Positions 1 through 64,000 of a stretch of 64,000 nucleotides of DNA are shown piece after piece. The translations under genes and the position numbers were made by a program. The notes beneath the pieces are model-generated. The model saw only the letters and a list, made by a program, of their open reading frames with translations. It did no database searches and had not been told where the DNA came from. This stretch comes from Candidatus Saccharimonadota bacterium (lineage in GTDB: Bacteria; Patescibacteriota; Saccharimonadia; Saccharimonadales; JACDBH01). Positions within the stretch are counted from its first letter, which is position 1. Every line of letters begins with the position of its first letter. Location: the NCBI GenBank assembly GCA_028289135.1, contig JAQGGW010000005.1:139219-203218 (forward strand), in the 5' to 3' direction.

Positions 1-133
1 AATAAGCTTACAAATTAGCGGTATTTATGTCTTAAACTATTCTTAATTACGCTATACTAATGACTATCTATTAGATGATAAGATAATCTAGTCTAGTATA
101 CCTTGATTGTTAAACTAAAACCTGAGGAATAAG

Positions 134-1384
134 ATGACTCTTTCAGAAGAACTTGCCTGGCGCGGCTTCGTAAACCAAACTACCTACAAAGATCCAAAAA
201 CACTTGACGGTGACGCTATAAGTTTTTATTGGGGGGTTGACCCCAGTGCTGCAAGTATGCAAGTCGGCAACCTGGCTGCCGCGATGATGGTACGGCATTT
301 TATTGATCATGGCCACAAGGCATTTTTATTGCTTGGCGGAGCAACCGGCATGATTGGCGACCCAGACGGCAAGGCCGAAGAACGCGACCTAAAATCTCTG
401 GACGAAATAGCCAAAAATAAGGCAGGGATTGCTGCCCAGTATAAATCGATTTTTGGCGGCAAAGATTTTACGATTGTAGACAACTACGACTGGTTTAAAG
501 ACATGAATTACCTCACATTTCTTCGTGAAGTGGGCAAGCACGTGCCTCTGCGCCAGATGGTTGGCCGCGATTTTGTCCAGTCGCGAATGGGCGAAGACGG
601 CGCTGGGATTAGCTATGCCGAGTTTAGCTACAGCCTTATCCAGGCCTACGACTTTTTGTACCAGCACGAAACTTATGGTGTCGATTTGCAATTATGCGGA
701 GCCGACCAGTGGGGAAATTGTATTGCAGGAGTTGACCTTATCCGGCGCAAAACTGGCCATGAGGCTCACATCTGGTCATCGCCGCTTATTATTAACAAAG
801 CAACAGGCAAAAAGTTTGGCAAAAGCGAAGATGGAGCCGTTTGGCTAGACCCAGAGCTCACAAGTGTCTACAAATTTTACCAATTCTGGCTCAATGTCGA
901 CGACGAAGGTGTTGAGGATTATATAAAAATTTACACATTGTTGGATAAAGACACTGTTGACGGAGTTATGCATGACTTCCGTGCCCGCCCCGGTGAGCGT
1001 TTGGCTCAAAAAACATTGGCATACGAAGTTACGGCTCTGGTGCACGGCAAAGAACGGGCTGATGCTGTTAAAAAAGTCAGCGAAACATTGTTTGGTGCGG
1101 GCGACTACAAGAATTTGTCGGCTGCAGATTTTGGGCTATTAGAAAACGAATTGCCTATGGTTGAAGCTAAACTTAATGAAACAGGTTTAATAGAGGTGCT
1201 GGTCAGTGCTGGTCTTGCTAGTTCAAACGGTGAAGCCCGCCGTTTTCTAGGCGATAGTGCTGTTTATATCAACGGCGAACAGTTTTCTAGCGACAAAACA
1301 ACCTTTGGCCCAGAAGACGTAATTAACGGATACGCAGTGCTTCGCCGTGGTAAAAACTCCCAAGTTATTGTAAAACTGTCTTAA
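134..1384 (+). CDS. tyrS: tyrosyl-tRNA synthetase
   Basis: 416-aa ORF. KMSKS-type loop (KFGKS), C-terminal S4-like module (SNGEARRFL), SD GAGGAA upstream. Confidence 0.93.
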   Translation: MTLSEELAWRGFVNQTTYKDPKTLDGDAISFYWGVDPSAASMQVGNLAAAMMVRHFIDHGHKAFLLLGGATGMIGDPDGKAEERDLKSLDEIAKNKAGIAAQYKSIFGGKDFTIVDNYDWFKDMNYLTFLREVGKHVPLRQMVGRDFVQSRMGEDGAGISYAEFSYSLIQAYDFLYQHETYGVDLQLCGADQWGNCIAGVDLIRRKTGHEAHIWSSPLIINKATGKKFGKSEDGAVWLDPELTSVYKFYQFWLNVDDEGVEDYIKIYTLLDKDTVDGVMHDFRARPGERLAQKTLAYEVTALVHGKERADAVKKVSETLFGAGDYKNLSAADFGLLENELPMVEAKLNETGLIEVLVSAGLASSNGEARRFLGDSAVYINGEQFSSDKTTFGPEDVINGYAVLRRGKNSQVIVKLS

Positions 1385-1428
1385 AAGTGCTATAGTTCTT
1401 TAGGATTTTTTATTGAGGAGATTTTGAG

Positions 1429-1695
1429 TTGTCTGAATTTAATGTGTCAAGATCTGATCGTGTGGAGCAAACACAATCCCTATCAGCGGGAAAGGTGGCT
1501 TGCATGAGTGCCGCTACGCAACACGGAAAAATTCCAGTTGGCTATGAGCCCGATGGATTTTGCTCATGGGAGACACCACTTAGTTCAGTTGATCTTACTG
1601 TTCCTCCGATAACACGTGATGGTGATAAGTACTATCATCATGCGGGCTCTCCTACGTTAAGCTTGGCTAACGATACTCCTCAACCTTTGAATTAG
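1429..1695 (+). CDS. hypothetical small protein (88 aa, ORFan)
   Basis: TTG start 8 nt after SD GAGGAG. No recognisable motif. Sits between tyrS and murT. Confidence 0.45.
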   Translation: MSEFNVSRSDRVEQTQSLSAGKVACMSAATQHGKIPVGYEPDGFCSWETPLSSVDLTVPPITRDGDKYYHHAGSPTLSLANDTPQPLN

Positions 1696-1719
1696 TTTTC
1701 TAGTATACTAAGTGCATTA

Positions 1720-3012
1720 ATGCGCTTTATTTCTTTATTAATTGGTAAAACTATTTTACGTGGGCTCAGGCTTCTCGGGCGAAGCGGTTCGGCGCTTCCT
1801 GGACTTGTTGTTGAGAAAATAAACCCCGGCTTTTTAAAAAAAATGCTTACTGATTTGCCGCAGGGCGTTGTGGTTGTAACTGGGACCAACGGCAAGACCA
1901 CGACCACCAAGGTTATTACGGAGCTTTTGGAAGTACAAGGGTTAAGGGTTCTTACTAATAAAACCGGCAGTAACTTTGTACGCGGTACCGTTACGACAGT
2001 AATTGATAAAGCAAAAATGAACGGTGCGCTGCCGTATGATATTGCCGTTTTTGAGCAGGACGAGGCTCATGCCGTGCATTTTGTGCACCAAATCAAACCC
2101 CGCGGGGTTTTGGCGCTAAACATTATGCGCGACCAAATGGACCGATTTGGCGAAATTGACACCACCGCCAAACTTATTGAAAAGGTCGTTGGCAGCGCAA
2201 CGTCCTGGGTGGTTTTAAACGCCAACGACGAACGGGTCGCAAAAATGCAGGTCCCAGAAGGCATAAAAACTTATTGGTATGGCCATTCAAAAGAGCTGCA
2301 GCATAGTTTTTTGACAGACGATGAGCTGCACCACCAGGATAAAACGGCATATACGCAGGCGGGTGAGATGACGACAGAGCTTACATCATATGATTCCCAA
2401 CAAGTAACATTTAAGATTGATGGGCAGGAAAAAGTTTTTAAAACCGCGCTAAGCGGCAGCCATAACGCCATTAACCTAAGCGCCGCTTTAACGGTACTAA
2501 GCGCCATAGTACCAACTGCAGACATGGCAAAAACTACCGAAGCAGTTGCCAAGCTGCAGCCTGCTTTTGGCCGCGGCGAAACTATCAAATTAAAAACAGG
2601 CGAAACTATAACGCTACAGCTTGTTAAAAATCCTGGCGGTTTTACGCACGCTCTGCGGATGCTCGAGCTGCGTTCTTATGACACAATTGGGATGGCAGTA
2701 AATGACGATTATGCCGACGGTCGCGACGTTTCGTGGCTGTGGGACGTGGATTTTGCTGTTCTTGAAGATACTGACAAGACAGTAGTATGCGGAGGCACGC
2801 GCGCCTATGATATGGCTGTGCGGCTTAAATATGACGGCGTAAAAACAACTGCCAACGAAAGAGAACTTGCGGCATTTGTAAAAACAATAAACCGCTCAGC
2901 CGCTGATTCAAGTACAAAGACGGCTATTATATTTTGTACCTACACTGCGATGCTTAAGATTCGGTCGGATTATAAAAACTACAGCGATGAAGTTTATGGA
3001 GTCACCGTATGA
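1720..3012 (+). CDS. murT: lipid II isoglutaminyl synthase, Mur-ligase-like subunit MurT
   Basis: 430 aa. Mur-ligase P-loop GTNGKTTTT, C-terminal DVSWLWDVDF motif, 4-nt overlap with the next gene. Confidence 0.85.
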   Translation: MRFISLLIGKTILRGLRLLGRSGSALPGLVVEKINPGFLKKMLTDLPQGVVVVTGTNGKTTTTKVITELLEVQGLRVLTNKTGSNFVRGTVTTVIDKAKMNGALPYDIAVFEQDEAHAVHFVHQIKPRGVLALNIMRDQMDRFGEIDTTAKLIEKVVGSATSWVVLNANDERVAKMQVPEGIKTYWYGHSKELQHSFLTDDELHHQDKTAYTQAGEMTTELTSYDSQQVTFKIDGQEKVFKTALSGSHNAINLSAALTVLSAIVPTADMAKTTEAVAKLQPAFGRGETIKLKTGETITLQLVKNPGGFTHALRMLELRSYDTIGMAVNDDYADGRDVSWLWDVDFAVLEDTDKTVVCGGTRAYDMAVRLKYDGVKTTANERELAAFVKTINRSAADSSTKTAIIFCTYTAMLKIRSDYKNYSDEVYGVTV

Positions 3013-3731
3013 GCAAGCAAAATTTACACATAGTGCATTTGTACCCCAAAGAAATGAATATATATGGTGATACTGGCAATACGTTGATTTTGCGACGGCG
3101 AGCTGAATGGCGCGATATTGATGTCCGGGTTAGTTTGGTAGGGATTGGCGACGAGGTTCCGCACGACGCCGACATAATCTTGGGAGGTGGCGGCCAGGAT
3201 GCTGGTCAGGATAAAGTACAGGCCGATTTGCAGGAAAAAGCTGATGCTTTGCATAAACTTGCATTTGATGGCACGGTGATGCTGATGATTTGCGGCATGT
3301 ACCAGCTGTTTGGCAGGGCTTTTAAGACTGGCAGCGGCAACGTCATAAAAGGGATTAGTATTTTGCCGCTAGAAACCACCGCGGGGCTGGAGCGCTTTAT
3401 TGGCAACACGGTGTACCAAACCGAATTTGGCGAAACTGTCGCATACGAAAACCATAGCGGCGTCACGTCGCTGGACGACAAGTCGCTTGCTCTTGGCAGG
3501 GTTGTCCAAGGGGCGGGCAACAATGGCCTCGATAAAACCGAAGGCTGCAGGATAAAAAACGTCTTTGGAACTTATTCTCACGGGCCGCTACTCAGCAAAA
3601 ATCCAGTGTTGGCAGACTTGTTACTTGAAATTGCCCTGAAGCGTAAATACGGTGAATCCGCAATGCTTGCGCTGTTGGACGACAGTTTGGAGCAAGAAGC
3701 CTACAAATTTGCCAAACAGCGCCCGCGATAG
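3009..3731 (+). CDS. gatD: lipid II isoglutaminyl synthase, glutamine amidotransferase subunit GatD
   Basis: 240 aa CobQ-type GATase. ICGMYQLFG (Cys nucleophile) and GTYSHGP. ATGA overlap with murT. Confidence 0.85.
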   Translation: MSKQNLHIVHLYPKEMNIYGDTGNTLILRRRAEWRDIDVRVSLVGIGDEVPHDADIILGGGGQDAGQDKVQADLQEKADALHKLAFDGTVMLMICGMYQLFGRAFKTGSGNVIKGISILPLETTAGLERFIGNTVYQTEFGETVAYENHSGVTSLDDKSLALGRVVQGAGNNGLDKTEGCRIKNVFGTYSHGPLLSKNPVLADLLLEIALKRKYGESAMLALLDDSLEQEAYKFAKQRPR

Positions 3732-3753
3732 TCATATATACTGTTTAGTACTA

Positions 3754-3918
3754 TGAACCCATTTCATATCTTATCCCTGTTCTGCGGTCAAAACTGGCGG
3801 AAAGCTAATAACTTTTTGCTTCGCACCATATCTAAAGATATGCCTTGTTGCAAGAAAGTCATTATCTTCCTAGCCAGTTTTACCCTCGAACTTCAGAGAA
3901 AGGTATGAAATGGGTTCA
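3754..3918. repeat. 165-nt whole-spacer imperfect palindrome (copy 1)
   Basis: Perfect 15-bp terminal inverted repeat TGAACCCATTTCATA (3754-3768) / TATGAAATGGGTTCA (3904-3918). Inner arms AAAACTGGC (3790-3798) / GCCAGTTTT (3873-3881). Apex CATATCT..AGATATG (3827-3842) lies at the geometric centre. The 3' arm covers the recG ATG. Confidence 0.8.
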
Positions 3919-5955
3919 ATGGAACTAACAGGGGGTCTGACTGGTTTAAAAGGCGTGGGGCCAAGCGTTGCGGCGCTTTTTAAGGGCATTGGCATTTCGA
4001 CAATTGCCGAGCTGCTGGATTACTTTCCGCGTACGTATAATGACTATTCCGAAATCCAGACGATTTCGAAGATCAAACCCGGGATGGTTACCGTTGAGGT
4101 CGAGATTAAACAGTCCACAGGGCGCTATGTCCGCCGCGGCATGCATATCACCGAAGCAGTTGCTTCGGACGCTACAGGCAGCGTGCGTTTGCTGTGGTTT
4201 AACCAGCCCTATAGAGCCGCAAGCATTAAAACAGGCCAAAAATACTTTGTTACCGGCAAGCTGGAGCTTAAGGCCCAGCGCTTTAGTATTACAAACCCAA
4301 GTATGGAACAATCAAGCGATTTTCCGCTTCACACGGCACGCATTGTTCCGGTTTATCGTGAAAGCAAGGGCATAACTTCAACACTTCTGCGGCGGGTTTT
4401 ATACCAAGTGATCAAGTCCGCTTATCTATTGCCCGAACCTTTGCCAGAAGAAATCCGACGTAAATATAAATTGTTAACTTACGGCGCTGCAATTAGCGAA
4501 CTGCATTTTCCAACTTCGCGCGAAAGCTTTGCGGCTGCACGGCGGACGATTGGTTTTATAGAAGTTTTTGAGCTGATGCTGGCGGCATCATTAAACAAAG
4601 CCCAGAACCAAAGCGAACCGGCTCCATCAATCCCTTTTAAAGAAAAACTGGCCCAGAAGTTTGTAAAGTCTTTGCCGTTTACCTTAACCAACGCCCAAAG
4701 AGTTGCCGCATGGCAGATTTACCAAGATATTGTCTTCCCGGTACCTATGAACAGGCTTTTGGAAGGCGATGTTGGCTCCGGCAAAACCGTGGTGGCGGGG
4801 ATGGCCGGTCTAATGGCTATGGAGGCCGGATACCAAGTTGCATTAATGGCGCCGACTGAACTTTTGGCGCGGCAGCATGCCGAAACTTTAACCGATTTGT
4901 TTAAGGCGACTGGGCATGATGAGGTCGTGAGCCTACTTGTCGGAAGTTTAAAACCGGCCCAAAAGAAGATAGCCCAGGAACGCATTGCTAGCGGGCATAT
5001 CAAGTTTATTGTTGGAACGCAGGCTTTGCTGCAAGAAAAAGTTGTCATGCAAAACTTGGGGCTGTTGATTGTGGACGAACAGCACCGTTTTGGCGTTGAC
5101 CAGCGTAAAAAGTTGCTAAAAAGTTCGGGGTATATGCCGCATGTGCTCAGCATGACGGCCACCCCAATTCCGCGCTCTTTAGCATTGACGCTGTACGGTG
5201 AGCTGGATATTTCGCTTTTGGATGTTATGCCTATGGGCCGCAAGCCGATTATTACCGAAATTGTATCGCCGAACAGCCGAGAACCGCTTTATAAAAAAAT
5301 CGACGACGAAATTACGCAGGGACGTCAGGTTTACATAGTCTGCCCAGTCATTAAGGAAGGTTCTGGCCTAAAAGCGCCAAGCGCCGAGCAAACATATGAA
5401 AAATTGCGTAAAACCACCTTTAAACATCGCCAGCTGAGGCTTTTGCATGGCAAAATGAAAGACGATGAAAAATCCGCTGTTATGGAAGAGTTCGCAGCCG
5501 GGAAAATAGACATCTTGGTGGCAACAACCGTAATTGAAGTTGGTATCAGCGTCGCTAATGCCAGCGTGATGGTCATAGAGGGCGCTGACAGGTTCGGTCT
5601 TGCCCAAATGCACCAGCTCCGCGGCCGTGTGGGACGGAGTACCGATCAGGGCTACTGTTTTATTGTGCCAAGTGATAGCAAAGCCCCCAGCCCTAGGTTG
5701 CGGGCACTGAGCCAGTCTACAGATGGATTTAAGTTGGCAGAACTTGATCTAGAGCTACGCGGACCAGGAGCTATTTATGGCACGCTGCAGCACGGTGAGC
5801 TTGACCTGCGGATAGCCAAGCTCAGCGATGCCAAACTGCTGGCCGAAAGCCGCAAAGCGGTAAATGACTTTATTAAGGCAAAAATTAAATTGAGCGATTA
5901 CCCCGAACTAAAACGTCGTGTGCGTGCCGCCCAAGCCGTCGTTACCCTGAATTAG
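3910..5955 (+). CDS. recG: ATP-dependent DNA helicase RecG
   Basis: 681 aa. Walker A GDVGSGKT, DEQHRFG, TATPIPR, QLRGRVGR. SD GAAAGG 6 nt upstream. Confidence 0.93.
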   Translation: MGSMELTGGLTGLKGVGPSVAALFKGIGISTIAELLDYFPRTYNDYSEIQTISKIKPGMVTVEVEIKQSTGRYVRRGMHITEAVASDATGSVRLLWFNQPYRAASIKTGQKYFVTGKLELKAQRFSITNPSMEQSSDFPLHTARIVPVYRESKGITSTLLRRVLYQVIKSAYLLPEPLPEEIRRKYKLLTYGAAISELHFPTSRESFAAARRTIGFIEVFELMLAASLNKAQNQSEPAPSIPFKEKLAQKFVKSLPFTLTNAQRVAAWQIYQDIVFPVPMNRLLEGDVGSGKTVVAGMAGLMAMEAGYQVALMAPTELLARQHAETLTDLFKATGHDEVVSLLVGSLKPAQKKIAQERIASGHIKFIVGTQALLQEKVVMQNLGLLIVDEQHRFGVDQRKKLLKSSGYMPHVLSMTATPIPRSLALTLYGELDISLLDVMPMGRKPIITEIVSPNSREPLYKKIDDEITQGRQVYIVCPVIKEGSGLKAPSAEQTYEKLRKTTFKHRQLRLLHGKMKDDEKSAVMEEFAAGKIDILVATTVIEVGISVANASVMVIEGADRFGLAQMHQLRGRVGRSTDQGYCFIVPSDSKAPSPRLRALSQSTDGFKLAELDLELRGPGAIYGTLQHGELDLRIAKLSDAKLLAESRKAVNDFIKAKIKLSDYPELKRRVRAAQAVVTLN

Positions 5956-5978
5956 TTTGTTAGGGGTAAAGAAGACGA

Positions 5979-6143
5979 ACACATTCCACACTTGAGCTAG
6001 TTTCGGTACGGCTGCGCGGAACGCAAGTTAGCTGTACGGGATGGTACTGCTAACGCGTACCGCAAGCGGCCAAGCCGAAAATAGCCAAGAGTTCAGCCAC
6101 GGCTCGGCTTTGCCGAGACCTGGATGAACGGTGTGGGATGTGT
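5979..6143. repeat. 165-nt whole-spacer imperfect palindrome (copy 2, with 3' side branch)
   Basis: 13-bp terminal helix ACACATTCCACAC (5979-5991) / GTGTGGGATGTGT (6131-6143), one G-U. Inner helix CTTGAGCTAGTTTCGG / CCGAAAATAGCCAAG. Apex GTAC-GGGATG-GTAC (6034-6047). Side hairpin CTCGG-CTTTG-CCGAG. Core CCGAAAATAGCCA at 6075-6087. Confidence 0.75.
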
Positions 6144-6157
6144 GTATACTAGGTGTA

Positions 6158-6973
6158 ATGTATTCTGGACTAACCCTAACTCGTTACTCTGGGCGGCTAT
6201 TTGGCGGCCATCAACATGTTGACCGTGTGGCACGCAGGCATTTGGCCGAGCTTATGCACCCAAAATCGGCCTTTCCAGGGATCCGTTCAATTTTGCATTT
6301 TGAAGGCAAAAACGGTCCGGACGGCATAAAGCGCAAAAGCCCCTCCCGCAATGAGCCGTGGCATTTTTTTGAACCGCTAAAAGGCGATACGACGGCATTT
6401 ATGAAACTCATAGAGCAACATTACAAGCAACTCGTTAAAGAGCTTAAGGCAAAGAACAAAGAACGGTCGGCATTTGAAGCCGCTTGGTTTGCACATACCA
6501 TTGTTGACGGCTTAACTCCGGCGCACCATTATCCGTACGAAGAAAAAATGGCTGAGCTTCGGGGAGGAGCCGCGAAAGATGACCGTACGACCGTTATGCA
6601 AAAGTGGATTTTTAAAGGAGATACCAAATCAAAAACACTGCAAAATGTGTTTAAAACCTGGGGTCCGCGCGGGCTGTATATTGCCCACGGTATGTTTGAG
6701 CTGGGGTTTGGCTTTATTATTAAACCTCTTCGCTTTCCAGATGCGCGCCCACGCCCAAGCGACATACTTTTGGCTAAAAAATTAGGTTATCACGAATATT
6801 ATTTGCGCCAGGCGCGTAAAGTTGCCCGCATGCAACTGTTTGATGCTTACATTAAAGATGGCTGGACGAGCAAGATCAGCCGTCAGGTACGCGAAGAGCT
6901 AGCGCCGACTATCGTAAAGACAATCACAATAATGTGGTACATAGCTGCCGAAGAAGCGGGAGTAGATAAGTGA
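6158..6973 (+). CDS. hypothetical protein (His-rich motif HTIVDGLTPAHH)
   Basis: ORF is open from GTG 6131. ATG 6158 lies 7 nt after TATACT (6145-6150), so the start is uncertain. No confident family call. Confidence 0.6.
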   Translation: MYSGLTLTRYSGRLFGGHQHVDRVARRHLAELMHPKSAFPGIRSILHFEGKNGPDGIKRKSPSRNEPWHFFEPLKGDTTAFMKLIEQHYKQLVKELKAKNKERSAFEAAWFAHTIVDGLTPAHHYPYEEKMAELRGGAAKDDRTTVMQKWIFKGDTKSKTLQNVFKTWGPRGLYIAHGMFELGFGFIIKPLRFPDARPRPSDILLAKKLGYHEYYLRQARKVARMQLFDAYIKDGWTSKISRQVREELAPTIVKTITIMWYIAAEEAGVDK

Positions 6974-7500
6974 GAATCATTGCTGGGTACTTAGGCGGTA
7001 GGATTTTTGATTCGCCAGAAACGGGCAATACACATCCGATGGGCGAAAAACCCCGGGGAGCGATCTTTAATGCCTTGGGCGATATTGAGGGCCTGACTGT
7101 TTTGGACGCCTATGCCGGCAGCGGAGCGCTAGGGTTTGAGGCAATTAGCCGCGGTGCAAAGTCGGTGGTGGCTGTGGAGCTGGATAAACAGGCCTATAAA
7201 ACAATTGTTGATAATATTTTTAAACTTGGTCTTGAGGATAAAGTCCATGCGGTGATCTCGACAATGCGCGCTTGGTCCAACAAAAACCAAAACCTAATGG
7301 TCGACATAGCCATCTGTGACCCGCCGTACGACGCAGTGCTGGCGCTTGAGATTGAGCGCCTCGTTAAGCATGTTAAGAAAAACGGCTTGCTGGTGCTTTC
7401 GTGGCCATCCAAGCTGGAAGCGCCGCCAATGCCAGGCTGCGAAATCTTAAATGAAAAAGAATACGCCGGTGCCAGGATTGTTTTTTATAGGAAGTCATAA
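6970..7500 (+). CDS. rsmD: 16S rRNA (guanine966-N2)-methyltransferase RsmD-like
   Basis: 176 aa. SAM-binding DAYAGSGALGFEAISRGA and catalytic DPPY. 4-nt overlap with the upstream ORF. Confidence 0.85.
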   Translation: MRIIAGYLGGRIFDSPETGNTHPMGEKPRGAIFNALGDIEGLTVLDAYAGSGALGFEAISRGAKSVVAVELDKQAYKTIVDNIFKLGLEDKVHAVISTMRAWSNKNQNLMVDIAICDPPYDAVLALEIERLVKHVKKNGLLVLSWPSKLEAPPMPGCEILNEKEYAGARIVFYRKS

Positions 7501-7503
7501 CAC

Positions 7504-8259
7504 ATGCAATTTCTTTTAATTATTCCATTTGTGTTTTTGATAGAATTTTTGAGGTCAGCTATTGTGATAGCAAAGTTACAGCACGACTTTTATAAGTCCT
7601 ACAAACCGCAGCAAGATTTATATACACTCGGCAAAGGCAAAGAATTCCATATTGTGCTGCTTGGAGACTCAGGAATCGATGGACACGCGAATAATAAGTT
7701 GAAGTTTGGCCCTGCCCAGACAACAATCGAGCAGCTGGCGCGGACGCATAAAGTTATTGTGCATATTTTTGCGAAAGAAAGTTCACGGAGTTACGACGTT
7801 ATTAACAAGCAGCTGCCAAAGGTAAAATTACTTAAAGATGTCGATATGATTTTTGTCTATATGGGCGCGAATAATGTTATCCGGCTTAGAAGCGCAAAAC
7901 GGGTTTATAAAGATTTTGTGACACTTGTTGATTATGCTGAGCAGCGCAAAGTTGCTTTGGTCGCTACGGCAGTTGCCGATTATCATCACTTAACTATGTT
8001 TTCGTGGCTGCAGCGCATTGTAATCTGGAGGCTCATCCGGAATTGCAATAGCAACCTGCAGAAACTAGCGGCTGAACGTAAAAATTTCGTGCTTGCAGAT
8101 ATGAGCTGGCTAACTAAAAAGTATGTTAGTTCTGACTGGATGGCTGACAGATTGCACCCAAACGATCCAATGATTAGGCTTTGGGCAGACAAAGCGTTCG
8201 AAGCGGTTAAGCAAAGCCCAGAGACAAAAGGCCTTTTCACTGATATAATAGCCAAGTAA
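7504..8259 (+). CDS. SGNH/GDSL-family hydrolase, N-terminal membrane anchor
   Basis: 251 aa. Blocks LLGDSG, GANN and DRLHPN. Hydrophobic N-terminus. Confidence 0.75.
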   Translation: MQFLLIIPFVFLIEFLRSAIVIAKLQHDFYKSYKPQQDLYTLGKGKEFHIVLLGDSGIDGHANNKLKFGPAQTTIEQLARTHKVIVHIFAKESSRSYDVINKQLPKVKLLKDVDMIFVYMGANNVIRLRSAKRVYKDFVTLVDYAEQRKVALVATAVADYHHLTMFSWLQRIVIWRLIRNCNSNLQKLAAERKNFVLADMSWLTKKYVSSDWMADRLHPNDPMIRLWADKAFEAVKQSPETKGLFTDIIAK

Positions 8260-8265
8260 TTTTAC

Positions 8266-8349
8266 GCGCGAGTGGTGAAATGGTAGACACGCTAGCCTTA
8301 GGAGCTAGTGCCGCAAGGTGTGCTGGTTCAAGTCCAGTCTCGCGCACCA
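8266..8349 (+). tRNA. tRNA-Leu (anticodon UAG), class II, CCA encoded
   Basis: Hand-folded cloverleaf. Acceptor GCGCGAG/CTCGCGC, anticodon stem CTAGC/GCTAG with loop CTTAGGA, 13-nt variable arm, T-arm GCTGG-TTCAAGT-CCAGT, 3' ACCA. Confidence 0.9.
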
Positions 8350-8364
8350 TCTTTGATTTTAAAT

Positions 8365-8628
8365 ATGTCAGAAATACACATAAGTCCACAGTGGTGCAGC
8401 AAGGACTTTACTCCAGGCGGAAGATCTACGTGGGCTACAGAAGTCAGCGCTTCTTTAGCATGCGCAAACTGCCGCACGGAGGGGCTTGGTGTCTTCATGT
8501 GGCCACCGATGGATAGCGAATTAATTGTAGGTACTGCACGTGAGGCTATTAAAGGAGCTACGGGGCTTGCCTTATCAGCTGCCCAAGTAGCTTGTCCTGC
8601 AGATTGCACAATCATTTGTAAACAATAA
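8365..8628 (+). CDS. candidate Cys-rich small protein (87 aa); could instead be non-coding
   Basis: ATG 8365 to TAA 8628 (MSEIHISPQWCSKDF...ACPADCTIICKQ), six Cys. No SD. Three overlapping ORFs on both strands are open here, so coding status is unclear. Confidence 0.3.
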   Translation: MSEIHISPQWCSKDFTPGGRSTWATEVSASLACANCRTEGLGVFMWPPMDSELIVGTAREAIKGATGLALSAAQVACPADCTIICKQ

Positions 8629-8695
8629 AAAGGTTGTGCTTAAACAGATCAAAACGCTATACTAAGACTAGAACAAAAAGTATAGGAATTTGTCG

Positions 8696-9901
8696 GTGAA
8701 AATATTAATGTTGGGCTGGGAACTACCGCCTCATAACAGCGGTGGGCTTGGAGTGGCGTGCATGAACTTATGCAAGGCCTTATCTGTTGCTGGCGCCGAT
8801 ATTCACTTTATTGTCCCTTATACTGCCGATCACAGCTCGATAGATTTTATGAAAGTTAGCGCTGCCACCCCAGTTGGAGTTAAAGAAGTACAACAATCTG
8901 GAATTGCTTATGACAGTTTTAAATTTACAGACACAAACGGCTACGAGGAATGGGTCAGCCTGTTTGATTATCACCGGATGTACGAAAAATCGATGGACAG
9001 CATAGTCGCAATGGGTGAATTTGACGTAATTCACGCCCACGACTGGCTAACGATGCGTGCCGCAGTCCGCGCAAAACAGATCAGCGGCAAGCCTTTGGTG
9101 GTACACATCCATGCCACGGAATTTGACCGCTCAGGCGGAAACCACGGCAACCCGATGGTCGAAGAGATCGAATACATGGGCATGATGATGGCCGACAAGA
9201 TCATTGCCGTGTCAGAACACACCAAAAAGGTGATTGTCGAGCATTACGGAATCCCGGCAGAAAAAATTGAAGTTGTATACAATAGCATCGACGTCGATAT
9301 TTATGACTCTGTCGTAGGCAAAAACGCCTACCCATATTTCGAAAAAATGCGCGAGCACGGCTATAAGGTCGTAATGAACTTTGGCCGCCTAACCGTGCAA
9401 AAAGGCCTTTATAACCTCGTGCAGGCAATGCGGATCGTTATCGAAAAACGCCCCAAGACGCTATTGGTATTTATGGGAAATGGCGAACAAGAGTTGGAGC
9501 TGCTGGAATTGGCTGCCGAGCTCGGAATTGGCGCTAATGTTATATTTACCGGTTTTCAGCGCGGCAAGAACTGGCGTGACATGCTGGACCAGTCCGATAT
9601 GTTCGTGATGCCTTCGATTAGCGAGCCTTTTGGGTTGACAGCGCTTGAAGCGGGGTCTTATGGAGTGACGACTCTCGTCAGCAAGCAGTCTGGCGTGGCC
9701 GAAGTAATGCGCAGTGCTCTGACGGTGGATTATTGGGATGTGAACGAAATGGCAAACCAGATCCTGGGTGTGCTAAATAGCAATGATCTGCAGGCGCAGC
9801 TGTCCGAAGATGTGCTGCGAGAAGTTTCAAAAATGTCGTGGCAGCACGAAGCCGATAAGCTCATGAATATTTACGCCCGCTATGATGGGGTGTACGCATG
9901 A
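8696..9901 (+). CDS. GT-B glycosyltransferase, glycogen-synthase-like
   Basis: N-terminus KILMLGWELPPHNSGGLGV, C-terminal EPFGLTALEA motif. GTG 8696 is 7 nt after AGGAA; the TTG at 8690 in the ORF track has no spacing for an SD. Confidence 0.8.
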   Translation: MKILMLGWELPPHNSGGLGVACMNLCKALSVAGADIHFIVPYTADHSSIDFMKVSAATPVGVKEVQQSGIAYDSFKFTDTNGYEEWVSLFDYHRMYEKSMDSIVAMGEFDVIHAHDWLTMRAAVRAKQISGKPLVVHIHATEFDRSGGNHGNPMVEEIEYMGMMMADKIIAVSEHTKKVIVEHYGIPAEKIEVVYNSIDVDIYDSVVGKNAYPYFEKMREHGYKVVMNFGRLTVQKGLYNLVQAMRIVIEKRPKTLLVFMGNGEQELELLELAAELGIGANVIFTGFQRGKNWRDMLDQSDMFVMPSISEPFGLTALEAGSYGVTTLVSKQSGVAEVMRSALTVDYWDVNEMANQILGVLNSNDLQAQLSEDVLREVSKMSWQHEADKLMNIYARYDGVYA

Positions 9902-11121
9902 GGCTCCACACAGAAGAACGCGCCATTGTGCTTTATCTGCACGTCCACCAGCCATTCCGCATCCGGCATTACACTATTTTTGACGCCGGCGAGAACCATG
10001 CCTATTTTGACGCGCCAGAGGGCGACGACACCAACAATGCTGACATTGTCCGCAAGGTCGCTGAAAAGTCTTATTACCCTATGAACGAGCGCCTTATGCG
10101 TATGATTAAGGACAACCCAGAGTTTAAGGTTTCGCTTTCCATCACCGGTACTGTGATAGAGCAGTTTGAACGCTACGCACCAGAAGTGCTTGAAAGTTTT
10201 AAAGCATTAGTTGCCACGGGCCGAGTTGAAATTTTAGCAGAAACCTATCATCACTCCTTAGCGTTCTTTTATTCCCGCCAAGAGTTTGAAGCCCAGGTAA
10301 AAATGCACCACGACAAGATAAAAGCTGTTTTTGGTCTAACGCCAACCGCATTCCGTAACACCGAACTTAGCTATAACAACGACATTGCCTACTGGGCCGA
10401 CCAGGCCGGCTATAAAGCGATCATATGCGAAGGCTGGGATCCAATCCTTGACTGGCGCTCACCGAATTTTGTCTACCGTCCTGCCTACACCGACAACATC
10501 AGGTTGCTGATGAAAAACTACAAACTCAGTGACGACCTGGCATTCCGTTTTGGCAATAAGGCATGGGAAGAATATCCGCTAGACACCCAAAAGTTTGTTA
10601 ACTGGGCCAATGCGGCATGGGACCAGCCAATTTTGAACCTTTTTATGGATTATGAAACTTTTGGCGAACACCAATGGGCTGACACCGGAATTTTTGACTT
10701 TATAGAAAACTTGCCAAAAGAATGGCTTAAAACAGCTGGGCATACATTTATGACCGTAACAGAGGCCGCTACTAATTTTGAACCTGTTGACCACATCGAC
10801 GTCCCGCACACAATCACTTGGGCCGACACTGAGCGCGACCTGACGGCGTGGCTTGGCAACCGCATGCAGCACGGCGCCATTACTGCCTTATACGCTTTGG
10901 AAAACGCTATTCTAGAAGCTAAAGATGAAGCCCTAACAGCCGACTGGCGCAAACTTCAAACCAGCGACCATTTTTATTATATGTGCACCAAATGGTGGAG
11001 TGACGGCGACGTCCACGCCTATTTTAGCCCCTACCAAACACCATATATAGCGTATATGAACTTTATGAACGCCTATCACGACATTAAATTCCGTTTAACC
11101 GAAAAAGGGGTGGAGGTTTAA
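9898..11121 (+). CDS. glycoside hydrolase family 57 (alpha-glucan-active)
   Basis: 407 aa. N-terminal LYLHVHQPFR signature typical of GH57. 4-nt overlap with the upstream GT. Confidence 0.8.
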   Translation: MRLHTEERAIVLYLHVHQPFRIRHYTIFDAGENHAYFDAPEGDDTNNADIVRKVAEKSYYPMNERLMRMIKDNPEFKVSLSITGTVIEQFERYAPEVLESFKALVATGRVEILAETYHHSLAFFYSRQEFEAQVKMHHDKIKAVFGLTPTAFRNTELSYNNDIAYWADQAGYKAIICEGWDPILDWRSPNFVYRPAYTDNIRLLMKNYKLSDDLAFRFGNKAWEEYPLDTQKFVNWANAAWDQPILNLFMDYETFGEHQWADTGIFDFIENLPKEWLKTAGHTFMTVTEAATNFEPVDHIDVPHTITWADTERDLTAWLGNRMQHGAITALYALENAILEAKDEALTADWRKLQTSDHFYYMCTKWWSDGDVHAYFSPYQTPYIAYMNFMNAYHDIKFRLTEKGVEV

Positions 11122-11122
11122 G

Positions 11123-13057
11123 ATGGGCAGGCCAGTAATTCTTGGTAACAATGCGCTAACGGTTGGGCTTAACGAACACGGGCTGGTGAACGATTTTTAT
11201 TATCCTTATGTTGGCTTAGAGAACCTAACAACTGCGCGTAGCCTGCATCACTCGGTTGGCGTCTGGGTAGACGGTGTGTTTTCTTGGGTAGATGACGAAA
11301 AATGGGATAAAAGCGTGGACTTCGAGGACGATGCGCTCATTAGTACCATTAGCATGCACAGCAAAGCGCTTGAGCTGGAGCTGTATTTTAAAGATTTTGT
11401 AGATTCGAGGGCAAATATTTTTTGCCGCCAGATTTATGTAAAAAACATGGCTAAAAAACAAAGAGATGTGCGGCTGTTTATGCACCAGGTCTTCCAGATT
11501 TCGGATTCTGGACGTGCTGACACGGCGCTGTTTGAGCCCGAAGAACATTATTTGCTGGACTACAAGGGCCGCTGCGTGCTTCTGATTGGCGGCATGAACG
11601 GAGACGGCGAACTTTTTGACCAGTACGCTGTTGGCAATTACGGCATGGAAGGCAAAGAAGGCACTTTCCGCGATGCAGAAGACGGCGAGCTGTCTGGCAG
11701 CGTTGTAGAGCACAGCGGCGTGGACTCGGTGATGCGTTTCCAAAAAATATTAGCCGCTGGAGCCGAACTTAAGGTTGACTATTGGATAGTTGCATCAGAC
11801 ACCCAGCAAGAGGCCGAAAAAATCCATATTATGCTCAAAGAAACAGGGCTGGATGAGCGGATAACCAGAACCCGGGCTCACTGGCAGCAGTGGCTGCTAA
11901 AATCCATTGAAAAACGCAGTGTAGTGAGCGATGAGCTCCAGCCATGGCTTACAAAGTCATTGCTACTAATTAAAGTGCACATCGATAAGCGCGGCGGGAT
12001 TATCGCCAGCTGCGACTCGTCTATATACAATTACGGCCGCGATTATTACAGCTATGTCTGGCCGCGTGACGGCGCCTTTGCGCTCTGGCCGTTGATCCGC
12101 CTGGGCTATTCGGCCGACGCCAAGCGCTTTTTTAGCTTTTGCAAAGACATTATGCACCCCGACGGCTACATGCTGCACAAATACCAGCCTGACCGCGCCA
12201 TTGGCAGCACCTGGCACCCTCTGCTGCATGGCAGGCACAAAGAGCTGGCCATCCAGGAAGACGAAACGGCAGTTGTTCTGTTTATGCTGGGTGAATTTTT
12301 GGACTACTGTGTGGACGAAGAATTTGTGCACGAAATGTATGATTCTTTCATCCGCCCGGCCGCCAACTTTATGTCAAAGTTTATAGACAAGCAAACCAAC
12401 TTGCCGCACGCATCGTATGACCTCTGGGAAGAAAAGTTTGCGACCCATACCTACACCACGGCCGTTACCTACGGCGCACTCAAAGTGGCAGCGCGGATTG
12501 CGGAAATGTTTAGCGAACACAACGACGCCGAAAAGTGGACGGCCGCAGCCAAACGGATTGGTGACGAGTCAAAAACATTCTTTAACGAAGAGCGCGGTAA
12601 TTATATTAAGGGCTTCTTGCTTGGCGATAACGACGAACTTGTCCTCGACAACACTCTCGATGTTTCGAGCACTTACGGCATATACATGTTCAACTACCCG
12701 GTCACAAAGGATCATCTTACGCTTAGCATTGCATCAATCGAAAAAGAACTGCTTAACTCAGCGCCAATTGGCGGCGTGCCAAGGTATGAATATGACAACT
12801 ATTTTGCCTCTACCCCGCCGTACAAAGGCAACCCATGGTTTGTCACAACACTGTGGCTGGCCCAGCTTTATATGCGCACCGGCGAATACGAAAAGGCCAT
12901 GCAGCTGCTTAAGTGGAGCACCGATCGAGCGGCACCAAGCGGAGCGTTGGCCGAGCAGGTAAACCCAGAAAGCGGCTTTGCAACAGGGGTGTCGCCGCTT
13001 GTTTGGAGCCATGCCGAACTGGCCAACACAATACTGGACGTCTCAAAAACCAAGTAA
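11123..13057 (+). CDS. glycoside hydrolase family 15 (glucoamylase/glucodextranase-like)
   Basis: 644 aa. YSYVWPRDGAF and C-terminal (alpha/alpha)6-type WSHAE segment. Confidence 0.8.
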   Translation: MGRPVILGNNALTVGLNEHGLVNDFYYPYVGLENLTTARSLHHSVGVWVDGVFSWVDDEKWDKSVDFEDDALISTISMHSKALELELYFKDFVDSRANIFCRQIYVKNMAKKQRDVRLFMHQVFQISDSGRADTALFEPEEHYLLDYKGRCVLLIGGMNGDGELFDQYAVGNYGMEGKEGTFRDAEDGELSGSVVEHSGVDSVMRFQKILAAGAELKVDYWIVASDTQQEAEKIHIMLKETGLDERITRTRAHWQQWLLKSIEKRSVVSDELQPWLTKSLLLIKVHIDKRGGIIASCDSSIYNYGRDYYSYVWPRDGAFALWPLIRLGYSADAKRFFSFCKDIMHPDGYMLHKYQPDRAIGSTWHPLLHGRHKELAIQEDETAVVLFMLGEFLDYCVDEEFVHEMYDSFIRPAANFMSKFIDKQTNLPHASYDLWEEKFATHTYTTAVTYGALKVAARIAEMFSEHNDAEKWTAAAKRIGDESKTFFNEERGNYIKGFLLGDNDELVLDNTLDVSSTYGIYMFNYPVTKDHLTLSIASIEKELLNSAPIGGVPRYEYDNYFASTPPYKGNPWFVTTLWLAQLYMRTGEYEKAMQLLKWSTDRAAPSGALAEQVNPESGFATGVSPLVWSHAELANTILDVSKTK

Positions 13058-13091
13058 AAAATATATAAAACTAGCGCACTATTGACATAAG

Positions 13092-13220
13092 TGGTATAAT
13101 ATCACCGTAATGAAATACTTTTTATCTAACCAGAACCATCTGCATATATCGCCGGAGCTTGTCGGTTAGTTTTCTATTTCTCTTGAATTATTAAAACGCC
13201 GATGAATTTCGGCGTTTTTT
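13092..13220 (+). promoter_or_regulatory. leaderless leader-ORF attenuator upstream of the his genes (His codons)
   Basis: Extended -10 TGGTATAAT (13092-13100). ATG 13110 opens the 19-codon ORF MKYFLSNQNHLHISPELVG (to 13169). TCGGTTAGTTTT (13162-13173) mimics the terminator 3' arm. Terminator AAAACGCCGA/TCGGCGTTTT plus T-run at 13193-13220. Confidence 0.55.
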
Positions 13221-13282
13221 ATACCCCTTGAACAATTTTCATGGGGCATTTTGATTTGTTTTAAATAATTTAGGAGAATGAA

Positions 13283-13984
13283 ATGAGTAATTTAGAAATA
13301 GAGGCGGCCAGGGAGGCTGCCTTAGAGGCACGACAGGTGCTTTTCCCGAACAGATACGAAGAGCCATTAATTGAAGCTTTCCAAGACTTAACGGGAATTG
13401 AAGTGCCTACACCAAAACCCAGGCAGATAACCGTTATGTCCAAAGGGGTAACCTTTGTTTTTCCGAGAGGGAGGAACATTCCATGGCTTACGGCACTTGC
13501 CAACAGGCAGCAAAATGCACCACCAACAATTGGTATGACTGGCTCAGAATGGTACGGCGAATATGCCATGGGAAGTCTTGGTAACTATAACCGTCCGCGA
13601 GTCAATGGGTTCCAAATAAGAGACAAAAAAATGGGTGAGGTTGCTTTGTTTACCCCATCTAATGTAGATAGTGAAGAAACAGCTTTGCAGTTCGCTTACA
13701 ACAAAAAAATAAGTGTTGTAACACCTTACCCCAAGCTGCTGGCGGCAATAGCAGTAAGCGATGGGTGGAGAATATATCAGGCTGAAATTTTTGACGACAT
13801 GCAAGAAACTATCAGCGGCGGTGTTGAAGCCGTAGCCGAGATGTTTGGTTTGCCTGGTGTAGACCTTGTCTGCAAAGGCGATACGCTGGACGCAAATAAC
13901 TGTACCTATATCGGAGTATTACGTGATGTTTTTCCAACGCTTGTTGCGGCAGGACGCTCGAGGTCAAATCGTGAAGCAATATAA
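13283..13984 (+). CDS. hisG: ATP phosphoribosyltransferase-like protein (divergent HisG)
   Basis: 233 aa. RGRNIPWL...IGMTGSEWYGE and ISGGVEAVAEMFGLPGVDLVCKGDTLDANN resemble HisG blocks; the N-terminus is atypical. SD AGGAGA. Confidence 0.6.
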   Translation: MSNLEIEAAREAALEARQVLFPNRYEEPLIEAFQDLTGIEVPTPKPRQITVMSKGVTFVFPRGRNIPWLTALANRQQNAPPTIGMTGSEWYGEYAMGSLGNYNRPRVNGFQIRDKKMGEVALFTPSNVDSEETALQFAYNKKISVVTPYPKLLAAIAVSDGWRIYQAEIFDDMQETISGGVEAVAEMFGLPGVDLVCKGDTLDANNCTYIGVLRDVFPTLVAAGRSRSNREAI

Positions 13985-15263
13985 AAACCCCCGACCAAAG
14001 GACTGGGCAAGCATATGTATGCGACCAGTTTTTGAACGCGCAAGTCTTGAAGATACTATTTCAAAAATCTTCGAGGATGTTCGGATAAACGGTGACAAAG
14101 CATTAAAAAGTCTAACTAAAAAATATGACGGTATAGATTTAGCGAATGTAATGCTTAGTAAAGAAGAGATATCAGAATTGGCTAGTACGACGCCTCCGGA
14201 TCTGAAAATGGCAATCTTGACGGCGTACAAGAATATCTTGTCATTCCACAGGCTCCAGGTTCCGTTAAACTTAAAACCTTACGAAACATCTAGGGGTGTT
14301 GTCTGTTGGCAAGAAAACAAGGCGATAGAAAAAGTGGGGTTGTATATACCTGGTGGTAGCGCCCCATTGATTTCAACAGTGTTGATGCTTGGCATACCGG
14401 CTAGGCTCGCTGGCTGTTCAGAGGTGATTCTTTGCACCCCGCCCTCAGCAGATGGTTTGGTTAATCCAGCCATATGTCTTGCTGCTCAGCTAGTTGGCGT
14501 TTCAAAAATAATCCGCGTAGGCGGTGTCCAGGCAATTGCGGGGCTAACTTTTGGAACCGAAAGCGTGCCAGCCGTAAATAAAGTTTTTGGTCCTGGCAAC
14601 CAATATGTTTCGGCCGCTAAAGAATATGCGCGGCGGTATGGGGTTGGTTTAGATTTGCCGGCCGGGCCATCTGAGATTATGGTGATTGCCGATGAAACCG
14701 CAATTCCAGCTTTTGTTGCAGCCGATCTTTTGAGCCAAGCGGAGCACGGTCCGGATAGCCAGGTCGTGCTCGTGGCATCAAAAACCGAAGTAATAGATAA
14801 GGTGCAGCGTGAAATTTTAAAACAGTTAAAAGATTTACCTCGTCGCGAGATCGTAATAAAGGCTTTAGAAAATTCGTTTTGCGTCTTGTTTAAAGATGTA
14901 AAAACAGCAATGGACTTTGCGAATACTTACGCACCAGAGCACCTTATTTTGAGTGTAGCGAACCCTGAAAAAATTGCTGGGCAGGTTATAAACGCCGGTT
15001 CGGTATTTCTTGGAAACTTTACGCCCGAAAGTGCCGGCGACTATGCAAGCGGCACAAATCACACATTGCCCACGGGAGGCTGGACAAAAGCATACGGGAG
15101 CTTGGGAGTTGATGATTTTCTAAAAAAGATCAGTTTCCAAAATATAAGTAAGGACGGCCTGGAAGGACTTGCTTCAATCATTACGACAATAGCGGAGGCT
15201 GAAGGGCTTGGAGCTCACGCCCGTGCTGTAATAAAACGGCTAAATTTTAAGGAGAACATATGA
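13971..15263 (+). CDS. hisD: histidinol dehydrogenase
   Basis: QAEHGPDSQ, APEHL and GDYASGTNHTLPT motifs. The ORF is open from 13866; GTG 13971 (14-nt overlap with hisG) or ATG 14019 fit HisD N-termini better, so the start is uncertain. Confidence 0.88.
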   Translation: MKQYKNPRPKDWASICMRPVFERASLEDTISKIFEDVRINGDKALKSLTKKYDGIDLANVMLSKEEISELASTTPPDLKMAILTAYKNILSFHRLQVPLNLKPYETSRGVVCWQENKAIEKVGLYIPGGSAPLISTVLMLGIPARLAGCSEVILCTPPSADGLVNPAICLAAQLVGVSKIIRVGGVQAIAGLTFGTESVPAVNKVFGPGNQYVSAAKEYARRYGVGLDLPAGPSEIMVIADETAIPAFVAADLLSQAEHGPDSQVVLVASKTEVIDKVQREILKQLKDLPRREIVIKALENSFCVLFKDVKTAMDFANTYAPEHLILSVANPEKIAGQVINAGSVFLGNFTPESAGDYASGTNHTLPTGGWTKAYGSLGVDDFLKKISFQNISKDGLEGLASIITTIAEAEGLGAHARAVIKRLNFKENI

Positions 15264-15664
15264 GTGAATTAAGGCTACTGACAAATATTGACAAACAACT
15301 CTGTTTTGATAAAGCCCCATTTACCGAAGCAGGCCAAGGTATGGTTTCGGCGATTGCAATAGATAGGTTAATGCTGGCGATAGACGGGCTTGCAGCAGTA
15401 CGCATGCAGGCCTATATGACCAGAGAGGCCGTTGAAGCGACTATTCTTGACGGATTTGTAACTTGGTTTTCGCGGTCCAGACAAGATCTTTGGCAAAAAG
15501 GTGAAACTACCGGCAACGTGTTACGGGTACGTGATGCCTGCAAAGGCGGTCTATTTTTGGGACGTGCGATCTGGGTAGACTGTGACGGCGATTCGCTGCT
15601 TATTGACGTCGAACCCATGGGCCCAACCTGCCACACTGGCGCACGTTCTTGTTTTGAAATGTAA
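15260..15664 (+). CDS. hisI: phosphoribosyl-AMP cyclohydrolase (HisI domain only)
   Basis: 134 aa. DCDGDSLLIDVEPMGPTCHTGARSCF signature. 4-nt overlap with hisD. Confidence 0.85.
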   Translation: MSELRLLTNIDKQLCFDKAPFTEAGQGMVSAIAIDRLMLAIDGLAAVRMQAYMTREAVEATILDGFVTWFSRSRQDLWQKGETTGNVLRVRDACKGGLFLGRAIWVDCDGDSLLIDVEPMGPTCHTGARSCFEM

Positions 15665-15684
15665 ACTATAGGAGAATAAACGTA

Positions 15685-16992
15685 ATGAGTCTTTCAACAC
15701 AACCGTACAAAGGTACCCGGGATTTTTATCCTGAGGACAAACGAATCCAGAAATATATGTTTAACAAATGGCGTGATGTCTTTGAGCTTTTTGGCTACGA
15801 AGAATACGACGCGCCGGTTTTGGAGCCGACTGAGCTCTATCTTGCCAAGGGCAATGAAGAGATCATCCAAGAGCAAACGTACACCTTTTTGGACCGCGGC
15901 GAGCGAAGTGTAACGCTGCGAACCGAAATGACGCCAAGTGTGAGCCGGTTGGTGGCGGCCAAGCGCCAAGAGCTGGCATATCCGCTGCGCTGGTACTCAA
16001 TACCAAACCTATGGCGTTATGAACGGCCGCAAAAAGGCCGATTGAGAGAGTTTTGGCAGCTTAATGTCGACATTTTTGGTGTTGCCGGAATTGAGGCCGA
16101 CCAAGAGATAATCCAGGTGGCCGATGCCACGGTACTTAGTTTTGGCGCCAAGCGCACAATGTATAGCATTAAGCTCAACAACCGGGCACTGATGAACTAT
16201 ATTAGCAATGATTTTTTAGGTCTTGATTCCGTTCAGTCCACTACGTTAATCCGCCTTATTGACCGCATGAATAAAATGAAGGCGCCCGAGTTTTGGGGTC
16301 TGGTGGAAGCAATATTTAGCCCCTCGCAGCGCGATGCAAAACTAACAGACAAACTAAAAAAGATTTTGAACGCTAAAACAATGAAAGCCCTTCCAAAAGA
16401 AGTTGCGGCATCTGAGCCGGCCCAAAAACTTGGTAAATTAATTGAGCTTCTGCACCTCCAAGGCATTAGTAATGCCGTTTACGACCCAACATTGATGCGC
16501 GGGTTTGACTATTACACGGACATTGTTTTTGAAGTGTTTGACACAGACCCAGAAAATAACCGCTCGATGTTTGGCGGCGGACGTTATGACGGCCTAATCG
16601 GCCAGTTTGGCGTAGAACCTGTTCCGTCGGTCGGTTTTGCTGCGGGCGATGTAACATTCCAGAACTTTTTAGAATCACATGAGCTTTTGCCAGTTCTTGC
16701 TAGCGAAACAGATGTGTACGTCATTCTGATTGGTGATGTGTACGAGCGTGCCATTAAACCAATACAAGAGCTCCGTGAAATGGGCGTGAAAGTTGCCGTG
16801 GATTTGACGGGCCGTAAAATGGATAAACAGATTAAAACTGCATTAAAAAAGAACATTCCGTATGCATTGTTTATAGGCGAGGAGGAGCTTAAAAAAGGCC
16901 AGTTCAAGCTTAAAGAACTTGCTAAGAACAGCGAAGAATCTTTGGCATTGGCTCGGATCGTGACCGTGGTAAAAGATTACCGCCGCAAGTAA
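15685..16992 (+). CDS. hisS: histidyl-tRNA synthetase
   Basis: 435 aa. GTRDFYP, class II motif 2 (RYERPQKGRLREFWQ), motif 3 (GGGRYDGL). SD GGAGAA. Confidence 0.92.
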   Translation: MSLSTQPYKGTRDFYPEDKRIQKYMFNKWRDVFELFGYEEYDAPVLEPTELYLAKGNEEIIQEQTYTFLDRGERSVTLRTEMTPSVSRLVAAKRQELAYPLRWYSIPNLWRYERPQKGRLREFWQLNVDIFGVAGIEADQEIIQVADATVLSFGAKRTMYSIKLNNRALMNYISNDFLGLDSVQSTTLIRLIDRMNKMKAPEFWGLVEAIFSPSQRDAKLTDKLKKILNAKTMKALPKEVAASEPAQKLGKLIELLHLQGISNAVYDPTLMRGFDYYTDIVFEVFDTDPENNRSMFGGGRYDGLIGQFGVEPVPSVGFAAGDVTFQNFLESHELLPVLASETDVYVILIGDVYERAIKPIQELREMGVKVAVDLTGRKMDKQIKTALKKNIPYALFIGEEELKKGQFKLKELAKNSEESLALARIVTVVKDYRRK

Positions 16993-17022
16993 GCGCTTAC
17001 GCTCGCAATCCTTAAGCCAATC

Positions 17023-17031
17023 TGTTAAAAT
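17023..17031 (+). promoter_or_regulatory. extended -10 promoter TGTTAAAAT of tig (recurrent ATCTGTTAAAAT motif)
   Basis: ATCTGTTAAAAT at 17020-17031. The tig ATG (17040) lies 8 nt after the -10 and there is no SD, so the transcript is probably leaderless. Confidence 0.55.
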
Positions 17032-17039
17032 CGTTAGTT

Positions 17040-18320
17040 ATGCATATAACCAAAGTCCAAAAGAACCCCAATTTAGTCGAACTAACTATTACCGCCAATG
17101 AAGCGGACTTGAGCCCAGTCAAGGCAAACACGCTTAAAAAACTAGCGCCAAACGTAAAACTCGCTGGTTTCCGCGAAGGCAAAGTGCCGCTTAATATGGT
17201 CGAAAAAAACCTCGACCAAGCGGCTTTCCAGAGTGAGTTTTTAGACATGGCTGTTAATGCACTTTACAACCAAGCCTTGACCCAAGAAGACCTCCGTCCA
17301 GTGGCGAACCCAGAGATGAACCTTAGTAAATTTGTACCTTTTACTTTGCTTGAGTTTACCTTGACCGTACCAGTGATCGGTACAATCAAGCTTGGCGACT
17401 ACAAAAGCATCAAGATGAAAAAGACGCCTGTGACGATTGAGGCTAAGCAGGTTAACGAAGTCGTGGCATCACTTCAAAAGCGGATGGCCGAGCGCGCGCC
17501 TGTGATTAGGGCCGCAAAAGACGGCGACGAAGTTATGTTGGACTTTAAAGGTACAGACGAAAAAGGCGAAGCCGTTGGTGGGGCCGAGGGTAAGGACTAT
17601 CCTTTGGCACTTGGCAGTAACACTTTTATCCCGGGCTTTGAAGAAAACGTAGTTGGGCTAAAGCCTACCGAAACTAAGACCTTTACAATTCCATTTCCTA
17701 AAGACTACGGCGTAAAAGCGCTGCAAGGCAAAAAAGTAACGTTTGAGATTACTGTTAACTCAGTCAACGAACTTGTTGAGCCAAAACTGGATGATGACTT
17801 TGCCGCCAAGGCTGGTCCGTTTAAGACTCTAGCAGAGCTAAAAGAAGACATCAAAAAGCAGCTTTTGGTTGAGCGCGAGCAAGAAGCCGAGCGCAACTAC
17901 GAAGAAGCGCTGCTGCAGGAAATTGCTAAAAAAAGTAAAATCAGCGTACCAAAAGAATTGGTGGACGAGCAGATTGAACGGATTGAAAACGAAGAAAAGC
18001 AGAATCTTGTCTATCGCGGCCAAACATGGGAAGAGCACCTCAAAGCCGAAGGCGTAACTGCCGATGAGCACAAAGAGCAAAAACGCGGTGCCGCAACCAG
18101 CCGGGTTGAGATTGGTATTTTATTATCCGAAATTGCCGAAGCCGAGAAAATTACCGTCGAGCCAAAAGAATTTGACGCCCGGATTAAGGCCATGAAAGCC
18201 CAGTATCAAGATGCCGCCGCCCAGTCGGAGCTAGATAAGCCAGAAGTCCAGCGCGACATCTTGGCGCGGATGATTACTGAAAAAACTATCAATAAGCTTG
18301 TTGGCTACGCTACAAAGTAA
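17040..18320 (+). CDS. tig: trigger factor
   Basis: 426 aa. FKBP-type segment FIPGFEENVVGLK; three-domain length and order typical of Tig. Confidence 0.9.
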   Translation: MHITKVQKNPNLVELTITANEADLSPVKANTLKKLAPNVKLAGFREGKVPLNMVEKNLDQAAFQSEFLDMAVNALYNQALTQEDLRPVANPEMNLSKFVPFTLLEFTLTVPVIGTIKLGDYKSIKMKKTPVTIEAKQVNEVVASLQKRMAERAPVIRAAKDGDEVMLDFKGTDEKGEAVGGAEGKDYPLALGSNTFIPGFEENVVGLKPTETKTFTIPFPKDYGVKALQGKKVTFEITVNSVNELVEPKLDDDFAAKAGPFKTLAELKEDIKKQLLVEREQEAERNYEEALLQEIAKKSKISVPKELVDEQIERIENEEKQNLVYRGQTWEEHLKAEGVTADEHKEQKRGAATSRVEIGILLSEIAEAEKITVEPKEFDARIKAMKAQYQDAAAQSELDKPEVQRDILARMITEKTINKLVGYATK

Positions 18321-18325
18321 AGCAT

Positions 18326-18580
18326 ATGGCAGACGACTCTGAGAGAGTGCAAGGCTTCATAGGAAATGGTGAAATGCTCGACATTTCACATATTGTCCGG
18401 CTGGGAAGATATGCTGCTAACGCGGGACTAACATTGCTTAGTTTGTATAGCATTGGCCTTTTGCGGCCGTTAGGTGAAAGTGATCCGCATAATGTAACCA
18501 GCCCTGACGGGTATACTTTAGGTGCAACATTGGTTCTCAGTATTGCAGAAGGAATAAGAAGAATTAGCACTCGGACTTGA
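18326..18580 (+). CDS. hypothetical small protein (84 aa) between tig and clpP
   Basis: ATG 5 nt after the tig stop, no SD. An antisense ORF is also open. Hairpin GCACTCG-GACTTGA-CGAGTGC follows. Confidence 0.3.
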   Translation: MADDSERVQGFIGNGEMLDISHIVRLGRYAANAGLTLLSLYSIGLLRPLGESDPHNVTSPDGYTLGATLVLSIAEGIRRISTRT

Positions 18581-18616
18581 CGAGTGCCAATTAGCAGATG
18601 TATAGTAATAAGCACT

Positions 18617-19225
18617 ATGAATATATCTTCTTCCACCCCATCAAATATGCTAATCCCAACAGTTATCGAATCCGAAGGCCGTATGGAGCGCGCCTACGAT
18701 ATTTACTCACGTCTGTTAAAAGACCGCATAATCTTTATGGGCGAAGATGTTAACCCGCACACCGCAAACCTTATCGTTGCCCAGCTACTTTTCCTGGACA
18801 ATACTAGCAGCACCGAACCAATCCACTTTTATATCAATAGCCCCGGCGGCTCCGTCTATGACGCACTCGCCATCTATGACACTATGCAGTTTGTGAAAGC
18901 CCCTGTGCACACCTACGGCATTGGAATGCAGGCATCAGCAGCGGCATTTTTGTTAAGCTCAGGCGAAAAGGGCAAGCGTTACGTATTGCCGCATTCGACT
19001 GTCATGATCCACCAGCCAAGCAGCGGCACCCGCGGTAAGGTAACCGACCAAGAAATTGACCTAAAAGAATCACTTCGCGTTAAGCATTTACTTGAAGAAA
19101 TTATGGCAAAAAACACTGGCCAAAAACCAGCCAAGATCCACGAAGACATGGAACGCGACAAATGGCTCAGCGCCGATGAAGCCAAAACTTACGGTCTTGT
19201 CGACAAAGTCATCCAAAAGCTTTAG
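18617..19225 (+). CDS. clpP: ATP-dependent Clp protease proteolytic subunit
   Basis: IPTVIE...ERAYDIYSRLLKDRIIFMG, active-site blocks GMQASAAAFLL and MIHQP. Start is ATG 18617 or 18647. Confidence 0.93.
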   Translation: MNISSSTPSNMLIPTVIESEGRMERAYDIYSRLLKDRIIFMGEDVNPHTANLIVAQLLFLDNTSSTEPIHFYINSPGGSVYDALAIYDTMQFVKAPVHTYGIGMQASAAAFLLSSGEKGKRYVLPHSTVMIHQPSSGTRGKVTDQEIDLKESLRVKHLLEEIMAKNTGQKPAKIHEDMERDKWLSADEAKTYGLVDKVIQKL

Positions 19226-19232
19226 ACATAAG

Positions 19233-19260
19233 TTAGTAATACTGTCTAAAAGACTATATT
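19233..19260 (+). promoter_or_regulatory. sigma70-type promoter TTAGTA-N16-TATATT
   Basis: -35 at 19233-19238, -10 at 19255-19260. ATG 19269 follows 8 nt later, so the transcript is probably leaderless. Confidence 0.5.
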
Positions 19261-19268
19261 CTATAGTA

Positions 19269-19964
19269 ATGGCTGAGAGAGTTACGTATACACTTGAAAC
19301 AGGCGGTGAGGTTATATTTTTCGATAATATTTTTGGGGAGCACCTAGGCTCTGAACAAGCATCCGCACAAGGTCAGGCGCTCAGGGCGCTGCTAGAAGAT
19401 AGCTATGGCGCAAAACCATATATACAGATAAGGGAACCAGTGTTTTCGGCGCCCGACTTTATTACCGAACAGCTAGAAAGGCTACATGACAACTCCCATC
19501 AAGGGTGGGCTGCCAGAACCGGTACGTTGGGCACGGCATATGATGTTCTGTTTATGTCCAAACAAGTACCTGCTGGGGAAAGTACAAAATTTCAGAGGAC
19601 TATGTTTGAGCCTGTGGAAGTTCTGGGAGGTAGAGTTAGTGAGCATAAGGTAGCAGCGGCGGGAGTGCTGTATCTTGCTTTAGCAACTTCTGAAGTCCCG
19701 AGCGAGGAAGAAAGTTTAAACTTGTCAGATGCGGAAAAAAGAGCGCGGCGTAGAGTACAAATAAGAGTCGATGACGGTGCTCCGGGAGATCGTAGATGGC
19801 TTGAGGCCATTGGTTTTGAATTTCAAGGTTTCAGACCACATAATAGCCGAGGCGAAGAAGATAAGTATGGCGCGCAGGTTTTTGGGGCGTACAGCCCAAT
19901 CGATGTTCGTGAAAAGATCCTTAGTGTATATCCAGAAATCGGTAATCTTCAACAAAATATATAA
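19269..19964 (+). CDS. hypothetical protein (231 aa, ORFan)
   Basis: Internal ATG of ORF 19092..19964, chosen because the upstream part overlaps clpP. No recognisable motif. Confidence 0.5.
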   Translation: MAERVTYTLETGGEVIFFDNIFGEHLGSEQASAQGQALRALLEDSYGAKPYIQIREPVFSAPDFITEQLERLHDNSHQGWAARTGTLGTAYDVLFMSKQVPAGESTKFQRTMFEPVEVLGGRVSEHKVAAAGVLYLALATSEVPSEEESLNLSDAEKRARRRVQIRVDDGAPGDRRWLEAIGFEFQGFRPHNSRGEEDKYGAQVFGAYSPIDVREKILSVYPEIGNLQQNI

Positions 19965-20051
19965 CGTTTAGATTAGTCCTAGAAGATTAGCACAAAGTAG
20001 ACAAAGTCATTAAAAAATTATAAAGTCTAGAAAACTTCATAAGGAGGCATC

Positions 20052-20411
20052 ATGGCGGCAGAATCATACGATATTAGTTTTAAGATAAGAGAAGTTAATA
20101 GTAATGTGACTTACTTGGAGATAGAGGTTGTTCCGCCTGTTTCTGAGACAACCCTCAAGAAGCTTTTTAGCGTTGCAGAAAGTAGCCTTCGCGGGCAGTG
20201 TAGCGTTCTCAGTATGCCTACAATTGCTGAAAACAGCCTTAGCTCATTCGGAGTAGCGCAAATCATTAACCCTGCTTCAGGACATGCTGAAGTTAAAACT
20301 GAAAAACAGAGTTTTATTAATGATATAAAATATTCCTTGTCTCCAACTGGTATGGTAGACACAAACATAGTAGCTTGTGATATTAAGTTATTGGAAGGGC
20401 AGATTGCGTAA
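20052..20411 (+). CDS. hypothetical protein (119 aa, ORFan)
   Basis: Strong SD AAGGAGG 5 nt upstream. AT-rich codons. No recognisable motif. Confidence 0.5.
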   Translation: MAAESYDISFKIREVNSNVTYLEIEVVPPVSETTLKKLFSVAESSLRGQCSVLSMPTIAENSLSSFGVAQIINPASGHAEVKTEKQSFINDIKYSLSPTGMVDTNIVACDIKLLEGQIA

Positions 20412-20424
20412 TAGATTTTAAAGC

Positions 20425-20453
20425 TTGACATTTATCTTTTAGTTCCTCACAAT
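20425..20453 (+). promoter_or_regulatory. sigma70-type promoter TTGACA-N17-CACAAT upstream of rpoB
   Basis: -35 at 20425-20430, -10 at 20448-20453. Followed by a ~185-nt leader containing hairpin TTCAGGC...GCCTGAA. Confidence 0.55.
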
Positions 20454-20639
20454 AGACCCTTAAGAAGTAGTAATGACGCGGCGTATTTAAGTTGTCTCAC
20501 AATTTTTATAAAAAATGCCATCGTCTAGGTAGCTTCGGCCGACAAAAACTGCAGTAATACAAAAATACAACAATTATCATCATTTCAGGCGGCCTGTTCT
20601 ATTCTAGTGGCCTGAATCATAAACGGAGTTCAACAAAGC

Positions 20640-23600
20640 ATGGCGAAAGCAACCGTTAAATCTGACCCACGTGGCAAGCGCGTGTATTTTACTAAAGTCG
20701 ATGATGTTTTGGATATGCCAAACCTCGTTGATCACCAGAACAAATCATTCCAATGGTTTGTAGACGAAGGCCTTGGGGAGCTTCTTGCTGAAGTCAGCCC
20801 AATCGACGACTACACTGGCGGCAAATTATCACTTACCTTCAAGGGCTACCACTTTGAAGAGCCAAAGATCACCGAATCTGAAGCTCGAGAGAACAACGTT
20901 AGCTACGACGTGCCATTAAAGGCAGTTGTTGAGCTAACAAACAAAGTTACTGGTGAGATCAAAGAGTCCGAAATCTACTTGGGCGACTACCCATGGATGA
21001 CTAAGCGCGGTACCTTTATCATTAACGGCGCGGAACGTGTTGTTGTATCCCAGCTGATCCGTTCGGCTGGAGTGTTCTTTACATCTGAACAACATGGCCT
21101 TAACAAGCTCTACGGAGCCAAGGTTATCCCTGGCCGTGGCGCATGGCTCGAATTTGAGACCGCCGCTGCAGGCGCTCTCTACGTTAAGATCGACCGAAAG
21201 CGAAAAATTGCTGTTACCACATTACTAAAAGCTCTTGGTATGACCGAAGCTCAGATCAAAGATGCATTTAAGCACGTTGACCAAGGCAAGCTAAACTACA
21301 TCGAGACAACATTGGATAAGGACCCATCTAAGGGTTCAAACGAAGCCTTGATCGAAGTCTATCGCCGTTTGCGCCCAGGTGACCTCGCGACCGTTGATAA
21401 TGCCCGAAGTTTGCTTGAAAACATGTTCTATAACTACAAGCGCTTTGACTTTAGCCGCGTTGGCCGCTACAAAATCAACAAGCGTCTTAACTTGGACGTT
21501 CCAAATGTGGCCGAAAACCGCGTTATGCGCCTTGAAGACCTTATAGCCATCATTGCCGAAGTTATCCGCATGAACAACACTCAAGAAGCAGCTGACGATA
21601 TCGACAGCCTTGCTAACCGCCGTGTTAAATTGGTTGGCGAGCTTGTACAGCGCCAGTTCCGTATTGGTTTGCTACGCATGGAGCGCAATGCCAAGGACCG
21701 TATGAGCATGAGCGACATCGAAAACGTTTCCCCAGGCCAGCTCATTAACGCCCGCCCAATTGTGGCTGCCGTTCGTGAGTTTTTTGCTTCATCACAGCTA
21801 AGCCAGTTCATGGATCAGATTAACCCATTGTCTGAGCTAGCCCACAAGCGCCGCCTTAGCTCTATGGGACCTGGTGGACTATCCCGTGAACGCGCTGGAT
21901 TTGAAGTCCGTGATGCCCACGCAACCCACTACGGCCGTATATGCCCTGTGGAAACGCCTGAAGGCGCCAACATTGGCTTGGTGCTAAACCTTGCATCATA
22001 TGCCCGTATTAACGACTATGGTTTTATTGAAACTCCGTACCGCCGTGTTGTTAACGCTGCGACCGCCAAAGACATTGTTGGCCATGTTGCCGGCGCTGAT
22101 TTGGAAGTAAACGGCAAAGTAGTTGTGAAAGCTGGTAAATTTGTTACCGCCGAGGACGCTAAAAAGCTAGCAACCGTTAAAGATCAGGTTACTTGGCCAG
22201 TTAAGGCCCGCGCATCCAAAGATGTTGTCTATATGGACGCATCCGAAGAAGAGCACGCGATTATTGCCAGTGCCGGTAGTGAGATCGACGAAGATGGCTA
22301 TTTCATTGACGAACGTCTTCCAGCCCGCCGTTTCTTGGTTGCCGCCGAAGTTGGCGCCGACGAAGTTACGCATGTTGATGCCGCCCGCCGCCAGGTGATC
22401 GGTTCCAGCGCAGGCTTGATTCCGTTTATTGAAAAGAACTATGTCTACCGAAGTTTGATGGGTAGTAACCAGCAGCGCCAAGCCGTGCCGCTAATCTCCC
22501 CGCAGAGCCCGATTGTTGGTACAGGTTTCGAAGGTACAGCAGCGCGCAACACCGGCCAGCTGATTGTGGCCGAAGGCGAAGGCGAAGTTGTGCAGGCCGA
22601 AGGCGCCCAGGTTACCGTTAAGTATACTGACGGCCAAAAAGTTGTCTACGAACCGTTGCACTTTGTGCGCTCTAACGAAGGCACCAGCATAAACCAAAAA
22701 GTTGTTGTTGCCACCGGTGACAAGGTTAAAATGGGTGATGTTTTGATCGAAGGTATGTCAGTCCAGGGCGAAGAACTCGCGCTTGGCAAGGACCTTGTCG
22801 TGGCATTTATGCCATGGAGCGGCTACAACTTTGAAGATGCGATCATTATTTCCCGCAAACTTGTCGAAAACGACACATTGACCAGCATTAACATTGTTGA
22901 CTATATGACCGAAGTCCGCGAGACAAAACTCGGGCCTGAAATCGTTACCCGCGACATCCCGAACGTATCAGAAGACGCTCTCCGCCACCTCGACGAAGAC
23001 GGTATTGTCCGCATTGGCGCCGAAGTCCATCCTGGCGACATCTTGGTTGGTAAGATTACGCCAAAGGGCGAACAGGAACTAAGCTCAGAAGAAAGACTGC
23101 TCCGCGCGATCTTTGGTGAAAAAGCCAAGGAAGTCCGCGATACTTCACAGCGTATGAGCAACGGCAAACACGGTAAGGTTGTGGGCGTAAAAGTCTTTAG
23201 CCGCCAGAATGGCCATGAACTTAAAGCCGGTGTTTTGATGCAAATCCAGGTTTTTGTGGCCCAAATGCGCAAGATCCAGGTCGGCGACAAGCTCGGTGGA
23301 CGCCACGGTAACAAGGGTGTTATTGCCCGTATTTTGCCAGAAGAAGATATGCCGTTTACCGAAGACGGTACGCCAGTTGATATCGTGCTCAACCCACTCG
23401 GTGTCCCAAGCCGTATGAACATCGGACAGCTGTTCGAAACCCACCTTGGTATGGCCGCACGAGCATTAGGCATGAAAGTTGCCAGCCCATCATTCAACGG
23501 TGTTCCAATCCAGAAAATCCAGGACCTTCTAAACGACGCTGGTTTGCCGCGCGATGGCAAGCAGCAGCTGTTTGACGGCCGCACCGGCGACGCATTTAAA

Positions 23601-24212
23601 GAGCGCACCACTGTTGGAAGCATGTACATGATTAAGCTAAACCACATGGTTACCGATAAGATTCACGCCCGCTCAACTGGTCCATACACCATGGTTACCC
23701 AGCAGCCACTCGGCGGTAAGGCACAAAACGGCGGCCAACGCTTTGGGGAGATGGAAGTTTGGGCTTTGGAAGCTTATGGCGCCAGCAACACTTTGCAGGA
23801 AATGCTTACTATTAAGTCAGACGACGTTTACGGACGTTCAAAGGCCTACGAAAGCATCATCAAGGGTACCGAAATTGTTGGGCCGAAGGTTCCAGAAAGC
23901 TTTAACGTGCTTGTGAAAGAACTTCAAGGCTTGTCACTTAAGGTTGACCTGCTTGATCTGCACACCAACAAATTGATCGATGCCGAACAAATTTTGGCCG
24001 AAAACATCAAGGACGAAGCAATGCACGGTGTTGAAATTGAAGTAGCACCGGTTGAGCTTGATATGGAAGAAATTACCGAAGAAACTATTGAAAATGAATT
24101 CATGACCGTTGGAGACGACGACAATTTGGACGGCGACGGCGTAGCTGTTACCGCGACCGATGACGATGGAGATGACACGACAACAGACGACAACGATGGG
24201 GAGGAAGCATAA
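20640..24212 (+). CDS. rpoB: DNA-directed RNA polymerase subunit beta
   Basis: 1190 aa, collinear with bacterial RpoB. Ends in an acidic tail (DDDNLDGDG...DDDGDDTTTDDNDGEEA). Confidence 0.97.
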   Translation: MAKATVKSDPRGKRVYFTKVDDVLDMPNLVDHQNKSFQWFVDEGLGELLAEVSPIDDYTGGKLSLTFKGYHFEEPKITESEARENNVSYDVPLKAVVELTNKVTGEIKESEIYLGDYPWMTKRGTFIINGAERVVVSQLIRSAGVFFTSEQHGLNKLYGAKVIPGRGAWLEFETAAAGALYVKIDRKRKIAVTTLLKALGMTEAQIKDAFKHVDQGKLNYIETTLDKDPSKGSNEALIEVYRRLRPGDLATVDNARSLLENMFYNYKRFDFSRVGRYKINKRLNLDVPNVAENRVMRLEDLIAIIAEVIRMNNTQEAADDIDSLANRRVKLVGELVQRQFRIGLLRMERNAKDRMSMSDIENVSPGQLINARPIVAAVREFFASSQLSQFMDQINPLSELAHKRRLSSMGPGGLSRERAGFEVRDAHATHYGRICPVETPEGANIGLVLNLASYARINDYGFIETPYRRVVNAATAKDIVGHVAGADLEVNGKVVVKAGKFVTAEDAKKLATVKDQVTWPVKARASKDVVYMDASEEEHAIIASAGSEIDEDGYFIDERLPARRFLVAAEVGADEVTHVDAARRQVIGSSAGLIPFIEKNYVYRSLMGSNQQRQAVPLISPQSPIVGTGFEGTAARNTGQLIVAEGEGEVVQAEGAQVTVKYTDGQKVVYEPLHFVRSNEGTSINQKVVVATGDKVKMGDVLIEGMSVQGEELALGKDLVVAFMPWSGYNFEDAIIISRKLVENDTLTSINIVDYMTEVRETKLGPEIVTRDIPNVSEDALRHLDEDGIVRIGAEVHPGDILVGKITPKGEQELSSEERLLRAIFGEKAKEVRDTSQRMSNGKHGKVVGVKVFSRQNGHELKAGVLMQIQVFVAQMRKIQVGDKLGGRHGNKGVIARILPEEDMPFTEDGTPVDIVLNPLGVPSRMNIGQLFETHLGMAARALGMKVASPSFNGVPIQKIQDLLNDAGLPRDGKQQLFDGRTGDAFKERTTVGSMYMIKLNHMVTDKIHARSTGPYTMVTQQPLGGKAQNGGQRFGEMEVWALEAYGASNTLQEMLTIKSDDVYGRSKAYESIIKGTEIVGPKVPESFNVLVKELQGLSLKVDLLDLHTNKLIDAEQILAENIKDEAMHGVEIEVAPVELDMEEITEETIENEFMTVGDDDNLDGDGVAVTATDDDGDDTTTDDNDGEEA

Positions 24213-24214
24213 AA

Positions 24215-27200
24215 ATGAGAAAATTTAACTACGGCACAAACATTGCTGATTTTGACGCGGTACGCTTGGCAGTTGCATCACCAGAAGACATTTTGGACTG
24301 GAGCTACGGCGAAGTAACCAAGCCAGAAACAATCAACTACCGCACACAGAAGCCTGAACGCGACGGTTTGTTTTGTGAGAGAATATTCGGACCGGTCAAG
24401 GACATTAACCCACACGACGCTAAATACAAAGGCCTAAGAAGCCGTGAAGCCGCAGTCGACAAAAACGGTGAACTTGTTACCCGTTCTATCGTCCGACGCG
24501 AACGCATGGCGCACATTACGCTTGCAACACCTGTAGCCCACATCTGGTTCCTCCGTGGGACTCCTTCAGCTATTGGTTTGTTACTTGGTATGACCGTTAA
24601 GAACCTTGAGCGCGTTGCATATTTTGCCAGCTACATTATTAAGAGTGTAGACACAGTAAAGCGCGACGCGTTACTTGGCGACAAAGAAGCTGAATTTGCA
24701 GCCGCAAAAGAAGCCATAAAGATCCGCTACGAAGCAGAAGCCGCTAAGGAAGACGCTAATGTTAAGGCTTTGGCCGAAATGCAGACCAAAGAGCTCGAAG
24801 AAGTTACCGTTGACTTTGAAACTGTTAAAGAACAGCTTTCAAACCTTGAAAAACTGCGTTTGCTCAGCGAGTCTGACTACCGTGGCCTTCCAGATGACCT
24901 TCGTAAGCTCATCACTGTTGGAATGGGTGGAAACGCTCTTAAAGACCTTTTGGTTGAAATTGAGCTAAAAGACCTGATTGCCGAGCTAAACACCGAGGCC
25001 GAAGAAGCCAAGGGTCAGCGTCGTAAGAAGATCATGAAGCGCCTTCGTTTGCTCGAAAGCATGCACAATGCCGGCATTAAGCCATCAAGCATGTGTGTAT
25101 CTGTTTTGCCGGTCATTCCTCCAGATCTTCGCCCTATGGTGCAGCTAACTGGTGGCCGTTTTGCCACATCTGACATGAATGACCTTTACCGCCGTGTCAT
25201 TAACCGTAACAACCGCCTTAAGAAGCTCATGGATCTTAACGCTCCAGAAGTAATCCGCCGCAACGAGCAGCGTATGCTCCAAGAAGCCGTTGATGCCTTG
25301 ATTGATAACAACTCCGCCCGTTCTGGCCGTGCTGTTGCCGCAACTGGCCAGCGCCGCCGCTTAAAGAGCCTTTCTGACCTTCTAAAGGGCAAACAGGGCC
25401 GTTTCCGCCAGAACCTTTTGGGTAAGCGCGTTGACTACTCTGGACGCTCCGTTATTGTTGCCGGACCTGAGCTAAAGATCAGCCAGTGTGGCTTGCCTAA
25501 AATGATGGCGCTTGAACTGTTTAAGCCGTTCATTATCGGTAACCTCATCGCCAATGACTACGCACACAACATTAGAAGCGCTACCCGCATGATCGAAACT
25601 GGTGAAATCGAAGTCTGGGACGCACTCGATGAAGTAATTAAGGGTAAATACGTTCTTTTGAACCGTGCCCCATCTCTTCACCGTTTGTCTATCCAGGCAT
25701 TTATGCCAGTGTTGATCGAAGGCCGCGCTATCCAGCTGCACCCACTCGTCTGTAAGGGCTTTAACGCCGACTTCGACGGTGACCAGATGGCCGTGCACCT
25801 TCCGCTCAGCGATGCTGCCCAGGATGAAGCCAAGAACATCATGGCTGCTAACAAGAACCTTTTGAAGCCAGCTGATGGCTCACCAATCTTGCACATCGAA
25901 CAAGACATTGTGCTTGGCTGTTACTACCTAACCTACGACCGCCCAGGAAACAAGAGCACCAAGAAGAGCTTTACCAGCCTTGAAGAAGCGCTTATGGCGT
26001 TTGAAAACAAAAGCTTGCAGCTTCAGGACTATGTCCGTTTGAACTTCCGTGGCACAATGCGCGAAACAACGCTTGGCCGTGTGCTATTTAACGAAATTTT
26101 CCCAGAAGACTTCCCATTCCAGGACGAAGCAATGACCAAAAAGAAGCTATCTGGAGTTATGGCACTTGCATACCAGCAATACGGCCAAGATAAAACTGCC
26201 GAGATTGCCGATGACCTAAAGGACATAGGTTTTGAATACGCGACAATGTCTGGCCTTTCAATGGGTATGGACGACTTCTCAGAAATTAAGGGCCTTGAAG
26301 GCATTCTTGAAAAGGGTGACGACCGTTCTGCAGAAATTAGCGACCAGTTTGAACAAGGTTTCATTACTGACGAAGAGCGCTACCGTTTGACAGTTGAAAC
26401 ATGGCAAGGAGTGGTTGGAACCGTGCAAAAGACTTTGAGCGACCAGTTCTCATCCGAAGACAGTTCTATGTCCATCGCCGTAGTCTCTGGCGCCCGTGGT
26501 AACATCGGCCAGGTTATGACCGCCGTTGGTATGCTTGGTGTTACAACCGATGCTACCGGTAAGGCGATTGAGCTACCGATTAAGAGCAACTATAAGGGTG
26601 GTTTGACATCGCTTGAATACTTTACAGCCACTCGTGGTGCGCGTAAGGGTATGATCGACACCGCGCTAAAGACCGCTGACTCAGGCTATTTGACCCGCCG
26701 CTTGGTTGATGTCTCTCAAGACGTCTTCACCATTGAGGACGAAGTTGAGGATCCAGGTTTTGCAATCTACCGTTCTGACTCCGAAGAAATCGGTGTTAGC
26801 TACGCTTCACGTCTCCAGGGACGTTTTGCCGCCGAAGATATTGCTAAGTACGTTAAAAAAGGCGAGCTCATTACGCTGGCCATTGCTACCCAGATTGATG
26901 CCGATGCTACTCTTGACGGTGTTAAGATCCTCAGCGTCCTTAGCGCAGCTACCGCCCGCGGTATCCCCGCTAAGAGTTACGGCCTTGACCCAGCTACTGG
27001 ACGTTTGGTCGCGTCACGCCACCCAGTTGGTGTCATTGCTGCCCAGTCCATTGGTGAGCCGGGTACTCAGCTGACCCTCAAGACCTTCCACAGTGGTGGT
27101 GTTGCCGGTGCTGATATTACAACCGGTTTGCCTCGTGTCGAAGAGTTGTTCGAAGTCCGCGCACCAAAGGGTGAAGCCTATGTTTCTGAAGTTTCCGGTG

Positions 27201-28030
27201 TTGTTACTGCCTTCGAAGAGGGTGAACACTATGTTGTTACAGTAACCAGCGACGAAGTCGAAAGCGTTAAGCTCAAACTAGACGGCCGCACTGTTAAGGT
27301 AGCATCAGGTTCAGACATTGCCATTGGTGATGTTATTGCCGAAAACGCTAAGGGTGCAGATCCATTGATTGCACCAATTGCCGGCAAGATTGACCTAACT
27401 GACAAAACTGTAACAATTAGCCCAGCTAAGCAAGCAGTTGAGCGTTACGAAATCCCAGCATTCAAGCAAATTGTTGTCAAAGACGGCGACAAAGTTGTTG
27501 CCGGACAGAGACTGACCAACGGTTCAATTAACCTCCATGACCTAATGCGTCTCCAGGGTGTAGAGCAAACACAACGCTACATCATGAACGAAATTCTTCG
27601 TATCTTTGCTTCACAGGGCCAGAACATTGCCGACAAGCACCTTGAAATCATAGTGCGCCAGATGTTTGGCCGTGTCCAGATCGAAGATGCTGGCGACAGC
27701 GAACTGGTTAACGGTGACGTTGCTTCTAAGCAAGCAATCTTGGTTCTTAACGAAGAACTCGTTAAAGCTAAGCGTAACCCTGTCCAGTACAACCAGTTAC
27801 TCCTTGGTATCACCAAGGCCAGCCTTTCAACTGACTCGTTCCTTAGCGCCGCAAGCTTCCAGGACACCACCCGTGTCTTGATTGCAGCCGCAACCAGTGG
27901 TAAGGTGGATAACCTCTACGGATTGAAGGAAAACGTTATCCTGGGTCGCCGTATCCCTGTGGGTACCGGTGCAAGATATACGGACGAAGAAGCTGCACGC
28001 GCAGATGCACTCGTAGAAGCAAACGTATAG
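24215..28030 (+). CDS. rpoC: DNA-directed RNA polymerase subunit beta'
   Basis: 1271 aa. Catalytic NADFDGDQM motif. Starts 2 nt after the rpoB stop. Confidence 0.97.
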   Translation: MRKFNYGTNIADFDAVRLAVASPEDILDWSYGEVTKPETINYRTQKPERDGLFCERIFGPVKDINPHDAKYKGLRSREAAVDKNGELVTRSIVRRERMAHITLATPVAHIWFLRGTPSAIGLLLGMTVKNLERVAYFASYIIKSVDTVKRDALLGDKEAEFAAAKEAIKIRYEAEAAKEDANVKALAEMQTKELEEVTVDFETVKEQLSNLEKLRLLSESDYRGLPDDLRKLITVGMGGNALKDLLVEIELKDLIAELNTEAEEAKGQRRKKIMKRLRLLESMHNAGIKPSSMCVSVLPVIPPDLRPMVQLTGGRFATSDMNDLYRRVINRNNRLKKLMDLNAPEVIRRNEQRMLQEAVDALIDNNSARSGRAVAATGQRRRLKSLSDLLKGKQGRFRQNLLGKRVDYSGRSVIVAGPELKISQCGLPKMMALELFKPFIIGNLIANDYAHNIRSATRMIETGEIEVWDALDEVIKGKYVLLNRAPSLHRLSIQAFMPVLIEGRAIQLHPLVCKGFNADFDGDQMAVHLPLSDAAQDEAKNIMAANKNLLKPADGSPILHIEQDIVLGCYYLTYDRPGNKSTKKSFTSLEEALMAFENKSLQLQDYVRLNFRGTMRETTLGRVLFNEIFPEDFPFQDEAMTKKKLSGVMALAYQQYGQDKTAEIADDLKDIGFEYATMSGLSMGMDDFSEIKGLEGILEKGDDRSAEISDQFEQGFITDEERYRLTVETWQGVVGTVQKTLSDQFSSEDSSMSIAVVSGARGNIGQVMTAVGMLGVTTDATGKAIELPIKSNYKGGLTSLEYFTATRGARKGMIDTALKTADSGYLTRRLVDVSQDVFTIEDEVEDPGFAIYRSDSEEIGVSYASRLQGRFAAEDIAKYVKKGELITLAIATQIDADATLDGVKILSVLSAATARGIPAKSYGLDPATGRLVASRHPVGVIAAQSIGEPGTQLTLKTFHSGGVAGADITTGLPRVEELFEVRAPKGEAYVSEVSGVVTAFEEGEHYVVTVTSDEVESVKLKLDGRTVKVASGSDIAIGDVIAENAKGADPLIAPIAGKIDLTDKTVTISPAKQAVERYEIPAFKQIVVKDGDKVVAGQRLTNGSINLHDLMRLQGVEQTQRYIMNEILRIFASQGQNIADKHLEIIVRQMFGRVQIEDAGDSELVNGDVASKQAILVLNEELVKAKRNPVQYNQLLLGITKASLSTDSFLSAASFQDTTRVLIAAATSGKVDNLYGLKENVILGRRIPVGTGARYTDEEAARADALVEANV

Positions 28031-28044
28031 CAGTAGAGAGTAGC

Positions 28045-28073
28045 TTGCGTAAGCAGTTACAATCTGTTAAAAT
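28045..28073 (+). promoter_or_regulatory. promoter TTGCGT-N17-TAAAAT (extended TG) of the rpsL unit
   Basis: AGCTTGCGTAA...ATCTGTTAAAAT. -35 at 28045-28050, -10 at 28068-28073. Followed by a ~113-nt structured leader (GTGGAG...CTCCAC). Confidence 0.65.
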
Positions 28074-28186
28074 CTAGGAAGAGTTTAAGTGTAGTGGAGT
28101 GTTTCGTGCTGAAATGCTCCACTGCGCGACTACATTTAATAACGCAGGCTTGGATCTAATCCACCCCTGTAATTTGGAGAAATAAG

Positions 28187-28600
28187 TTGCCAACAATTAA
28201 CCAGCTCGTTCGCAATGGACGCCACAGCACGCATCAGAAGACCAAGAGTCCTGCTTTGCAGCGCGTTACTAACAGCCTTAAGACTAAGTCATACGAAAAG
28301 CCAGCGCCATTTAAGCGCGGTGTTTGTATTAAAGTTACAACCAAGACACCCAAAAAGCCAAACTCAGCCCTCCGTAAAGTCGCCCGCGTTCGCTTGAACA
28401 ACGGCTACGAAGTCTGGGCATACATTGGCGGCGAAGGCCACAACCTTCAGGAACACGCCGTAGTGCTTGTCCGTGGTGGCCGTGTGCCCGATTTGCCAGG
28501 TGTTCGTTATCACATAGTTAGAGGCAGCCTTGACCTTCAGGGTGTTGCCAACCGCAAGCGCAGCCGTTCAAAGTACGGTGCCAAGAAAGACAGTAAATAA
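28187..28600 (+). CDS. rpsL: 30S ribosomal protein S12
   Basis: 137 aa, [12 protein letters not shown]... TTG start, SD GGAG. Confidence 0.96.
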
Positions 28601-28602
28601 TC

Positions 28603-28824
28603 ATGGGTGAAAGATTTGCCACTGATTTCGATATTGAAACTGGAGTTAACCGTAAAGAAACACCTATTATACAACCTGTAACTGATGGATTATTTGATCA
28701 AGCTGCATACGTTGAGGCTCTTGAACAAGGTAAAGCTCCAATAACAGCACGTCGTGCTGGTATCAATGCAGGGAGTGTCACAATGGCAGCGATTGTGACA
28801 GTAGAAGGAGTTCAAAATGCCTAG
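28603..28824 (+). CDS. hypothetical acidic micro-protein (73 aa) inserted between rpsL and rpsG
   Basis: ATG 2 nt after the rpsL stop. Its last codons contain the rpsG SD (GAAGGAG), and its TAG lies inside rpsG codons 2-3 (ATGCCTAG). AGA/TTA/ATA codons. Confidence 0.5.
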   Translation: MGERFATDFDIETGVNRKETPIIQPVTDGLFDQAAYVEALEQGKAPITARRAGINAGSVTMAAIVTVEGVQNA

Positions 28825-29293
28825 GAAAGTTACCAAAGCCCTCGTCCGCGAGGCCGCACCAGACCGCAAATACGGCAACCAACAGGTTACCCGTGTTATC
28901 AACCGCGTTATGATCGATGGCAAAAAGCAAACCGCCGAACGCCTTGTATACGAAGGTATGGAAATTGCAGCTAAAAAGCTTAAAGTAGAGAGCCCACTAG
29001 AAGTTTTCGAAAAAGCTCTTGGCAACATCCGCCCACATCTTGAAACCCGTTCCCGCCGTGTTGGTGGTGCAAACTACCAGATCCCATTTGAAGTTAAAGG
29101 CCAGCGCCAAAACCACCTTATGACTATGTGGTTTGTAAACGCAGCCCGCGCCCGCAAAGGCATTGGCATGTCAGATCGTATTGCTATGGAACTCGTTGAC
29201 GCCTTTAACGGCACCGGCACCGCTGTCAAAAAGCGTGAAGACGCACACAAGATGGCCGAATCTAACCGCGCCTTCGCTCACTTCGCTCGCTAA
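28817..29293 (+). CDS. rpsG: 30S ribosomal protein S7
   Basis: 158 aa, MPRKVTKA...; conserved S7 blocks (RRVGGANYQIP). Confidence 0.96.
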   Translation: MPRKVTKALVREAAPDRKYGNQQVTRVINRVMIDGKKQTAERLVYEGMEIAAKKLKVESPLEVFEKALGNIRPHLETRSRRVGGANYQIPFEVKGQRQNHLMTMWFVNAARARKGIGMSDRIAMELVDAFNGTGTAVKKREDAHKMAESNRAFAHFAR

Positions 29294-29297
29294 CAAA

Positions 29298-29777
29298 ATG
29301 AGTAGACAAAGCCGAGGTCGTTTTGACTGGCAAAGCGAAAGATCTCATATTGCAGCCAGAAAACCGGCAGCACCACGATGGGGCGTCGTAACTAGTGGAG
29401 AAACATTGCCCGAAGCAAAGATAGTGCTGAGCCGGCCGTTATACGCCAAGGCAAGTGGATGTATGGGGTGTTTGGCAATAGATTCTTGCATACAAAGAGC
29501 AAGAGAAGCTTTTGATTCGATAGCAGCTCGCGGCGATATTATATTCGAAGATGTTGAGCAGAATAAAAAAGTGATTGTCGACCCTAAAAAAGTATCGGAA
29601 GATTTAGCTCAAATGATCGGTGGCTTTAATGATGCAAAAGAACAATATACTCAGCTTGCACAAGTTTGTAGAGATTCGGACACGGGCAAAATAGATCTTT
29701 ACGATGAGGGTGCCGTAGTTGGTTATATTTGCGGTGCTACTCAAGAAGAGTATAAGATAACACCAACAGAGAGTTAA
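29298..29777 (+). CDS. hypothetical protein (159 aa, ORFan; CxxC-containing)
   Basis: ATG 4 nt after the rpsG stop (internal start of ORF 29163..29777). GCMGCLAIDSC cluster. Followed by an intrinsic terminator. Confidence 0.5.
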   Translation: MSRQSRGRFDWQSERSHIAARKPAAPRWGVVTSGETLPEAKIVLSRPLYAKASGCMGCLAIDSCIQRAREAFDSIAARGDIIFEDVEQNKKVIVDPKKVSEDLAQMIGGFNDAKEQYTQLAQVCRDSDTGKIDLYDEGAVVGYICGATQEEYKITPTES

Positions 29778-29779
29778 AT

Positions 29780-29806
29780 ACAGGTAGGGAACTGCCTGTT
29801 ATTTTT
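29780..29806 (+). terminator. intrinsic terminator inside the str region
   Basis: 8-bp stem ACAGGTAG/CTGCCTGT (one G-U) with GGAA tetraloop, then TATTTTTATT. Confidence 0.65.
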
Positions 29807-29936
29807 ATTAATAGCAATTCTCCAGATTGTATGTGATAATATTGGCAAGTTCGTTATTTCTAAAGGTTTACTTTTTAGGATGCGATAGGTGGTGGAAGAC
29901 TATTAAGTTCGATACTTTTTTTGAAAGGATTTCACA

Positions 29937-30389
29937 ATGCCCGGTTACACAGAAAAGGGGCCAAGCTCAATGTCATCAGGCAATCAAGTTCAGTCAGTTT
30001 TGCCCATGAACATTGAAAAATGGAACCTAACTATTTCGAATCATATTGGACATCCCTCTAATGATGGCTACCCCGCGCTTGGAGTGCAGGGTGAGATTGT
30101 TTGGTTTGACTATACAGGTATGCAAATACCTCCTCTTTATAACCCTTATACTACTCAAGCCTCTGCACCCACAACAGCTAACAGGCTTTCACGCCGTGTT
30201 GAATCTAGTTCGTCCCGAGTAACGGCACTAGACTTAAGCCCACAACAAATTTGTGAGCAAGCGTGTTCGAGCAACCGAAGAAGTGGTTATCGTTGCGACG
30301 GCGCACAACTTGACAAGGACTTTGGAGATTTTAAGTGTTCAGTCACGGGTGATTATGAATCTTTGCCGGTAAGTTTAAGATTTAGGTAA
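29937..30389 (+). CDS. hypothetical protein (150 aa, ORFan)
   Basis: SD AAAGGA 8 nt upstream. First of three ORFs separated by 1 nt each. Confidence 0.5.
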   Translation: MPGYTEKGPSSMSSGNQVQSVLPMNIEKWNLTISNHIGHPSNDGYPALGVQGEIVWFDYTGMQIPPLYNPYTTQASAPTTANRLSRRVESSSSRVTALDLSPQQICEQACSSNRRSGYRCDGAQLDKDFGDFKCSVTGDYESLPVSLRFR

Positions 30390-30390
30390 T

Positions 30391-30879
30391 ATGGTAGATC
30401 CTGAAATTACCGGAGCTGTAGAGCCTTGGCAGGAATCTGCTGACCGCGATTATCCTGGATATGATGGTGGTTTCGTAGGCCATGAAGCTATAAAAAATTA
30501 TTATAACGCGTTAGCTTTGGACATCGTGACAGCAAATATCAAAAACTATTTTCAGGTAACTGGCAGTTATGCTGAAGCTAACGGAGTGGTCACTCACGAA
30601 GATTTAGCAGCAGGCTATGCGGCTCTGATTGTTTCTATCGCTGAAAGTGCTGCCCTGAGCGCACAAGCGGAAGATACTAAAAATGGTGGTAATGCGCGTT
30701 TGCGCCTTATGATTGATATGAAGCAAGATTTAATAGATGCTGAAGCAAAGAAGAAGGCAGCAGCGGCCAAAGCGGACGAACTAAAAGAAGCAATACGAAG
30801 GATTAATGAAGACAGCATATTGCGACAAGCCGCAGTCATAACAGCGAGCCGTGCCGAAATAGTGGAGGTAACAGAATAA
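30391..30879 (+). CDS. hypothetical protein (162 aa, ORFan; Ala/Lys-rich helical C-terminus)
   Basis: Starts 1 nt after the previous stop. DAEAKKKAAAAKADELKEAIRR segment. Confidence 0.5.
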   Translation: MVDPEITGAVEPWQESADRDYPGYDGGFVGHEAIKNYYNALALDIVTANIKNYFQVTGSYAEANGVVTHEDLAAGYAALIVSIAESAALSAQAEDTKNGGNARLRLMIDMKQDLIDAEAKKKAAAAKADELKEAIRRINEDSILRQAAVITASRAEIVEVTE

Positions 30880-30880
30880 T

Positions 30881-31255
30881 ATGGCAGGCCAAGAAACATC
30901 TATTAGAGCTGGAGAGGAATCAGCAGCTGAACAACCGCGATACGCTCGAGTTTTATCTGAAGTTGAAAGAATCCAAGGAGAAGAGGCTAAGCGTATCATA
31001 AGTCTTTCAAAACTTGCTTGGGTATTTGAATTAACACAAAAGCAAGTAAATTTGCATTCTCATTTAGAGGTTGCCGCCGAACGGCTAGCTAGAGGTATCG
31101 CTTCAATTCCAGTATTACCTGAGATATTGGCAGTATTCCAAGAAAATTACACGACTCCGCTTGTTGATGTTCTTGGAGCTGATAGATTCGCCACCATAGT
31201 TGCAGAATGTTCAGATCAAACTAACATTGTTCAATCACAGCCTGAGCTTGCGTAA
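30881..31255 (+). CDS. hypothetical protein (124 aa, ORFan)
   Basis: Starts 1 nt after the previous stop. Its 3' end overlaps the -35 of the fusA promoter. Confidence 0.5.
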   Translation: MAGQETSIRAGEESAAEQPRYARVLSEVERIQGEEAKRIISLSKLAWVFELTQKQVNLHSHLEVAAERLARGIASIPVLPEILAVFQENYTTPLVDVLGADRFATIVAECSDQTNIVQSQPELA

Positions 31256-31276
31256 CACCTCTAAAACTGCTAAAAT
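31248..31276 (+). promoter_or_regulatory. promoter TTGCGT-N17-TAAAAT (extended TG) upstream of fusA
   Basis: AGCTTGCGTAA (same 11-mer as the rpsL promoter) ...CTGCTAAAAT. -35 at 31248-31253, -10 at 31271-31276. Confidence 0.6.
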
Positions 31277-31364
31277 TACAGGGAATATGTGAGTATGGGC
31301 TGGTTTTATACGGCCAAAATCTTACAGATAACAAGTAACTAAAAAATAACCAGGAACCGACCAT

Positions 31365-33455
31365 ATGGCAGACGCAAAGAAAACACCAATGAAAGACATC
31401 CGCAACTTGGGCATTATCGCCCACATTGACGCGGGTAAAACCACTACCACCGAAGGTATTTTGTACCGCACTGGCATCAGCCACAAGATTGGCGCCGTGC
31501 ACGAAGGCGAAACCACTACCGACTGGATGGCTCAGGAGCGTGAGCGCGGTATTACCATCGTTGCTGCCTCTGTTACGTGTTTTTGGAAGGGTAATCAGAT
31601 TAACATTATCGATACTCCTGGTCACATTGACTTTACGGTTGAAGTCGAACGTTCACTCCGTGTGCTTGACGGCGCCTGCGTTGTGTTCGACGGCAAGATG
31701 GGTGTCGAAAGCCAGTCCGAAACTGTTTGGCGCCAGGCCGACAAATACGGCGTGCCTCGTATCTGTTTTATCAACAAAATCAACCAAACCGGTGGCGATT
31801 TCTACAAGAGCCTCGAATCAATTCATAACCGTTTGAGCAAGCGTGCTTTCCCAGTCCACATTCCAATTGGCTTTGAACAGAGCATCAACGGTCTTGTTGA
31901 CCTAGTTGAAATGAAGGCCTATACCTACACCGAATTCCACGACAAAGAATTAGTTGAAGCGCCAATTCCAGAAGACATGATGGATCAGGTTAAAAAAGCC
32001 CGCAGCCTGCTGGTTGAAAACGCCGTTGCCGAAGACGAAGCAATTCTTGAAAAATACTTTGAAGTTGGCGAAGAAGGTCTTAGCGTTGCTGAAATCAAGC
32101 AGGCGATCCGTACCGCAGTATTGTCTGGCAAGTTCTTTGCCGTTACCGGCGGCGATGGCCGTGGTGTTATCGTTGAAAAAGTTTTGGACATGGTGAATGA
32201 CTACCTCCCAAGCCCGCTGGACAAGGGTTCAACTTGGGGCACGCATCCAAAAACTGGTGACGAAGAAGAGCGCAAGCCATCCGAAGCTGAGCCGTTTTCA
32301 GCACTTGCGTTCAAGATTACTACCGACCCATTTGTTGGTAAGCTGGCATACTTCCGCGTTTATTCCGGAACTGTTACCGCTGGTTCATACATTTTAAACA
32401 GCTCAAACGGTGAAAAAGAGCGCGTTGGCCGTATTGTCCGCCTCCAGGCCGACAAACGTGCTGACGTTACCGAAGTGGGTGCTGGTGACATTGCCGCAAT
32501 CGTCGGCCTAAAGGCTACAACTACTGGCCATACCCTTTGTGACCCTGCGCACCCAATTGTGCTTGAAAGCATCGAATTCCCAGAACCACCTGTTTCTATC
32601 GCCATCGAACCAAAGACCAAGTCTGACCAAGAAAAAATGGGCATTGCTATGCAGCGCCTTGCCGAAGAAGATCCAACATTTAGAATCCGTGTCGACGACG
32701 AAACCGGCCAAACGGTTATCTCTGGAATGGGTGAGCTTCACCTCGAAATCCTGGTTGACCGCATGAAGCGCGAATTTGATGTTGAAGCCAACATTGGCGC
32801 GCCGCAGGTTGCCTACCGCGAAACTGTCCGCAAAGCAGGCGTTGAAGCCCAAGGTAAGTTTATCCGCCAATCTGGTGGACGTGGCCAATACGGTGACGCG
32901 TGGCTCAGAATTTCTCCAAACGAACAAGGCAAGGGCTTTGAGTTCAAAAACTCCATCAAGGGTGGTGTTATACCTGGTGAATACATCAAGCCAGTTGAAG
33001 CTGGTGTTGTTGAAGCCATGAGCACCGGTACCGTCGCTGGTTACCCAGTTGTTGATGTTATTGTTGAGCTGTTTGACGGTTCTTACCACGAAGTTGACTC
33101 CAACGAAATGGCCTTCAAAATCGCCGGCTCAATGGGCTTCCAGGCCGCAATGAAAGCCGCTGGACCAGTTTTGCTCGAACCTGTCATGAAAGTCGTTGTT
33201 GTAACTCCTGAAGAGTTCATGGGTGACGTCATCGGCGACCTAAACTCCAAGCGCGCACGCATTGAATCCATGGAAGACCTAAGCTCCGGCATCAAAGAAA
33301 TTACTGCTTTTGTTCCTCTTGGCGAAATGTTTGGCTACACAACCGCGCTACGTTCTTCTACCAAAGGCCGCGCAAGCAGCTCAATGGAGCTTGACCACTA
33401 CGCTGACGTTCCAAACCACGTTGCCGAAGCAATTGCATCTAAACGAGCAAAATAA
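31365..33455 (+). CDS. fusA: elongation factor G
   Basis: 696 aa. G1 AHIDAGKTT, DTPGHIDF; full five-domain length. Confidence 0.97.
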   Translation: MADAKKTPMKDIRNLGIIAHIDAGKTTTTEGILYRTGISHKIGAVHEGETTTDWMAQERERGITIVAASVTCFWKGNQINIIDTPGHIDFTVEVERSLRVLDGACVVFDGKMGVESQSETVWRQADKYGVPRICFINKINQTGGDFYKSLESIHNRLSKRAFPVHIPIGFEQSINGLVDLVEMKAYTYTEFHDKELVEAPIPEDMMDQVKKARSLLVENAVAEDEAILEKYFEVGEEGLSVAEIKQAIRTAVLSGKFFAVTGGDGRGVIVEKVLDMVNDYLPSPLDKGSTWGTHPKTGDEEERKPSEAEPFSALAFKITTDPFVGKLAYFRVYSGTVTAGSYILNSSNGEKERVGRIVRLQADKRADVTEVGAGDIAAIVGLKATTTGHTLCDPAHPIVLESIEFPEPPVSIAIEPKTKSDQEKMGIAMQRLAEEDPTFRIRVDDETGQTVISGMGELHLEILVDRMKREFDVEANIGAPQVAYRETVRKAGVEAQGKFIRQSGGRGQYGDAWLRISPNEQGKGFEFKNSIKGGVIPGEYIKPVEAGVVEAMSTGTVAGYPVVDVIVELFDGSYHEVDSNEMAFKIAGSMGFQAAMKAAGPVLLEPVMKVVVVTPEEFMGDVIGDLNSKRARIESMEDLSSGIKEITAFVPLGEMFGYTTALRSSTKGRASSSMELDHYADVPNHVAEAIASKRAK

Positions 33456-33634
33456 TGTCTCCTAAAACTCCCGAATATATTAATCCTGCCGAAGCACCTG
33501 TTGACCTTGTTCGCGATAGTGAAACACGATCAACTCTTTATGTAGTCGGCGGCGCAATTTTATTTGCAGCAGTTGCTGCTGGTGCAGTAATGATCGGTGC
33601 GCCAAAGAAATTGTTCAGATTCGAAAGTGACTGA
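33455..33634 (+). CDS. hypothetical single-pass membrane micro-protein (59 aa)
   Basis: Below the ORF-track cutoff. Its ATG overlaps the fusA TAA (TAATG). MSPKTPEYINPAE...LYVVGGAILFAAVAAGAVMIGAPKK has one clear hydrophobic helix. Confidence 0.45.
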   Translation: MSPKTPEYINPAEAPVDLVRDSETRSTLYVVGGAILFAAVAAGAVMIGAPKKLFRFESD

Positions 33635-33664
33635 TAATTAATAACTGGGTGGCGGAGAATTGAC

Positions 33665-34264
33665 ATGCCTACTCATCCCGAACTTGTAGCACAAACACTT
33701 TTGACACTTGAGGCACATCGCCAGGCTCCCCATATAATTGATGATGCCTATGAAGATGGCATTATTGATGATGCTCATCATCTAGTAATTACTTCTAAAG
33801 GCAACTCGCAAACTGCAGTAGTGACACCGATGTATAGGGGCTTCGTGTATGGTTCAAGCCTGCTCGAACGATTTGATATGGCGGCATTATGTAATCGAGT
33901 TTTTGTCGAGGCGCGTATTAAAGTGGCTTCAAATGATCGTAAACAACTTGAAACAGCCAACGTAACGCTTAGATATGCTTTTGCACCAAAATTCCTACAA
34001 CCAAATAAGGTTCTAGAAACCCAGGCTCGCTACCCATTAGATCCAGAGGCCGAATATGGCACTATGGAAAGAGTTATTGCTGCAATTGGCGAAGTAGGTG
34101 TTGAAGGGGCAACAGTTCCAAATACTAGTGGTTATGTAGAGGTACCTGATGACCCGTACAGAAAAAATAACGACCGCTGGGTTGTAACTGATCACATGAG
34201 CGGTTTAGTAGTTGCTGAATGTATCCATGAAGCAGTGAGCCGGTTGCATTTTACGGAGCTTTAA
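33665..34264 (+). CDS. hypothetical protein (199 aa, ORFan)
   Basis: SD GGAG ~8 nt upstream. No recognisable motif. Sits between fusA and tuf. Confidence 0.5.
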   Translation: MPTHPELVAQTLLTLEAHRQAPHIIDDAYEDGIIDDAHHLVITSKGNSQTAVVTPMYRGFVYGSSLLERFDMAALCNRVFVEARIKVASNDRKQLETANVTLRYAFAPKFLQPNKVLETQARYPLDPEAEYGTMERVIAAIGEVGVEGATVPNTSGYVEVPDDPYRKNNDRWVVTDHMSGLVVAECIHEAVSRLHFTEL

Positions 34265-34267
34265 CCC

Positions 34268-34297
34268 TTTACAAACACCTATAGTTTGAGGTATATT
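34268..34297 (+). promoter_or_regulatory. promoter TTTACA-N18-TATATT upstream of tuf
   Basis: CCCTTTACA block (also present at the infA promoter). -35 at 34268-34273, -10 at 34292-34297. ~105-nt leader with CCATCT...AGATGG helix. Confidence 0.5.
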
Positions 34298-34403
34298 AAG
34301 ACCATCTCGCGTGAGGGCATTGTTAGGTTTGCTCCAGATGGAGCGGCCGAGCAGTAAGATCGCGGAAATAATAACAAATTATCATAACAAGGAGACTCTC
34401 CAC

Positions 34404-35588
34404 ATGGCAGAGAATTTTGATCGAACAAAGCCTCACGTTAACGTAGGTACTATGGGTCACGTTGACCACGGTAAAACAACTCTAACAGCTGCAATTACTA
34501 CTGTTTTGGCAAAGCGTATGCCAAGCAAAGTTAACCAACCAATTGCTTACGACCAGATCGACAACGCACCTGAAGAAAAAGCTCGTGGTATCACGATTGC
34601 TACTTCCCACCAGGAATACGAATCAGAAAAGCGCCACTACGCGCACGTCGACATGCCAGGTCACGCCGACTACGTTAAGAACATGATTACCGGTGCCGCT
34701 CAGATCGACGGCGCAATCTTGGTTGTTGCTGCAAACGACGGTCCACTTCCACAGACTCGTGAGCACGTATTGCTCGCCCGCCAGGTCGGTGTTCCAAGCA
34801 TCCTCGTATTCATGAACAAGATGGACCTTGCTGATCCAGAACTCATCGAACTTGTTGAGATGGACATCCGCGAACTCTTGGCCAAGAATGGTTATGACGA
34901 AAACGCTCCAATCATCAAGGGCTCAGCTACAAAAGCTATGGCCGGCGACAAAGAAGCTGAAGACGCTATTATGGAACTCGTTAAGGCTATGGACGACTTC
35001 GTTCCAGAACCAAAGCGCGAACTCGATAAGCCATTCTTGATGAGCATCGAAGACGTATTCTCGATCAAGGGTCGTGGTACTGTTGCAACCGGTCGTATCG
35101 AAACTGGTATCGTTAAGGTTAACGAAGAAGTTGAAATCGTCGGTCTTAAGGACACTCGTAAGAGCGTTGTTACCGGTGTTGAAATGTTCAAGAAGAACCT
35201 CGACCAAGGTCAGGCTGGCGACAACGTCGGTATCCTCCTCCGCGGTATCGAGCGTGAAGATATCGAGCGCGGCCAAGTTTTGGCTAAGCCAGGTACTATC
35301 ACTCCTCACACCGAATTTGACGCTGAAGTTTATATCTTGACCAAAGAAGAAGGCGGCCGTCACACTCCTTTCTTCAAGGGCTACAAGCCACAGTTTTACT
35401 TCCGCACAACGGACGTAACTGGTGAAGTTGAACTCCCAGCTGACAAAGAAATGGTTATGCCTGGTGACACTATCACTTTCAAAGTGAAGCTTCTCCAGCC
35501 AATCGCCATGGAACAAGGTCTCCGCTTCGCTATCCGCGAAGGTGGCCGTACTGTTGGTGCTGGTGTTGTTACTAAGATTACTAAGTAG
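34404..35588 (+). CDS. tuf: elongation factor Tu
   Basis: 394 aa from [34 protein letters not shown] 8 nt upstream. The longer ORF-track start (34311) is not supported. Confidence 0.97.
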
Positions 35589-35718
35589 GTTCTCGCCCAT
35601 TTATCAGGGTACATTGCAGGCTAAAACCTGCGACAGAAAAAGGAGCAGTACGTTTGTACAGCTCCTTTTTCGTGCTCGGCCTTAGCTCTGCACTGCACTC
35701 CTGAAAATGACCGAGAAC
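35589..35718. repeat. 130-nt whole-spacer imperfect palindrome (copy A) directly after tuf
   Basis: Outer arms GTTCTCGCCCATTT (35589-35602) / AAATGACCGAGAAC (35705-35718). The 5' half and the reverse complement of the 3' half align along the whole length. Apex is the terminator hairpin. Homologous to copy B. Confidence 0.75.
35637..35670 (+). terminator. intrinsic (bidirectional-looking) terminator of tuf
   Basis: AAAAAGGAGCAGTAC-GTTT-GTACAGCTCCTTTTT, with an A-run and a T-run flanking the stem. Confidence 0.8.
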
Positions 35719-35870
35719 GGCTCAACTACGCTTCTATGCACGGCAAGAAACGAAAAACTGCATCCAAATGCATCGGCCAGTGACATGTTTGAATTGTTCC
35801 AGGAAATGAGATTTTGTTATTTTAGTCAAAACTATGCTAAAGTAGGTTTAATTAAATGAGGTTAATTGAG

Positions 35871-36215
35871 ATGGCGGAATTTTGTCCTGGATGCGATAGA
35901 GCGGGAATGGTTGTAGGTGATGTAGCTATAAGTATAAAAAAAGACGAACTTAGAAGTCCTTTAACAGATCTAGCTATAACTTTTACAGACGAAGATGGTT
36001 TTTTGCAACGCGGTTTTTTTGGTAGAGTTGTAGACCAAGAAGCAGACCTGGATACCAGCCTACTTGGCGAACGTCTTCTCAGCCGTATAGATCGCTGTAA
36101 AAGCCCAATGAGAAATGGTACATGCCCAGCCTTTAATCATGAGGTGGTTGAACAGTTAATACGATCTCAAGTAAGCCAGGAAGCAATAACTGAGCCTGAC
36201 CAGCCAGGAATTTAG
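35871..36215 (+). CDS. hypothetical protein with two Cys pairs (possible zinc-ribbon-like)
   Basis: MAEFCPGCDRAG...RCKSPMRNGTCPAF. ATG 35871 has GAGG 9 nt upstream; ATG 35856 is also possible. Confidence 0.45.
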   Translation: MAEFCPGCDRAGMVVGDVAISIKKDELRSPLTDLAITFTDEDGFLQRGFFGRVVDQEADLDTSLLGERLLSRIDRCKSPMRNGTCPAFNHEVVEQLIRSQVSQEAITEPDQPGI

Positions 36216-36295
36216 AAAAGCAAAAATACCATCGTGTAAAGAAGCTCACTGACTTATCTAGATAGACATTCATAATAAGTATCTTAGGAGTGCTT

Positions 36296-36628
36296 ATGTC
36301 TGTAGAGTTTAAGGGGCCTGTTATACCTGTTAGAATTGATGGCGAAAATGCTTCGCTACGTATTGTGCGTGATATGTCGTATAACATCGAAGCCGCCAGC
36401 GTGCTGTCTAACCCCGATGCAAATCCACCTTATGTCCAGCTAACACTGATATCTCCTCCAGGACCGCATTATAAAGAAGTTTGTGCAGATAAAATTACAG
36501 GTGATCCTGAGCCAAACCGTGCTCGCCTTATGTTTAACGAGCCATTTGGCGTTGATAAACTTATAGCTAACGCAATGAAAAGAGTAAGCAAGTCCAGGCA
36601 CCCAGCAGGAAGAGGAAATGCGAATTAA
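36296..36628 (+). CDS. hypothetical protein (110 aa, ORFan)
   Basis: SD GGAG 5 nt upstream of ATG 36296. No recognisable motif. Confidence 0.5.
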   Translation: MSVEFKGPVIPVRIDGENASLRIVRDMSYNIEAASVLSNPDANPPYVQLTLISPPGPHYKEVCADKITGDPEPNRARLMFNEPFGVDKLIANAMKRVSKSRHPAGRGNAN

Positions 36629-36687
36629 TTAAATTGCTTGACAGTAGGAATATAATTAAAGCATAAGTATTAATAAGGAACACAAAA

Positions 36688-36918
36688 ATGAAAAATGGAT
36701 TTGAGGATTCGGTAGCTCCAGTAGCTTATGGAGCTGATTTCGCTGGGCGAGTTGCTGTTGCAAGAGTTAATATGGATCAAGTATTAGAAACTCATCCTAA
36801 ACCAGATGTAAGATCTGTTGCAGCTCATGCGGGCAAAGTAATATTTCGAGAAATTGTATTTGCAGGTGCATGGTTAAACGCTGAAATTCATGGCGTAGAT
36901 CTTAGCCAAGTTGGTTAG
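36688..36918 (+). CDS. hypothetical protein (76 aa, ORFan)
   Basis: SD AAGGAA 8 nt upstream. No recognisable motif. Confidence 0.45.
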   Translation: MKNGFEDSVAPVAYGADFAGRVAVARVNMDQVLETHPKPDVRSVAAHAGKVIFREIVFAGAWLNAEIHGVDLSQVG

Positions 36919-37047
36919 GCTTTTCTTTTAAAGAAAAATGTTGTAAGATAACAGGGTAAATTAATGACGATGACTAAAAGTCGTTGTCCCGCTCTCTATA
37001 ATGGGCCAAAGATGTTACATCGCACGTGAAGAAAGGTTTTATATATT

Positions 37048-37410
37048 ATGGCTGAAGAAAAAAAGCCCGCAGCAACCAAAGCAGCTGCACCAGTAAAAAC
37101 TGAAGGCAAGCAACGCATCCGTATCCGTCTCAAGGCATACGACCACAAAGTAATCGACCAGTCTGCTAAGCAGATTGTTGATACCGCGCTCCGCACAGGT
37201 GCTACCATTGCTGGTCCAATCCCTCTCCCAACCCGTCGTAACACCTTCACCGTTGTTACCAGCCCGCACGTGTTTAAAAAAGGTCGTGAACAGTTTGAAA
37301 TGCGTATTCACAAGCGCCTGATTGACGTTTTTGACCCAACTCCAAAGACAATCGACAGCCTCATGAACTTGAGCCTGCCAGCCGGCTGCGACGCTGAAAT
37401 CAAAATGTAA
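37048..37410 (+). CDS. rpsJ: 30S ribosomal protein S10 (with A/K/P-rich N-terminal extension)
   Basis: 120 aa; core [19 protein letters not shown]... Perfect TATAAT at 36997-37002 upstream and a terminator immediately downstream. Confidence 0.95.
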
Positions 37411-37420
37411 CCATCTAAAG

Positions 37421-37450
37421 GGGCCTGGGAAACCGGGCCTTTTACTTTTT
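37421..37450 (+). terminator. intrinsic terminator right after rpsJ
   Basis: GGCCTGG-GAAA-CCGGGCC (7 bp, one G-U, GNRA loop) followed by TTTTACTTTTT. Confidence 0.8.
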
Positions 37451-37789
37451 ATGATTCACTTTCATGCTAATTATTTCGAAGGCACGACACAGCTCGGCCC
37501 TCATGTTACTCGTACTTTTGTTATTAACGAGGCTGGCTTCAGCGTGCCTGGTGCAATAACCGCATTTGAGGAATTAGAGTTAGCACGTGTCATTACATTC
37601 GCGCCTCATGTACATTTCGACACAAATGTTGAGCATCCAAGTATTCTTGTCCGCAATTCCGTGAAGGCCGGGAAACATATTGCTAAAGTCTTACGGCTAA
37701 GCGATTGGGGGGTTGGTAACTTCTCGAATGTATTCAACACAGATGCACTAGATTTTTGGCGTCCACAACAAGCTGACGATGATCTCTAA
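37451..37789 (+). CDS. doubtful hypothetical protein (112 aa)
   Basis: The ATG abuts the T-run of the rpsJ terminator and there is no SD or promoter. No motif recognised. Confidence 0.3.
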   Translation: MIHFHANYFEGTTQLGPHVTRTFVINEAGFSVPGAITAFEELELARVITFAPHVHFDTNVEHPSILVRNSVKAGKHIAKVLRLSDWGVGNFSNVFNTDALDFWRPQQADDDL

Positions 37790-37804
37790 GAGTGGTAAGT
37801 TAAC

Positions 37805-38158
37805 AAAAAAATAACCCCGGGCCTGATAAGCTTCGGGGTTATTTCGTATTCCGTCAGATGTATTCTTCGCGCATAGCCAGCTATTTCGAATTATTGCTGA
37901 GCAGGGTTATCAGCCCTCTTTTTCACGCTAGTCTGAGTCTCGCGCCGCACGGATACAATTTGCCGCTTAGCGATGGTGCCGGAGGTAAAAGGTTGGTCAA
38001 CTCTTGTCCATGGAACAAGCCGCCGCCTCTATTTTTACAACCTTCCTACAATAGCAGCTCACAACCAGTTTGGGCCGTACCCTCGCCGCATTGCTTATCA
38101 CCCTCCCAAAACAGAAGAATGCTCCTTAAACATACACTGGAACCATAACCAAAATCAA
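37805..38158 (-). ncRNA. candidate ~350-nt structured non-coding RNA, unclassified
   Basis: No credible ORF on either strand. Minus-strand TTGACC (38192-38187), 16-18 nt, then TATATAAA (38170-38163). Minus-strand terminator AACCCCG...CGGGGTT (37840-37813) plus T7. The transcript ends pair: 38114-38142 with 37849-37868 (4+4+7 bp). Confidence 0.45.
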
Positions 38159-38209
38159 CTATTTTATATATGAAAAAACTTACAGCGGTCAAAATGGTAT
38201 ATTAAAGTC

Positions 38210-38683
38210 ATGAATAAAGTTGTTGTGGCCGCAGAAGCTTTGGACCTTAGGCGGGGAATTGATTATATTGGTATTTCGGCTAATTTTGTCATTCACGATG
38301 GCAAAGGCAATATTTTATTACAAAAACGGAGCCAGAACTGCCGTGATGAACAGGGCAACTGGGACATTGGCGGCGGGGCTTTAGAATTTGGCGAAACTCT
38401 AGTAGAAGGCGTACGGCGCGAAGTTAAAGAAGAACTAATGACCGAAGCATTGGAAATAAAACTTCTAAAAGCCTACGAAGCCATCCGTGACAACAACGGT
38501 ACGCCTACGCACTGGATGGCGTTTACCCACGCCGTGCTGGTTGATCCTAAATCTATAAAAATTGGCGAACCACACAAGATTGATGAAATTGGCTGGTTTA
38601 CATCCGCGAACTTACCGAGTCCGCTGCACAGCCAGTTTTATAAGTCTTTTGATATTGCCCGCGAGCTCGGAATTGTGCATTAA
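38210..38683 (+). CDS. NUDIX hydrolase
   Basis: 157 aa. Nudix box GGGALEFGETLVEGVRREVKEELM. Extended -10 TGGTATATT (38195-38203) lies 6 nt before the ATG. Confidence 0.88.
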   Translation: MNKVVVAAEALDLRRGIDYIGISANFVIHDGKGNILLQKRSQNCRDEQGNWDIGGGALEFGETLVEGVRREVKEELMTEALEIKLLKAYEAIRDNNGTPTHWMAFTHAVLVDPKSIKIGEPHKIDEIGWFTSANLPSPLHSQFYKSFDIARELGIVH

Positions 38684-38738
38684 TCCAACTGTGGCATATC
38701 TAACAGCTTATGCTAAAGGGTTTTGATAACTTTATTAG

Positions 38739-39035
38739 GTGGAGTTTCCCCCATACGAAGCAGGTGAAGACGAACTTCTAACGGCCGCCAGAGGTGCTGT
38801 ACCTGAACTTTGCGGTGGATGTGAAGATATTAATGAGTTGGCATTTAGTTTATATAAACATGCTGCATATGAACGTGATTTTTTTAGACGTGATAGGCGT
38901 TCCAGATATCCTGATACTTTACGGATGCAACCTCCAAATCCAGAGCGCCTAGCCAGACACATATCCCTTGTTATTGTGGCAAAATGTTTATCACAGTGTC
39001 CATACGGCGTCCCTGTGCGAATAAGAACTTCTTAG
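38739..39035 (+). CDS. hypothetical protein with CGGC and CLSQC pairs (98 aa)
   Basis: GTG start without a convincing SD. Two Cys pairs. Confidence 0.3.
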   Translation: MEFPPYEAGEDELLTAARGAVPELCGGCEDINELAFSLYKHAAYERDFFRRDRRSRYPDTLRMQPPNPERLARHISLVIVAKCLSQCPYGVPVRIRTS

Positions 39036-39050
39036 TGCTACACTTAATTT

Positions 39051-39944
39051 ATGAAATTTGGCGCTACTTTTTCATATAAATATGCCCTGGAAATGAGCGT
39101 TGACCCCAAGGAGTGTCTAAAAGCGGCACTGGATGATCTGGGTGTAAGGAGATTGCGCCTTATGAGCTACTGGGATCTCCACGAACCCAAACAAGGCTCC
39201 TACGACTTCACAGAGCTCGACTGGCAGGTTGATATGGCCGAGCAGTCTAATTGTGCTGTTTTGCTATGCCTTGGCCTCCGGCAGCCCCGTTGGCCCGAGA
39301 GCCATTGGCCGGCTTGGGCAAAAGTGTTACCGGATGCAGAGTGGCAAAAGGCGCTGGACGACTACATTACAGTGGTGGTTAACAGATATAAAGGCCGGAA
39401 ATGTATCTTAAGCTATGAGTTAGAAAACGAAGCACTGCTAAAAGCCTTTGGACTAGATGGTAACTATGACCGTAACAGATTAAAACGTGAGTTTAAACTG
39501 GTTAAAACATTGGATCCAAGCCGGATAGTCATAATGAGCACCAGCGACTCCGGCGGTTTCCCATTATTTGGCCCAAAACCAGATATGTACTCCTACACAA
39601 TCTACCGTTACTTCTTTAGGCGCGGCAAGTACCGCCACTCTGTCCGCCCAGCTTGGACATACCACCTGCGGGCACAAATTATCTATCTGTTTAAGCGCCG
39701 TAAATCTTTCATCCATGAGCTCCAAGCTGAACCGTGGGGTCCAGAAGGCACTTCAAAGTTAACTGTCGAAGAGCAGTTTAAGAGTATGAACAGGGAAAGA
39801 GTCCAGGAAGCTGTGGCATACGTGCGCCGTACGCAACTGCTTCCAGCTGACCTTTGGGGCTTGGAGTGGTGGTACTGGCTAAAAACGGCTCAAGATATGC
39901 CGGAAATATGGAATGACCTAAAACCTATATTCGCTGAGGAATAA
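39051..39944 (+). CDS. glycoside hydrolase, clan GH-A TIM-barrel-like (family unassigned)
   Basis: 297 aa. SYELENE (acid/base-type NE) and IHELQAEPWG (nucleophile-type E) spaced as in clan-A enzymes. Confidence 0.6.
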   Translation: MKFGATFSYKYALEMSVDPKECLKAALDDLGVRRLRLMSYWDLHEPKQGSYDFTELDWQVDMAEQSNCAVLLCLGLRQPRWPESHWPAWAKVLPDAEWQKALDDYITVVVNRYKGRKCILSYELENEALLKAFGLDGNYDRNRLKREFKLVKTLDPSRIVIMSTSDSGGFPLFGPKPDMYSYTIYRYFFRRGKYRHSVRPAWTYHLRAQIIYLFKRRKSFIHELQAEPWGPEGTSKLTVEEQFKSMNRERVQEAVAYVRRTQLLPADLWGLEWWYWLKTAQDMPEIWNDLKPIFAEE

Positions 39945-39949
39945 CAGTT

Positions 39950-40495
39950 CTACTCTCCAAATAAACTGGTGGTGGTTGCCATACCAACAGTAACCGTTGC
40001 TAACATCTGTAGTGGGTGCTTTTTGCCATCCTGGTTGCCTACGCGTATAAATCTATCAAAAAATGCCGCTCGCGCACCCCAGTAAGAGGTAAATCTTGTG
40101 TCCACGTGCGCTGCTCTGCGTGGATCTACTTTTGCACTTCTAGCTGCCGCACCTAGAGCGTTTAGTGAAGTTAAAAACCCGCCGTATTCGTTGGGAGCAT
40201 ATACGGGAGGGTAGCCAAGCTGCGCCTGGACCATTTCAACCAAAGTAGACGAAATTCCACAGGCATCCGCCGGGAGGTCTTGGTGGTTGTCGTTTATAAT
40301 CGCGGTTTTGATCCCAACTTCGGCCAATTCCTCAAGCAATGTCTGTGCATGCTCATGTACATCATAAGTGTTACTACCATGAGCTAGCATCAAACTACCA
40401 AGTCCAAAGGTAACCAGGCCAATACCGCCTTGCTCAAACCCTTTTGCGTTAAGTTTGCTTAAGTCGACGCCTACTTCTATTCCAGTTCTTAACAT
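39950..40495 (-). CDS. hypothetical protein (181 aa)
   Basis: Only sizeable minus-strand ORF inside the r-protein region that does not overlap a plus-strand gene. No motif recognised. Confidence 0.5.
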   Translation of the reverse strand: MLRTGIEVGVDLSKLNAKGFEQGGIGLVTFGLGSLMLAHGSNTYDVHEHAQTLLEELAEVGIKTAIINDNHQDLPADACGISSTLVEMVQAQLGYPPVYAPNEYGGFLTSLNALGAAARSAKVDPRRAAHVDTRFTSYWGARAAFFDRFIRVGNQDGKKHPLQMLATVTVGMATTTSLFGE

Positions 40496-40584
40496 GCGTA
40501 CAAGTGTAGGGCAGCCTTATATTAAAGTAAAACGCTAAAGCTAATGTAAAATATGCTGCAACACGCAGTAGAATGCACAACGTC

Positions 40585-40614
40585 TTGACAGGGGTAGTGT
40601 TAGCATGGTAATCT
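40585..40614 (+). promoter_or_regulatory. promoter TTGACA-N18-TAATCT (extended TG) of the rplC operon
   Basis: -35 at 40585-40590, TGG at 40606-40608, -10 at 40609-40614. Confidence 0.6.
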
Positions 40615-40647
40615 GTAGTGGTATATCAACAAATTGTGTACGCAGCA

Positions 40648-40701
40648 CTTGGTAAATTGGCAGGTCTAACAGATTAGAAACCGCCTCCTACCAAGGTTTT
40701 T
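40648..40701 (+). promoter_or_regulatory. terminator-like hairpin in the rplC leader (possible autoregulatory attenuator)
   Basis: Three stacked helices: CTTGGTA/TACCAAG, GGC(A)GG/CCGCC and TCTAA/TTAGA. Followed by GTTTTT, 55 nt before the rplC ATG. Confidence 0.5.
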
Positions 40702-40756
40702 AATAGCTGTGCCTCACAGAGATATCGAAAGATAACTCATAAAAAATAAGGAATCT

Positions 40757-41374
40757 ATGAAAGCACTTATTACTCGAAAGGTCGGCATGACAAGCCTAGT
40801 ATCTGATACTGGTGTTGTTACTGCTGTTACCTTGCTTTCCGCTAGTCCTTGCGTCATTACGCAAGTGAAGACCATTGATACTGATGGGTATCAAGCGGTC
40901 CAAATTGGCACAGAAGTTGCCAAGAACGCCAGCAAGCCGGCTCAAGGCCACGCTACCAAAGCTGGTGTAGCACCATCAAAAATTACACGCGAAATCCGCG
41001 TGGACGAAATCACAGAAGAATTAACCGTCGGCACCGAACTCAAGGCCGACGTTTTTAGTGTCGGTGATTCCGTCCAAGTTACTGGGACAAGCAAGGGTAA
41101 AGGCTTTGCCGGAACCATCAAGCGCCACAATTTTAAGCGCCAGCGCAAAACCCACGGTGGTAAGGGTGATACCCGCAAGCCAGGCTCAATTGGCTCAATG
41201 TACCCACAGCGTATTTTTAAGGGCAAGCGTATGGCTGGCCGCATGGGCGGTGACCAAGTTACTGTTCGCGGTCTCAAGATTGAACTTGTTGACACAGAGC
41301 TAAACGTTATCGCTGTCAGCGGAGCCGTTCCTGGCCCGCGTAAAAGCATTGTGCTACTGAAAGGAACCAACTAA
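40757..41374 (+). CDS. rplC: 50S ribosomal protein L3
   Basis: 205 aa, MKALITRKVGMTS...; conserved L3 blocks. Confidence 0.96.
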   Translation: MKALITRKVGMTSLVSDTGVVTAVTLLSASPCVITQVKTIDTDGYQAVQIGTEVAKNASKPAQGHATKAGVAPSKITREIRVDEITEELTVGTELKADVFSVGDSVQVTGTSKGKGFAGTIKRHNFKRQRKTHGGKGDTRKPGSIGSMYPQRIFKGKRMAGRMGGDQVTVRGLKIELVDTELNVIAVSGAVPGPRKSIVLLKGTN

Positions 41375-42042
41375 TGAGCGTCCCTACTTATACCAAGGCC
41401 GGCGTTAAAGCTACGACCGCCGCAAAGCTTCCAAAAGGCATTTTTGACCTTGAAGTAACTTCCCACGAACTTTTAAAGCAGGCTTACACCGCTTATATGT
41501 CCAACAGCCGCACCGTAAATGCTCACACGCTCAAGCGCGGTGAAGTATCTGGTGGTGGCCGCAAACCATGGAAGCAAAAGGGAACTGGCCGCGCACGTTT
41601 TGGTTCGATCCGCGTTCCAATTTGGCGTGGCGGTGGTATTACTTTTGGTCCAACTGGCAACGAAAACTTTACCAAAGAACTTCCAGTTAAGACCAAGCGC
41701 CAGGCTATCCGCCAGGCACTCAGCGTCAAGAACGACGTTATCTCTGTTATCGACGAAATTGATTTCAAAGACGGCAAAGTTGCACCAGTTGCAGCACTTC
41801 TAAGCAAACTTGGCGCTACCAAGAAAGTATTGATTGTTGTTGACGCTAAGGACGAAATGTCAGTCCGCGCAACCCGCAACCTGGCTGACGTTAAGGTTAC
41901 CCAAGCCCGCTACCTAAATGTGTATGACCTGCTTAATGCCGACTCAGTCATCATTACTGCAAAATCACTCGACATCATTGCTGAATGGCTTGCTCCAACT
42001 TCTGCTGCCGCAACTGGCAAAACAGCTAAGGAGACCAAATAA
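41374..42042 (+). CDS. rplD: 50S ribosomal protein L4
   Basis: 222 aa. GGGRKPWKQKGTGRAR motif. TAATG overlap with rplC. Confidence 0.96.
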   Translation: MSVPTYTKAGVKATTAAKLPKGIFDLEVTSHELLKQAYTAYMSNSRTVNAHTLKRGEVSGGGRKPWKQKGTGRARFGSIRVPIWRGGGITFGPTGNENFTKELPVKTKRQAIRQALSVKNDVISVIDEIDFKDGKVAPVAALLSKLGATKKVLIVVDAKDEMSVRATRNLADVKVTQARYLNVYDLLNADSVIITAKSLDIIAEWLAPTSAAATGKTAKETK

Positions 42043-42422
42043 TGAAAGATCTCATGTTAATTCCTAGAATCTCCGAAAAGGCATATGCCATGAGCCAGCG
42101 CGACAACATTAAGACCTATGTCTTTGAAGTCCCAACCGGTTCAAACAAGCATTCTGTTGCCCGCGCCGTGACCATGCAGTTTGACGTTGTTGTTACCAGT
42201 GTCCGCACAACTACTGCTAAGGGCAAGGTTAAGCAAAGTTACCGCAAGGGCGGCCGCCCAATTACCGGAACCCGCAGCGATGTTAAAAAGGCATATGTAA
42301 CACTCCGTGAAGGCGATGTTTTGCCATTATTCATAGAAGAGCAGCAAGAAGAAGAAAAGCAGCTTAAGGCTGACCAAAAAGCTGCTAAAGAAGCCAAAAA
42401 GGCTAAGAAGGAGACCAAGTAA
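42042..42422 (+). CDS. rplW: 50S ribosomal protein L23 (Lys/Glu-rich C-terminal extension)
   Basis: 126 aa. L23 core plus tail EEQQEEEKQLKADQKAAKEAKKAKKETK. Confidence 0.93.
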   Translation: MKDLMLIPRISEKAYAMSQRDNIKTYVFEVPTGSNKHSVARAVTMQFDVVVTSVRTTTAKGKVKQSYRKGGRPITGTRSDVKKAYVTLREGDVLPLFIEEQQEEEKQLKADQKAAKEAKKAKKETK

Positions 42423-42679
42423 TGGCTATTCATAACCAAGACCCTTTTGTCTTACATATTGACGATGTTCTTGCACATAATTCTATCGCAACTGGCATAA
42501 AAGACGCTACGGGATTAGATACGGTTTTTGTACCAGCAAATCCTAGCAATACACCTAAAGAAAATGCTATGTTTGCTGGAAAAGCTGCTCTAGCTAGTTC
42601 AATTAATAATGGTGGTTTAGTAAGAGCTGCAGAAGCTATTATTGAAGAACGTGGTGGTTTATTTGGGGAGGCAATCTAA
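42422..42679 (+). CDS. hypothetical acidic micro-protein (85 aa) inserted between rplW and rplB
   Basis: TAATG overlaps at both ends. Its first 10 nt (ATGGCTATTC) are identical to the first 10 nt of rplB. Carries the rplB SD (GGGGAGG). TTA/AGA/ATA codons. Confidence 0.5.
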   Translation: MAIHNQDPFVLHIDDVLAHNSIATGIKDATGLDTVFVPANPSNTPKENAMFAGKAALASSINNGGLVRAAEAIIEERGGLFGEAI

Positions 42680-43533
42680 TGGCTATTCGCGCTTATAAGC
42701 CTACAACTCCTGGCCAACGTGGCATGACCACCCAGGACTTCGATACAATCACGACTAAGAAGCCTCTTAAGAGCTTGATAGTTGTAAAAAAGAAACAGTC
42801 AGGACGAAATAACCAGGGCCGTATTACAACCCGCCACCAAGGTGGTGGTGTCCGCCAGTTCTACCGTTTGGTAAACTTTAACCTTCCTGCCGGCACCAAA
42901 GCTACCGTTGAAGAGATTGAATACGATCCAAACCGCAGCGCCCGTATTGCCCGCATAAAAGACCAGGACAACAAGTACCACTATATCTTAGCCGGCACCG
43001 GAATTGTCCAGGGCCGCGTTATCCAGGCTGGCGAAGACGCTCCTGTTGAAGCTGGCAACCGTTTGCCAATCAAGAACATCCCAGTTGGTTCAACTATTTA
43101 TGCTATCGAAATCCAAGTTGGTAAGGGTGCCCAAATGGTGCGTTCTGCCGGTAACAATGCCCAGCTAATGGCTAAAGAGGGTGAATACGCCCAAGTCCGT
43201 TTGCCATCTGGCGAAATCCGTTTGATCAATGTTGATTGTATGGCTAGCTTGGGTACCGTTGGTAACGAACAGCACCAGAACATCAAGATTGGTAAAGCTG
43301 GACGCAACCGCAAGAAGGGCATCCGCCCATCTGTACGTGGTGTTGTTATGAACGCTGTTGATCACCCGCACGGTGGTGGTGACGGTGGTCGGCACGGTGT
43401 TGGTGGTGGTAAAAACCATGGTTCTGCTCCGCGCACTCCATGGGGTATTAAGACACTTGGCTACAAGACCCGTAAGCGTAAGTCTACAAGTAAGATGATC
43501 GTAAAGAGCCGTCACGCGGCGAAGAGGAAATAA
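42679..43533 (+). CDS. rplB: 50S ribosomal protein L2
   Basis: 284 aa, MAIRAYKPTTPGQRG...; VMNAVDHPHGGG motif. Confidence 0.97.
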   Translation: MAIRAYKPTTPGQRGMTTQDFDTITTKKPLKSLIVVKKKQSGRNNQGRITTRHQGGGVRQFYRLVNFNLPAGTKATVEEIEYDPNRSARIARIKDQDNKYHYILAGTGIVQGRVIQAGEDAPVEAGNRLPIKNIPVGSTIYAIEIQVGKGAQMVRSAGNNAQLMAKEGEYAQVRLPSGEIRLINVDCMASLGTVGNEQHQNIKIGKAGRNRKKGIRPSVRGVVMNAVDHPHGGGDGGRHGVGGGKNHGSAPRTPWGIKTLGYKTRKRKSTSKMIVKSRHAAKRK

Positions 43534-43535
43534 CC

Positions 43536-43832
43536 ATGATGTTCCCTAATACTTTAGTAGAAAAAGAAATGAACAGATTTACAGAAAGAGTTGTATCGTA
43601 CGCTAATGGATCTGATCCAAGAACTCGTGATGGTATGCTTTCTGTTGTTGCTGAGGAAATTGCTATAAGTGCTGTTGACAGTCCTTTGGCCCATCCAATA
43701 GCGTGGAAAAAAGATGCCTACGATGCTATCGGTGGTTATAACCGAATAGCGGCACCGGTTATTGAGAACGCTGTTGACTTTGTATTAAAAGAAATTGGAA
43801 GAACAGCAAGCTTAGGAGGCCGATATGTCTAG
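43536..43832 (+). CDS. hypothetical micro-protein (98 aa) inserted between rplB and rpsS
   Basis: ATG 2 nt after the rplB stop. Its 3' end supplies AGGAGG for rpsS, and its TAG lies within rpsS codons 2-3 (ATGTCTAG). Several AGA codons. Confidence 0.5.
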
Positions 43833-44094
43833 ATCATTAAAGAAAGGTCCGTTTATCGATCCAAAGCTTGCAAAGAAAATTGCAGCTTTGTCTAATGACG
43901 ACCGTACCATCATCAAAACTTGGGCACGCAGCAGTACAATCTCACCAGATTTTGTTGGCCGCACCTTGGCTGTACACAACGGCAAAGTCCACGTTCCAGT
44001 GTTTGTAACCGAAAACATGGTTGGCCACAAGCTTGGTGAATTTAGTCCAACACGTAAGTTCCGCTCACACGGCGGTAAGATGGCGAAGGGTTAA
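43825..44094 (+). CDS. rpsS: 30S ribosomal protein S19
   Basis: 89 aa, [15 protein letters not shown]... Confidence 0.96.
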
Positions 44095-44098
44095 AATT

Positions 44099-44521
44099 AT
44101 GCCAGTACAAGCAATTGCCAAAGGTGTTAGTATCTCTCCACGCAAAGTATCAGTTGTTGCAAGCCTTGTTCGCGGCCGTACTGTTGCAGACGCATTAGTT
44201 ATCTTAAGCCACACTCCACGTAACTCAGCCACATCTGTAATTAAGGTCATCAACAGCGCAAAAGCCAATGCTGACCACAACCATGGCTACAAGCCCGACA
44301 CACTTCGTATTACCGAAATTTCCGTTACTCCTGGCCCACGCAGCAAGCGTTTCCGTCCAGTCTCACGCGGTATGGCACACCCATACCAGAAGCGTACCAG
44401 CCACATCAAAGTGGTTGTAGACGGCGAAATGCGCGCAGCTAAGAAGCCAGCTGTATCTACCGCTAAAGCATCTGATGCCAAGGCCGCTAAACCAGTAACC
44501 ACAAAGAAGGAAGCAAGGTAA
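44099..44521 (+). CDS. rplV: 50S ribosomal protein L22 (A/K-rich C-terminal tail)
   Basis: Starts at MPVQAIAKGVSISPRKV (internal ATG of ORF 44021..44521, 4 nt after the rpsS stop). Confidence 0.95.
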   Translation: MPVQAIAKGVSISPRKVSVVASLVRGRTVADALVILSHTPRNSATSVIKVINSAKANADHNHGYKPDTLRITEISVTPGPRSKRFRPVSRGMAHPYQKRTSHIKVVVDGEMRAAKKPAVSTAKASDAKAAKPVTTKKEAR

Positions 44522-45150
44522 TGGGACAAAAAGTAAACCCAATCAGCATGCGCCTTCAGGTCAACAAAGACTGGCGCAGCAAATGGTTTGTTAGCAAGCG
44601 TGATTACGCTGACTACCTAACCAAGGACCTTAGTGTCCGCCGTATGATCGAAAAGAAAACTGGTTCACGCGCTGCTATTAACAAAGTTGATATTGAACGC
44701 AGCCCAAACCTTGTCACGGTTACTATCGTTACTGCTAAGGCTGGTGTTGTCATCGGCCGTGGTGGTGCGGGCGCCCAGGAGCTTAAGGCAGCAATTGAAA
44801 AGATCTACGCCGTTCCTGTGAGAGTGAACATTGAAGAAATCAAGAAGCCTGAGCTGTATGCCAAGCTTGTTGCTGAGAACATTGCTCACCAGCTTGAGCG
44901 CCGGATTGCATTCCGCCGTGCTATCAAGAGCTCATCAGCTGCAACTATGCGTGCCGGTGCTAAGGGCATCCGTATTCAGATGTCAGGCCGTTTGAACGGC
45001 GCTGACATGTCCCGCACCGAAAAAGAAGTCCAGGGTTCTGTCCCGCTTCATACACTCCGTGCAGATATTGACTACGCACAAGTTGGCGCACAAACCCCAG
45101 CTGGTGTCATTGGCATCAAAGTATGGATTTACAAGGGTGAGGTAGCCTAA
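44521..45150 (+). CDS. rpsC: 30S ribosomal protein S3
   Basis: 209 aa, [12 protein letters not shown]...; KH domain. Confidence 0.96.
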
Positions 45151-45151
45151 C

Positions 45152-45565
45152 ATGTTAATGCCTAGCCGAACCAAGTACCGCAAGGTACGAAAGGGTAAAA
45201 TCCGTGGTGTTGCAACCAGTGGTAACTACATCGCTCACGGAACTTACGCCTTACAGTCACAAGAAAACAAGCGGATTACATCCCGTCAAATTGAAGCATC
45301 ACGTCAGGCTATGACCCGCTATATCAAGCGCGGCGGCCAGATCTGGATACGCATTTTCCCTCATACTCCTGTTACCAAAAAGCCGCAGGACGTAAAAATG
45401 GGTAGCGGTAAAGGTTCTCCAGAATACTTTGCAGCGAAAGTCCACGCCGGTACCATCTTGTTTGAGATGGACGGTATTTCCGAAGAAGTCGCTCGTGAGG
45501 CAATGCGCCTTGCAGCACACAAACTGCCTGTCAAGACTAAGTTTCTTGTCAAGGAGGTGAAATAA
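45152..45565 (+). CDS. rplP: 50S ribosomal protein L16
   Basis: 137 aa, [11 protein letters not shown]... Confidence 0.96.
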
Positions 45566-45567
45566 TT

Positions 45568-45768
45568 ATGAAAATTACTGATATCCGTAAACAATCAACT
45601 GCCGAACTGGCAACCGCTGCTACAGAGCTTCGCGAAGAAATCGCGGATCTAAAGCGCCGGATGCACGTTGGCGAGGTTCAGAACGTCCGGATTGTACGAG
45701 TCAAACGTAAAGACTTGGCAAGAATATTAACTGTCTTAAGCGAACAGCTTATGAAGGAGGCCCTATAA
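45568..45768 (+). CDS. rpmC: 50S ribosomal protein L29
   Basis: 66 aa. Position and helical L29 pattern (ELREEIADLKRR). Confidence 0.92.
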   Translation: MKITDIRKQSTAELATAATELREEIADLKRRMHVGEVQNVRIVRVKRKDLARILTVLSEQLMKEAL

Positions 45769-46079
45769 TGTCGCGCACACTAGTTGGTATTGTCACGAGC
45801 GACAAGGGCGAAAAAACCATTGTCATTACCGTGCATACCCGTAAAACACACCCGATCTATAAGAAGCAGTATTCTGTAACTCAAAAGATCATGGCTCATG
45901 ACGAAAAGAATGAAGCAAAGCTTGGGGACAAGGTTGAAATCAGCGAATGCCGTCCGCTTAGTGCACGCAAGCGCTTTACGCTCGCACGGGTCGTTGAAAC
46001 AGCCAAGATCCTGCACGTTGAACCAGAAGAAGTTAAGGCAAAAGCTCCTAAAGAAGCTGCCGTAGAGGAGACAAAGTAA
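45768..46079 (+). CDS. rpsQ: 30S ribosomal protein S17
   Basis: 103 aa, [18 protein letters not shown]... C-terminal extension. Confidence 0.94.
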
Positions 46080-46447
46080 TGATCCAACAAGAATCAAGAC
46101 TCCTCGTTGCCGACAACTCTGGCGCCAAAGAAATTCTTTGCATCCGCGTCCTTGGCGGCACCCGTCGCCGCTACGCGCACGTTGGCGACGTTATCGTCGC
46201 TACCGTTAAACAAGCCAACCCAAGCGGCGGCGTTAAGAAAAAGTCAGTTGTTAAAGCAGTTGTTGTCCGCACCCGTAATGCCATCCGCCGCCCGGATGGT
46301 TCAACAATCCGTTTTGACGACAACGCCGCAGTAATTATTGGCGATGACAGATTGCCAAAAGGCACGCGTATCTTTGGCCCAGTACCCCGCGAACTTCGCG
46401 ACCAGGGTTATGCCAAGATCATCAGCCTTGCGCCGGAGGTCCTATAA
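46079..46447 (+). CDS. rplN: 50S ribosomal protein L14
   Basis: 122 aa, [17 protein letters not shown]... Confidence 0.97.
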
Positions 46448-46794
46448 TGTATAACTTAGAGAAGAAAAAAACTGTGTTTAACATCCGCCTTAAGATTGGC
46501 GACACTGTTGTTGTCCGCAGTGGCAAGTACAAAGGCAAAACCGGCAAGGTTACCGCCACACACCCAAGCCTCAACAAAGTAACCGTCGAAGGCATTAACA
46601 TCGTTAAAAAGCATGTTAAGCCAAACCGTGCGCACCCACAGGGCGACATTGTCGAACTGACAAAGCCAATTTGGGTTAGTAAAGTCGGTATTGTTGAGCC
46701 AACTAGCAAGAAGGCAAGCAAGATAGAGCACAAAATTGACGCTAAAGGTGTTAAAACCCGTGTATTTAAGAGCACCGGCAAGGAGATAAAGTAA
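46447..46794 (+). CDS. rplX: 50S ribosomal protein L24
   Basis: 115 aa. KOW motif IGDTVVVRSGKYKGKTG. Confidence 0.94.
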   Translation: MYNLEKKKTVFNIRLKIGDTVVVRSGKYKGKTGKVTATHPSLNKVTVEGINIVKKHVKPNRAHPQGDIVELTKPIWVSKVGIVEPTSKKASKIEHKIDAKGVKTRVFKSTGKEIK

Positions 46795-47390
46795 TGGCTA
46801 CTGCAACTAAAACCGCTAAACCAGCGAAGCAAGCAACTACAGAAGCCCGCTTGAAGACCCTCTATAACACAGAGTACGCTAAAGAGCTTTTGAAGGACTT
46901 GGGTCTTACCAATGTCCACCAGGTACCAAAGCTTGAGAAAATTACTCTCAACGTTGGCCTTGGCCGTGCTAAGGATGACAAAAAGCTGATTGAGATTGCT
47001 GCTAATACCCTAAAGAAAATTACCGGCCAACAACCTGTTGAAACTGTTGCCAAGCTTTCAATCGCGAGCTTTAAGCTCCGTGAAGGCAACAAAATTGGTC
47101 TAAAGGTTACTCTCCGTGGTGACCGTATGTACGAATTCATGGACCGTTTGATCAACATCGTTTTGCCTCGCTTACGTGACTTCCACGGTGTTAGCGCAAA
47201 AGCGTTTGACCGCCAGGGCAACTACGCGCTTGGCCTGACAGAACAGTCAGTTTTCCCAGAACTAACATTCGAAGAAACTACGACCCCTCACGGATTACAG
47301 GTAATATTTACGATTAAATCAGCAGAACCAGCACATGCACGTGCACTATTAACCAAATTCGGTATGCCATTTGAAAAGGGAGACAGATAA
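46794..47390 (+). CDS. rplE: 50S ribosomal protein L5
   Basis: 198 aa. Conserved L5 blocks (LPRLRDFHG). Confidence 0.96.
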
Positions 47391-47391
47391 T

Positions 47392-47661
47392 ATGGCTAAG
47401 AAATCTAGCATTGTACGCGACGAAAAGCGTAAGAAAATGATCAAGCAGTACGCCGCAAAGCGTGCTGAGCTTAAAGCGCTTGGCGACCTTGACGGCTTGG
47501 CTAAATTGCCTCGCAATAGCAGCCCAACCCGTTGGAAGAACCGCTGCACAGAAACCGGCCGTCCACGTGCCTACATGCGCATGTTTGGTCTGAGCCGTTT
47601 AAGCTTCCGCGAACATGCTGTCAAAGGCGAAATTCCGGGTGTAACGAAAGCGAGCTGGTAA
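47392..47661 (+). CDS. rpsN: 30S ribosomal protein S14 (long, Cys-less form)
   Basis: 89 aa from [18 protein letters not shown] 1 nt after the rplE stop; the ORF-track start 47371 overlaps rplE. Confidence 0.94.
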
Positions 47662-47665
47662 TAAT

Positions 47666-48070
47666 ATGAGCATAATCACGACCGATCCAATCGCTGACAT
47701 GCTAACCCGCATACGTAATGCCATTGGTGTACGTAAGCACACCGTTACTATGCCGCACAGCAACCTCAAAGAAGCCGTTGCGAAAGTATTAAAAGACCAG
47801 AACTTTGTTGATGGCTACTCTGTTGATAACGATGCTTCTGGCTACAAAGTCTTGACCGTTAACATCAATAGCGAAGACAGCAACGCCCGTATTACAGAAA
47901 TCGAACGCCTCAGCCGCCCAGGCCGCCGCTGGTATTCATCAAGTGAGGAAATCCCAGTTGTTAAGCGCGGACGCGGCATTGTCGTTGTCAGTACTTCCAA
48001 GGGTCTTATGATTGGCAAAGATGCCAAGCAGCAGCACCTTGGCGGTGAATTAATTTGTAAAGTGTTCTAA
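47666..48070 (+). CDS. rpsH: 30S ribosomal protein S8
   Basis: 134 aa, TDPIADMLTRIRNA... Confidence 0.96.
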   Translation: MSIITTDPIADMLTRIRNAIGVRKHTVTMPHSNLKEAVAKVLKDQNFVDGYSVDNDASGYKVLTVNINSEDSNARITEIERLSRPGRRWYSSSEEIPVVKRGRGIVVVSTSKGLMIGKDAKQQHLGGELICKVF

Positions 48071-48079
48071 GGAGATCAT

Positions 48080-48619
48080 ATGAGTCGTATAGGAAAACAA
48101 CCTATTGCTATCCCATCAGGAGTGACAATCACTGTCGACACCGATCTTATTACCGTTGCCGGTGGTAAAGGAACTTTGAGCCAAGCAACGCTCGAAGGTG
48201 TAACAGTAACTGTAGCTGATGGCGTTGCAACCGTAACAAGAATTAATGACGAGCCAAAAAACCGTGCCAAGCATGGTTTGATGCGCACACTAGTAAACAA
48301 CATGGTCGTTGGTGTAACCACCGGCTTTAGCAAACAGCTAGAAATCAACGGTGTTGGTTACCGCGTTGCCGCCCAAGGCCAGGACCTTAAGCTAAACCTT
48401 GGCTTTTCACACGATGTTATTTTTAAGATTCCTGCAGGCATCCAGACCAAGCTTGAACAAAACGTCATTACCATCAGCGGTATCGACAAACAGCAAGTTG
48501 GCCAGATTGCCGCAGACATCCGCAAGCTTAAGAAGCCAGAGCCATATAAGGGCAAAGGCATTAAGTACGTCGGCGAACGTATTATCCGCAAGTCCGGTAA
48601 GTCAGGTAAGGAAAAATAA
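48080..48619 (+). CDS. rplF: 50S ribosomal protein L6
   Basis: 179 aa, MSRIGKQPI... Confidence 0.96.
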   Translation: MSRIGKQPIAIPSGVTITVDTDLITVAGGKGTLSQATLEGVTVTVADGVATVTRINDEPKNRAKHGLMRTLVNNMVVGVTTGFSKQLEINGVGYRVAAQGQDLKLNLGFSHDVIFKIPAGIQTKLEQNVITISGIDKQQVGQIAADIRKLKKPEPYKGKGIKYVGERIIRKSGKSGKEK

Positions 48620-48975
48620 TGAATAATTTAGCCAAAAAACTACACACCCGCACTCAACGCAAAAACCGTATCCGTTCAACCGTTACCGGTACGACCGAAC
48701 GCCCGCGTCTTAGCGTTTTTGTCAGCAACCTGAACATTACCGCCCAGATTATCGACGACAGCAAGCAAGTAACACTTGTTGCCATCACTACCGTTGGTGA
48801 AAAATCTGTTAAGGGAACAATGACCGAAAAAGCTGCTTGGGCAGGAACCGAAATTGCTAAAAAAGCCAAAACCGCAAAAGTTACGAAAGTAGTTTTTGAC
48901 CGCGGTGGCCGGCAGTATCATGGACGCGTTAAAGCACTTGCGGAAGCCGCACGTGCAGGAGGATTGGAATTCTAA
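48619..48975 (+). CDS. rplR: 50S ribosomal protein L18
   Basis: 118 aa. VFDRGGRQYHGRVKALAEAAR motif. Confidence 0.95.
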   Translation: MNNLAKKLHTRTQRKNRIRSTVTGTTERPRLSVFVSNLNITAQIIDDSKQVTLVAITTVGEKSVKGTMTEKAAWAGTEIAKKAKTAKVTKVVFDRGGRQYHGRVKALAEAARAGGLEF

Positions 48976-49556
48976 TGAACCCATCAAGAAACAATGACCG
49001 CAGACGTCCGCAAGAACCAATGGAAGAAAAGCAGTTTGACGAGCGCATTATCCACGTCAACCGTGTCGCACGTGTTGTTAAGGGTGGCCGCCGTTTCCGT
49101 TTCCAGGCACTCGTTGTCGTTGGAGACCGCAAGCACAAAGTTGGAATTGGCGTAGCTAAAGGCGCGGATGTTACCGCTGCCGTTACAAAAGCCACTGACG
49201 TTGCTAAAAAGCACATGATGACTGTAAACCTTTACAAAGGCACTGTCCCGCACGAAGCCCTCGGCCGCGTTGGCGGCGCCAAGATTTTGATCAAGCCAGC
49301 AAGCGCTGGTACCGGTCTGATCGCTGGCGGTGTCGTCCGTACAATTTTGGAAGTTGCCGGTGTTAGCAACGTGCTTAGTAAATCACTCGGTTCAACCAAC
49401 AAAATTAACACTGCCTACGCTGTTTTAAATGCCCTTGAGCAGCAAGTACCAAGCAAGAACTGGGTCACAACCCGTCTGGCTGGCAAAGACGACGCGGCCA
49501 AGAAAATTGCTGCAAAAGCTAAGCCTGCAGCAGAAGCTGTAGCGGAGGCTAAATAA
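48975..49556 (+). CDS. rpsE: 30S ribosomal protein S5 (extended at both ends)
   Basis: 193 aa. VNRVARVVKGGRRFRF core. Confidence 0.95.
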   Translation: MNPSRNNDRRRPQEPMEEKQFDERIIHVNRVARVVKGGRRFRFQALVVVGDRKHKVGIGVAKGADVTAAVTKATDVAKKHMMTVNLYKGTVPHEALGRVGGAKILIKPASAGTGLIAGGVVRTILEVAGVSNVLSKSLGSTNKINTAYAVLNALEQQVPSKNWVTTRLAGKDDAAKKIAAKAKPAAEAVAEAK

Positions 49557-50036
49557 ATGAAATTTCACGAACTTACAACTACCACCAAATCCGGCAAAGG
49601 CAAAAGCCGTGTCGGACGCGGTATTGCTGCCGGACAAGGTAAAACTGCCGGGCGCGGTACCAAAGGCTACGGCTCCCGTACAGGTTCGACCCGCAAGCCA
49701 GGTTTTGAAGGCGGCCAGAACCCGCTTATGCAGCGCCTGCCAAAACTCCGCGGTTTTAAGAGCAAGCACATTAAGCCAGAACTCGTAACGCTCGCTGACC
49801 TTGCGAAAATCAAAGGTACTGTCGACAACTTTAGCGCCTTTGAAGCTGGTCTTGTTTCCAGCCCGCACGTCATGACAAAGCTCATCAGCAACGGCAAAGT
49901 TACTGCCAAGCATGTTGTTAAATTGCAGTTGGCTACCAAGTCCGCAATCGAGGCCGTAACAGCGGCTGGCGGCACCTTTACGCCGACCATCCAGGTTGCC
50001 CGGGTTGCTAAAAATACCGAGAAGACACAGGCTTAG
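49557..50036 (+). CDS. rplO: 50S ribosomal protein L15
   Basis: 159 aa. Starts the base after the rpsE stop, so there is no room for an L30 gene. Confidence 0.95.
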   Translation: MKFHELTTTTKSGKGKSRVGRGIAAGQGKTAGRGTKGYGSRTGSTRKPGFEGGQNPLMQRLPKLRGFKSKHIKPELVTLADLAKIKGTVDNFSAFEAGLVSSPHVMTKLISNGKVTAKHVVKLQLATKSAIEAVTAAGGTFTPTIQVARVAKNTEKTQA

Positions 50037-50100
50037 TCTGGCATTAGTTGCCAAAATACGTTTAAATACTAGAGAGTAAAAAATAAAGGGGTCTATTTCC

Positions 50101-51594
50101 GTGAACTGGAAGACGATAAGTTTGTCGTTAAAAAGCTCAGATATGCGCAAACGCATTTTTGCGGTCTTAGGCATGCTTTTAGTTTTCCGCTTTTTAGCGC
50201 ACGTTCCTATCCCGCTCAGTAACCCCGAAACCCTTAAGCAGATTATCCAGAACGCTTTTAACTCTGCCCAGTCTTCGTCACTAGTCAGCTTTATTAATGT
50301 TCTATCTGGCGGTGCCTTGGCTAACTTTTCTATCATGTTGGTTGGTATGGGGCCGTACATCAACGCCTCTATCATTATCCAGCTGCTTACCCGCGCTATT
50401 CCGAAGCTTGAAGCCCTCAACAAAGAAGGCGAATTTGGCCGCAAGAAGCTGAATCAATATACCCGTATGATAGCCTTTCCGCTGGCTCTTATTCAGTCGG
50501 TTGGTATGATCTACCTCGTCCGTCAGGTTGCCAGCAGCTACTCTGGCCTTGGTGATATTACTGCCGGGGCAACGCTTTCACAGTGGGTGTTAATGGTCGC
50601 TGCCCTCACCGGTGGCTCGATGATTCTTATGTGGCTCGGTGAGCTTATTACCGAACAGAGCGTTGGAAACGGGATTAGCTTGGTTATTACTGTTGGTATC
50701 GTTAGTGGACTGCCGCGCACCATCAGCAGCATTGTTGGTAGCGTTTATGACGGTGCGCACAAGTGGCACATCCTGGGCGTTAATATGCCTTTTAACCGTA
50801 CAGCCTTTTATTATGCCGGTATCCTGGTTTTGTCGATTGTGACGGTGACCTGGCTGGTGGTTAAGATCAACGAGGCGGCGCGAAACGTCACTGTCAACTA
50901 TGCCAAACGCGTACAGGGTTCACGGGCTTATGGCGGCGTGACTACTATCTTGCCGATTAAGCTGATTGCTGCCGGCGTTATCCCGATTATCTTTGCCGTG
51001 GCGTTTTTGAGCGTGCCGAGCTACGTTGGCCAGATCCTGAGCTCTTCGACAACCGTTAAGTACCAGCAGCTGGGGACTCATCTTGTCAGCTGGTTCCAGA
51101 ACCCAAGCTCCACAACCTTCGCGGCTGGTGGCTTTACCCCGTATATTTATCCAATTGTCTATTTTGTCTTGGTTGTTGTGTTTACGTTCTTTTACACCAG
51201 CGTCACATTCAATGCCAAGGAAATTGCCGAAAACCTCCAGCAACAGGGTGGCTTCATTGGCGAAGTCCGTGCTGGCAAACAGACGGAAAAGTACTTGAGC
51301 AAGGTCGTTAACCGCCTAACACTTTTTGGTTCGTTCTCACTCGGTCTCTTAGCCTTGCTACCAATCCTAGCCCAAGCGTTCTTGAAAGTTAACATTGCCA
51401 TTGGCGGTACCAGCATCTTGATCCTTGTATCTGTAGCCCTTGAGACACTCCGTGCGGTTGAGTCACGTGCATTGATGGTAACTTATGACCAATACTCTGA
51501 GCCAGGCTACTTTGGCGGTGAAAATGAAGAACCAACCAACAACAAAAAACGCCTCTTCAGACGCTCCAAAAAAGCCAAAACTGTAACAGAGTAA
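50101..51594 (+). CDS. secY: preprotein translocase subunit SecY
   Basis: 497 aa, GTG start. Ten-TM SecY pattern (GMGPYINASIIIQLL). Basic C-terminal tail. Confidence 0.95.
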   Translation: MNWKTISLSLKSSDMRKRIFAVLGMLLVFRFLAHVPIPLSNPETLKQIIQNAFNSAQSSSLVSFINVLSGGALANFSIMLVGMGPYINASIIIQLLTRAIPKLEALNKEGEFGRKKLNQYTRMIAFPLALIQSVGMIYLVRQVASSYSGLGDITAGATLSQWVLMVAALTGGSMILMWLGELITEQSVGNGISLVITVGIVSGLPRTISSIVGSVYDGAHKWHILGVNMPFNRTAFYYAGILVLSIVTVTWLVVKINEAARNVTVNYAKRVQGSRAYGGVTTILPIKLIAAGVIPIIFAVAFLSVPSYVGQILSSSTTVKYQQLGTHLVSWFQNPSSTTFAAGGFTPYIYPIVYFVLVVVFTFFYTSVTFNAKEIAENLQQQGGFIGEVRAGKQTEKYLSKVVNRLTLFGSFSLGLLALLPILAQAFLKVNIAIGGTSILILVSVALETLRAVESRALMVTYDQYSEPGYFGGENEEPTNNKKRLFRRSKKAKTVTE

Positions 51595-51600
51595 TTACCC

Positions 51601-51629
51601 TTTACATTAGTGCCCAGATTTGGTACACT
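51601..51629 (+). promoter_or_regulatory. promoter TTTACA-N17-TACACT (extended TG) of infA
   Basis: CCCTTTACA block. -35 at 51601-51606, TGG at 51621-51623, -10 at 51624-51629. Confidence 0.55.
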
Positions 51630-51643
51630 GAGTGTTGATATTT

Positions 51644-51865
51644 ATGGCCAAGAACAAGGAAGTCATCGAACTAGCCGGTACCATCACCGAGACACTACCG
51701 GGCACCCAGTTCCGTGTTGAACTCGAGAATGGCCATCAAATCATTGCACACGTTGCAGGTAAGATGCGAAAGCACTTTATCCGTATCGTGCCAGGAGACA
51801 GCGTGACGGTAGAATTGACACCTTACGATCTCACCAAAGGTCGTATAACCTACCGCAAATCTTAG
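51644..51865 (+). CDS. infA: translation initiation factor IF-1
   Basis: 73 aa from [16 protein letters not shown]... S1-like fold pattern. Confidence 0.95.
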
Positions 51866-51869
51866 CTTT

Positions 51870-51978
51870 CGTAGCTTGCACATTTCAGGCCAAAATCTGC
51901 GTCAAAAAGTCTCAATGTACTTCTTTGTACATCTCAACTTTTGTGCTCGATTATGACTCTGAACTGCGCTAAGCTACG
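51870..51978. repeat. 109-nt whole-spacer imperfect palindrome (copy B) directly after infA
   Basis: 8-bp outer helix CGTAGCTT (51870-51877) / AAGCTACG (51971-51978). Apex ATGTAC-TTCTTT-GTACAT with A-/T-run flanks. Aligns with copy A over ~150 nt (CATTTCAGGCCAAAATCTGCG vs CATTGCAGGCTAAAACCTGCG, and so on). Confidence 0.7.
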
Positions 51979-52120
51979 CAACCTAAGATGGTTGCACGAC
52001 AGAAACTTTACAAGAAAAGACATAGCAAGGTCCTAAAAGACCAGAGATGTAGTTTCTTGCAAAGAGTCTAATTATTAATAACTAACGCAGTGTGTCACCC
52101 CTTTGAAAGGAGCGATCCGT

Positions 52121-52237
52121 ATGAAAGTACGTGCGAGTATCAAAAAAATGAGCCCAGACGACAAAATCGTCAAGCGAAAAGGACGTTTATACGTCATCAA
52201 TAAGTTCAAACCTAAGCACAAGCAAAGGCAAGGTTAA
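52121..52237 (+). CDS. rpmJ: 50S ribosomal protein L36 (Cys-less form)
   Basis: 38 aa, [38 protein letters not shown]. Below the ORF-track cutoff. SD AAGGAG upstream. Confidence 0.9.
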
Positions 52238-52240
52238 TTT

Positions 52241-52627
52241 ATGGCACGTATTGCTGGTGTTACTATTCCATCCGAAAAGCAGATTGGTATTGCTTTAACC
52301 TACGTCTACGGCATTGGACCAAAGACAAGCGAGCTCGTTATCGCCAAGGCTAAAGTTGACCCGACTGTCCGTGTAAAAAACCTAACCGACGACGAACTCG
52401 GCCGCATTACAGAAGTAATTGCCGCTGATTACACCGTTGAGGGTGAATTACAGCGCATTGTTGTCGCAAACATTAAGCGTTTGAAAGATATCAAATCATA
52501 CCGTGGCCTGCGCCATACGGCCAACTTGCCATCACGTGGCCAGCGAACCCGTACCAATGCGCGTACCCGCCGTGGTAAGAAAATCACTGTTGGTGGTACA
52601 GCGAAGAAAGTAGCAGCGAAGACTTAA
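52241..52627 (+). CDS. rpsM: 30S ribosomal protein S13
   Basis: 128 aa, [10 protein letters not shown]... Confidence 0.96.
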
Positions 52628-52631
52628 TATT

Positions 52632-53087
52632 ATGGCTGAAGATACAACTACAACAACACCAGAAGAAGTCGTTACGACTACCGAGCAGGCAGAAGCTCCA
52701 GTTGCTGCCGCTCCAAAGCGTAAGAAGATCAAGCGTGCGGTCCCAGTGGGCCAAGTGCACATTCTTGCAACATTTAATAACACGATCATTACTGTTACTG
52801 ACCTAAACGGCGGCGCATTAACATTTTCTAGCGCTGGTGCCTGCGGTTTCCGCGGTTCCAAAAAAGGTACAGCATACGCAGCCCAGGTTGCAGCAGAAAA
52901 AGCCCTTGGTGAAGCAAAGCAGAACCACGGTGTCGCTAAAGCTGATGTATATGTCAAAGGCATCGGCCTTGGACGCGAAGCTGCAATCCGCGCTATGCAG
53001 ACTGCCGGCATTGCATTAGACGGTATCCATGACGTAACAGGCGTGCCGCACGGCGGCGTCCGCCCAAAGAAAGCACGGAGGGTCTAA
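52632..53087 (+). CDS. rpsK: 30S ribosomal protein S11 (Thr/Ala-rich N-terminal extension)
   Basis: 151 aa. Core HILATFNNTIITVTD... Confidence 0.95.
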   Translation: MAEDTTTTTPEEVVTTTEQAEAPVAAAPKRKKIKRAVPVGQVHILATFNNTIITVTDLNGGALTFSSAGACGFRGSKKGTAYAAQVAAEKALGEAKQNHGVAKADVYVKGIGLGREAAIRAMQTAGIALDGIHDVTGVPHGGVRPKKARRV

Positions 53088-53090
53088 ACT

Positions 53091-53705
53091 ATGAGCAAAC
53101 CATCTATCGTTAAACAATCCCGCCGTGAAGGCTACGCGCTGCATCCTAAAGCTGCAAAAGCTATGGTTAAGCGCAGTACGCTTCCTGGTATGCAGGGCGG
53201 CCGCAACCAACGCAACAAAGCTAGCCAGTATTCACTGCAGCTCCGCGAAAAGCAAAAGGTTAAAAGACTTTACGGTCTGTTGGAAAAGCAATTTTCTAAC
53301 CTTATGGCTGAAGCAAACCGCGGCAAAGGCCAATCTGGCCAGACACTGCTCCGTTTGCTAGAACAACGCATGGACAATGCTGTTTACCGTGCCGGTTTTG
53401 CACCGTCACGTCCAGCTGCGCGCCAGCTTGTAACCCATGGCCACTTTATGTTGAACGGCCGCCGTGTTGACATTCCTTCTATCCGCCTAAAAGCCGGAGA
53501 CGAAATTACAGCCCGTCCGCACAGCGCCAGTAACAACTACTTCCAGAAAATTGACGAAGTCAGCCCAGAAGTTCCAGACATCAGCCTCAGCTGGTTAAAG
53601 GTCAACCGCAAAAAGTTGTCTATTACCGTTACTGGGTTACCAACCCGAGAAGAAGCCGAACCTGAGATCAAAGAGCAATTAATCGTAGAATATTACTCAC
53701 GCTAG
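53091..53705 (+). CDS. rpsD: 30S ribosomal protein S4
   Basis: 204 aa. S4 domain ARQLVTHGHFMLNGRRVDIPS. Confidence 0.95.
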   Translation: MSKPSIVKQSRREGYALHPKAAKAMVKRSTLPGMQGGRNQRNKASQYSLQLREKQKVKRLYGLLEKQFSNLMAEANRGKGQSGQTLLRLLEQRMDNAVYRAGFAPSRPAARQLVTHGHFMLNGRRVDIPSIRLKAGDEITARPHSASNNYFQKIDEVSPEVPDISLSWLKVNRKKLSITVTGLPTREEAEPEIKEQLIVEYYSR

Positions 53706-53723
53706 GGAGGCGGGAAATACATT

Positions 53724-54662
53724 ATGTCAAAGCAAATTCACACACCAACATTGAGCCGCATCGACGATCACAGTGCAACCAGCACAACTTTCGTTATCGA
53801 GCCACTACACACCGGTTACGGTATGACACTAGGTAACTCGCTTCGCCGCGTTTTGCTCAGCAGCATCTCCGGTGCCGCAATCACCGCCTTCAAGATCGAA
53901 GGCGCAACTCACGAGTTCACCACTGTTAAGGGCGTCAAAGAAGACGTAGTTGACATTATGTTGAATCTTAAAAGCATCCGTTTCCGTGTTTACAGCCAAG
54001 AACCGCAAACACTTCGTATTGTTAAAAAAGGCAAGGGAACGGTTACAGCCAAGGATATCCAGGTTAACGCCGATGTCGAAATAGTAAACCCAACCCAAGT
54101 CATCGCGACTATTGACGACGACAAAGCAACTTTTACCATGGATCTAGTTATCGAAACAGGCCGAGGTTACCGTTCAATCGACGAAAGCGCCACCAAGAAG
54201 GCCAGCGACATGATTGCACTTGATGCAATCTTTAGCCCAGTCCTCCGCGTTCGCTACAAAGTTGAAAACACCCGCGTTGGCCAGGCAACTGACCTCGACA
54301 AGCTACTTTTGACCGTTGATACCGACGCTTCAATCACTCCGCGTGATGCTTTTGAAGAAGCCAGCGCTATTTTGGTTAACCAGTACACCGCGCTTGCCGG
54401 CCAGACCCGCGTTGAAGCTCCAGCCCCACTTATCGACAGCGCCACCAAAGCCGCTGACGAAGGTGACGAAGCTCCAGCACTCATGACCCCAATCGAAGAC
54501 CTTAACCTTAGTGCCCGCACAACTAATGCCCTCATCAATAACGAAATCCACACCCTAAAAGACTTGTTCTCTCTTGGTGACGCCGAGCTCCGCGACCTCA
54601 AAGGTTTTGGCAGCAAAGCTTTGGACGAAGTTAAAGAGAAGATGGCGGAGTTGGAGCTTTAG
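53724..54662 (+). CDS. rpoA: DNA-directed RNA polymerase subunit alpha
   Basis: 312 aa. NTD plus CTD (LSARTTNALINNEIHTLKDL). Confidence 0.96.
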   Translation: MSKQIHTPTLSRIDDHSATSTTFVIEPLHTGYGMTLGNSLRRVLLSSISGAAITAFKIEGATHEFTTVKGVKEDVVDIMLNLKSIRFRVYSQEPQTLRIVKKGKGTVTAKDIQVNADVEIVNPTQVIATIDDDKATFTMDLVIETGRGYRSIDESATKKASDMIALDAIFSPVLRVRYKVENTRVGQATDLDKLLLTVDTDASITPRDAFEEASAILVNQYTALAGQTRVEAPAPLIDSATKAADEGDEAPALMTPIEDLNLSARTTNALINNEIHTLKDLFSLGDAELRDLKGFGSKALDEVKEKMAELEL

Positions 54663-54664
54663 TC

Positions 54665-55120
54665 ATGCACCGTCACGGATATAAAGGCCGCAAATTCGGC
54701 CGCGAGAACGACCAGCGCACAGCCCTCATTAAGGGCCTTGCCACATCGCTCGTTGAACATGGCAGCATCGAAACTACTTTGCCAAAAGCAAAGACCTTGC
54801 TTCCATACACCGAAAAGCTCATTACCAAGGCAAAAAAGGGCGATTTACACAACCGCCGTATGATTGTTAGCTCACTTAACACCCTTGCTACCGCCCACAA
54901 GCTAGTAGACGAGATCGCTCCAAAGCTCACCGGCCGCGTTAGCGGACACCTTCGTATTGTCAAAACTGGCCTACGCCGCGGCGACAACACCCAGATGGCA
55001 CGGATCAGTTTTGTTGATGACCTTTCTGCAGCACCTGTCGCAAAAGCCGCAGCTGCTGTTGCTAAGCCGAGCGTTAAACCTGCTGTCAAAAAGCCGGTTG
55101 CCGCAAAGGAGACAAAATAA
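54665..55120 (+). CDS. rplQ: 50S ribosomal protein L17 (A/K/P-rich tail)
   Basis: 151 aa, MHRHGYKGRKFGR... Confidence 0.95.
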   Translation: MHRHGYKGRKFGRENDQRTALIKGLATSLVEHGSIETTLPKAKTLLPYTEKLITKAKKGDLHNRRMIVSSLNTLATAHKLVDEIAPKLTGRVSGHLRIVKTGLRRGDNTQMARISFVDDLSAAPVAKAAAAVAKPSVKPAVKKPVAAKETK

Positions 55121-55584
55121 TGCAAACTACTTATTCTGCTAAGCCTGCGGACGTCACCCGCAAATGGTACGTTGTTGACGCTTCAGAAGCACCACTTGGC
55201 CGCGTTGCTACCCAAATTGCAACATTGCTAACTGGCAAAGGCAAGCCACAGTTTACCAAGCACATCGACTGCGGCGACTTCGTCGTAGTTATCAATGCTG
55301 GCCAAACAGTTGTTACCGGCCAAAAGAACGATGACAAAATGTACTACCACCATAGCCACTACCCAGGCGGATTAAAAGAACTTACTTTCAAAGAAGTTAT
55401 GGTTAAAGATCCTACCAAGGCTCTTACCCTTGCTGTCCGCGGTATGCTGCCTGTTAACAAGCTACGCCCAGAGCGCTTACAGCGCCTTAAGGTCTATGCC
55501 GGTGCCGAACACAACCACGCCGCCCAGCAGCCAGTTGCTGTTAGCGTTGCTAGCAAAAAGACTGTTCAGAAAGGAACTAAGTAA
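55120..55584 (+). CDS. rplM: 50S ribosomal protein L13
   Basis: 154 aa, RKWYVVDASEAPLGR... Confidence 0.95.
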   Translation: MQTTYSAKPADVTRKWYVVDASEAPLGRVATQIATLLTGKGKPQFTKHIDCGDFVVVINAGQTVVTGQKNDDKMYYHHSHYPGGLKELTFKEVMVKDPTKALTLAVRGMLPVNKLRPERLQRLKVYAGAEHNHAAQQPVAVSVASKKTVQKGTK

Positions 55585-55586
55585 TT

Positions 55587-55982
55587 ATGGCTAAAGATAC
55601 CTATTTTTACGCCCTCGGCCGCCGCAAGCGCGCGACTGCCCGTGTCCGCCTTCAGAGCGGTAAAGGCAACATTACCATCAATAAGAAAACTGCTGCTGAA
55701 TATTTTAGCGACAGCGAATACTTGCTGAACGAACTCAAGCTGCCTTTTGCAGTTATCGAAAAAGATACTTTTGACGTTAGCGTCGTTGTCTCTGGTGGCG
55801 GCATGGCCGGCCAGGTTGATGCAATCCGCCTTGGCATTGCCAAGACACTTGCGCTCATGAACGAAGATCTTAAAGGCACACTTAAGCGTGCCGAGCTTCT
55901 TGGCCGCGATCCACGCGAAAAAGAACGCAAGAAGTACGGTCTTAAAAAAGCAAGAAAGCAAAGACAATTTACGAAACGCTAG
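55587..55982 (+). CDS. rpsI: 30S ribosomal protein S9
   Basis: 131 aa, GRRKRATARVRL..., C-terminal KQRQFTKR. Confidence 0.95.
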   Translation: MAKDTYFYALGRRKRATARVRLQSGKGNITINKKTAAEYFSDSEYLLNELKLPFAVIEKDTFDVSVVVSGGGMAGQVDAIRLGIAKTLALMNEDLKGTLKRAELLGRDPREKERKKYGLKKARKQRQFTKR

Positions 55983-56000
55983 TTTTGTAAGGTTTTATGT

Positions 56001-56029
56001 AAAGAGGCTCCAACCGGAGCCTCTTTTTT
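56001..56029. terminator. bidirectional intrinsic terminator between rpsI (+) and the AlaX-like gene (-)
   Basis: AGAGGCTCC-AACC-GGAGCCTCT, 9-bp stem with A-run and T-run flanks. Confidence 0.85.
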
Positions 56030-56031
56030 GT

Positions 56032-56757
56032 TTACGCAACAGCGTAGGATACGCGGATTACGCCGTCTTTTTCTTTAATTTTTCTAATTGTTTCCTGCCC
56101 AATATCTTTAAGCTCAACAACGTGAGTGCCGCCGCACGGGACTCCAAAATCACCATACAAAACCACACGGCTTGGCTTATCTTTCGGTAAGAATTCTGGT
56201 ACGTGGCGGCACAGAGCAGCCATTTCGTCTTTTGAGACAAAACGGATCTCAGTTTTTATGTTCCGTGCAAGTATCTCGTTAATCTTGCTGCCAATTTTAT
56301 CAGCAACAGCTTCTGGAGTTTCTTCACCTAGAGTGCCAGAATACTCAACGTATGGCCCTTCAGGGAAATGAAAGCCTTTGCCGGGCGTCCAGGTATAGCC
56401 AAGTTCGTTTATAGCCATATCTACAACATGCCCGCCGGAATGAAGCCGCGTATTTAACGCTCGGCGTTCTGCATCCACTTTGCAAGACACGTCCTCGCCC
56501 TGCATAAACCGGCCTTTCTCAAAGTGTCCAATATGCGAAACAATGCCTTCTCCAAAGCGTACTTCTTCAACCACAAAAGTGGCATTGTCGTTAGAAATTG
56601 TGCCGTTGTCATAGGGCTGTCCGCCGCCTTGCGGGTAAAAAACTGTTTGGTCGAGCGTAACGACAACATTGCCGTCTTTATCTTCAACATCCTCAACATA
56701 AGCACTGCACTCAAGCAGCTGCATATCGGTCATATAAAGTAATTTTGTCGGTTCCAT
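56032..56757 (-). CDS. alaX: alanyl-tRNA editing protein AlaX-like (Thr/Ala-tRNA synthetase second additional domain)
   Basis: Zinc motifs RLHSGGHVVD and PCGGTHV. Start taken at MEPTKLLYMTD (56757) rather than the ORF-track 56802. Confidence 0.8.
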   Translation of the reverse strand: MEPTKLLYMTDMQLLECSAYVEDVEDKDGNVVVTLDQTVFYPQGGGQPYDNGTISNDNATFVVEEVRFGEGIVSHIGHFEKGRFMQGEDVSCKVDAERRALNTRLHSGGHVVDMAINELGYTWTPGKGFHFPEGPYVEYSGTLGEETPEAVADKIGSKINEILARNIKTEIRFVSKDEMAALCRHVPEFLPKDKPSRVVLYGDFGVPCGGTHVVELKDIGQETIRKIKEKDGVIRVSYAVA

Positions 56758-56832
56758 TTTTATCCTTCTCGTTAGTCTTAGTAATATATTAACAAAAAAC
56801 ATCTATAAACATTTAAATTTGTATATTAATAT

Positions 56833-57078
56833 CTAGTGAATCCAGGTTTCTTGTTCGGGAAGTACTTCGTCAGCTTTTAGCTGGTTTAGTCGTCCAAGTA
56901 TAGCGTTTCTCCCAATCCGTTGTGTGTGCAGGTTCGCCCTTTCAGCGGCTAATGCAACTTCGTCTATGGGCTTGTTAGCCAACACTTCTTTTACTGCCTC
57001 ACCGCCTAAATGCACGGCCATATTGGCAGCATAAAGCTCTCGTCCTACTTCTTCTATTTTCGGGTTTCCGTTATTCAT
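56833..57078 (-). CDS. hypothetical protein (81 aa)
   Basis: SD AGGAGA 7 nt upstream. Its translation-initiation region is near-identical to that of hisG. Confidence 0.5.
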   Translation of the reverse strand: MNNGNPKIEEVGRELYAANMAVHLGGEAVKEVLANKPIDEVALAAERANLHTQRIGRNAILGRLNQLKADEVLPEQETWIH

Positions 57079-57101
57079 TTCATTTCTCCTAAATTATTTA
57101 A

Positions 57102-57267
57102 AATAAAAAAGCCTCCTGGTTGGAGGCTTAAGGTTCGTTAGTTTGTGCTAAATTACAATGTAAAGTAAGCAATGCCTCCGTGGGTCGAAGACGTAAAGAA
57201 ATTGTTTAACTGGATTGAGACTGTTCTCATAGCGAGAAATAATAACATATACATTTTATAATAGCAA
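57102..57267 (-). promoter_or_regulatory. leaderless leader-ORF attenuator (Phe-Phe codons), minus strand
   Basis: Minus strand: TTGCTA (57267-57262), 17 nt, TATTAT (57244-57239). ATG at 57230 opens the 25-codon ORF MRTVSIQLNNFFTSSTHGGIAYFTL (to 57153). GGAGGC (57179-57174) competes with the terminator AAGCCTCC-AACCA-GGAGGCTT plus T-run (57129-57105). Confidence 0.5.
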
Positions 57268-57283
57268 ACACTATTTTTGTCGA

Positions 57284-57595
57284 ATGCTTATGCTCTGTAC
57301 GAAATACACCTTAGGAACTATACTATGTGTAATGTACAAGCTTGAGCATATCCGCGAAGAAGACTACTGGCTGTTTCCAATAGTATTTATCAACATCGTC
57401 TGCGTAGCCGTCGCTGTCTATGCTTCTGTCCTGATGTTCCGCGCCCCAGCCATAGTCCTAGGTTTCTTAGGCATATGGTTTACATCCTCAAAAGTACGGA
57501 AAGGCTACTCCGCCAAGCGTGCGCAGATTCATATTGGCCTAACACTGTTTTTTGGACTTCTTTTGGCATATGTTATTTATTTGTTGACAAATTAA
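57284..57595 (+). CDS. small membrane protein (two or three predicted TM helices)
   Basis: Hydrophobic stretches FPIVFINIVCVAVAVYASVLMF, IVLGFLGIWF and IGLTLFFGLLLAYVIYLL. Start uncertain (several ATGs). Confidence 0.5.
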   Translation: MLMLCTKYTLGTILCVMYKLEHIREEDYWLFPIVFINIVCVAVAVYASVLMFRAPAIVLGFLGIWFTSSKVRKGYSAKRAQIHIGLTLFFGLLLAYVIYLLTN

Positions 57596-57739
57596 AATAC
57601 GGAGTGTATATTAGACAAGTTATGAGAATTATTGCAAACGTATCATATTGGTTTACCGACACTGCTGTGGCGGTTTCTTCTGTGCGATAAAGCATAAATC
57701 AAAAGATAAGAAAACCAACCGCCACCAAGGCGGTTTTTT
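57584..57739 (+). promoter_or_regulatory. leaderless leader-ORF attenuator W1 (Trp codon)
   Basis: TTGACA (57584-57589), 17 nt, TATATT (57607-57612). ATG 57622 opens the 22-codon ORF MRIIANVSYWFTDTAVAVSSVR. X GTGGCGGTT (57667-57675), Y AACCGCCAC (57717-57725), Z GGCGGTT plus T-run (to 57739). Confidence 0.65.
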
Positions 57740-57760
57740 AATGCATAATAAGGAGTTAGT

Positions 57761-57931
57761 GTGAATACAGATCCAACAAAACAGCCAACAGACGAAGAGC
57801 TAGGAATGCCTACTGCCCTCTGGAATGCACAAGCCCTAGAAGGTGGAGTCAATATTGGAGATATTGTTGCCCTGGAGCGTCAAAGGAGAATGGCTTTACT
57901 TGAAGTTCAACAACAGGAAAGCACGATCTAA
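57761..57931 (+). CDS. hypothetical protein (56 aa)
   Basis: Below the ORF-track cutoff. GTG start 5 nt after AAGGAG. Its TAA overlaps the ATG of the next ORF (TAATG). Confidence 0.45.
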   Translation: MNTDPTKQPTDEELGMPTALWNAQALEGGVNIGDIVALERQRRMALLEVQQQESTI

Positions 57932-58227
57932 TGACAAGCGAGATGGGTAAGGTACCAAAGATTCCAACTGAACAAATTGAGAGGGCAACATGGATACGTA
58001 GCGACTTCCATAGGGTAGTTGGCCAATATGCGGATAGAATGGGCCATCCCGTTGAGAAAGCAGGCAGAATGCGGCTTGTACGCGATGAGCTACTTGTTTT
58101 GACAGGGCTTTTAATCGATCAAAGCAATCAAAACATTGAGGCTGAAGTAGCACGATTTGACCCCGACAGAGTATTTCCAGTAGTCGAAAGAAGAGAGTGT
58201 CCATATTTAGTAAAAAACGAAGGATAA
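57931..58227 (+). CDS. hypothetical protein (98 aa)
   Basis: Translationally coupled to the 56-aa ORF. No motif recognised. Confidence 0.5.
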   Translation: MTSEMGKVPKIPTEQIERATWIRSDFHRVVGQYADRMGHPVEKAGRMRLVRDELLVLTGLLIDQSNQNIEAEVARFDPDRVFPVVERRECPYLVKNEG

Positions 58228-58236
58228 GAAAATAAT

Positions 58237-58350
58237 ATGAAAACAACAGTTCAACAATTCATCTGGCGTTACCACCTAAAATGTTGGCGGTACTGATCGA
58301 ATTGCTCAGATTTTTTTAGAATTACCGCCAACATGGGCGGTTTTTAATTT
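58237..58350 (+). promoter_or_regulatory. leader-ORF attenuator W2 (Trp codons) upstream of the trpS operon
   Basis: 19-codon ORF MKTTVQQFIWRYHLKCWRY (58237-58296). X TGTTGGCGGTA (58282-58292) pairs over 11 bp with Y TACCGCCAACA (58323-58333). Terminator ACCGCC-AACATG-GGCGGT plus TTTTTAATTTTT (58324-58350). Confidence 0.65.
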
Positions 58351-58366
58351 TTAAAGGAGAAATGAA

Positions 58367-58621
58367 ATGAATTTACAAGAAGCAGGTCAATTATTACGAG
58401 CAAAGGGCATAGAAGTTGACCCTACTGATCCTCGTGACGTTATACAAATCGGTCTAGATATGGGTCATATAGGACTCAAGCATCGACTGACCGAATTAAC
58501 GGGCAGTTACGATCGTGCAGACATAGCAGCTATGCGAAGAGGTGGGCTTGTGGTGGAAGCTGTCGGCTTCGGCCAGGCGGTATATGAAGCAGTATTTATC
58601 GATCAAATTACCCAAATTTAA
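58367..58621 (+). CDS. hypothetical protein (84 aa)
   Basis: SD AAAGGAGA upstream. First ORF after attenuator W2. Confidence 0.5.
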   Translation: MNLQEAGQLLRAKGIEVDPTDPRDVIQIGLDMGHIGLKHRLTELTGSYDRADIAAMRRGGLVVEAVGFGQAVYEAVFIDQITQI

Positions 58622-58629
58622 GGAGTTAT

Positions 58630-59320
58630 ATGAAGAATAATAGAACAATTGGAATTATAGGTGGCATGGGTCCGCAGGCAGGCCTGTTTGCACATGAGTT
58701 AATTTTAGAGCATGCGAGGTCTCTTTGGGCCAGCAACCTTGCTAAATTTCCCTACCGTCGTTCATCTTACGCTGCCGGTTACAAACTTTTTTGCTAATCC
58801 TGAACACGCGCAGAAAGGAGTGGCGACGATATTCTCTGGGATCGAAAAGCATTCACTTGCAACTTGTGATGATGTTATTATAGCCTGCAATACTGCGCAT
58901 ATATTAGCCGAAGAGATCACAGATAAGACGAGGATCAAGCTACGATCGCTCATTGAACGAACGCATAAAGAAATAGTAGTAAGAGGACATAAAAGAGTTG
59001 GAATTATTGCCTCTCCCACCACTTTAAAGAAGCGGCTTTTTGCATTTTCGGGTGTTGATCTTGTGTTGCCTACTACAAAAGAAATAAATACCCTTGAACG
59101 CATTATAGGAGAAGTCATAAATGGCAAAAGTACTTCGGAAGTTAAAGAAGAAGTTGAAGAAATTGTAAGTAGGCTTTTTAGTCTCGGGGTAGATGCTGTA
59201 ATTCTTGGTTGTACAGAATTGGAAATGATACTTCGGGATAGCAAACATACGGATCTGATAAAACCACTTAATCTAACAATTAAGTCGATATTTGAAGGCA
59301 CAATAGAAAACGCAGAATAA
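58630..59320 (+). pseudogene. aspartate/glutamate racemase family gene with a +1 frameshift
   Basis: N-terminal MKNNRTIGIIGGMGPQAG... is in the frame of ATG 58630, which stops at 58797. The rest (NFPTVVHLTLP...IIACNTAH...ILGCTE) is in the frame of ORF 58712..59320. Confidence 0.75.
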
Positions 59321-59335
59321 GGTATACTGTATCTA

Positions 59336-60364
59336 ATGAGTAAAGAAGTAATCTTGACTGGCATTAGGGCGAATAATGACCTGACTTTGGGCAACTATTT
59401 TGGGGCGATTTTGCCTATTGTGGACATGGCTAAGAAGCGGGCAAATGAATATCAAATTAACTTGTTTGTACCTGATTTGCATAGTTTTACGACGCCAATC
59501 GATCATAGCCAGCTGCAAGAACAAATCATGCACAATCTGCGTTTGTTTGTTGCGGCTGGCTTACCGCTTAACCACCCAGATGTGCACATTTATAGGCAGA
59601 GTTATATTCCTGCTCATAGTGAGCTTGCATGGATTCTGGATTGCTTTACCGGTTTTGGAGAAATGAGTCGGATGATTGAATTTAAAGATAAATCGGCAAA
59701 ACTAGGTGAAGAACGGGTTGGCGTGGGGCTTTTTAATTACCCTGTTCTGATGGCGGCCGACATACTGCTCTACAATGCAACATATATACCTGTCGGAGAC
59801 GACCAAACCCAGCATCTTGAGTTTACCCGGGACATCGCAGAGCGCTTAAATACACGTTTTGGCGACCTATTTTCCGTGCCGTATCAGGTAAAAAAACAGC
59901 ATGAATTCTTTGGCAACGACCAAGGCTTGCGCATTAAGGACCTTCAAGATCCAACCAAAAAGATGAGCAAAAGTGACGAAACTGGCAAAGGTGTCATTTT
60001 CTTAGGTGACACTCCAGAGGTGGCTGCCAAAAAGATTATGAGCGCTACAACGGACTCCCTGGGAGTAATTAAGTTTGACTGGGCAGAACAACCCGGCATA
60101 ACCAATCTGTTGCAACTTCTTGCGCTGGCTACAGAACGCCCTCAAACAGAGGTAAATAAGCAATGGGAAGGCAAAACAGCATATGGTGAGCTCAAGAAAG
60201 CCGTTGCTGAAGCCATTACGGGCTTTTTGCAGGGGTTGCAGGGGCAGTTGGTTCTTGTGGACGATTCTGCGCTGCTGGCCAAGCTCGGCGCATCTGAAAA
60301 AGCTATGAATGAAGTTGCTAACAAAACACTCTATAAAGTCCAAAAAGCCGTCGGACTGCGCTAG
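59336..60364 (+). CDS. trpS: tryptophanyl-tRNA synthetase
   Basis: 342 aa. HIGH-region variant TLGNYFGA, KMSKS present (KKMSKSD). Confidence 0.93.
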   Translation: MSKEVILTGIRANNDLTLGNYFGAILPIVDMAKKRANEYQINLFVPDLHSFTTPIDHSQLQEQIMHNLRLFVAAGLPLNHPDVHIYRQSYIPAHSELAWILDCFTGFGEMSRMIEFKDKSAKLGEERVGVGLFNYPVLMAADILLYNATYIPVGDDQTQHLEFTRDIAERLNTRFGDLFSVPYQVKKQHEFFGNDQGLRIKDLQDPTKKMSKSDETGKGVIFLGDTPEVAAKKIMSATTDSLGVIKFDWAEQPGITNLLQLLALATERPQTEVNKQWEGKTAYGELKKAVAEAITGFLQGLQGQLVLVDDSALLAKLGASEKAMNEVANKTLYKVQKAVGLR

Positions 60365-60526
60365 GGCTTTTCCCCTAAGTAAATTATGAGACATAAAATG
60401 AGATATTTTCGAGACAAAATAGTTAAGGTGCGACAAAAGGTAGTAGATGCTACATTGCGAAGCGGCTTAGCTGTTTTGTCCGAAAATAGCCATTTTAGGG
60501 CCACAATCTTGCTTGGGGAGAAGCCC
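60364..60526. repeat. 163-nt whole-spacer imperfect palindrome (copy 3)
   Basis: Outer helix GGGCTTTTCCCCTAAG (60364-60379) / CTTGGGGAGAAGCCC (60512-60526): 15 bp, one G-U, one bulge. Nested helices TAAAATG/CATTTTA, TATTTTCG/CGAAAATA and GACAAAATAGTTAAG/CTTAGCTGTTTTGTC. Core CCGAAAATAGCCA at 60480-60492. Confidence 0.8.
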
Positions 60527-60528
60527 TG

Positions 60529-61395
60529 ATGCCGCGGCAATGGATCACCGTCACCGAAGAACTGGTCGGTAAAAGAACAGATAAGCTGATTGCCGACTAT
60601 TTTCCTTCATACCCTCGCGCCGCGCTGCACAAACTATTTGAAAGCGGCGATATTGAGATGAATGAAAAACCTGTTAAGCCAGGAATAAAAGTCCGGCTGG
60701 GTGATAATCTTCGTATTGATCTTTCGCCGCTTGATATAACGATTGAGGATATCGAACTGCCTATTTTGTATGAAGATGATGACGTTTTGGTTGTAAACAA
60801 GCCGGCGGGTATAATCTCCCATGCGCGAGGCAAGTATTTTGATGAGCCGTCGGTGGCGTCTTTTGTCCGTCAAAAAGTTGCTTCTTTAACGGGTGAGCGG
60901 AGCGGGATTGTTCATCGCCTTGACCGTGCGACTAGCGGTGTTATGGTCTGTGCCAAAAACCCTGAAAGTTTGAGCTGGCTGCAGCAGCAGTTTAGCGGCC
61001 GTAAAGTCCAAAAGACTTATATGGCGATTGTCGTCGGCAGTATGCCTACCGAAGAAGGGAAGATCGATATGCCGATTGCGCGCAACCCGGCCAAACCGGT
61101 GACATTTCATGTTGACCCGGGAGGTAAAGATTCGGTCACGAACTTTAAGGTCGTTTCAAGCCACAAGAACTACACTTTGCTTGAACTCAAACCAGTTACA
61201 GGGCGCACTCACCAGCTGCGCGTGCATTTGAGCCATCTTAAACATCCAATTGTTGGGGATGACCTTTATAGCGGCGAACCGGCTGAACGGCTCATGCTGC
61301 ATGCTTATTCTTTAGTTATTACTTTGCCTTCAAAAGAAGTGGTAACATTTGAAGCGCCTATCCCTGAGGAATTTAAAAAGTACACGGACGCCTGA
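60529..61395 (+). CDS. rluD: RluA-family pseudouridine synthase (RluD-like, S4 domain plus catalytic domain)
   Basis: 288 aa. Catalytic HRLDRATSGV. N-terminal S4-like segment. Confidence 0.82.
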   Translation: MPRQWITVTEELVGKRTDKLIADYFPSYPRAALHKLFESGDIEMNEKPVKPGIKVRLGDNLRIDLSPLDITIEDIELPILYEDDDVLVVNKPAGIISHARGKYFDEPSVASFVRQKVASLTGERSGIVHRLDRATSGVMVCAKNPESLSWLQQQFSGRKVQKTYMAIVVGSMPTEEGKIDMPIARNPAKPVTFHVDPGGKDSVTNFKVVSSHKNYTLLELKPVTGRTHQLRVHLSHLKHPIVGDDLYSGEPAERLMLHAYSLVITLPSKEVVTFEAPIPEEFKKYTDA

Positions 61396-62270
61396 TGTTC
61401 GAGGATTTACTTTTACACCCCAGAACCCGCACGCAGCTGGAACAGTTTGCAGCCAATCCTTCACATGGGTTAATTTTGATCGGGCCTGAGGGTTCAGGAA
61501 AAAAGACTTTAGCCCATGCTGTATCGGCCGTTTTGCTTAGCGTCGAGAATGACAAGCTTGCAAATCATCCATACTATTCTTTAACAAACCCAGACGACCC
61601 AAGCATCACAATCGACGAAATCCGTGCCTTGCAGCGCCTTCTAACACTTAAAACACCCAAAACTAATGACAACATCCGCCGCGTTCTGACCACAATAGAC
61701 GCTGGCCGGATGCGTTTTGAAGCCCAAAATGCCTTTTTAAAAAGCCTCGAAGAACCGCCAACCGACACATGCATTATATTGACAGTCGACGCTACTGGAG
61801 ATCTGTTAGAAACAATGTATTCTCGCGCCCAGAAGATCGATATTTTGCCTGTTTCCGAAGCTATGGCTAAAGAATATTACTCCAAAAAAGGAATAACATC
61901 GGTGGAACTTGCCAAAAACTATGCATTATCACAAGGCCAGGTTGGCTTATTGAGCTCATTATTGTCAGTTGATACAAATCATCCCCTTAAAGAATGGGTC
62001 GAGACTGCGAAAGGCCTCTTGGCGCAACCAGCTGGTGAGCGCATTATGCAGACCGATGTTTTAAGTAAGGACAAGCTGGGTGTGTTGCTACTTTTGAACG
62101 CTTTTGGCCGGATTGCCCACGCGGCCTTAACTTCAGCTGCAAAAACAAGCAATGCCAAGGCAATCGAAAGATGGAAAGACTCTCTTGAGGCTGTGCAGAA
62201 TGCGCACGAGGCCATGACCCACAACGCCAACACAAAGCTCATGCTCGACCACTTACTGCTATCAATCTAA
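61395..62270 (+). CDS. holB: DNA polymerase III delta' subunit-like AAA+ protein
   Basis: 291 aa. LILIGPEGSGKKTLA P-loop and SRAQ (SRC-like) motif. TGATG overlap with rluD. Confidence 0.75.
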   Translation: MFEDLLLHPRTRTQLEQFAANPSHGLILIGPEGSGKKTLAHAVSAVLLSVENDKLANHPYYSLTNPDDPSITIDEIRALQRLLTLKTPKTNDNIRRVLTTIDAGRMRFEAQNAFLKSLEEPPTDTCIILTVDATGDLLETMYSRAQKIDILPVSEAMAKEYYSKKGITSVELAKNYALSQGQVGLLSSLLSVDTNHPLKEWVETAKGLLAQPAGERIMQTDVLSKDKLGVLLLLNAFGRIAHAALTSAAKTSNAKAIERWKDSLEAVQNAHEAMTHNANTKLMLDHLLLSI

Positions 62271-62289
62271 GGATGATATACTATAGGCT

Positions 62290-62943
62290 ATGTTTGAACT
62301 CGTGTTTATCGCAGGATTTGGTTTTTTAGCTTTCCGTACAGCTAAGATACAAAGCACCGAACTCAGCGGCGTGTCGCAGCGCATTAGTGATCGCATGGGC
62401 AAGCTGTGGGACATCGCCCAGACTGGCATGCGCGAAAACCGCTTTTTGCGAGCCGAAAAGGCCCTCTTAACCATTCTTAAAATCGACCAAAAAAATGCCG
62501 CCGCCTATAACCGCCTTGGGATCTTGTACGCCAAGCAAAAAGAATACAAAGACGCGATCGACTGTTTTGAAATTGCCAGCAGCATCCAGCCAAGCGCTTC
62601 CTCACTTCATAACTTGGGGCTTATTTATTTTGAGACAGAAAATTATGATAAAGCTGCCCAGGCATTTGAAATGTCACTAAAGCTCGAAAGCAACCTTGCT
62701 GCCCGGCACATTGCCTATGCCAAAGTCCAAGAAAAGCTTGGCAACGAAAAACTTATGATTATTGAGCTAGAAAAAGCATCTGAGCTGGAACCAAATCCAG
62801 AGACCTTAGGATTATTACTGCGGGCATATGAAGCAAATGACATGCACGCCGAAGCAGATGTTATTAAGTCAAAACTCGACAAGCTAATCATGCCAGCCGG
62901 CAAACCTCGCCGCGTTTTAAGGCCGCGTAAAGTCGTAATCTGA
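62290..62943 (+). CDS. TPR-repeat protein with N-terminal membrane anchor
   Basis: 217 aa. Repeated A..Y..LG..Y....Y..A...F..A pattern. Confidence 0.7.
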   Translation: MFELVFIAGFGFLAFRTAKIQSTELSGVSQRISDRMGKLWDIAQTGMRENRFLRAEKALLTILKIDQKNAAAYNRLGILYAKQKEYKDAIDCFEIASSIQPSASSLHNLGLIYFETENYDKAAQAFEMSLKLESNLAARHIAYAKVQEKLGNEKLMIIELEKASELEPNPETLGLLLRAYEANDMHAEADVIKSKLDKLIMPAGKPRRVLRPRKVVI

Positions 62944-62947
62944 CATC

Positions 62948-63940
62948 ATGGCAGAAGAAAAAGCATCTGCGGGCTCGGTTCATTATATGCAGACGGATGC
63001 TTGGGCGGCTGTTAAAGCGGATTATGGTTGGCCATCCGATTCATTGACTTGCGAACTAGTAAATAGCGGCATACTTCGTATCTACAAACGCTCTGTTCCA
63101 GGTGTCGGAAAACTTTTTTACAGCCCTGGCGTGGCAGGCATAACAGCGCTGTCTGCTCCAATGTTTACGCAGCAACTTAAAAAACAATACAAAAGACGTG
63201 GATTTGGTGTGCGTTTGGAATTAAACCAGGCATTTGACGATGAATTATTAACTTCGCTTAAACAAGCCGGTTGGCGCAAAGCCCAGAGCCATGTCCAGTA
63301 CCGTGACACGATAGTGGTTGACCTTAGCCAGAGCGAAGACGATGTTTGGATGAGTTTAAAGTCACGCGGGCGTTATGAAATTTTGCAGGCCCAAAAGTTT
63401 GGCGTGGAAGCTTTGGAAGTTGAACCAACAGATGAAAACCTTAATAAAATGTATGATCTTTTGCAGACAACATCCACTCGCAACAAGTTTTATATACGGG
63501 ACAAAAAGTTTACTATGGATTATTGGCGCCAATTTAGCGAAAAGGGAATGTTACGGCTGTTTTTTGCAACTCATGAAGGTGATCTTTTGGCCGGCGCGAC
63601 AATTATTGTTAACAAAGACCAGGCTTGGTATAAGGAAGGCGGTTCAGTCCGGGACAAATCACACATGATGGCAGCACGCTCTTTGCAATGGGAAGTTATG
63701 AAAGCATTAAAGAAGGCCGGCGTAATGACATATGACCTTGGCGGGATTCCAGCGCCAAGCAGCCAGCAAACCAGCTCCATGCACGGTATATACGTTTTTA
63801 AATCAGCCTTTTCTAAACAAACTGTTGAGCTTATGCCAACACTTGAACTGCCATTGAGCGTACGCTATAAATTGTGGCCAAAAGCCGAAAAGCAATGGCT
63901 CCGAGCCTATAACCTGTTCGCGCACAGCCTTTGGTGGTAG
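62948..63940 (+). CDS. FemAB-family peptidoglycan interpeptide-bridge transferase-like protein
   Basis: 330 aa. Twin GNAT-like halves with FATHEGDLLAG and YKEGGS segments typical of FemX/MurM proteins. Confidence 0.75.
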   Translation: MAEEKASAGSVHYMQTDAWAAVKADYGWPSDSLTCELVNSGILRIYKRSVPGVGKLFYSPGVAGITALSAPMFTQQLKKQYKRRGFGVRLELNQAFDDELLTSLKQAGWRKAQSHVQYRDTIVVDLSQSEDDVWMSLKSRGRYEILQAQKFGVEALEVEPTDENLNKMYDLLQTTSTRNKFYIRDKKFTMDYWRQFSEKGMLRLFFATHEGDLLAGATIIVNKDQAWYKEGGSVRDKSHMMAARSLQWEVMKALKKAGVMTYDLGGIPAPSSQQTSSMHGIYVFKSAFSKQTVELMPTLELPLSVRYKLWPKAEKQWLRAYNLFAHSLWW

Positions 63941-63950
63941 GCTTATTTGG

Positions 63951-63979
63951 TTGAAAGAGACGGCCATATCTGTTAAAAT
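63951..63979 (+). promoter_or_regulatory. promoter TTGAAA-N17-TAAAAT (ATCTGTTAAAAT motif) at the window edge
   Basis: -35 at 63951-63956, -10 at 63974-63979. The transcript it drives runs off the window. Confidence 0.55.
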
Positions 63980-64000
63980 TGCTCGGTACGCCGCCTTAGC

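Follow-up and report, generated by a model that had tools for sequence, protein, structure and literature searches.

Candidate leader-peptide transcription attenuators upstream of trpS in Saccharibacteria

Results

Three related elements at a trpS locus

We analyzed a stretch of 64,000 nucleotides from a Candidatus Saccharimonadota genome, called the window below. On its plus strand, a gene block at 58367..60364 comprises an ORF of 84 aa (58367-58621), an Asp/Glu racemase gene split across two frames (58630-58797 and 58712-59320), and trpS (59336-60364). A short element, W2 (58237-58345), lies 5' of this block, and another one, W1 (57584-57741), lies further upstream, separated from W2 by two small ORFs of 56 aa (57761-57931) and 98 aa (57931-58227), which together occupy 57761..58227. 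A third element, W3 (57267-57105), is on the minus strand, 5' of an 81-aa ORF (57078-56833) and a gene encoding an AlaX-like tRNA-editing protein (56802-56032; both within 56032..57078). The first-pass annotation of this DNA had described W1 and W2 as two tandem attenuators, the second of them preceding an 84-aa ORF, a racemase gene, and trpS; both copies and all three genes are present, but the annotation missed W3 and also an X-pairing segment (segment 1, see below). Scanning Pfam with the 56-aa and 98-aa ORFs gave no family for either, and a search of a large protein database for homologues of the 84-aa ORF returned only the match to itself; this ORF has weak relatives among the fetched loci only.

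W1 begins with the promoter-like sequence TTGACA (57584-89), a spacer of 17 nt, and TATATT (57607-12), together 57584..57612 on the plus strand. With 11 of 12 positions matching, it is the top promoter-like site across 50000-64000. The end of the -10 box is 9 nt from an ATG at 57622, which opens the leader ORF MRIIANVSYWFTDTAVAVSSVR (57622..57690, 22 codons plus a stop codon at 57688-90). A Shine-Dalgarno sequence is visible neither 5' of this ORF nor 5' of that of W3. The putative regulatory Trp codon is codon 10 (57649-57651), inside the consensus Y-W-F-T. It is followed by four segments that can form alternative helices. Segment 1 (ACCGACAC, 57655..57662) can pair, with one mismatch and -8.2 kcal/mol, with GTGGCGGT in X and would act as an anti-antiterminator. 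Segment X (segment 2; GTGGCGGTT, 57667..57675) has its GGCGG core 20 nt from the first base of the Trp codon and is complementary over 9 bp to Y (segment 3; AACCGCCAC, 57717-25). Segment Z (segment 4; GGCGGTT, 57729-35) precedes six T that end at 57739, and with Y it makes up the terminator AACCGCC-ACCAA-GGCGGTT plus six T (57717..57739, plus strand). The promoter, ORF, Trp codon, X, Y, and terminator of W1 all lie where the first-pass annotation had placed them.

W2 repeats this arrangement on the same strand. Its leader ORF MKTTVQQFIWRYHLKCWRY (58237..58296) contains a Trp codon at 58264-66, followed by segment 1 (UACCACC, 58270-76) and X (ATGTTGGCGGTA, 58281-92). The terminator (58323..58345) consists of Y (TACCGCCAACAT, 58323-34), Z (GGCGGT, 58336-41), and a T-run to 58345, followed by AATTTTT, and reads ACCGCC-AACATG-GGCGGT plus five T. 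The X:Y helix of W2 is its minimum-free-energy fold (z = -4.0). As had been noticed before, Y can alternatively pair with Z in both copies to form a hairpin with a T-run, and the flanks of the X:Y helix differ between the copies yet stay complementary (G:C versus T:A on one side and T:A versus A:T on the other). The earlier helix length of 9 bp is correct for W1; that of W2 is 12 bp rather than 11 bp. The stop codon had been located inside or just after X, and we found it just after, 1 nt 3' of the X helix in W2 and 12 nt in W1. W2 lacks a separate promoter; a weak Shine-Dalgarno-like AAGGA is located 12 nt 5' of its ORF, within the end of the 98-aa ORF, whose stop codon is 9 nt 5' of the W2 ATG. 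An orthologue of W2, MKSLIKQYIWRYHLKRWRY, precedes a homologue of the 84-aa ORF (o84) and trpS in another genome (L070). W2 is a divergent member of the family described below and belongs to a distinct subfamily without its own promoter.

W3 has a promoter-like site at 57239..57267 on the minus strand (TTGCTA, 17 nt, TATTAT, with a TG preceding the -10 box), which ends 8 nt from the ATG (57230) of the leader ORF MRTVSIQLNNFFTSSTHGGIAYFTL (57153..57230). A Phe-Phe pair (57200-57195) occupies the position of Trp-Phe in the family. Segment 1 (GUCUUCG, 57192-86) and X (CGGAGGC, 57180-74) are followed by the terminator AAGCCTCC-AACCA-GGAGGCTT plus a T-run (57105..57129, minus strand). X, Y, and Z have all switched from the GGCGG/CCGCC of the family to GGAGG/CCUCC, and the spacings of 21, 19, and 24 nt are close to the family medians of 21, 18, and 25 nt. 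A Trp codon is absent from W3, and no link to Phe is evident for the genes that follow it.

The X match was never reproduced when the upstream 112 nt were shuffled (0/500 for W1 and 0/500 for W2). Of the only four strong intrinsic terminators in the 64 kb, three are those of W1, W2, and W3. A covariance model of the family run over the whole window gave significant scores for these three elements only, with 33.8 bits (E = 2.9e-5) for W2 and 31.0 bits (E = 1.1e-4) for W3, the latter aligned over its full length with its ATG on the ATG of the model. An nhmmer profile built without the window detected W1 with E = 6e-24 and W2 with E = 1.2e-5. In a direct three-way DNA alignment, W1, W2, and W3 share little similarity outside the terminator, and their homology becomes evident only via the family profile and the covariance model.

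We also searched Rfam. At the gathering score, the whole window and 12 member loci gave tRNAs only and no match to a leader or T-box family, including Trp_leader and the other amino-acid leader models. At E ≤ 10, the region gave only sub-threshold matches, such as freshwater-2 on the hairpin and Shine-Dalgarno sequence of W2 and W3, and Phe_leader matched W3 weakly (23.9 bits compared with a gathering score of 55). An antiterminator that binds tRNA directly (T-box) or is controlled by a protein, as in TRAP-like systems, would need no translating ribosome and would fit the antiterminator/terminator pair, and trpS is typically regulated by a T-box in Firmicutes (PMC1262725). However, no T-box model matched the region at either threshold, the leader is only ~120 nt long, and by eye we saw no stem I, specifier loop, or (G/U)AG repeats. 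A conserved ORF from ATG to stop and a conserved spacing between promoter and ATG are not expected of such systems either, and we therefore give this explanation almost no weight.

The elements belong to a family common in trpS loci of Saccharibacteria

The covariance model located the element 5' of trpS, on the trpS strand, in 17 of 36 trpS-anchored species loci of Saccharibacteria; the first-pass annotation had recommended searching relatives with a model of this kind. A DNA pattern without constraints on X, the ORF, or the context matched >120 stretches in metagenomes and yielded 94 of the 108 extracted members. This pattern fixed the Y core, the Z core, and W-F-T, whose invariance in that set is by construction; unbiased statements rest on the trpS-anchored set. 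In other rpsI-trpS spacers of Saccharibacteria, terminators with an ACCGCC core are preceded at a distance of 43-57 nt by a copy of X (shuffle p ≤ 0.012) and are accompanied by a short ORF encoding [Y/F]W[F/L]T; no peptide pattern was imposed in finding them. In this way, >100 members of the W1 family were recovered.

A promoter-like site of the sigma-70 type (at least 9 of 12 positions) was present in 72 of the 100 members with enough upstream sequence, compared with 23 of 520 control windows (4%). In 60 of these 72 members, the -10 box ends 7-9 nt 5' of the ATG, suggesting that the W1-type leader ORF is leaderless or nearly so.

The leader ORFs have 19-28 codons and a single Trp codon at position 10-12. 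The first-pass annotation had correctly assigned Trp to codon 10 in W1 and W2, which in view of this range is not a rule. Trp is the sole invariant leader codon in all W1-type members, including those found by the terminator or the covariance model alone, and it is usually part of [Y/F]-W-F-T. Of 104 members, 101 have Tyr or Phe in front of it, with variation among the synonymous codons (TAT, TAC, TTT, and TTC), and in the trpS-anchored set Phe follows at +1 in 15 and Thr at +2 in 14 of the 17 tabulated leaders. Five further leaders detected by the model deviate from Phe(+1)/Thr(+2), and those found without a peptide constraint read YWQT, SWRT, YWLT, RWNL, AWFY, FWFM, and FWFN, with only Trp in common. 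All 16 Phe(+1) codons are TTT, against a background of 59% (p about 2e-4). A pure codon-counting model explains neither the majority [Y/F]-W-F-T nor this constant TTT.

The distance from the Trp codon to GGCGG has a median of 21 nt (interquartile range 20-21), and that from the stop codon to Y is 20-38 nt (median 25). The GGCGG core of X is read in all three frames (49, 43, and 12 members), such that the same string, GTGGCGGTTTGTTCCGT, is translated as RGGLF, LAVCSV, or AWR. Since one string is read in three frames, X is conserved as RNA and not as peptide. We also considered that X could be a decayed terminator remnant and rejected this idea, as its distance to the Trp codon is fixed within one or two nt throughout the family.

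These data bear on the possibility that [Y/F]-W-F-T is an arrest peptide, which would stall in the exit tunnel on a small molecule such as free Trp, as known for TnaC, and operate the same RNA switch without charged tRNA as the signal. The conservation around Trp, with Tyr or Phe at -1 despite synonymous variation, and the presence of one Trp codon instead of a run would agree with nascent-peptide arrest, as would a superficial likeness to TnaC, which carries KWFNID. However, position +1 is Q, R, L, or N and position +2 is Y, M, N, or L in members that the covariance model detected, leaving Trp as the only invariant residue. The N-terminal part is variable, and what is conserved in the C-terminal half is the nucleotide sequence, read in three frames, with no counterpart of Asp16 and Pro24 of TnaC. 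Moreover, the distance between Trp and the stop codon varies, the terminator is intrinsic and not Rho-dependent, and W3 replaces Trp by Phe while keeping the full RNA geometry. We thus consider arrest on a small molecule unlikely.

Mutually exclusive helices are supported by covariation

The native X:Y duplexes have a mean energy of -20.5 kcal/mol, compared with -18.5 kcal/mol after swapping partners between members (p = 3e-8) and -9.9 kcal/mol for shuffled sequences; the terminator hairpin has a family mean of -10.8 kcal/mol. In the alignment, 78% of the X:Y cells are paired, compared with 33-52% when the partner is slid, and the covariation was exceeded in 0 of 500 shuffles. The X core can also pair with segment 1, located 6-13 nt after the first base of UGG, in 84 of 104 members. 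For this 1:X helix, 77.5% of the cells are paired (29-56% with the partner slid), and the covariation is 0.115 versus 0.047 in shuffled alignments (0/500). With a mean of -7 kcal/mol, 1:X is a weak helix, and the search pattern had predetermined two of its bases. Compensatory variants affecting the whole helix occur in W3 and in two further members (L025b and L029b). Applied to the 103-sequence alignment, RNAalifold predicted the terminator and no other helix; the antiterminator and 1:X were tested with user-specified structures, in addition to the alignment-free duplex energies. The X:Y helix is far more stable than 1:X plus Y:Z, from which it follows that the off state must be controlled kinetically.

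The elements precede trpS and genes of the aromatic pathway

The flanking sequence was long enough in 57 members, and trpS is within the first four downstream ORFs in 47 of these; the remaining ones are located 5' of genes for DAHP synthase or prephenate dehydratase or of trpBA (TrpB, TrpA). The interval between attenuator and trpS usually holds a variable small ORF or a DAHP synthase gene. The small ORFs at this position are mostly orphans, 68 of 107 being singletons. We rejected the idea that they encode one conserved protein, for example a chorismate mutase, because these 68 have no relative within the set and those scanned had no Pfam match. The combination of small orphan ORFs and palindromes also raised the possibility of an integron attC or another recombination site, which we rejected by eye because the core order is GTT...AAC instead of the AAC...GTT of R''/R', and the conserved translated ORF and the gene association fit an attenuator.

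An own promoter and an own terminator would give a discrete transcript of ~120 nt, and the product of the element might be this small RNA, or the 22-aa peptide with its conserved motif, acting in trans, with the cis switch secondary or absent. There is a precedent in Sinorhizobium, where the attenuator products rnTrpL and peTrpL are described as acting in trans (PMC7298713). A trans-acting product would leave unexplained the strict co-orientation with and the position immediately upstream of trpS or aromatic-pathway genes, the antiterminator that is mutually exclusive with the terminator, and the frame independence of X. A role in trans could coexist with one in cis and not replace it, and as the main or sole function we consider it very unlikely.

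The attenuator is missing altogether from the closest relative (L001), whose TrpS is 89% identical, suggesting that the element has often been gained and lost and that trpS does not need it. This absence is also what one would predict if the elements were ordinary terminators of upstream genes next to chance short ORFs and repeats, without any regulation. A same-strand ORF indeed lies 5' of both W1 (o103) and W2 (o98), and AT-rich spacers commonly contain short ORFs. Such a chance arrangement is contradicted by the comparative data, namely the >100 homologues in which the spacing between promoter and ATG is shared, the Trp codon is invariant, spacings are fixed, the X:Y and 1:X helices covary, and the downstream genes are consistent, and it does not explain the X match that shuffling failed to reproduce. 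The probability that the elements are ordinary terminators thus appears negligible.

Discussion

We conclude that W1, W2, and W3 are probably leader-peptide transcription attenuators of one family that is common in Saccharibacteria. The first-pass annotation had read W1 and W2 as ribosome-mediated attenuators, and the comparative analysis agrees with this reading: the Trp codon is invariant, X:Y covaries, and trpS lies downstream of most members. That annotation had named a lack of conservation of the Trp codon or the X:Y pairing in orthologous leaders as evidence against its reading; both turned out to be conserved.

The following model accounts for these observations; in it, we infer the transcription start, the geometry of the ribosome footprint, and any dependence on Trp. 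Transcription of W1 would start 0-3 nt 5' of the AUG, and a ribosome would load at the 5' end and trail the polymerase. Under shortage of Trp-tRNA(Trp), this ribosome would stall once UGG (codon 10) occupies the A site, and its footprint would mask segment 1 (+6 to +13 from the first base of UGG) and leave X (from +18) exposed. Free X could then pair with Y (~-20 kcal/mol, family mean), the 5' arm of the terminator would be lost, and the polymerase would read through the small ORFs, W2, where the same logic would apply in series, the racemase gene, and trpS. With an ample supply of Trp-tRNA, translation would proceed across X to the stop codon, which always lies 20-38 nt (median 25) before Y. 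X would therefore be unavailable as Y emerges, and the ribosome would never reach Y itself; the Y:Z hairpin and the U-run would then cause termination near 57739 (W1) or 58345-58350 (W2). If the leader is not translated, 1:X would be expected to form, and termination would again follow. On the minus strand, W3 would follow the same logic 5' of the 81-aa ORF and the AlaX-like gene, sensing through its Phe codons.

The stop codon lies 3' of X, in the antiterminator loop, where a terminating ribosome may block the formation of X:Y. Several features weigh against the model, namely this position of the stop codon, the high stability of X:Y, the majority motif and constant TTT that codon counting leaves unexplained, the absence of the element from L001, and the lack of a Trp codon in W3. 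In addition, classical attenuator leaders usually carry runs of cognate codons, whereas a single Trp codon would have to confer the presumed sensitivity to Trp supply here. A more speculative idea, to which we assign a low probability, is that the adjacent and nearly universal Tyr/Phe-Trp-Phe codons, with Phe always UUU, form one stalling window that reports shortage of any of the three aromatic amino acids, and that the nascent Y-W-F-T peptide or the UGG-UUU-A context in the mRNA possibly helps to make one Trp codon sufficient. If so, the element would be a compact three-input sensor on a leaderless transcript, controlling both DAHP synthase, in the common pathway, and trpS.

The proposed mechanism is of a known, textbook kind; the family and the phylum are new. 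As in trpL of E. coli and other classical proteobacterial leaders (pheL, hisL, thrL, and the pheST leader), a short translated ORF with a cognate codon is combined with an intrinsic terminator, and four segments form mutually exclusive 1:2, 2:3, and 3:4 pairings. The regulated genes likewise serve the same amino acid, including an aminoacyl-tRNA synthetase, which is what the pheST leader attenuator controls (PMC1262725). Unlike the classical leaders, to which they have no sequence or Rfam relationship, the elements described here have one Trp codon instead of two or more, usually flanked by Tyr/Phe codons, a W1-type ORF that appears to be leaderless, and a stop codon after segment 2, in the antiterminator loop, whereas that of E. 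coli trpL lies before segment 2.

Related solutions exist in other phyla. Classical attenuators have been predicted 5' of trpS and leuS in Streptomyces (Seliverstov et al. 2005, PMC1262725), and there, too, a leader peptide would control the tryptophanyl-tRNA synthetase and raise TrpRS when Trp-tRNA is limiting. These are elements of Actinobacteria and not of Saccharibacteria or the candidate phyla radiation, and no Rfam model links the two. In mycobacteria, leaderless short ORFs with polycysteine stretches are reported to act as Cys-responsive attenuators (bioRxiv 10.1101/834739; PMC4633059). Like the elements studied here, they have a leaderless first cistron whose translation senses one amino acid; they use runs of Cys codons, and our family has one Trp codon and a clear terminator/antiterminator pair, and its leaderless status is deduced from promoter spacing. 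The trpS T-box of Firmicutes shares the gene, the signal (charging of tRNA(Trp)), and the antiterminator/terminator output, but senses by RNA-tRNA binding, for which a translating ribosome would substitute here.

Saccharibacteria and other members of the candidate phyla radiation have tiny genomes with few recognizable regulators, and most have never been grown alone. Searching the available literature for leader peptides, attenuation, and riboswitches in Saccharibacteria, Patescibacteria, and the candidate phyla radiation, we found no relevant report of such elements, and this would be the first leader-peptide attenuator family described in these bacteria. The advance lies in the distribution and in design details, such as the leaderless ORF, the single Trp codon, and the tandem copies, and not in the principle. 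Saccharibacteria are thought to depend largely on their hosts for amino acids. The attenuators would imply that these cells couple transcription to translation and monitor the charging of tRNA(Trp), which would be direct evidence on how an epibiont senses the supply of amino acids. The rpsI-trpS spacer would be a hotspot that places variable small genes and aromatic-pathway genes under the control of Trp. The family also flags unannotated ORFs of 20-28 codons, and the >100 sequences, the alignment (A2), and the covariance model (R1) obtained here could seed a new Rfam family.

The DNA pattern also caught a leader of DAHP synthase genes in Burkholderiales (MHRATFRFTSYWFTAPPGGW...). This leader shares with the Saccharibacteria family Y-W-F-T, an X copy of the 3' arm of the terminator, an ACCGCC...GGCGG terminator, and a position 5' of an AroG-type DAHP synthase gene. 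It differs in its GC content of ~70%, its occurrence in Betaproteobacteria (Rhizobacter, Piscinibacter, and Rubrivivax), and the lack of trpS downstream. The leaders may resemble each other by homology or by convergence; a recent transfer of DAHP synthase together with its leader from Burkholderiales is unsupported, the enzymes being only 23-45% identical to those of Saccharibacteria.

Predicted attenuators W1 and W2 upstream of trpS

The first-pass annotation had proposed two Trp-codon leader attenuators before trpS, W1 and W2, and re-reading the sequence found the features it described at both, except that the X:Y helix of W2 forms over 12 bp and not 11 bp. X denotes attenuator segment 2, which also pairs with segment 1, Y is segment 3 (the terminator 5' arm) and Z segment 4. 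On the plus strand, W1 has the top promoter-like match within 50-64 kb (11/12; TTGACA at 57584-89, a 17-nt spacer and TATATT at 57607-12), followed by the leader ORF MRIIANVSYWFTDTAVAVSSVR (ATG at 57622, Trp codon at 57649-51), X (GTGGCGGTT, 57667-75), Y (AACCGCCAC, 57717-25) and the terminator AACCGCC-ACCAA-GGCGGTT with six T, ending at 57739. The W2 leader ORF MKTTVQQFIWRYHLKCWRY (58237-96, plus strand) has its Trp codon at 58264-66; ATGTTGGCGGTA (58281-92) pairs with TACCGCCAACAT (58323-34), and a terminator (58324-41) and T-run follow. Minimum-free-energy folding of the region yields this X:Y helix (z = -4.0; equally good fold in 0/200 shuffles). Shuffling the upstream 112 nt gave a match to the terminator 5' arm as long as the native one in 0/500 cases for W1 and W2 each. 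Lacking its own promoter and with its ATG 9 nt past the stop codon of a 98-aa ORF, W2 is probably an internal attenuator that forms a second stage. Its orthologue in locus L070, MKSLIKQYIWRYHLKRWRY, has a W1-type copy before it and an 84-aa-ORF homologue and trpS after it.

The predicted attenuator family at trpS loci and in metagenomes

As the 84-aa ORF after W2 retrieved only itself from a large protein database (a Candidatus Saccharibacteria MAG protein), we anchored the comparison on TrpS, using 36 Saccharibacteria loci. Synteny among them is conserved along the order rplM-rpsI-[0-5 kb variable]-trpS-rluD-holB-tpr. When these loci were scanned for terminators with no peptide constraint, one design recurred: an ACCGCC...GGCGG terminator whose 3' arm is repeated 43-57 nt upstream (shuffle p <= 0.012), together with a short ORF that stops 23-27 nt ahead of the hairpin (...YWFTDT..., ...FWFTP..., ...YWLTT...). 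What follows includes genes for DAHP synthase, prephenate dehydratase, TrpB, TrpA or racemase, or small orphan ORFs, and then trpS. In the closest relative (L001, TrpS 89% identical), the rpsI-trpS spacer holds just a 103-aa membrane-ORF homologue and no attenuator.

A profile made without the window recovered W1 (E = 6e-24) and W2 (E = 1e-5). We also scanned the whole window, filters off, with R1, a covariance model of the family comprising 1:X plus Y:Z. It scored W1 at 101.6 bits, W2 at 33.8 bits (E = 3e-5) and a third copy, W3, at 31.0 bits (E = 1e-4), with no further significant match anywhere in the window; W2 and W3 aligned over the full length, their own ATGs on the model ATG. Across the 36 loci, R1 found 21 copies in 17 loci, each upstream of trpS and on its strand, with two copies apiece in L016, L018, L025 and L029. 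The copy directly upstream of trpS in L009 (5801-5932; MTTPKQSNQSWRTSTMRDGLFCVL; 52.8 bits) has intact X and Y and no recognisable Z arm; it may be a decayed element, locked on.

A metagenome pattern that fixed only TGGTTTAC and the hairpin core matched at least 120 stretches, against a roughly estimated chance expectation of the order of a few. The family set comprises 108 members in all, its metagenome part taken from the matches listed, biased by the search pattern (W-F-T, Y core, Z core) and assigned to taxa by TrpS identity and synteny. Within this set, trpS lay within the first four ORFs in 47/57 members with more than 1.8 kb downstream, usually followed by rluD and holB, and members' TrpS was 52-79% identical to that of the window. 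Median distances were 21 nt from Trp codon to GGCGG (IQR 20-21), 18 nt from GGCGG to stop codon and 25 nt from stop codon to Y (range 20-38), with a median leader peptide of 24 aa. A sigma-70-like site (at least 9/12) preceded 72/100 members with enough upstream sequence, compared with 23/520 control windows. The end of its -10 box is separated from the ATG by 7 nt in 39 members, 8 nt in 6 and 9 nt in 15, so the leader ORF is probably leaderless; numbered from this ATG, Trp is codon 10-12 in 62/70 members.

Predicted RNA switch and its signal

Native X:Y duplexes averaged -20.5 kcal/mol, compared with -18.5 for partners swapped between members and -9.9 for shuffled ones, and native beat swapped in 76/104 (Wilcoxon p = 3e-8); the terminator hairpin averaged -10.8 kcal/mol. 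On the family alignment, the 14-pair X:Y helix had 78% of cells paired (33-52% with the partner slid) and 62 double-sided changes where 39.5 were expected, and its covariation score was reached by 0/500 shuffles. Segment 1 (ACCGACAC in W1) begins 6 nt past the first UGG base and pairs with X in 84/104 members (mean -7 kcal/mol); on the alignment 77.5% of 1:X cells were paired (29-56% slid), a covariation score again reached by 0/500 shuffles. With X:Y, 1:X and terminator pairings supported, all four predicted segments of a classical attenuator are present. The GGCGG core occurs in all three reading frames (49/43/12), and the C-terminal classes RGGLF, LAVCSV and AWR are a single nucleotide string read in different frames, so the constraint on X is at the RNA level.

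When Trp-tRNA is scarce, a ribosome stalled on UGG would cover segment 1 and leave X free, allowing X:Y to form and polymerase to read through. When it is plentiful, the ribosome would move past X and halt about 25 nt before Y, allowing Y to pair with Z and transcription to terminate at the U-run. In the W1 family the antiterminator loop contains the stop codon, whereas in the E. coli leader it precedes segment 2; because of this, the off state would have to be decided kinetically. W1 and W2 in series would be expected to act multiplicatively on the racemase gene and trpS.

Leaders recovered by R1 include YWQT, SWRT, YWLT, RWNL, AWFY, FWFM and FWFN. That Trp is the only invariant residue in W1-type leaders favours a codon sensor of tRNA charging over an arrest peptide. 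Most leaders have Tyr/Phe at -1 together with Phe at +1, a strong preference that a codon sensor leaves unexplained. The same goes for the codon used at Phe(+1), which is TTT in 16/16 trpS-anchored members, whereas trpS genes of those genomes use TTT for 59% of Phe (p about 2e-4). At the nucleotide level TGGTTTA is almost unchanged family-wide (Phe codon at 57652-57654 in the window), and a search for its pairing partner found none.

A third copy with Phe codons

W3, located via a weak Phe_leader match and the terminator list, lies at 57267-57105 on the minus strand. Its promoter (TTGCTA, 17 nt, TATTAT) ends 8 nt before the ATG at 57230 of leader ORF MRTVSIQLNNFFTSSTHGGIAYFTL (57153-57230); X is CGGAGGC (57180-74), and the terminator AAGCCTCC-AACCA-GGAGGCTT is followed by a T-run. 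The spacings (21, 19 and 24 nt) are those of the family. Phe-Phe occupies the family's Trp-Phe position, with Phe-Phe-Thr-Ser-Ser-Thr in place of Trp-Phe-Thr-Asp-Thr, and X, Y, Z and segment 1 have all changed jointly to GGAGG/CCUCC. Downstream on the same strand lie the string AGGAGAAATGAAATGAAT, an 81-aa ORF and a gene (56032-56802) for an AlaX-like tRNA-editing protein with tRNA-synt_2c and tRNA_SAD domains.

The same 18-nt string occurs at the RBS/start regions after W2 (58353-58372, plus strand) and W3 (57092-57073, minus strand), as do sub-threshold freshwater-2 matches, and all three ORFs following attenuators start with Met-Asn. A strict search (a T-run and 6 or more perfect bp) found four canonical terminators in the 64-kb window, one after rpsI and three in W1, W2 and W3. 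Such strong intrinsic terminators are very rare in the window, all four lying between 56001 and 58341; apart from a few operon ends, their main use in this genome may be regulatory.

Relation to known systems

The proposed attenuation mechanism is of a known kind, given the classical attenuators predicted upstream of trpS and leuS in Streptomyces and the further case of the gamma-proteobacterial pheST operon (PMC1262725), and the leaderless amino acid-sensing short ORFs known from mycobacteria (10.1101/834739, PMC4633059). No Rfam family matched the attenuators in the window or in 12 member loci, and our literature search on Saccharibacteria or CPR found no report of such elements. What is new is the sequence family, along with the phylum it occurs in and its particular predicted design: the ORF is near-leaderless and has one Trp codon set among aromatic ones, copies occur in tandem, and the element sits in a hypervariable spacer.

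Seven pattern matches with 67-70% GC (L038, L051, L052, L090, L104, L123 and L145) belong to Burkholderiales (Rhizobacter, Piscinibacter, Rubrivivax) and not Saccharibacteria. Their leader, MHRATFRFTSYWFTAPPGGW..., had no Rfam match and precedes an AroG-type DAHP synthase; Y-W-F-T and the ACCGCC...GGCGG terminator are common to both groups.

The rpsI-trpS spacer (55982-59336 in the window) is hypervariable across L001-L036, with lengths between about 20 nt and about 5 kb, and its contents include orphan small ORFs, DAHP synthase, prephenate dehydratase, an Asn-synthase-like gene, trpBA, racemase, GNAT and an AlaX-like gene. ORFs between attenuator and trpS (50-125 aa; window 57761-58621, L002-L156) are extremely diverse: 68/107 have no relative among themselves, none of those scanned matched Pfam, and for the window's 84-aa ORF weak relatives occur in no more than six other loci. 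The Asp/Glu racemase between W2 and trpS is split in two overlapping plus-strand frames (58630-59320), of 55 aa (58630-58797) and 202 aa (58712-59320), and is either a frameshift pseudogene or a MAG assembly error; its homologue in L018 is one 232-aa ORF.

Follow-up and report, generated by a model that had tools for sequence, protein, structure and literature searches.

The genes trpS and rluD lie side by side on the forward strand of a 64-kb stretch of DNA (64,000 nucleotides, here called the window), and between them sits an imperfect palindrome of 165 nt, which we term H5. The host of the window belongs to the Saccharibacteria (TM7, Patescibacteria), and the relatives of its TrpS, RecG and EF-Tu all come from Saccharibacteria MAGs. 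The G+C content is about 47%, and nearly all genes are on the plus strand. No transposase or integrase domain was found among the window ORFs scanned, nor was any HUH enzyme found in the window. The features of the locus are:

59336-60364, plus strand: trpS open reading frame (TIGR00233 match at 5.9e-83)
60362-60364, plus strand: TAG stop codon of trpS, the A and G of which open the palindrome
60363-60527, plus strand: H5, imperfect palindromic element of 165 nt between trpS and rluD (fold z -9.2)
60363-60377, plus strand: 5' terminal inverted repeat of H5, AGGGCTTTTCCCCTA, pairing with 60513-60527
60440-60453, plus strand: apical stem-loop of H5, GTAG-TAGATG-CTAC
60480-60492, plus strand: 13-mer CCGAAAATAGCCA of H5, common to 6075-6087 in hairpin H2
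60513-60527, plus strand: 3' terminal inverted repeat of H5, TTGGGGAGAAGCCCT, containing GGAG
60529-60531, plus strand: ATG start codon of rluD
60529-61395, plus strand: rluD open reading frame, RluA-family pseudouridine synthase (2.5e-75; best named equivalog RluD)

The plus strand of this spacer (60360-60530) folds as a single long stem-loop of -78.4 kcal/mol (z -9.2), a value equalled by none of 200 dinucleotide shuffles (-38.9 +/- 4.3 kcal/mol), while the minus strand over the same interval reaches -60.6 kcal/mol (z -7.4). In dot-bracket notation the structure consists of an outer helix of about 14-15 bp followed by helices of 7, 8 and 15 bp, and the whole amounts to approximately 64 bp with few mismatches. 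The palindrome and its succession of 15-, 7-, 8- and 15-bp helices, as described in the first-pass annotation, are thus borne out by the fold, but the ends placed there at 60364-60526 are better set at 60363-60527, or at 60364-60525 if a TA target duplication is assumed. The trpS-rluD spacer measures 164 nt, and the outer helix begins within the trpS TAG and stops at 60527/60528, 1-2 nt before the rluD ATG. This terminal helix of 14-15 bp (AGGGCTTTTCCCC / GGGGAGAAGCCCT) provides the terminal inverted repeats by which MITEs are recognized (PMC10969869), and its 3' arm includes a GGAG (60517-60520) located 8 nt upstream of the rluD start codon.

Signals for the separate transcription of the two genes were looked for in and around H5. 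The interval 60200-60700 yielded no terminator-like site and no excess of promoters, and no T-run follows the stem or the apex on the plus strand, where the stem is succeeded by GATGCCG; a rho-independent terminator was accordingly discarded as an identity for H5. A search of the whole window with Rfam 15 returned only a tRNA at gathering score and matched no hairpin at E <= 5, and in phage and plasmid collections H5 found nothing other than a 47-nt chance match. H5 is not shown to be a functional RNA by any of these results.

Comparison with relatives establishes that H5 is a lineage-specific insertion. In the closest relative found (L002, MAG GFS_5930; TrpS 89% and RluD 92% identical), trpS and rluD overlap as TAATG, and the alignment with the window contains a clean gap of 165 nt, the empty site AGATAATGCC standing against CGCT[AGGGC...GCCCT]GATGCC in the window. 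Abutting or overlapping genes, with spacers of -30 to +13 nt, are also found in 24 of 35 related Saccharibacteria species, and no strong hairpin was detected among the longer trpS-rluD spacers (up to about 300 nt) that were folded from these 35 relatives. An identical H5 is present in a Logan contig (L001) assembled from SRR13312994. As the empty site reads TAA, the insertion itself created the present TAG stop codon of trpS, to which H5 contributes AG or only the G. Set against the relative, the filled site is compatible either with TA[GGGC...GCCC]TG, an imperfect duplication of 2 nt, or with no duplication. No second recognizable copy of H5 was detected in the window or in approximately 760-850 kb of related Saccharibacteria sequence (nhmmer; blastn with word size 9). 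The arms of H5 resemble neither the trpS and rluD flanks nor any other sequence compared and, with no spacer at the empty site to serve as a source, its 165 nt cannot be a local inverted copy.

The window contains at least five long hairpins, H5 among them; the five together comprise 843 nt (1.3%). A sliding fold of the complete 64 kb flagged only five intergenic sites as long hairpins; a finder based on self-BLAST proved too insensitive and missed H2. The other four are:

3757-3915, plus strand: H1, hairpin of 159 nt in the gatD-recG spacer (fold z -7.1)
5959-6180 (core 5979-6143), plus strand: H2, hairpin of 222 nt after recG (-109.4 kcal/mol, z -8.8)
35589-35727, plus strand: H3, hairpin after tuf, beginning at the first base past the tuf stop codon
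51841-51998, plus strand: H4, hairpin after infA, homologous to H3

Like H5, several of these vary between relatives, and presence or absence at orthologous sites, as expected of MITEs, was observed for H4 and the H1 site in addition to H5. H4 is absent from L070, L071 and L072, all of which encode an identical InfA; in L070 and L071 the sequences flanking H4 are about 95% identical, and the contigs that lack it carry about 35 nt in place of the roughly 210 nt of the window. L039, in which the recG-rsmD spacer is approximately 15 nt long, has neither H2 nor the orphan ORF behind it. H1 terminates 3 nt before the likely recG ATG (3919), and the window, L039 and L038 each have a different hairpin, at a different point, in the gatD-recG spacer, where L041 and L042 have no hairpin; more generally, relatives have at this junction either spacers of 7-30 nt or different hairpins elsewhere in the spacer. 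Further hairpins occupy other junctions in close relatives, namely after rpoC (L073), rpsG (L075) and hisS (L039) and before tuf (L080). H2, H3 and the L075 hairpin lie at the 5' edge of blocks of orphan genes that vary between relatives, and the 3' arm of H2 bears a TATACT box and the ATG (6158) of its orphan ORF; H5 and H1 adjoin no inserted gene. When target duplications were examined, H1 was found to be flanked by ATGAA/ATGGA and H4 by no duplication.

H4 and H2 have lower stems that match adjoining coding sequence as its complement, and such sequence is something that a simple cut-and-paste element would not carry and which counts against regarding the hairpins as insertions. In H4, the last 26 nt or so of infA pair with a diverged reverse-complement copy downstream, and the two synonymous differences from L070 at the end of infA are the pairing variants. 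The outer 7-bp stem of H3 (GTTCTCG/CGAGAAC) is lacking in its L076 homologue. The pattern suggests that stems are extended or repaired by arm-to-arm copying, a behavior reported for template switching (PMC8794818).

H3 and H4 form a clear family, dispersed and differing in presence between close relatives. Their alignment covers about 95 apical nucleotides at approximately 75% identity (Smith-Waterman score 34.5, with no shuffle as good), and homologues occur directly after tuf in L076 and L105 and after rpsG in L075. A four-member nhmmer profile that includes L076 recovers L076 at 3.9e-25 and L105 at 5.1e-20, and a profile built without L076 still detects it at 1.2e-5. The post-tuf copy is conserved in a subclade, and the infA and rpsG copies are secondary. 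The apex of H3, with its A-tract, stem and T5, resembles a bidirectional intrinsic terminator. Of the 48 consensus pairs of the family, 22 have double changes by which pairing is preserved. Other sequence searches with the family were negative: a two-member H3/H4 profile run against H1, H2, H5 and 900 shuffles gave zero matches, three- and four-member profiles recovered none of H5, H2 and H1 at E<=1, and a scan of IMG/VR with a 17-mer of the family gave 13 matches, none reaching past the seed. Covariance models of the H3 family (R1 and R2) do rank the five hairpins of the window at the top, with scores of 15.1 and 15.5 bits for H5, 21.6 and 20.6 for H2 and 10.2 and 16.0 for H1, but unrelated hairpins (L039hp, L080hp and L041) also reach 12-14 bits with R2, so that such scores cannot settle homology, and H5 is not clearly a member of the H3/H4 family.

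The first-pass annotation had gone further and proposed that H5, H2 and H1 are homologous to one another, on the basis of a shared 13-mer, of neighboring blocks that also align and of a motif at the equivalent position in H1 (TAGCCAGTTTTA, which lies at 3871). The 13-mer is as described, 60480-60492 being identical to 6075-6087 in the recG-downstream H2, and it is not a common word, given that its only two exact matches in the 64 kb are these two (6075 and 60480, both on the plus strand) where 0.08 would be expected. Measured from the 3' half of the apical stem, it lies 30 nt downstream in H5 and 31 nt downstream in H2. The apex of H2 (GTAC-GGGATG-GTAC, 6034-6047) and that of H5 both conform to GTAS-NNGATG-STAC, and TAGCCA lies on the plus strand at +36.5 nt from the apex in H1, +41.5 nt in H2 and +40.5 nt in H5. 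Moreover, H1-H2 and H2-H5, both in plus orientation, are the best two of 112 hairpin-to-hairpin local alignments (z 3.6 each), and that of H1 with H2 runs end to end with the termini ACCCATTTCATA and ACACATTCCACA included. Against these points, the local alignment of H1 with H5 is not significant (z -1.1 and 0.9), and nhmmer searches with each of H1, H2 and H5 as query did not find the other elements at E < 5. Single-sequence nhmmer searches with the same three and with three hairpins of relatives against about 760 kb gave self-matches only, and alignment of seven hairpins of both putative groups (MAFFT with RNAalifold) gave no consensus structure. The neighboring blocks fared unevenly: outside the 13-mer, the right flank of the H2-H5 alignment is at the level of shuffles (p > 0.9) and the left is marginal (p 0.03-0.2). 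The covariance comparison leaves H5, at about 15 bits, close to the 12-14 bits of unrelated long hairpins. Common ancestry of H1, H2 and H5 is therefore plausible rather than demonstrated, and we would put the odds for it at about even. The copies diverge from one another far more than members of a typical MITE family do, which counts against the view that they are inserted elements.

H5 has six G-U pairs on the plus strand and three on the minus strand, and its minimum free energy is -76.4 kcal/mol on plus and -59.8 on minus. For the remaining hairpins the corresponding plus and minus values are -60.8 and -67.9 kcal/mol (H1), -109.4 and -94.6 (H2), -65.4 and -78.7 (H3) and -50.4 and -66.1 (H4). 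The idea that wobble pairs favor folding of the plus-strand RNA thus holds for H5 and H2 but fails for H1, H3 and H4, and a bias toward the transcribed strand disappears across the set, three of the five hairpins folding better on the minus strand while the genes are all on plus. With the better strand mixed in this way, the pairing of H1-H5 is not consistently optimized for mRNA, a situation that fits inserted elements with an asymmetry of their own rather than selection on mRNA. In the H3 family the G-U pairs are overwhelmingly antisense to the genes (25 G-U cells versus 3 A-C, a count made without phylogenetic correction), the opposite of the outcome under selection on mRNA; that R1 and R2 prefer the G-U-rich strand follows from the way they score and does not constitute independent evidence.

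All five hairpins directly follow TAG stop codons, although the 64 genes of the window end in TAA 47 times, in TAG 11 times and in TGA 6 times. The association has a hypergeometric p of about 6e-5, or about 3e-4 when only genes followed by at least 74 nt are considered. Upstream of the hairpins of relatives, the stop codon is TAG in three cases (L038, L039 and L105) and TAA in four (L073, L075, L076 and L039:13294). The TAG before H5 was made by the insertion, and the TAG before H4 was already present prior to the insertion. Readthrough or recoding of TAG was considered and set aside, the frames past the stops ending after 2 to 26+ codons in no pattern. The unexplained link to TAG, together with the lack of a transposase or integrase among the window ORFs and a target duplication that is at best TA...TG, weighs against interpreting the hairpins as insertions.

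Taking these observations together, we favor the interpretation, at a probability of roughly 0.55, that H5 is a non-autonomous palindromic insertion of about 165 nt, similar to MITE, ERIC, Correia, RPE and QMITE elements, that is tolerated by looping itself out. In this lineage a palindromic element would have landed exactly in the overlap of the trpS stop and rluD start codons (TAATG or TGATG). The insertion, and with it the geometry in which the stop codon occupies one end of the helix and the Shine-Dalgarno sequence and start codon the other, are directly observed: the 5' end of H5 completes the stop codon (T+AG), and a GGAG in its 3' arm precedes the ATG by 8 nt. The remaining steps are predictions from this geometry. 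H5 is probably co-transcribed with trpS and rluD, given that there is neither a terminator-like site nor a promoter signal. In the mRNA, H5 would zip up into one helix, looping out 165 nt and setting the trpS stop codon beside the rluD start codon at the helix base. A ribosome terminating at UAG would have to melt the basal helix and could thereby free the GGAG Shine-Dalgarno sequence, and translation of rluD might in this way remain coupled to that of trpS. If coupling survives, this could explain why a genome nearly devoid of spacers tolerates the insertion, and for H5 no function past toleration need be assumed.

A different possibility is that H5 is a selected cis-acting RNA, serving as an RNase III site, as a stability element that uncouples the two messages or as a means of regulated sequestration of the rluD ribosome-binding site. 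The H5 helix, at about 64 bp and with few mismatches, could plausibly serve as a substrate of RNase III, an enzyme that binds or cleaves Correia elements (PMC2649163), the G-U pairs of H5 favor the transcribed strand (-76.4 versus -59.8 kcal/mol), and the Shine-Dalgarno sequence and the stop codon both lie within the basal helix. We nevertheless regard this as doubtful: H5 is missing in the closest and the other sampled relatives, which indicates no conserved requirement, the better fold of H1, H3 and H4 is that of the non-transcribed strand, the G-U pairs of the H3 family are overwhelmingly antisense (25 versus 3 A-C) and Rfam has no match. The hairpins could also have arisen and grown where they now lie, through replication template switching or fold-back priming, rather than having moved as units; one arm would then be a reverse-complement copy of the other or of the flank. 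Template switching has been documented both to create stems and to maintain them (PMC8794818), and it would account for the 3' arm of H4, which is the reverse complement, with divergence, of roughly the last 26 nt of infA, for the two synonymous infA differences from L070 being pairing variants, for the outer 7-bp stem of H3 being absent in L076, for the arms of H2 and H1 extending into the start region of the next gene and for most hairpins being unique in sequence. As an origin for H5 it is unlikely, given an empty site without a spacer and arms unlike the flanks or any other sequence compared, and H3, H4 and the L075 copy show that sequence has traveled between loci. That template switching lengthens stems and keeps them intact is quite possible even if H5 originated in another way.

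That the hairpins are strand-specific substrates of single-stranded DNA recombination (attC sites, IS200/IS605 ends or REP/RAYT) and tied to the insertion of gene cassettes appears very unlikely. Structure is indeed kept while sequence is not, the H3 family has a consistent better strand, H2, H3 and the L075 hairpin border variable blocks of orphan genes, and target duplication is not seen. On the other hand, H5 has no attC core sites, its ends being AGGGC.../...GCCCT rather than RYYYAAC at the 5' side and GTTRRRY at the 3' side, H2 has them in reverse order (GTTAGGG 5', CCCTAAC 3'), the window has no integrase or HUH enzyme, and H5 and H1 adjoin no inserted gene; a REP identity for the hairpins was dropped on defining features. 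We consider it highly improbable that H5 is an intrinsic transcription terminator or an assembly artefact. The apex of H3 does resemble an A-tract/stem/U-tract terminator, but the scan around H5 gave 0 sites, there is no T-run on the plus strand and the flanking genes are coupled in relatives. Palindromes may arise as chimeras in amplified DNA, but the arms of H5 are imperfect and are not copies of the flanks, which makes an artefact unlikely, and the same sequence is present in the Logan assembly of SRR13312994.

A broader conjecture, to which we give little weight, is that a strand-specific process in the clade generates long hairpins precisely at stop-codon junctions, spreads them and makes them larger; fold-back or template-switch copying and transposition of single-stranded DNA would be candidate mechanisms. 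Under such a process each element would have its own 'good' strand whatever the direction of the gene, arms would recruit the ends of neighboring coding sequences, a marked link to TAG would result, and looping out would admit insertions, small orphan genes included, to operon junctions that otherwise overlap, with translational coupling unbroken.

Saccharibacteria and other CPR bacteria are seen as streamlined, with genomes of about 1 Mb, overlapping genes and few repeats. In the window, by comparison, about 1.3% of a core housekeeping region consists of long palindromic insertions that differ between close relatives, and these reach into ribosomal-protein and translation-factor operons. We found no palindromic or MITE repeats in Saccharibacteria or Patescibacteria described in the literature; if the hairpins are mobile, they would represent a so-far undescribed class of repeat for the phylum, one that would be useful for marking strains and would cause breaks in assemblies. 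H5, in which the stop codon stands at one side of the helix base and the Shine-Dalgarno sequence and start codon at the other, offers by this geometry a simple, testable model of how a compact operon survives an insertion. Elements of this kind are well known elsewhere, and H5 opens no long-standing question.

Among known systems, ERIC/IRU elements of enterobacteria (about 127 bp) are similar in size to H5, are likewise imperfect palindromes over their whole length, lie between or after genes within transcription units in both orientations and vary in presence at orthologous sites. Their effects act through an RNA hairpin, and variation in copy number and effects on RNase E have been described (PMC10969869). 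ERIC copies have a recognizable consensus, whereas here this applies to H3 and H4 only, H5 being without a clear relative; the likeness is one of kind, and no sequence kinship is claimed. Correia elements of Neisseria (CREE/NEMIS) measure 100-155 bp, have terminal inverted repeats, are co-transcribed with genes and share a possible TA target, and their hairpin is bound or cut by RNase III (PMC2649163). Their conserved 26-bp terminal repeats, clear TA duplication, IHF site and hundreds of near-identical copies are features of their own. SPRITE elements, dispersed repeats with a terminator-like core (PMC10969869), resemble H3 and H4 only, in the A-tract/stem/T-tract of the apex, while H5 has no T-tract on the transcribed strand. 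Stems produced by template switching (PMC8794818) are comparable in that the arms of H4 and H2 are reverse complements of neighboring sequence, coding ends included, and in that many apparent double changes preserve pairs, but that process copies local sequence and H5 has no local template. Finally, palindromic MITEs in 3' UTRs that yield transcripts with stable stem-loops are a known precedent, and QMITE2 of Coxiella, found mainly in 3' UTRs, is predicted to give a very stable one (PMC10969869). The families of QMITE2 and of the Rickettsia RPEs are defined by multi-copy consensus sequences, and RPEs often lie in frame inside genes whereas H1-H5 lie at stop/start junctions; in common with the hairpins of the window, they are palindromes, of about 100-190 bp, that occur in small reduced genomes as several divergent families.

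A long hairpin found after tuf in the window is one of a family of five, the others lying after infA and in three contigs of related Saccharibacteria (L075, L076 and L105).

Members of the post-tuf hairpin family
35589-35727, window, after tuf
51862-51990, window, after infA
L075:6306-6430, relative, after rpsG
L076:11190-11313, relative, after tuf
L105:11191-11310, relative, after tuf

In this family, the G-U pairs belong to the antisense strand relative to the genes, with 25 G-U cells against 3 A-C cells. The consensus of the antisense strand folds as one hairpin at -44 kcal/mol, compared with a branched and weaker fold at -28 kcal/mol for the sense strand. After tuf, L076, L105 and the window carry the 130-nt hairpin, whereas L075 has at this site (11195-11235) a short intrinsic terminator of the ordinary type (AAAAGAGCCTCAGGAATGAGGCTCTTTTATTTTT), and an A-tract/T-tract frame is common to this terminator and the apex of the 130-nt hairpin. 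At infA, the insertion extends past the hairpin by approximately 90 nt (51985-52075), a segment which holds a second, weaker hairpin and is also missing in the relatives L070 and L071. A small ancestral hairpin, CTTTCA-TTAA-CTTGAAAG, encloses the entire insert in its loop.

A TAG stop directly precedes all five of the long hairpins in the window, although TAG ends just 11 of the 64 window genes (p ~6e-5).

TAG stop codons 5' of the long hairpins
3729-3731, before H1, in the gatD|recG spacer
5953-5955, before H2, after recG
35586-35588, before H3, after tuf
51863-51865, before H4, after infA
60362-60364, before H5, between trpS and rluD

A conserved TATACT box was observed 7-10 nt 5' of the ATG both in recG of the relatives L038-L042 and in the orphan ORF after H2, and this suggests leaderless-type promoters.

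TATACT boxes
3741-3746, window, with H1 standing between the box and the recG ATG (3919)
6145-6150, window
L038-L042, upstream of recG

Variable gene blocks occur at four junctions, with genes mostly without family and a content that differs in each relative examined; one such block in L075 includes an ORF with a CdiA_C toxin domain. H2, H3 and the L075 hairpin each stand at the 5' edge of a block of this kind.

Variable gene blocks in the window
29937-31255, rpsG|fusA junction
33665-34264, fusA|tuf junction
35856-36918, tuf|rpsJ junction
37451-40495, rpsJ|rplC junction

Three small orphan ORFs are squeezed between ribosomal-protein genes with overlapping stops and starts, and all three are missing in the relatives L073 and L075.

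Orphan ORFs
28603-28824, 73 aa, between S12 and S7
42422-42679, 85 aa, between L23 and L2
43536-43832, 98 aa, between L2 and S19

A hairpin was found in none of these three inserts. The L23|L2 insert has a 12-nt direct repeat (TAATGGCTATTC) on both sides, and a 90-aa ORF is likewise present at the S12|S7 junction of L105.

Within the recG coding sequence, a weak Rfam match to the Yersinia sRNA Ysr141 (4697-4974, minus strand; E 0.0025; 26.8 bits, where the gathering score is 196) is almost certainly due to chance. Elsewhere in the window, one ORF partially matches the class II alanyl-tRNA synthetase core domain.

56032-56802, minus strand, 256-aa ORF

The match covers only the domain's C-terminal part (469-552 of the 552 profile positions). 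The ORF may encode a fragment or an AlaX-like protein.
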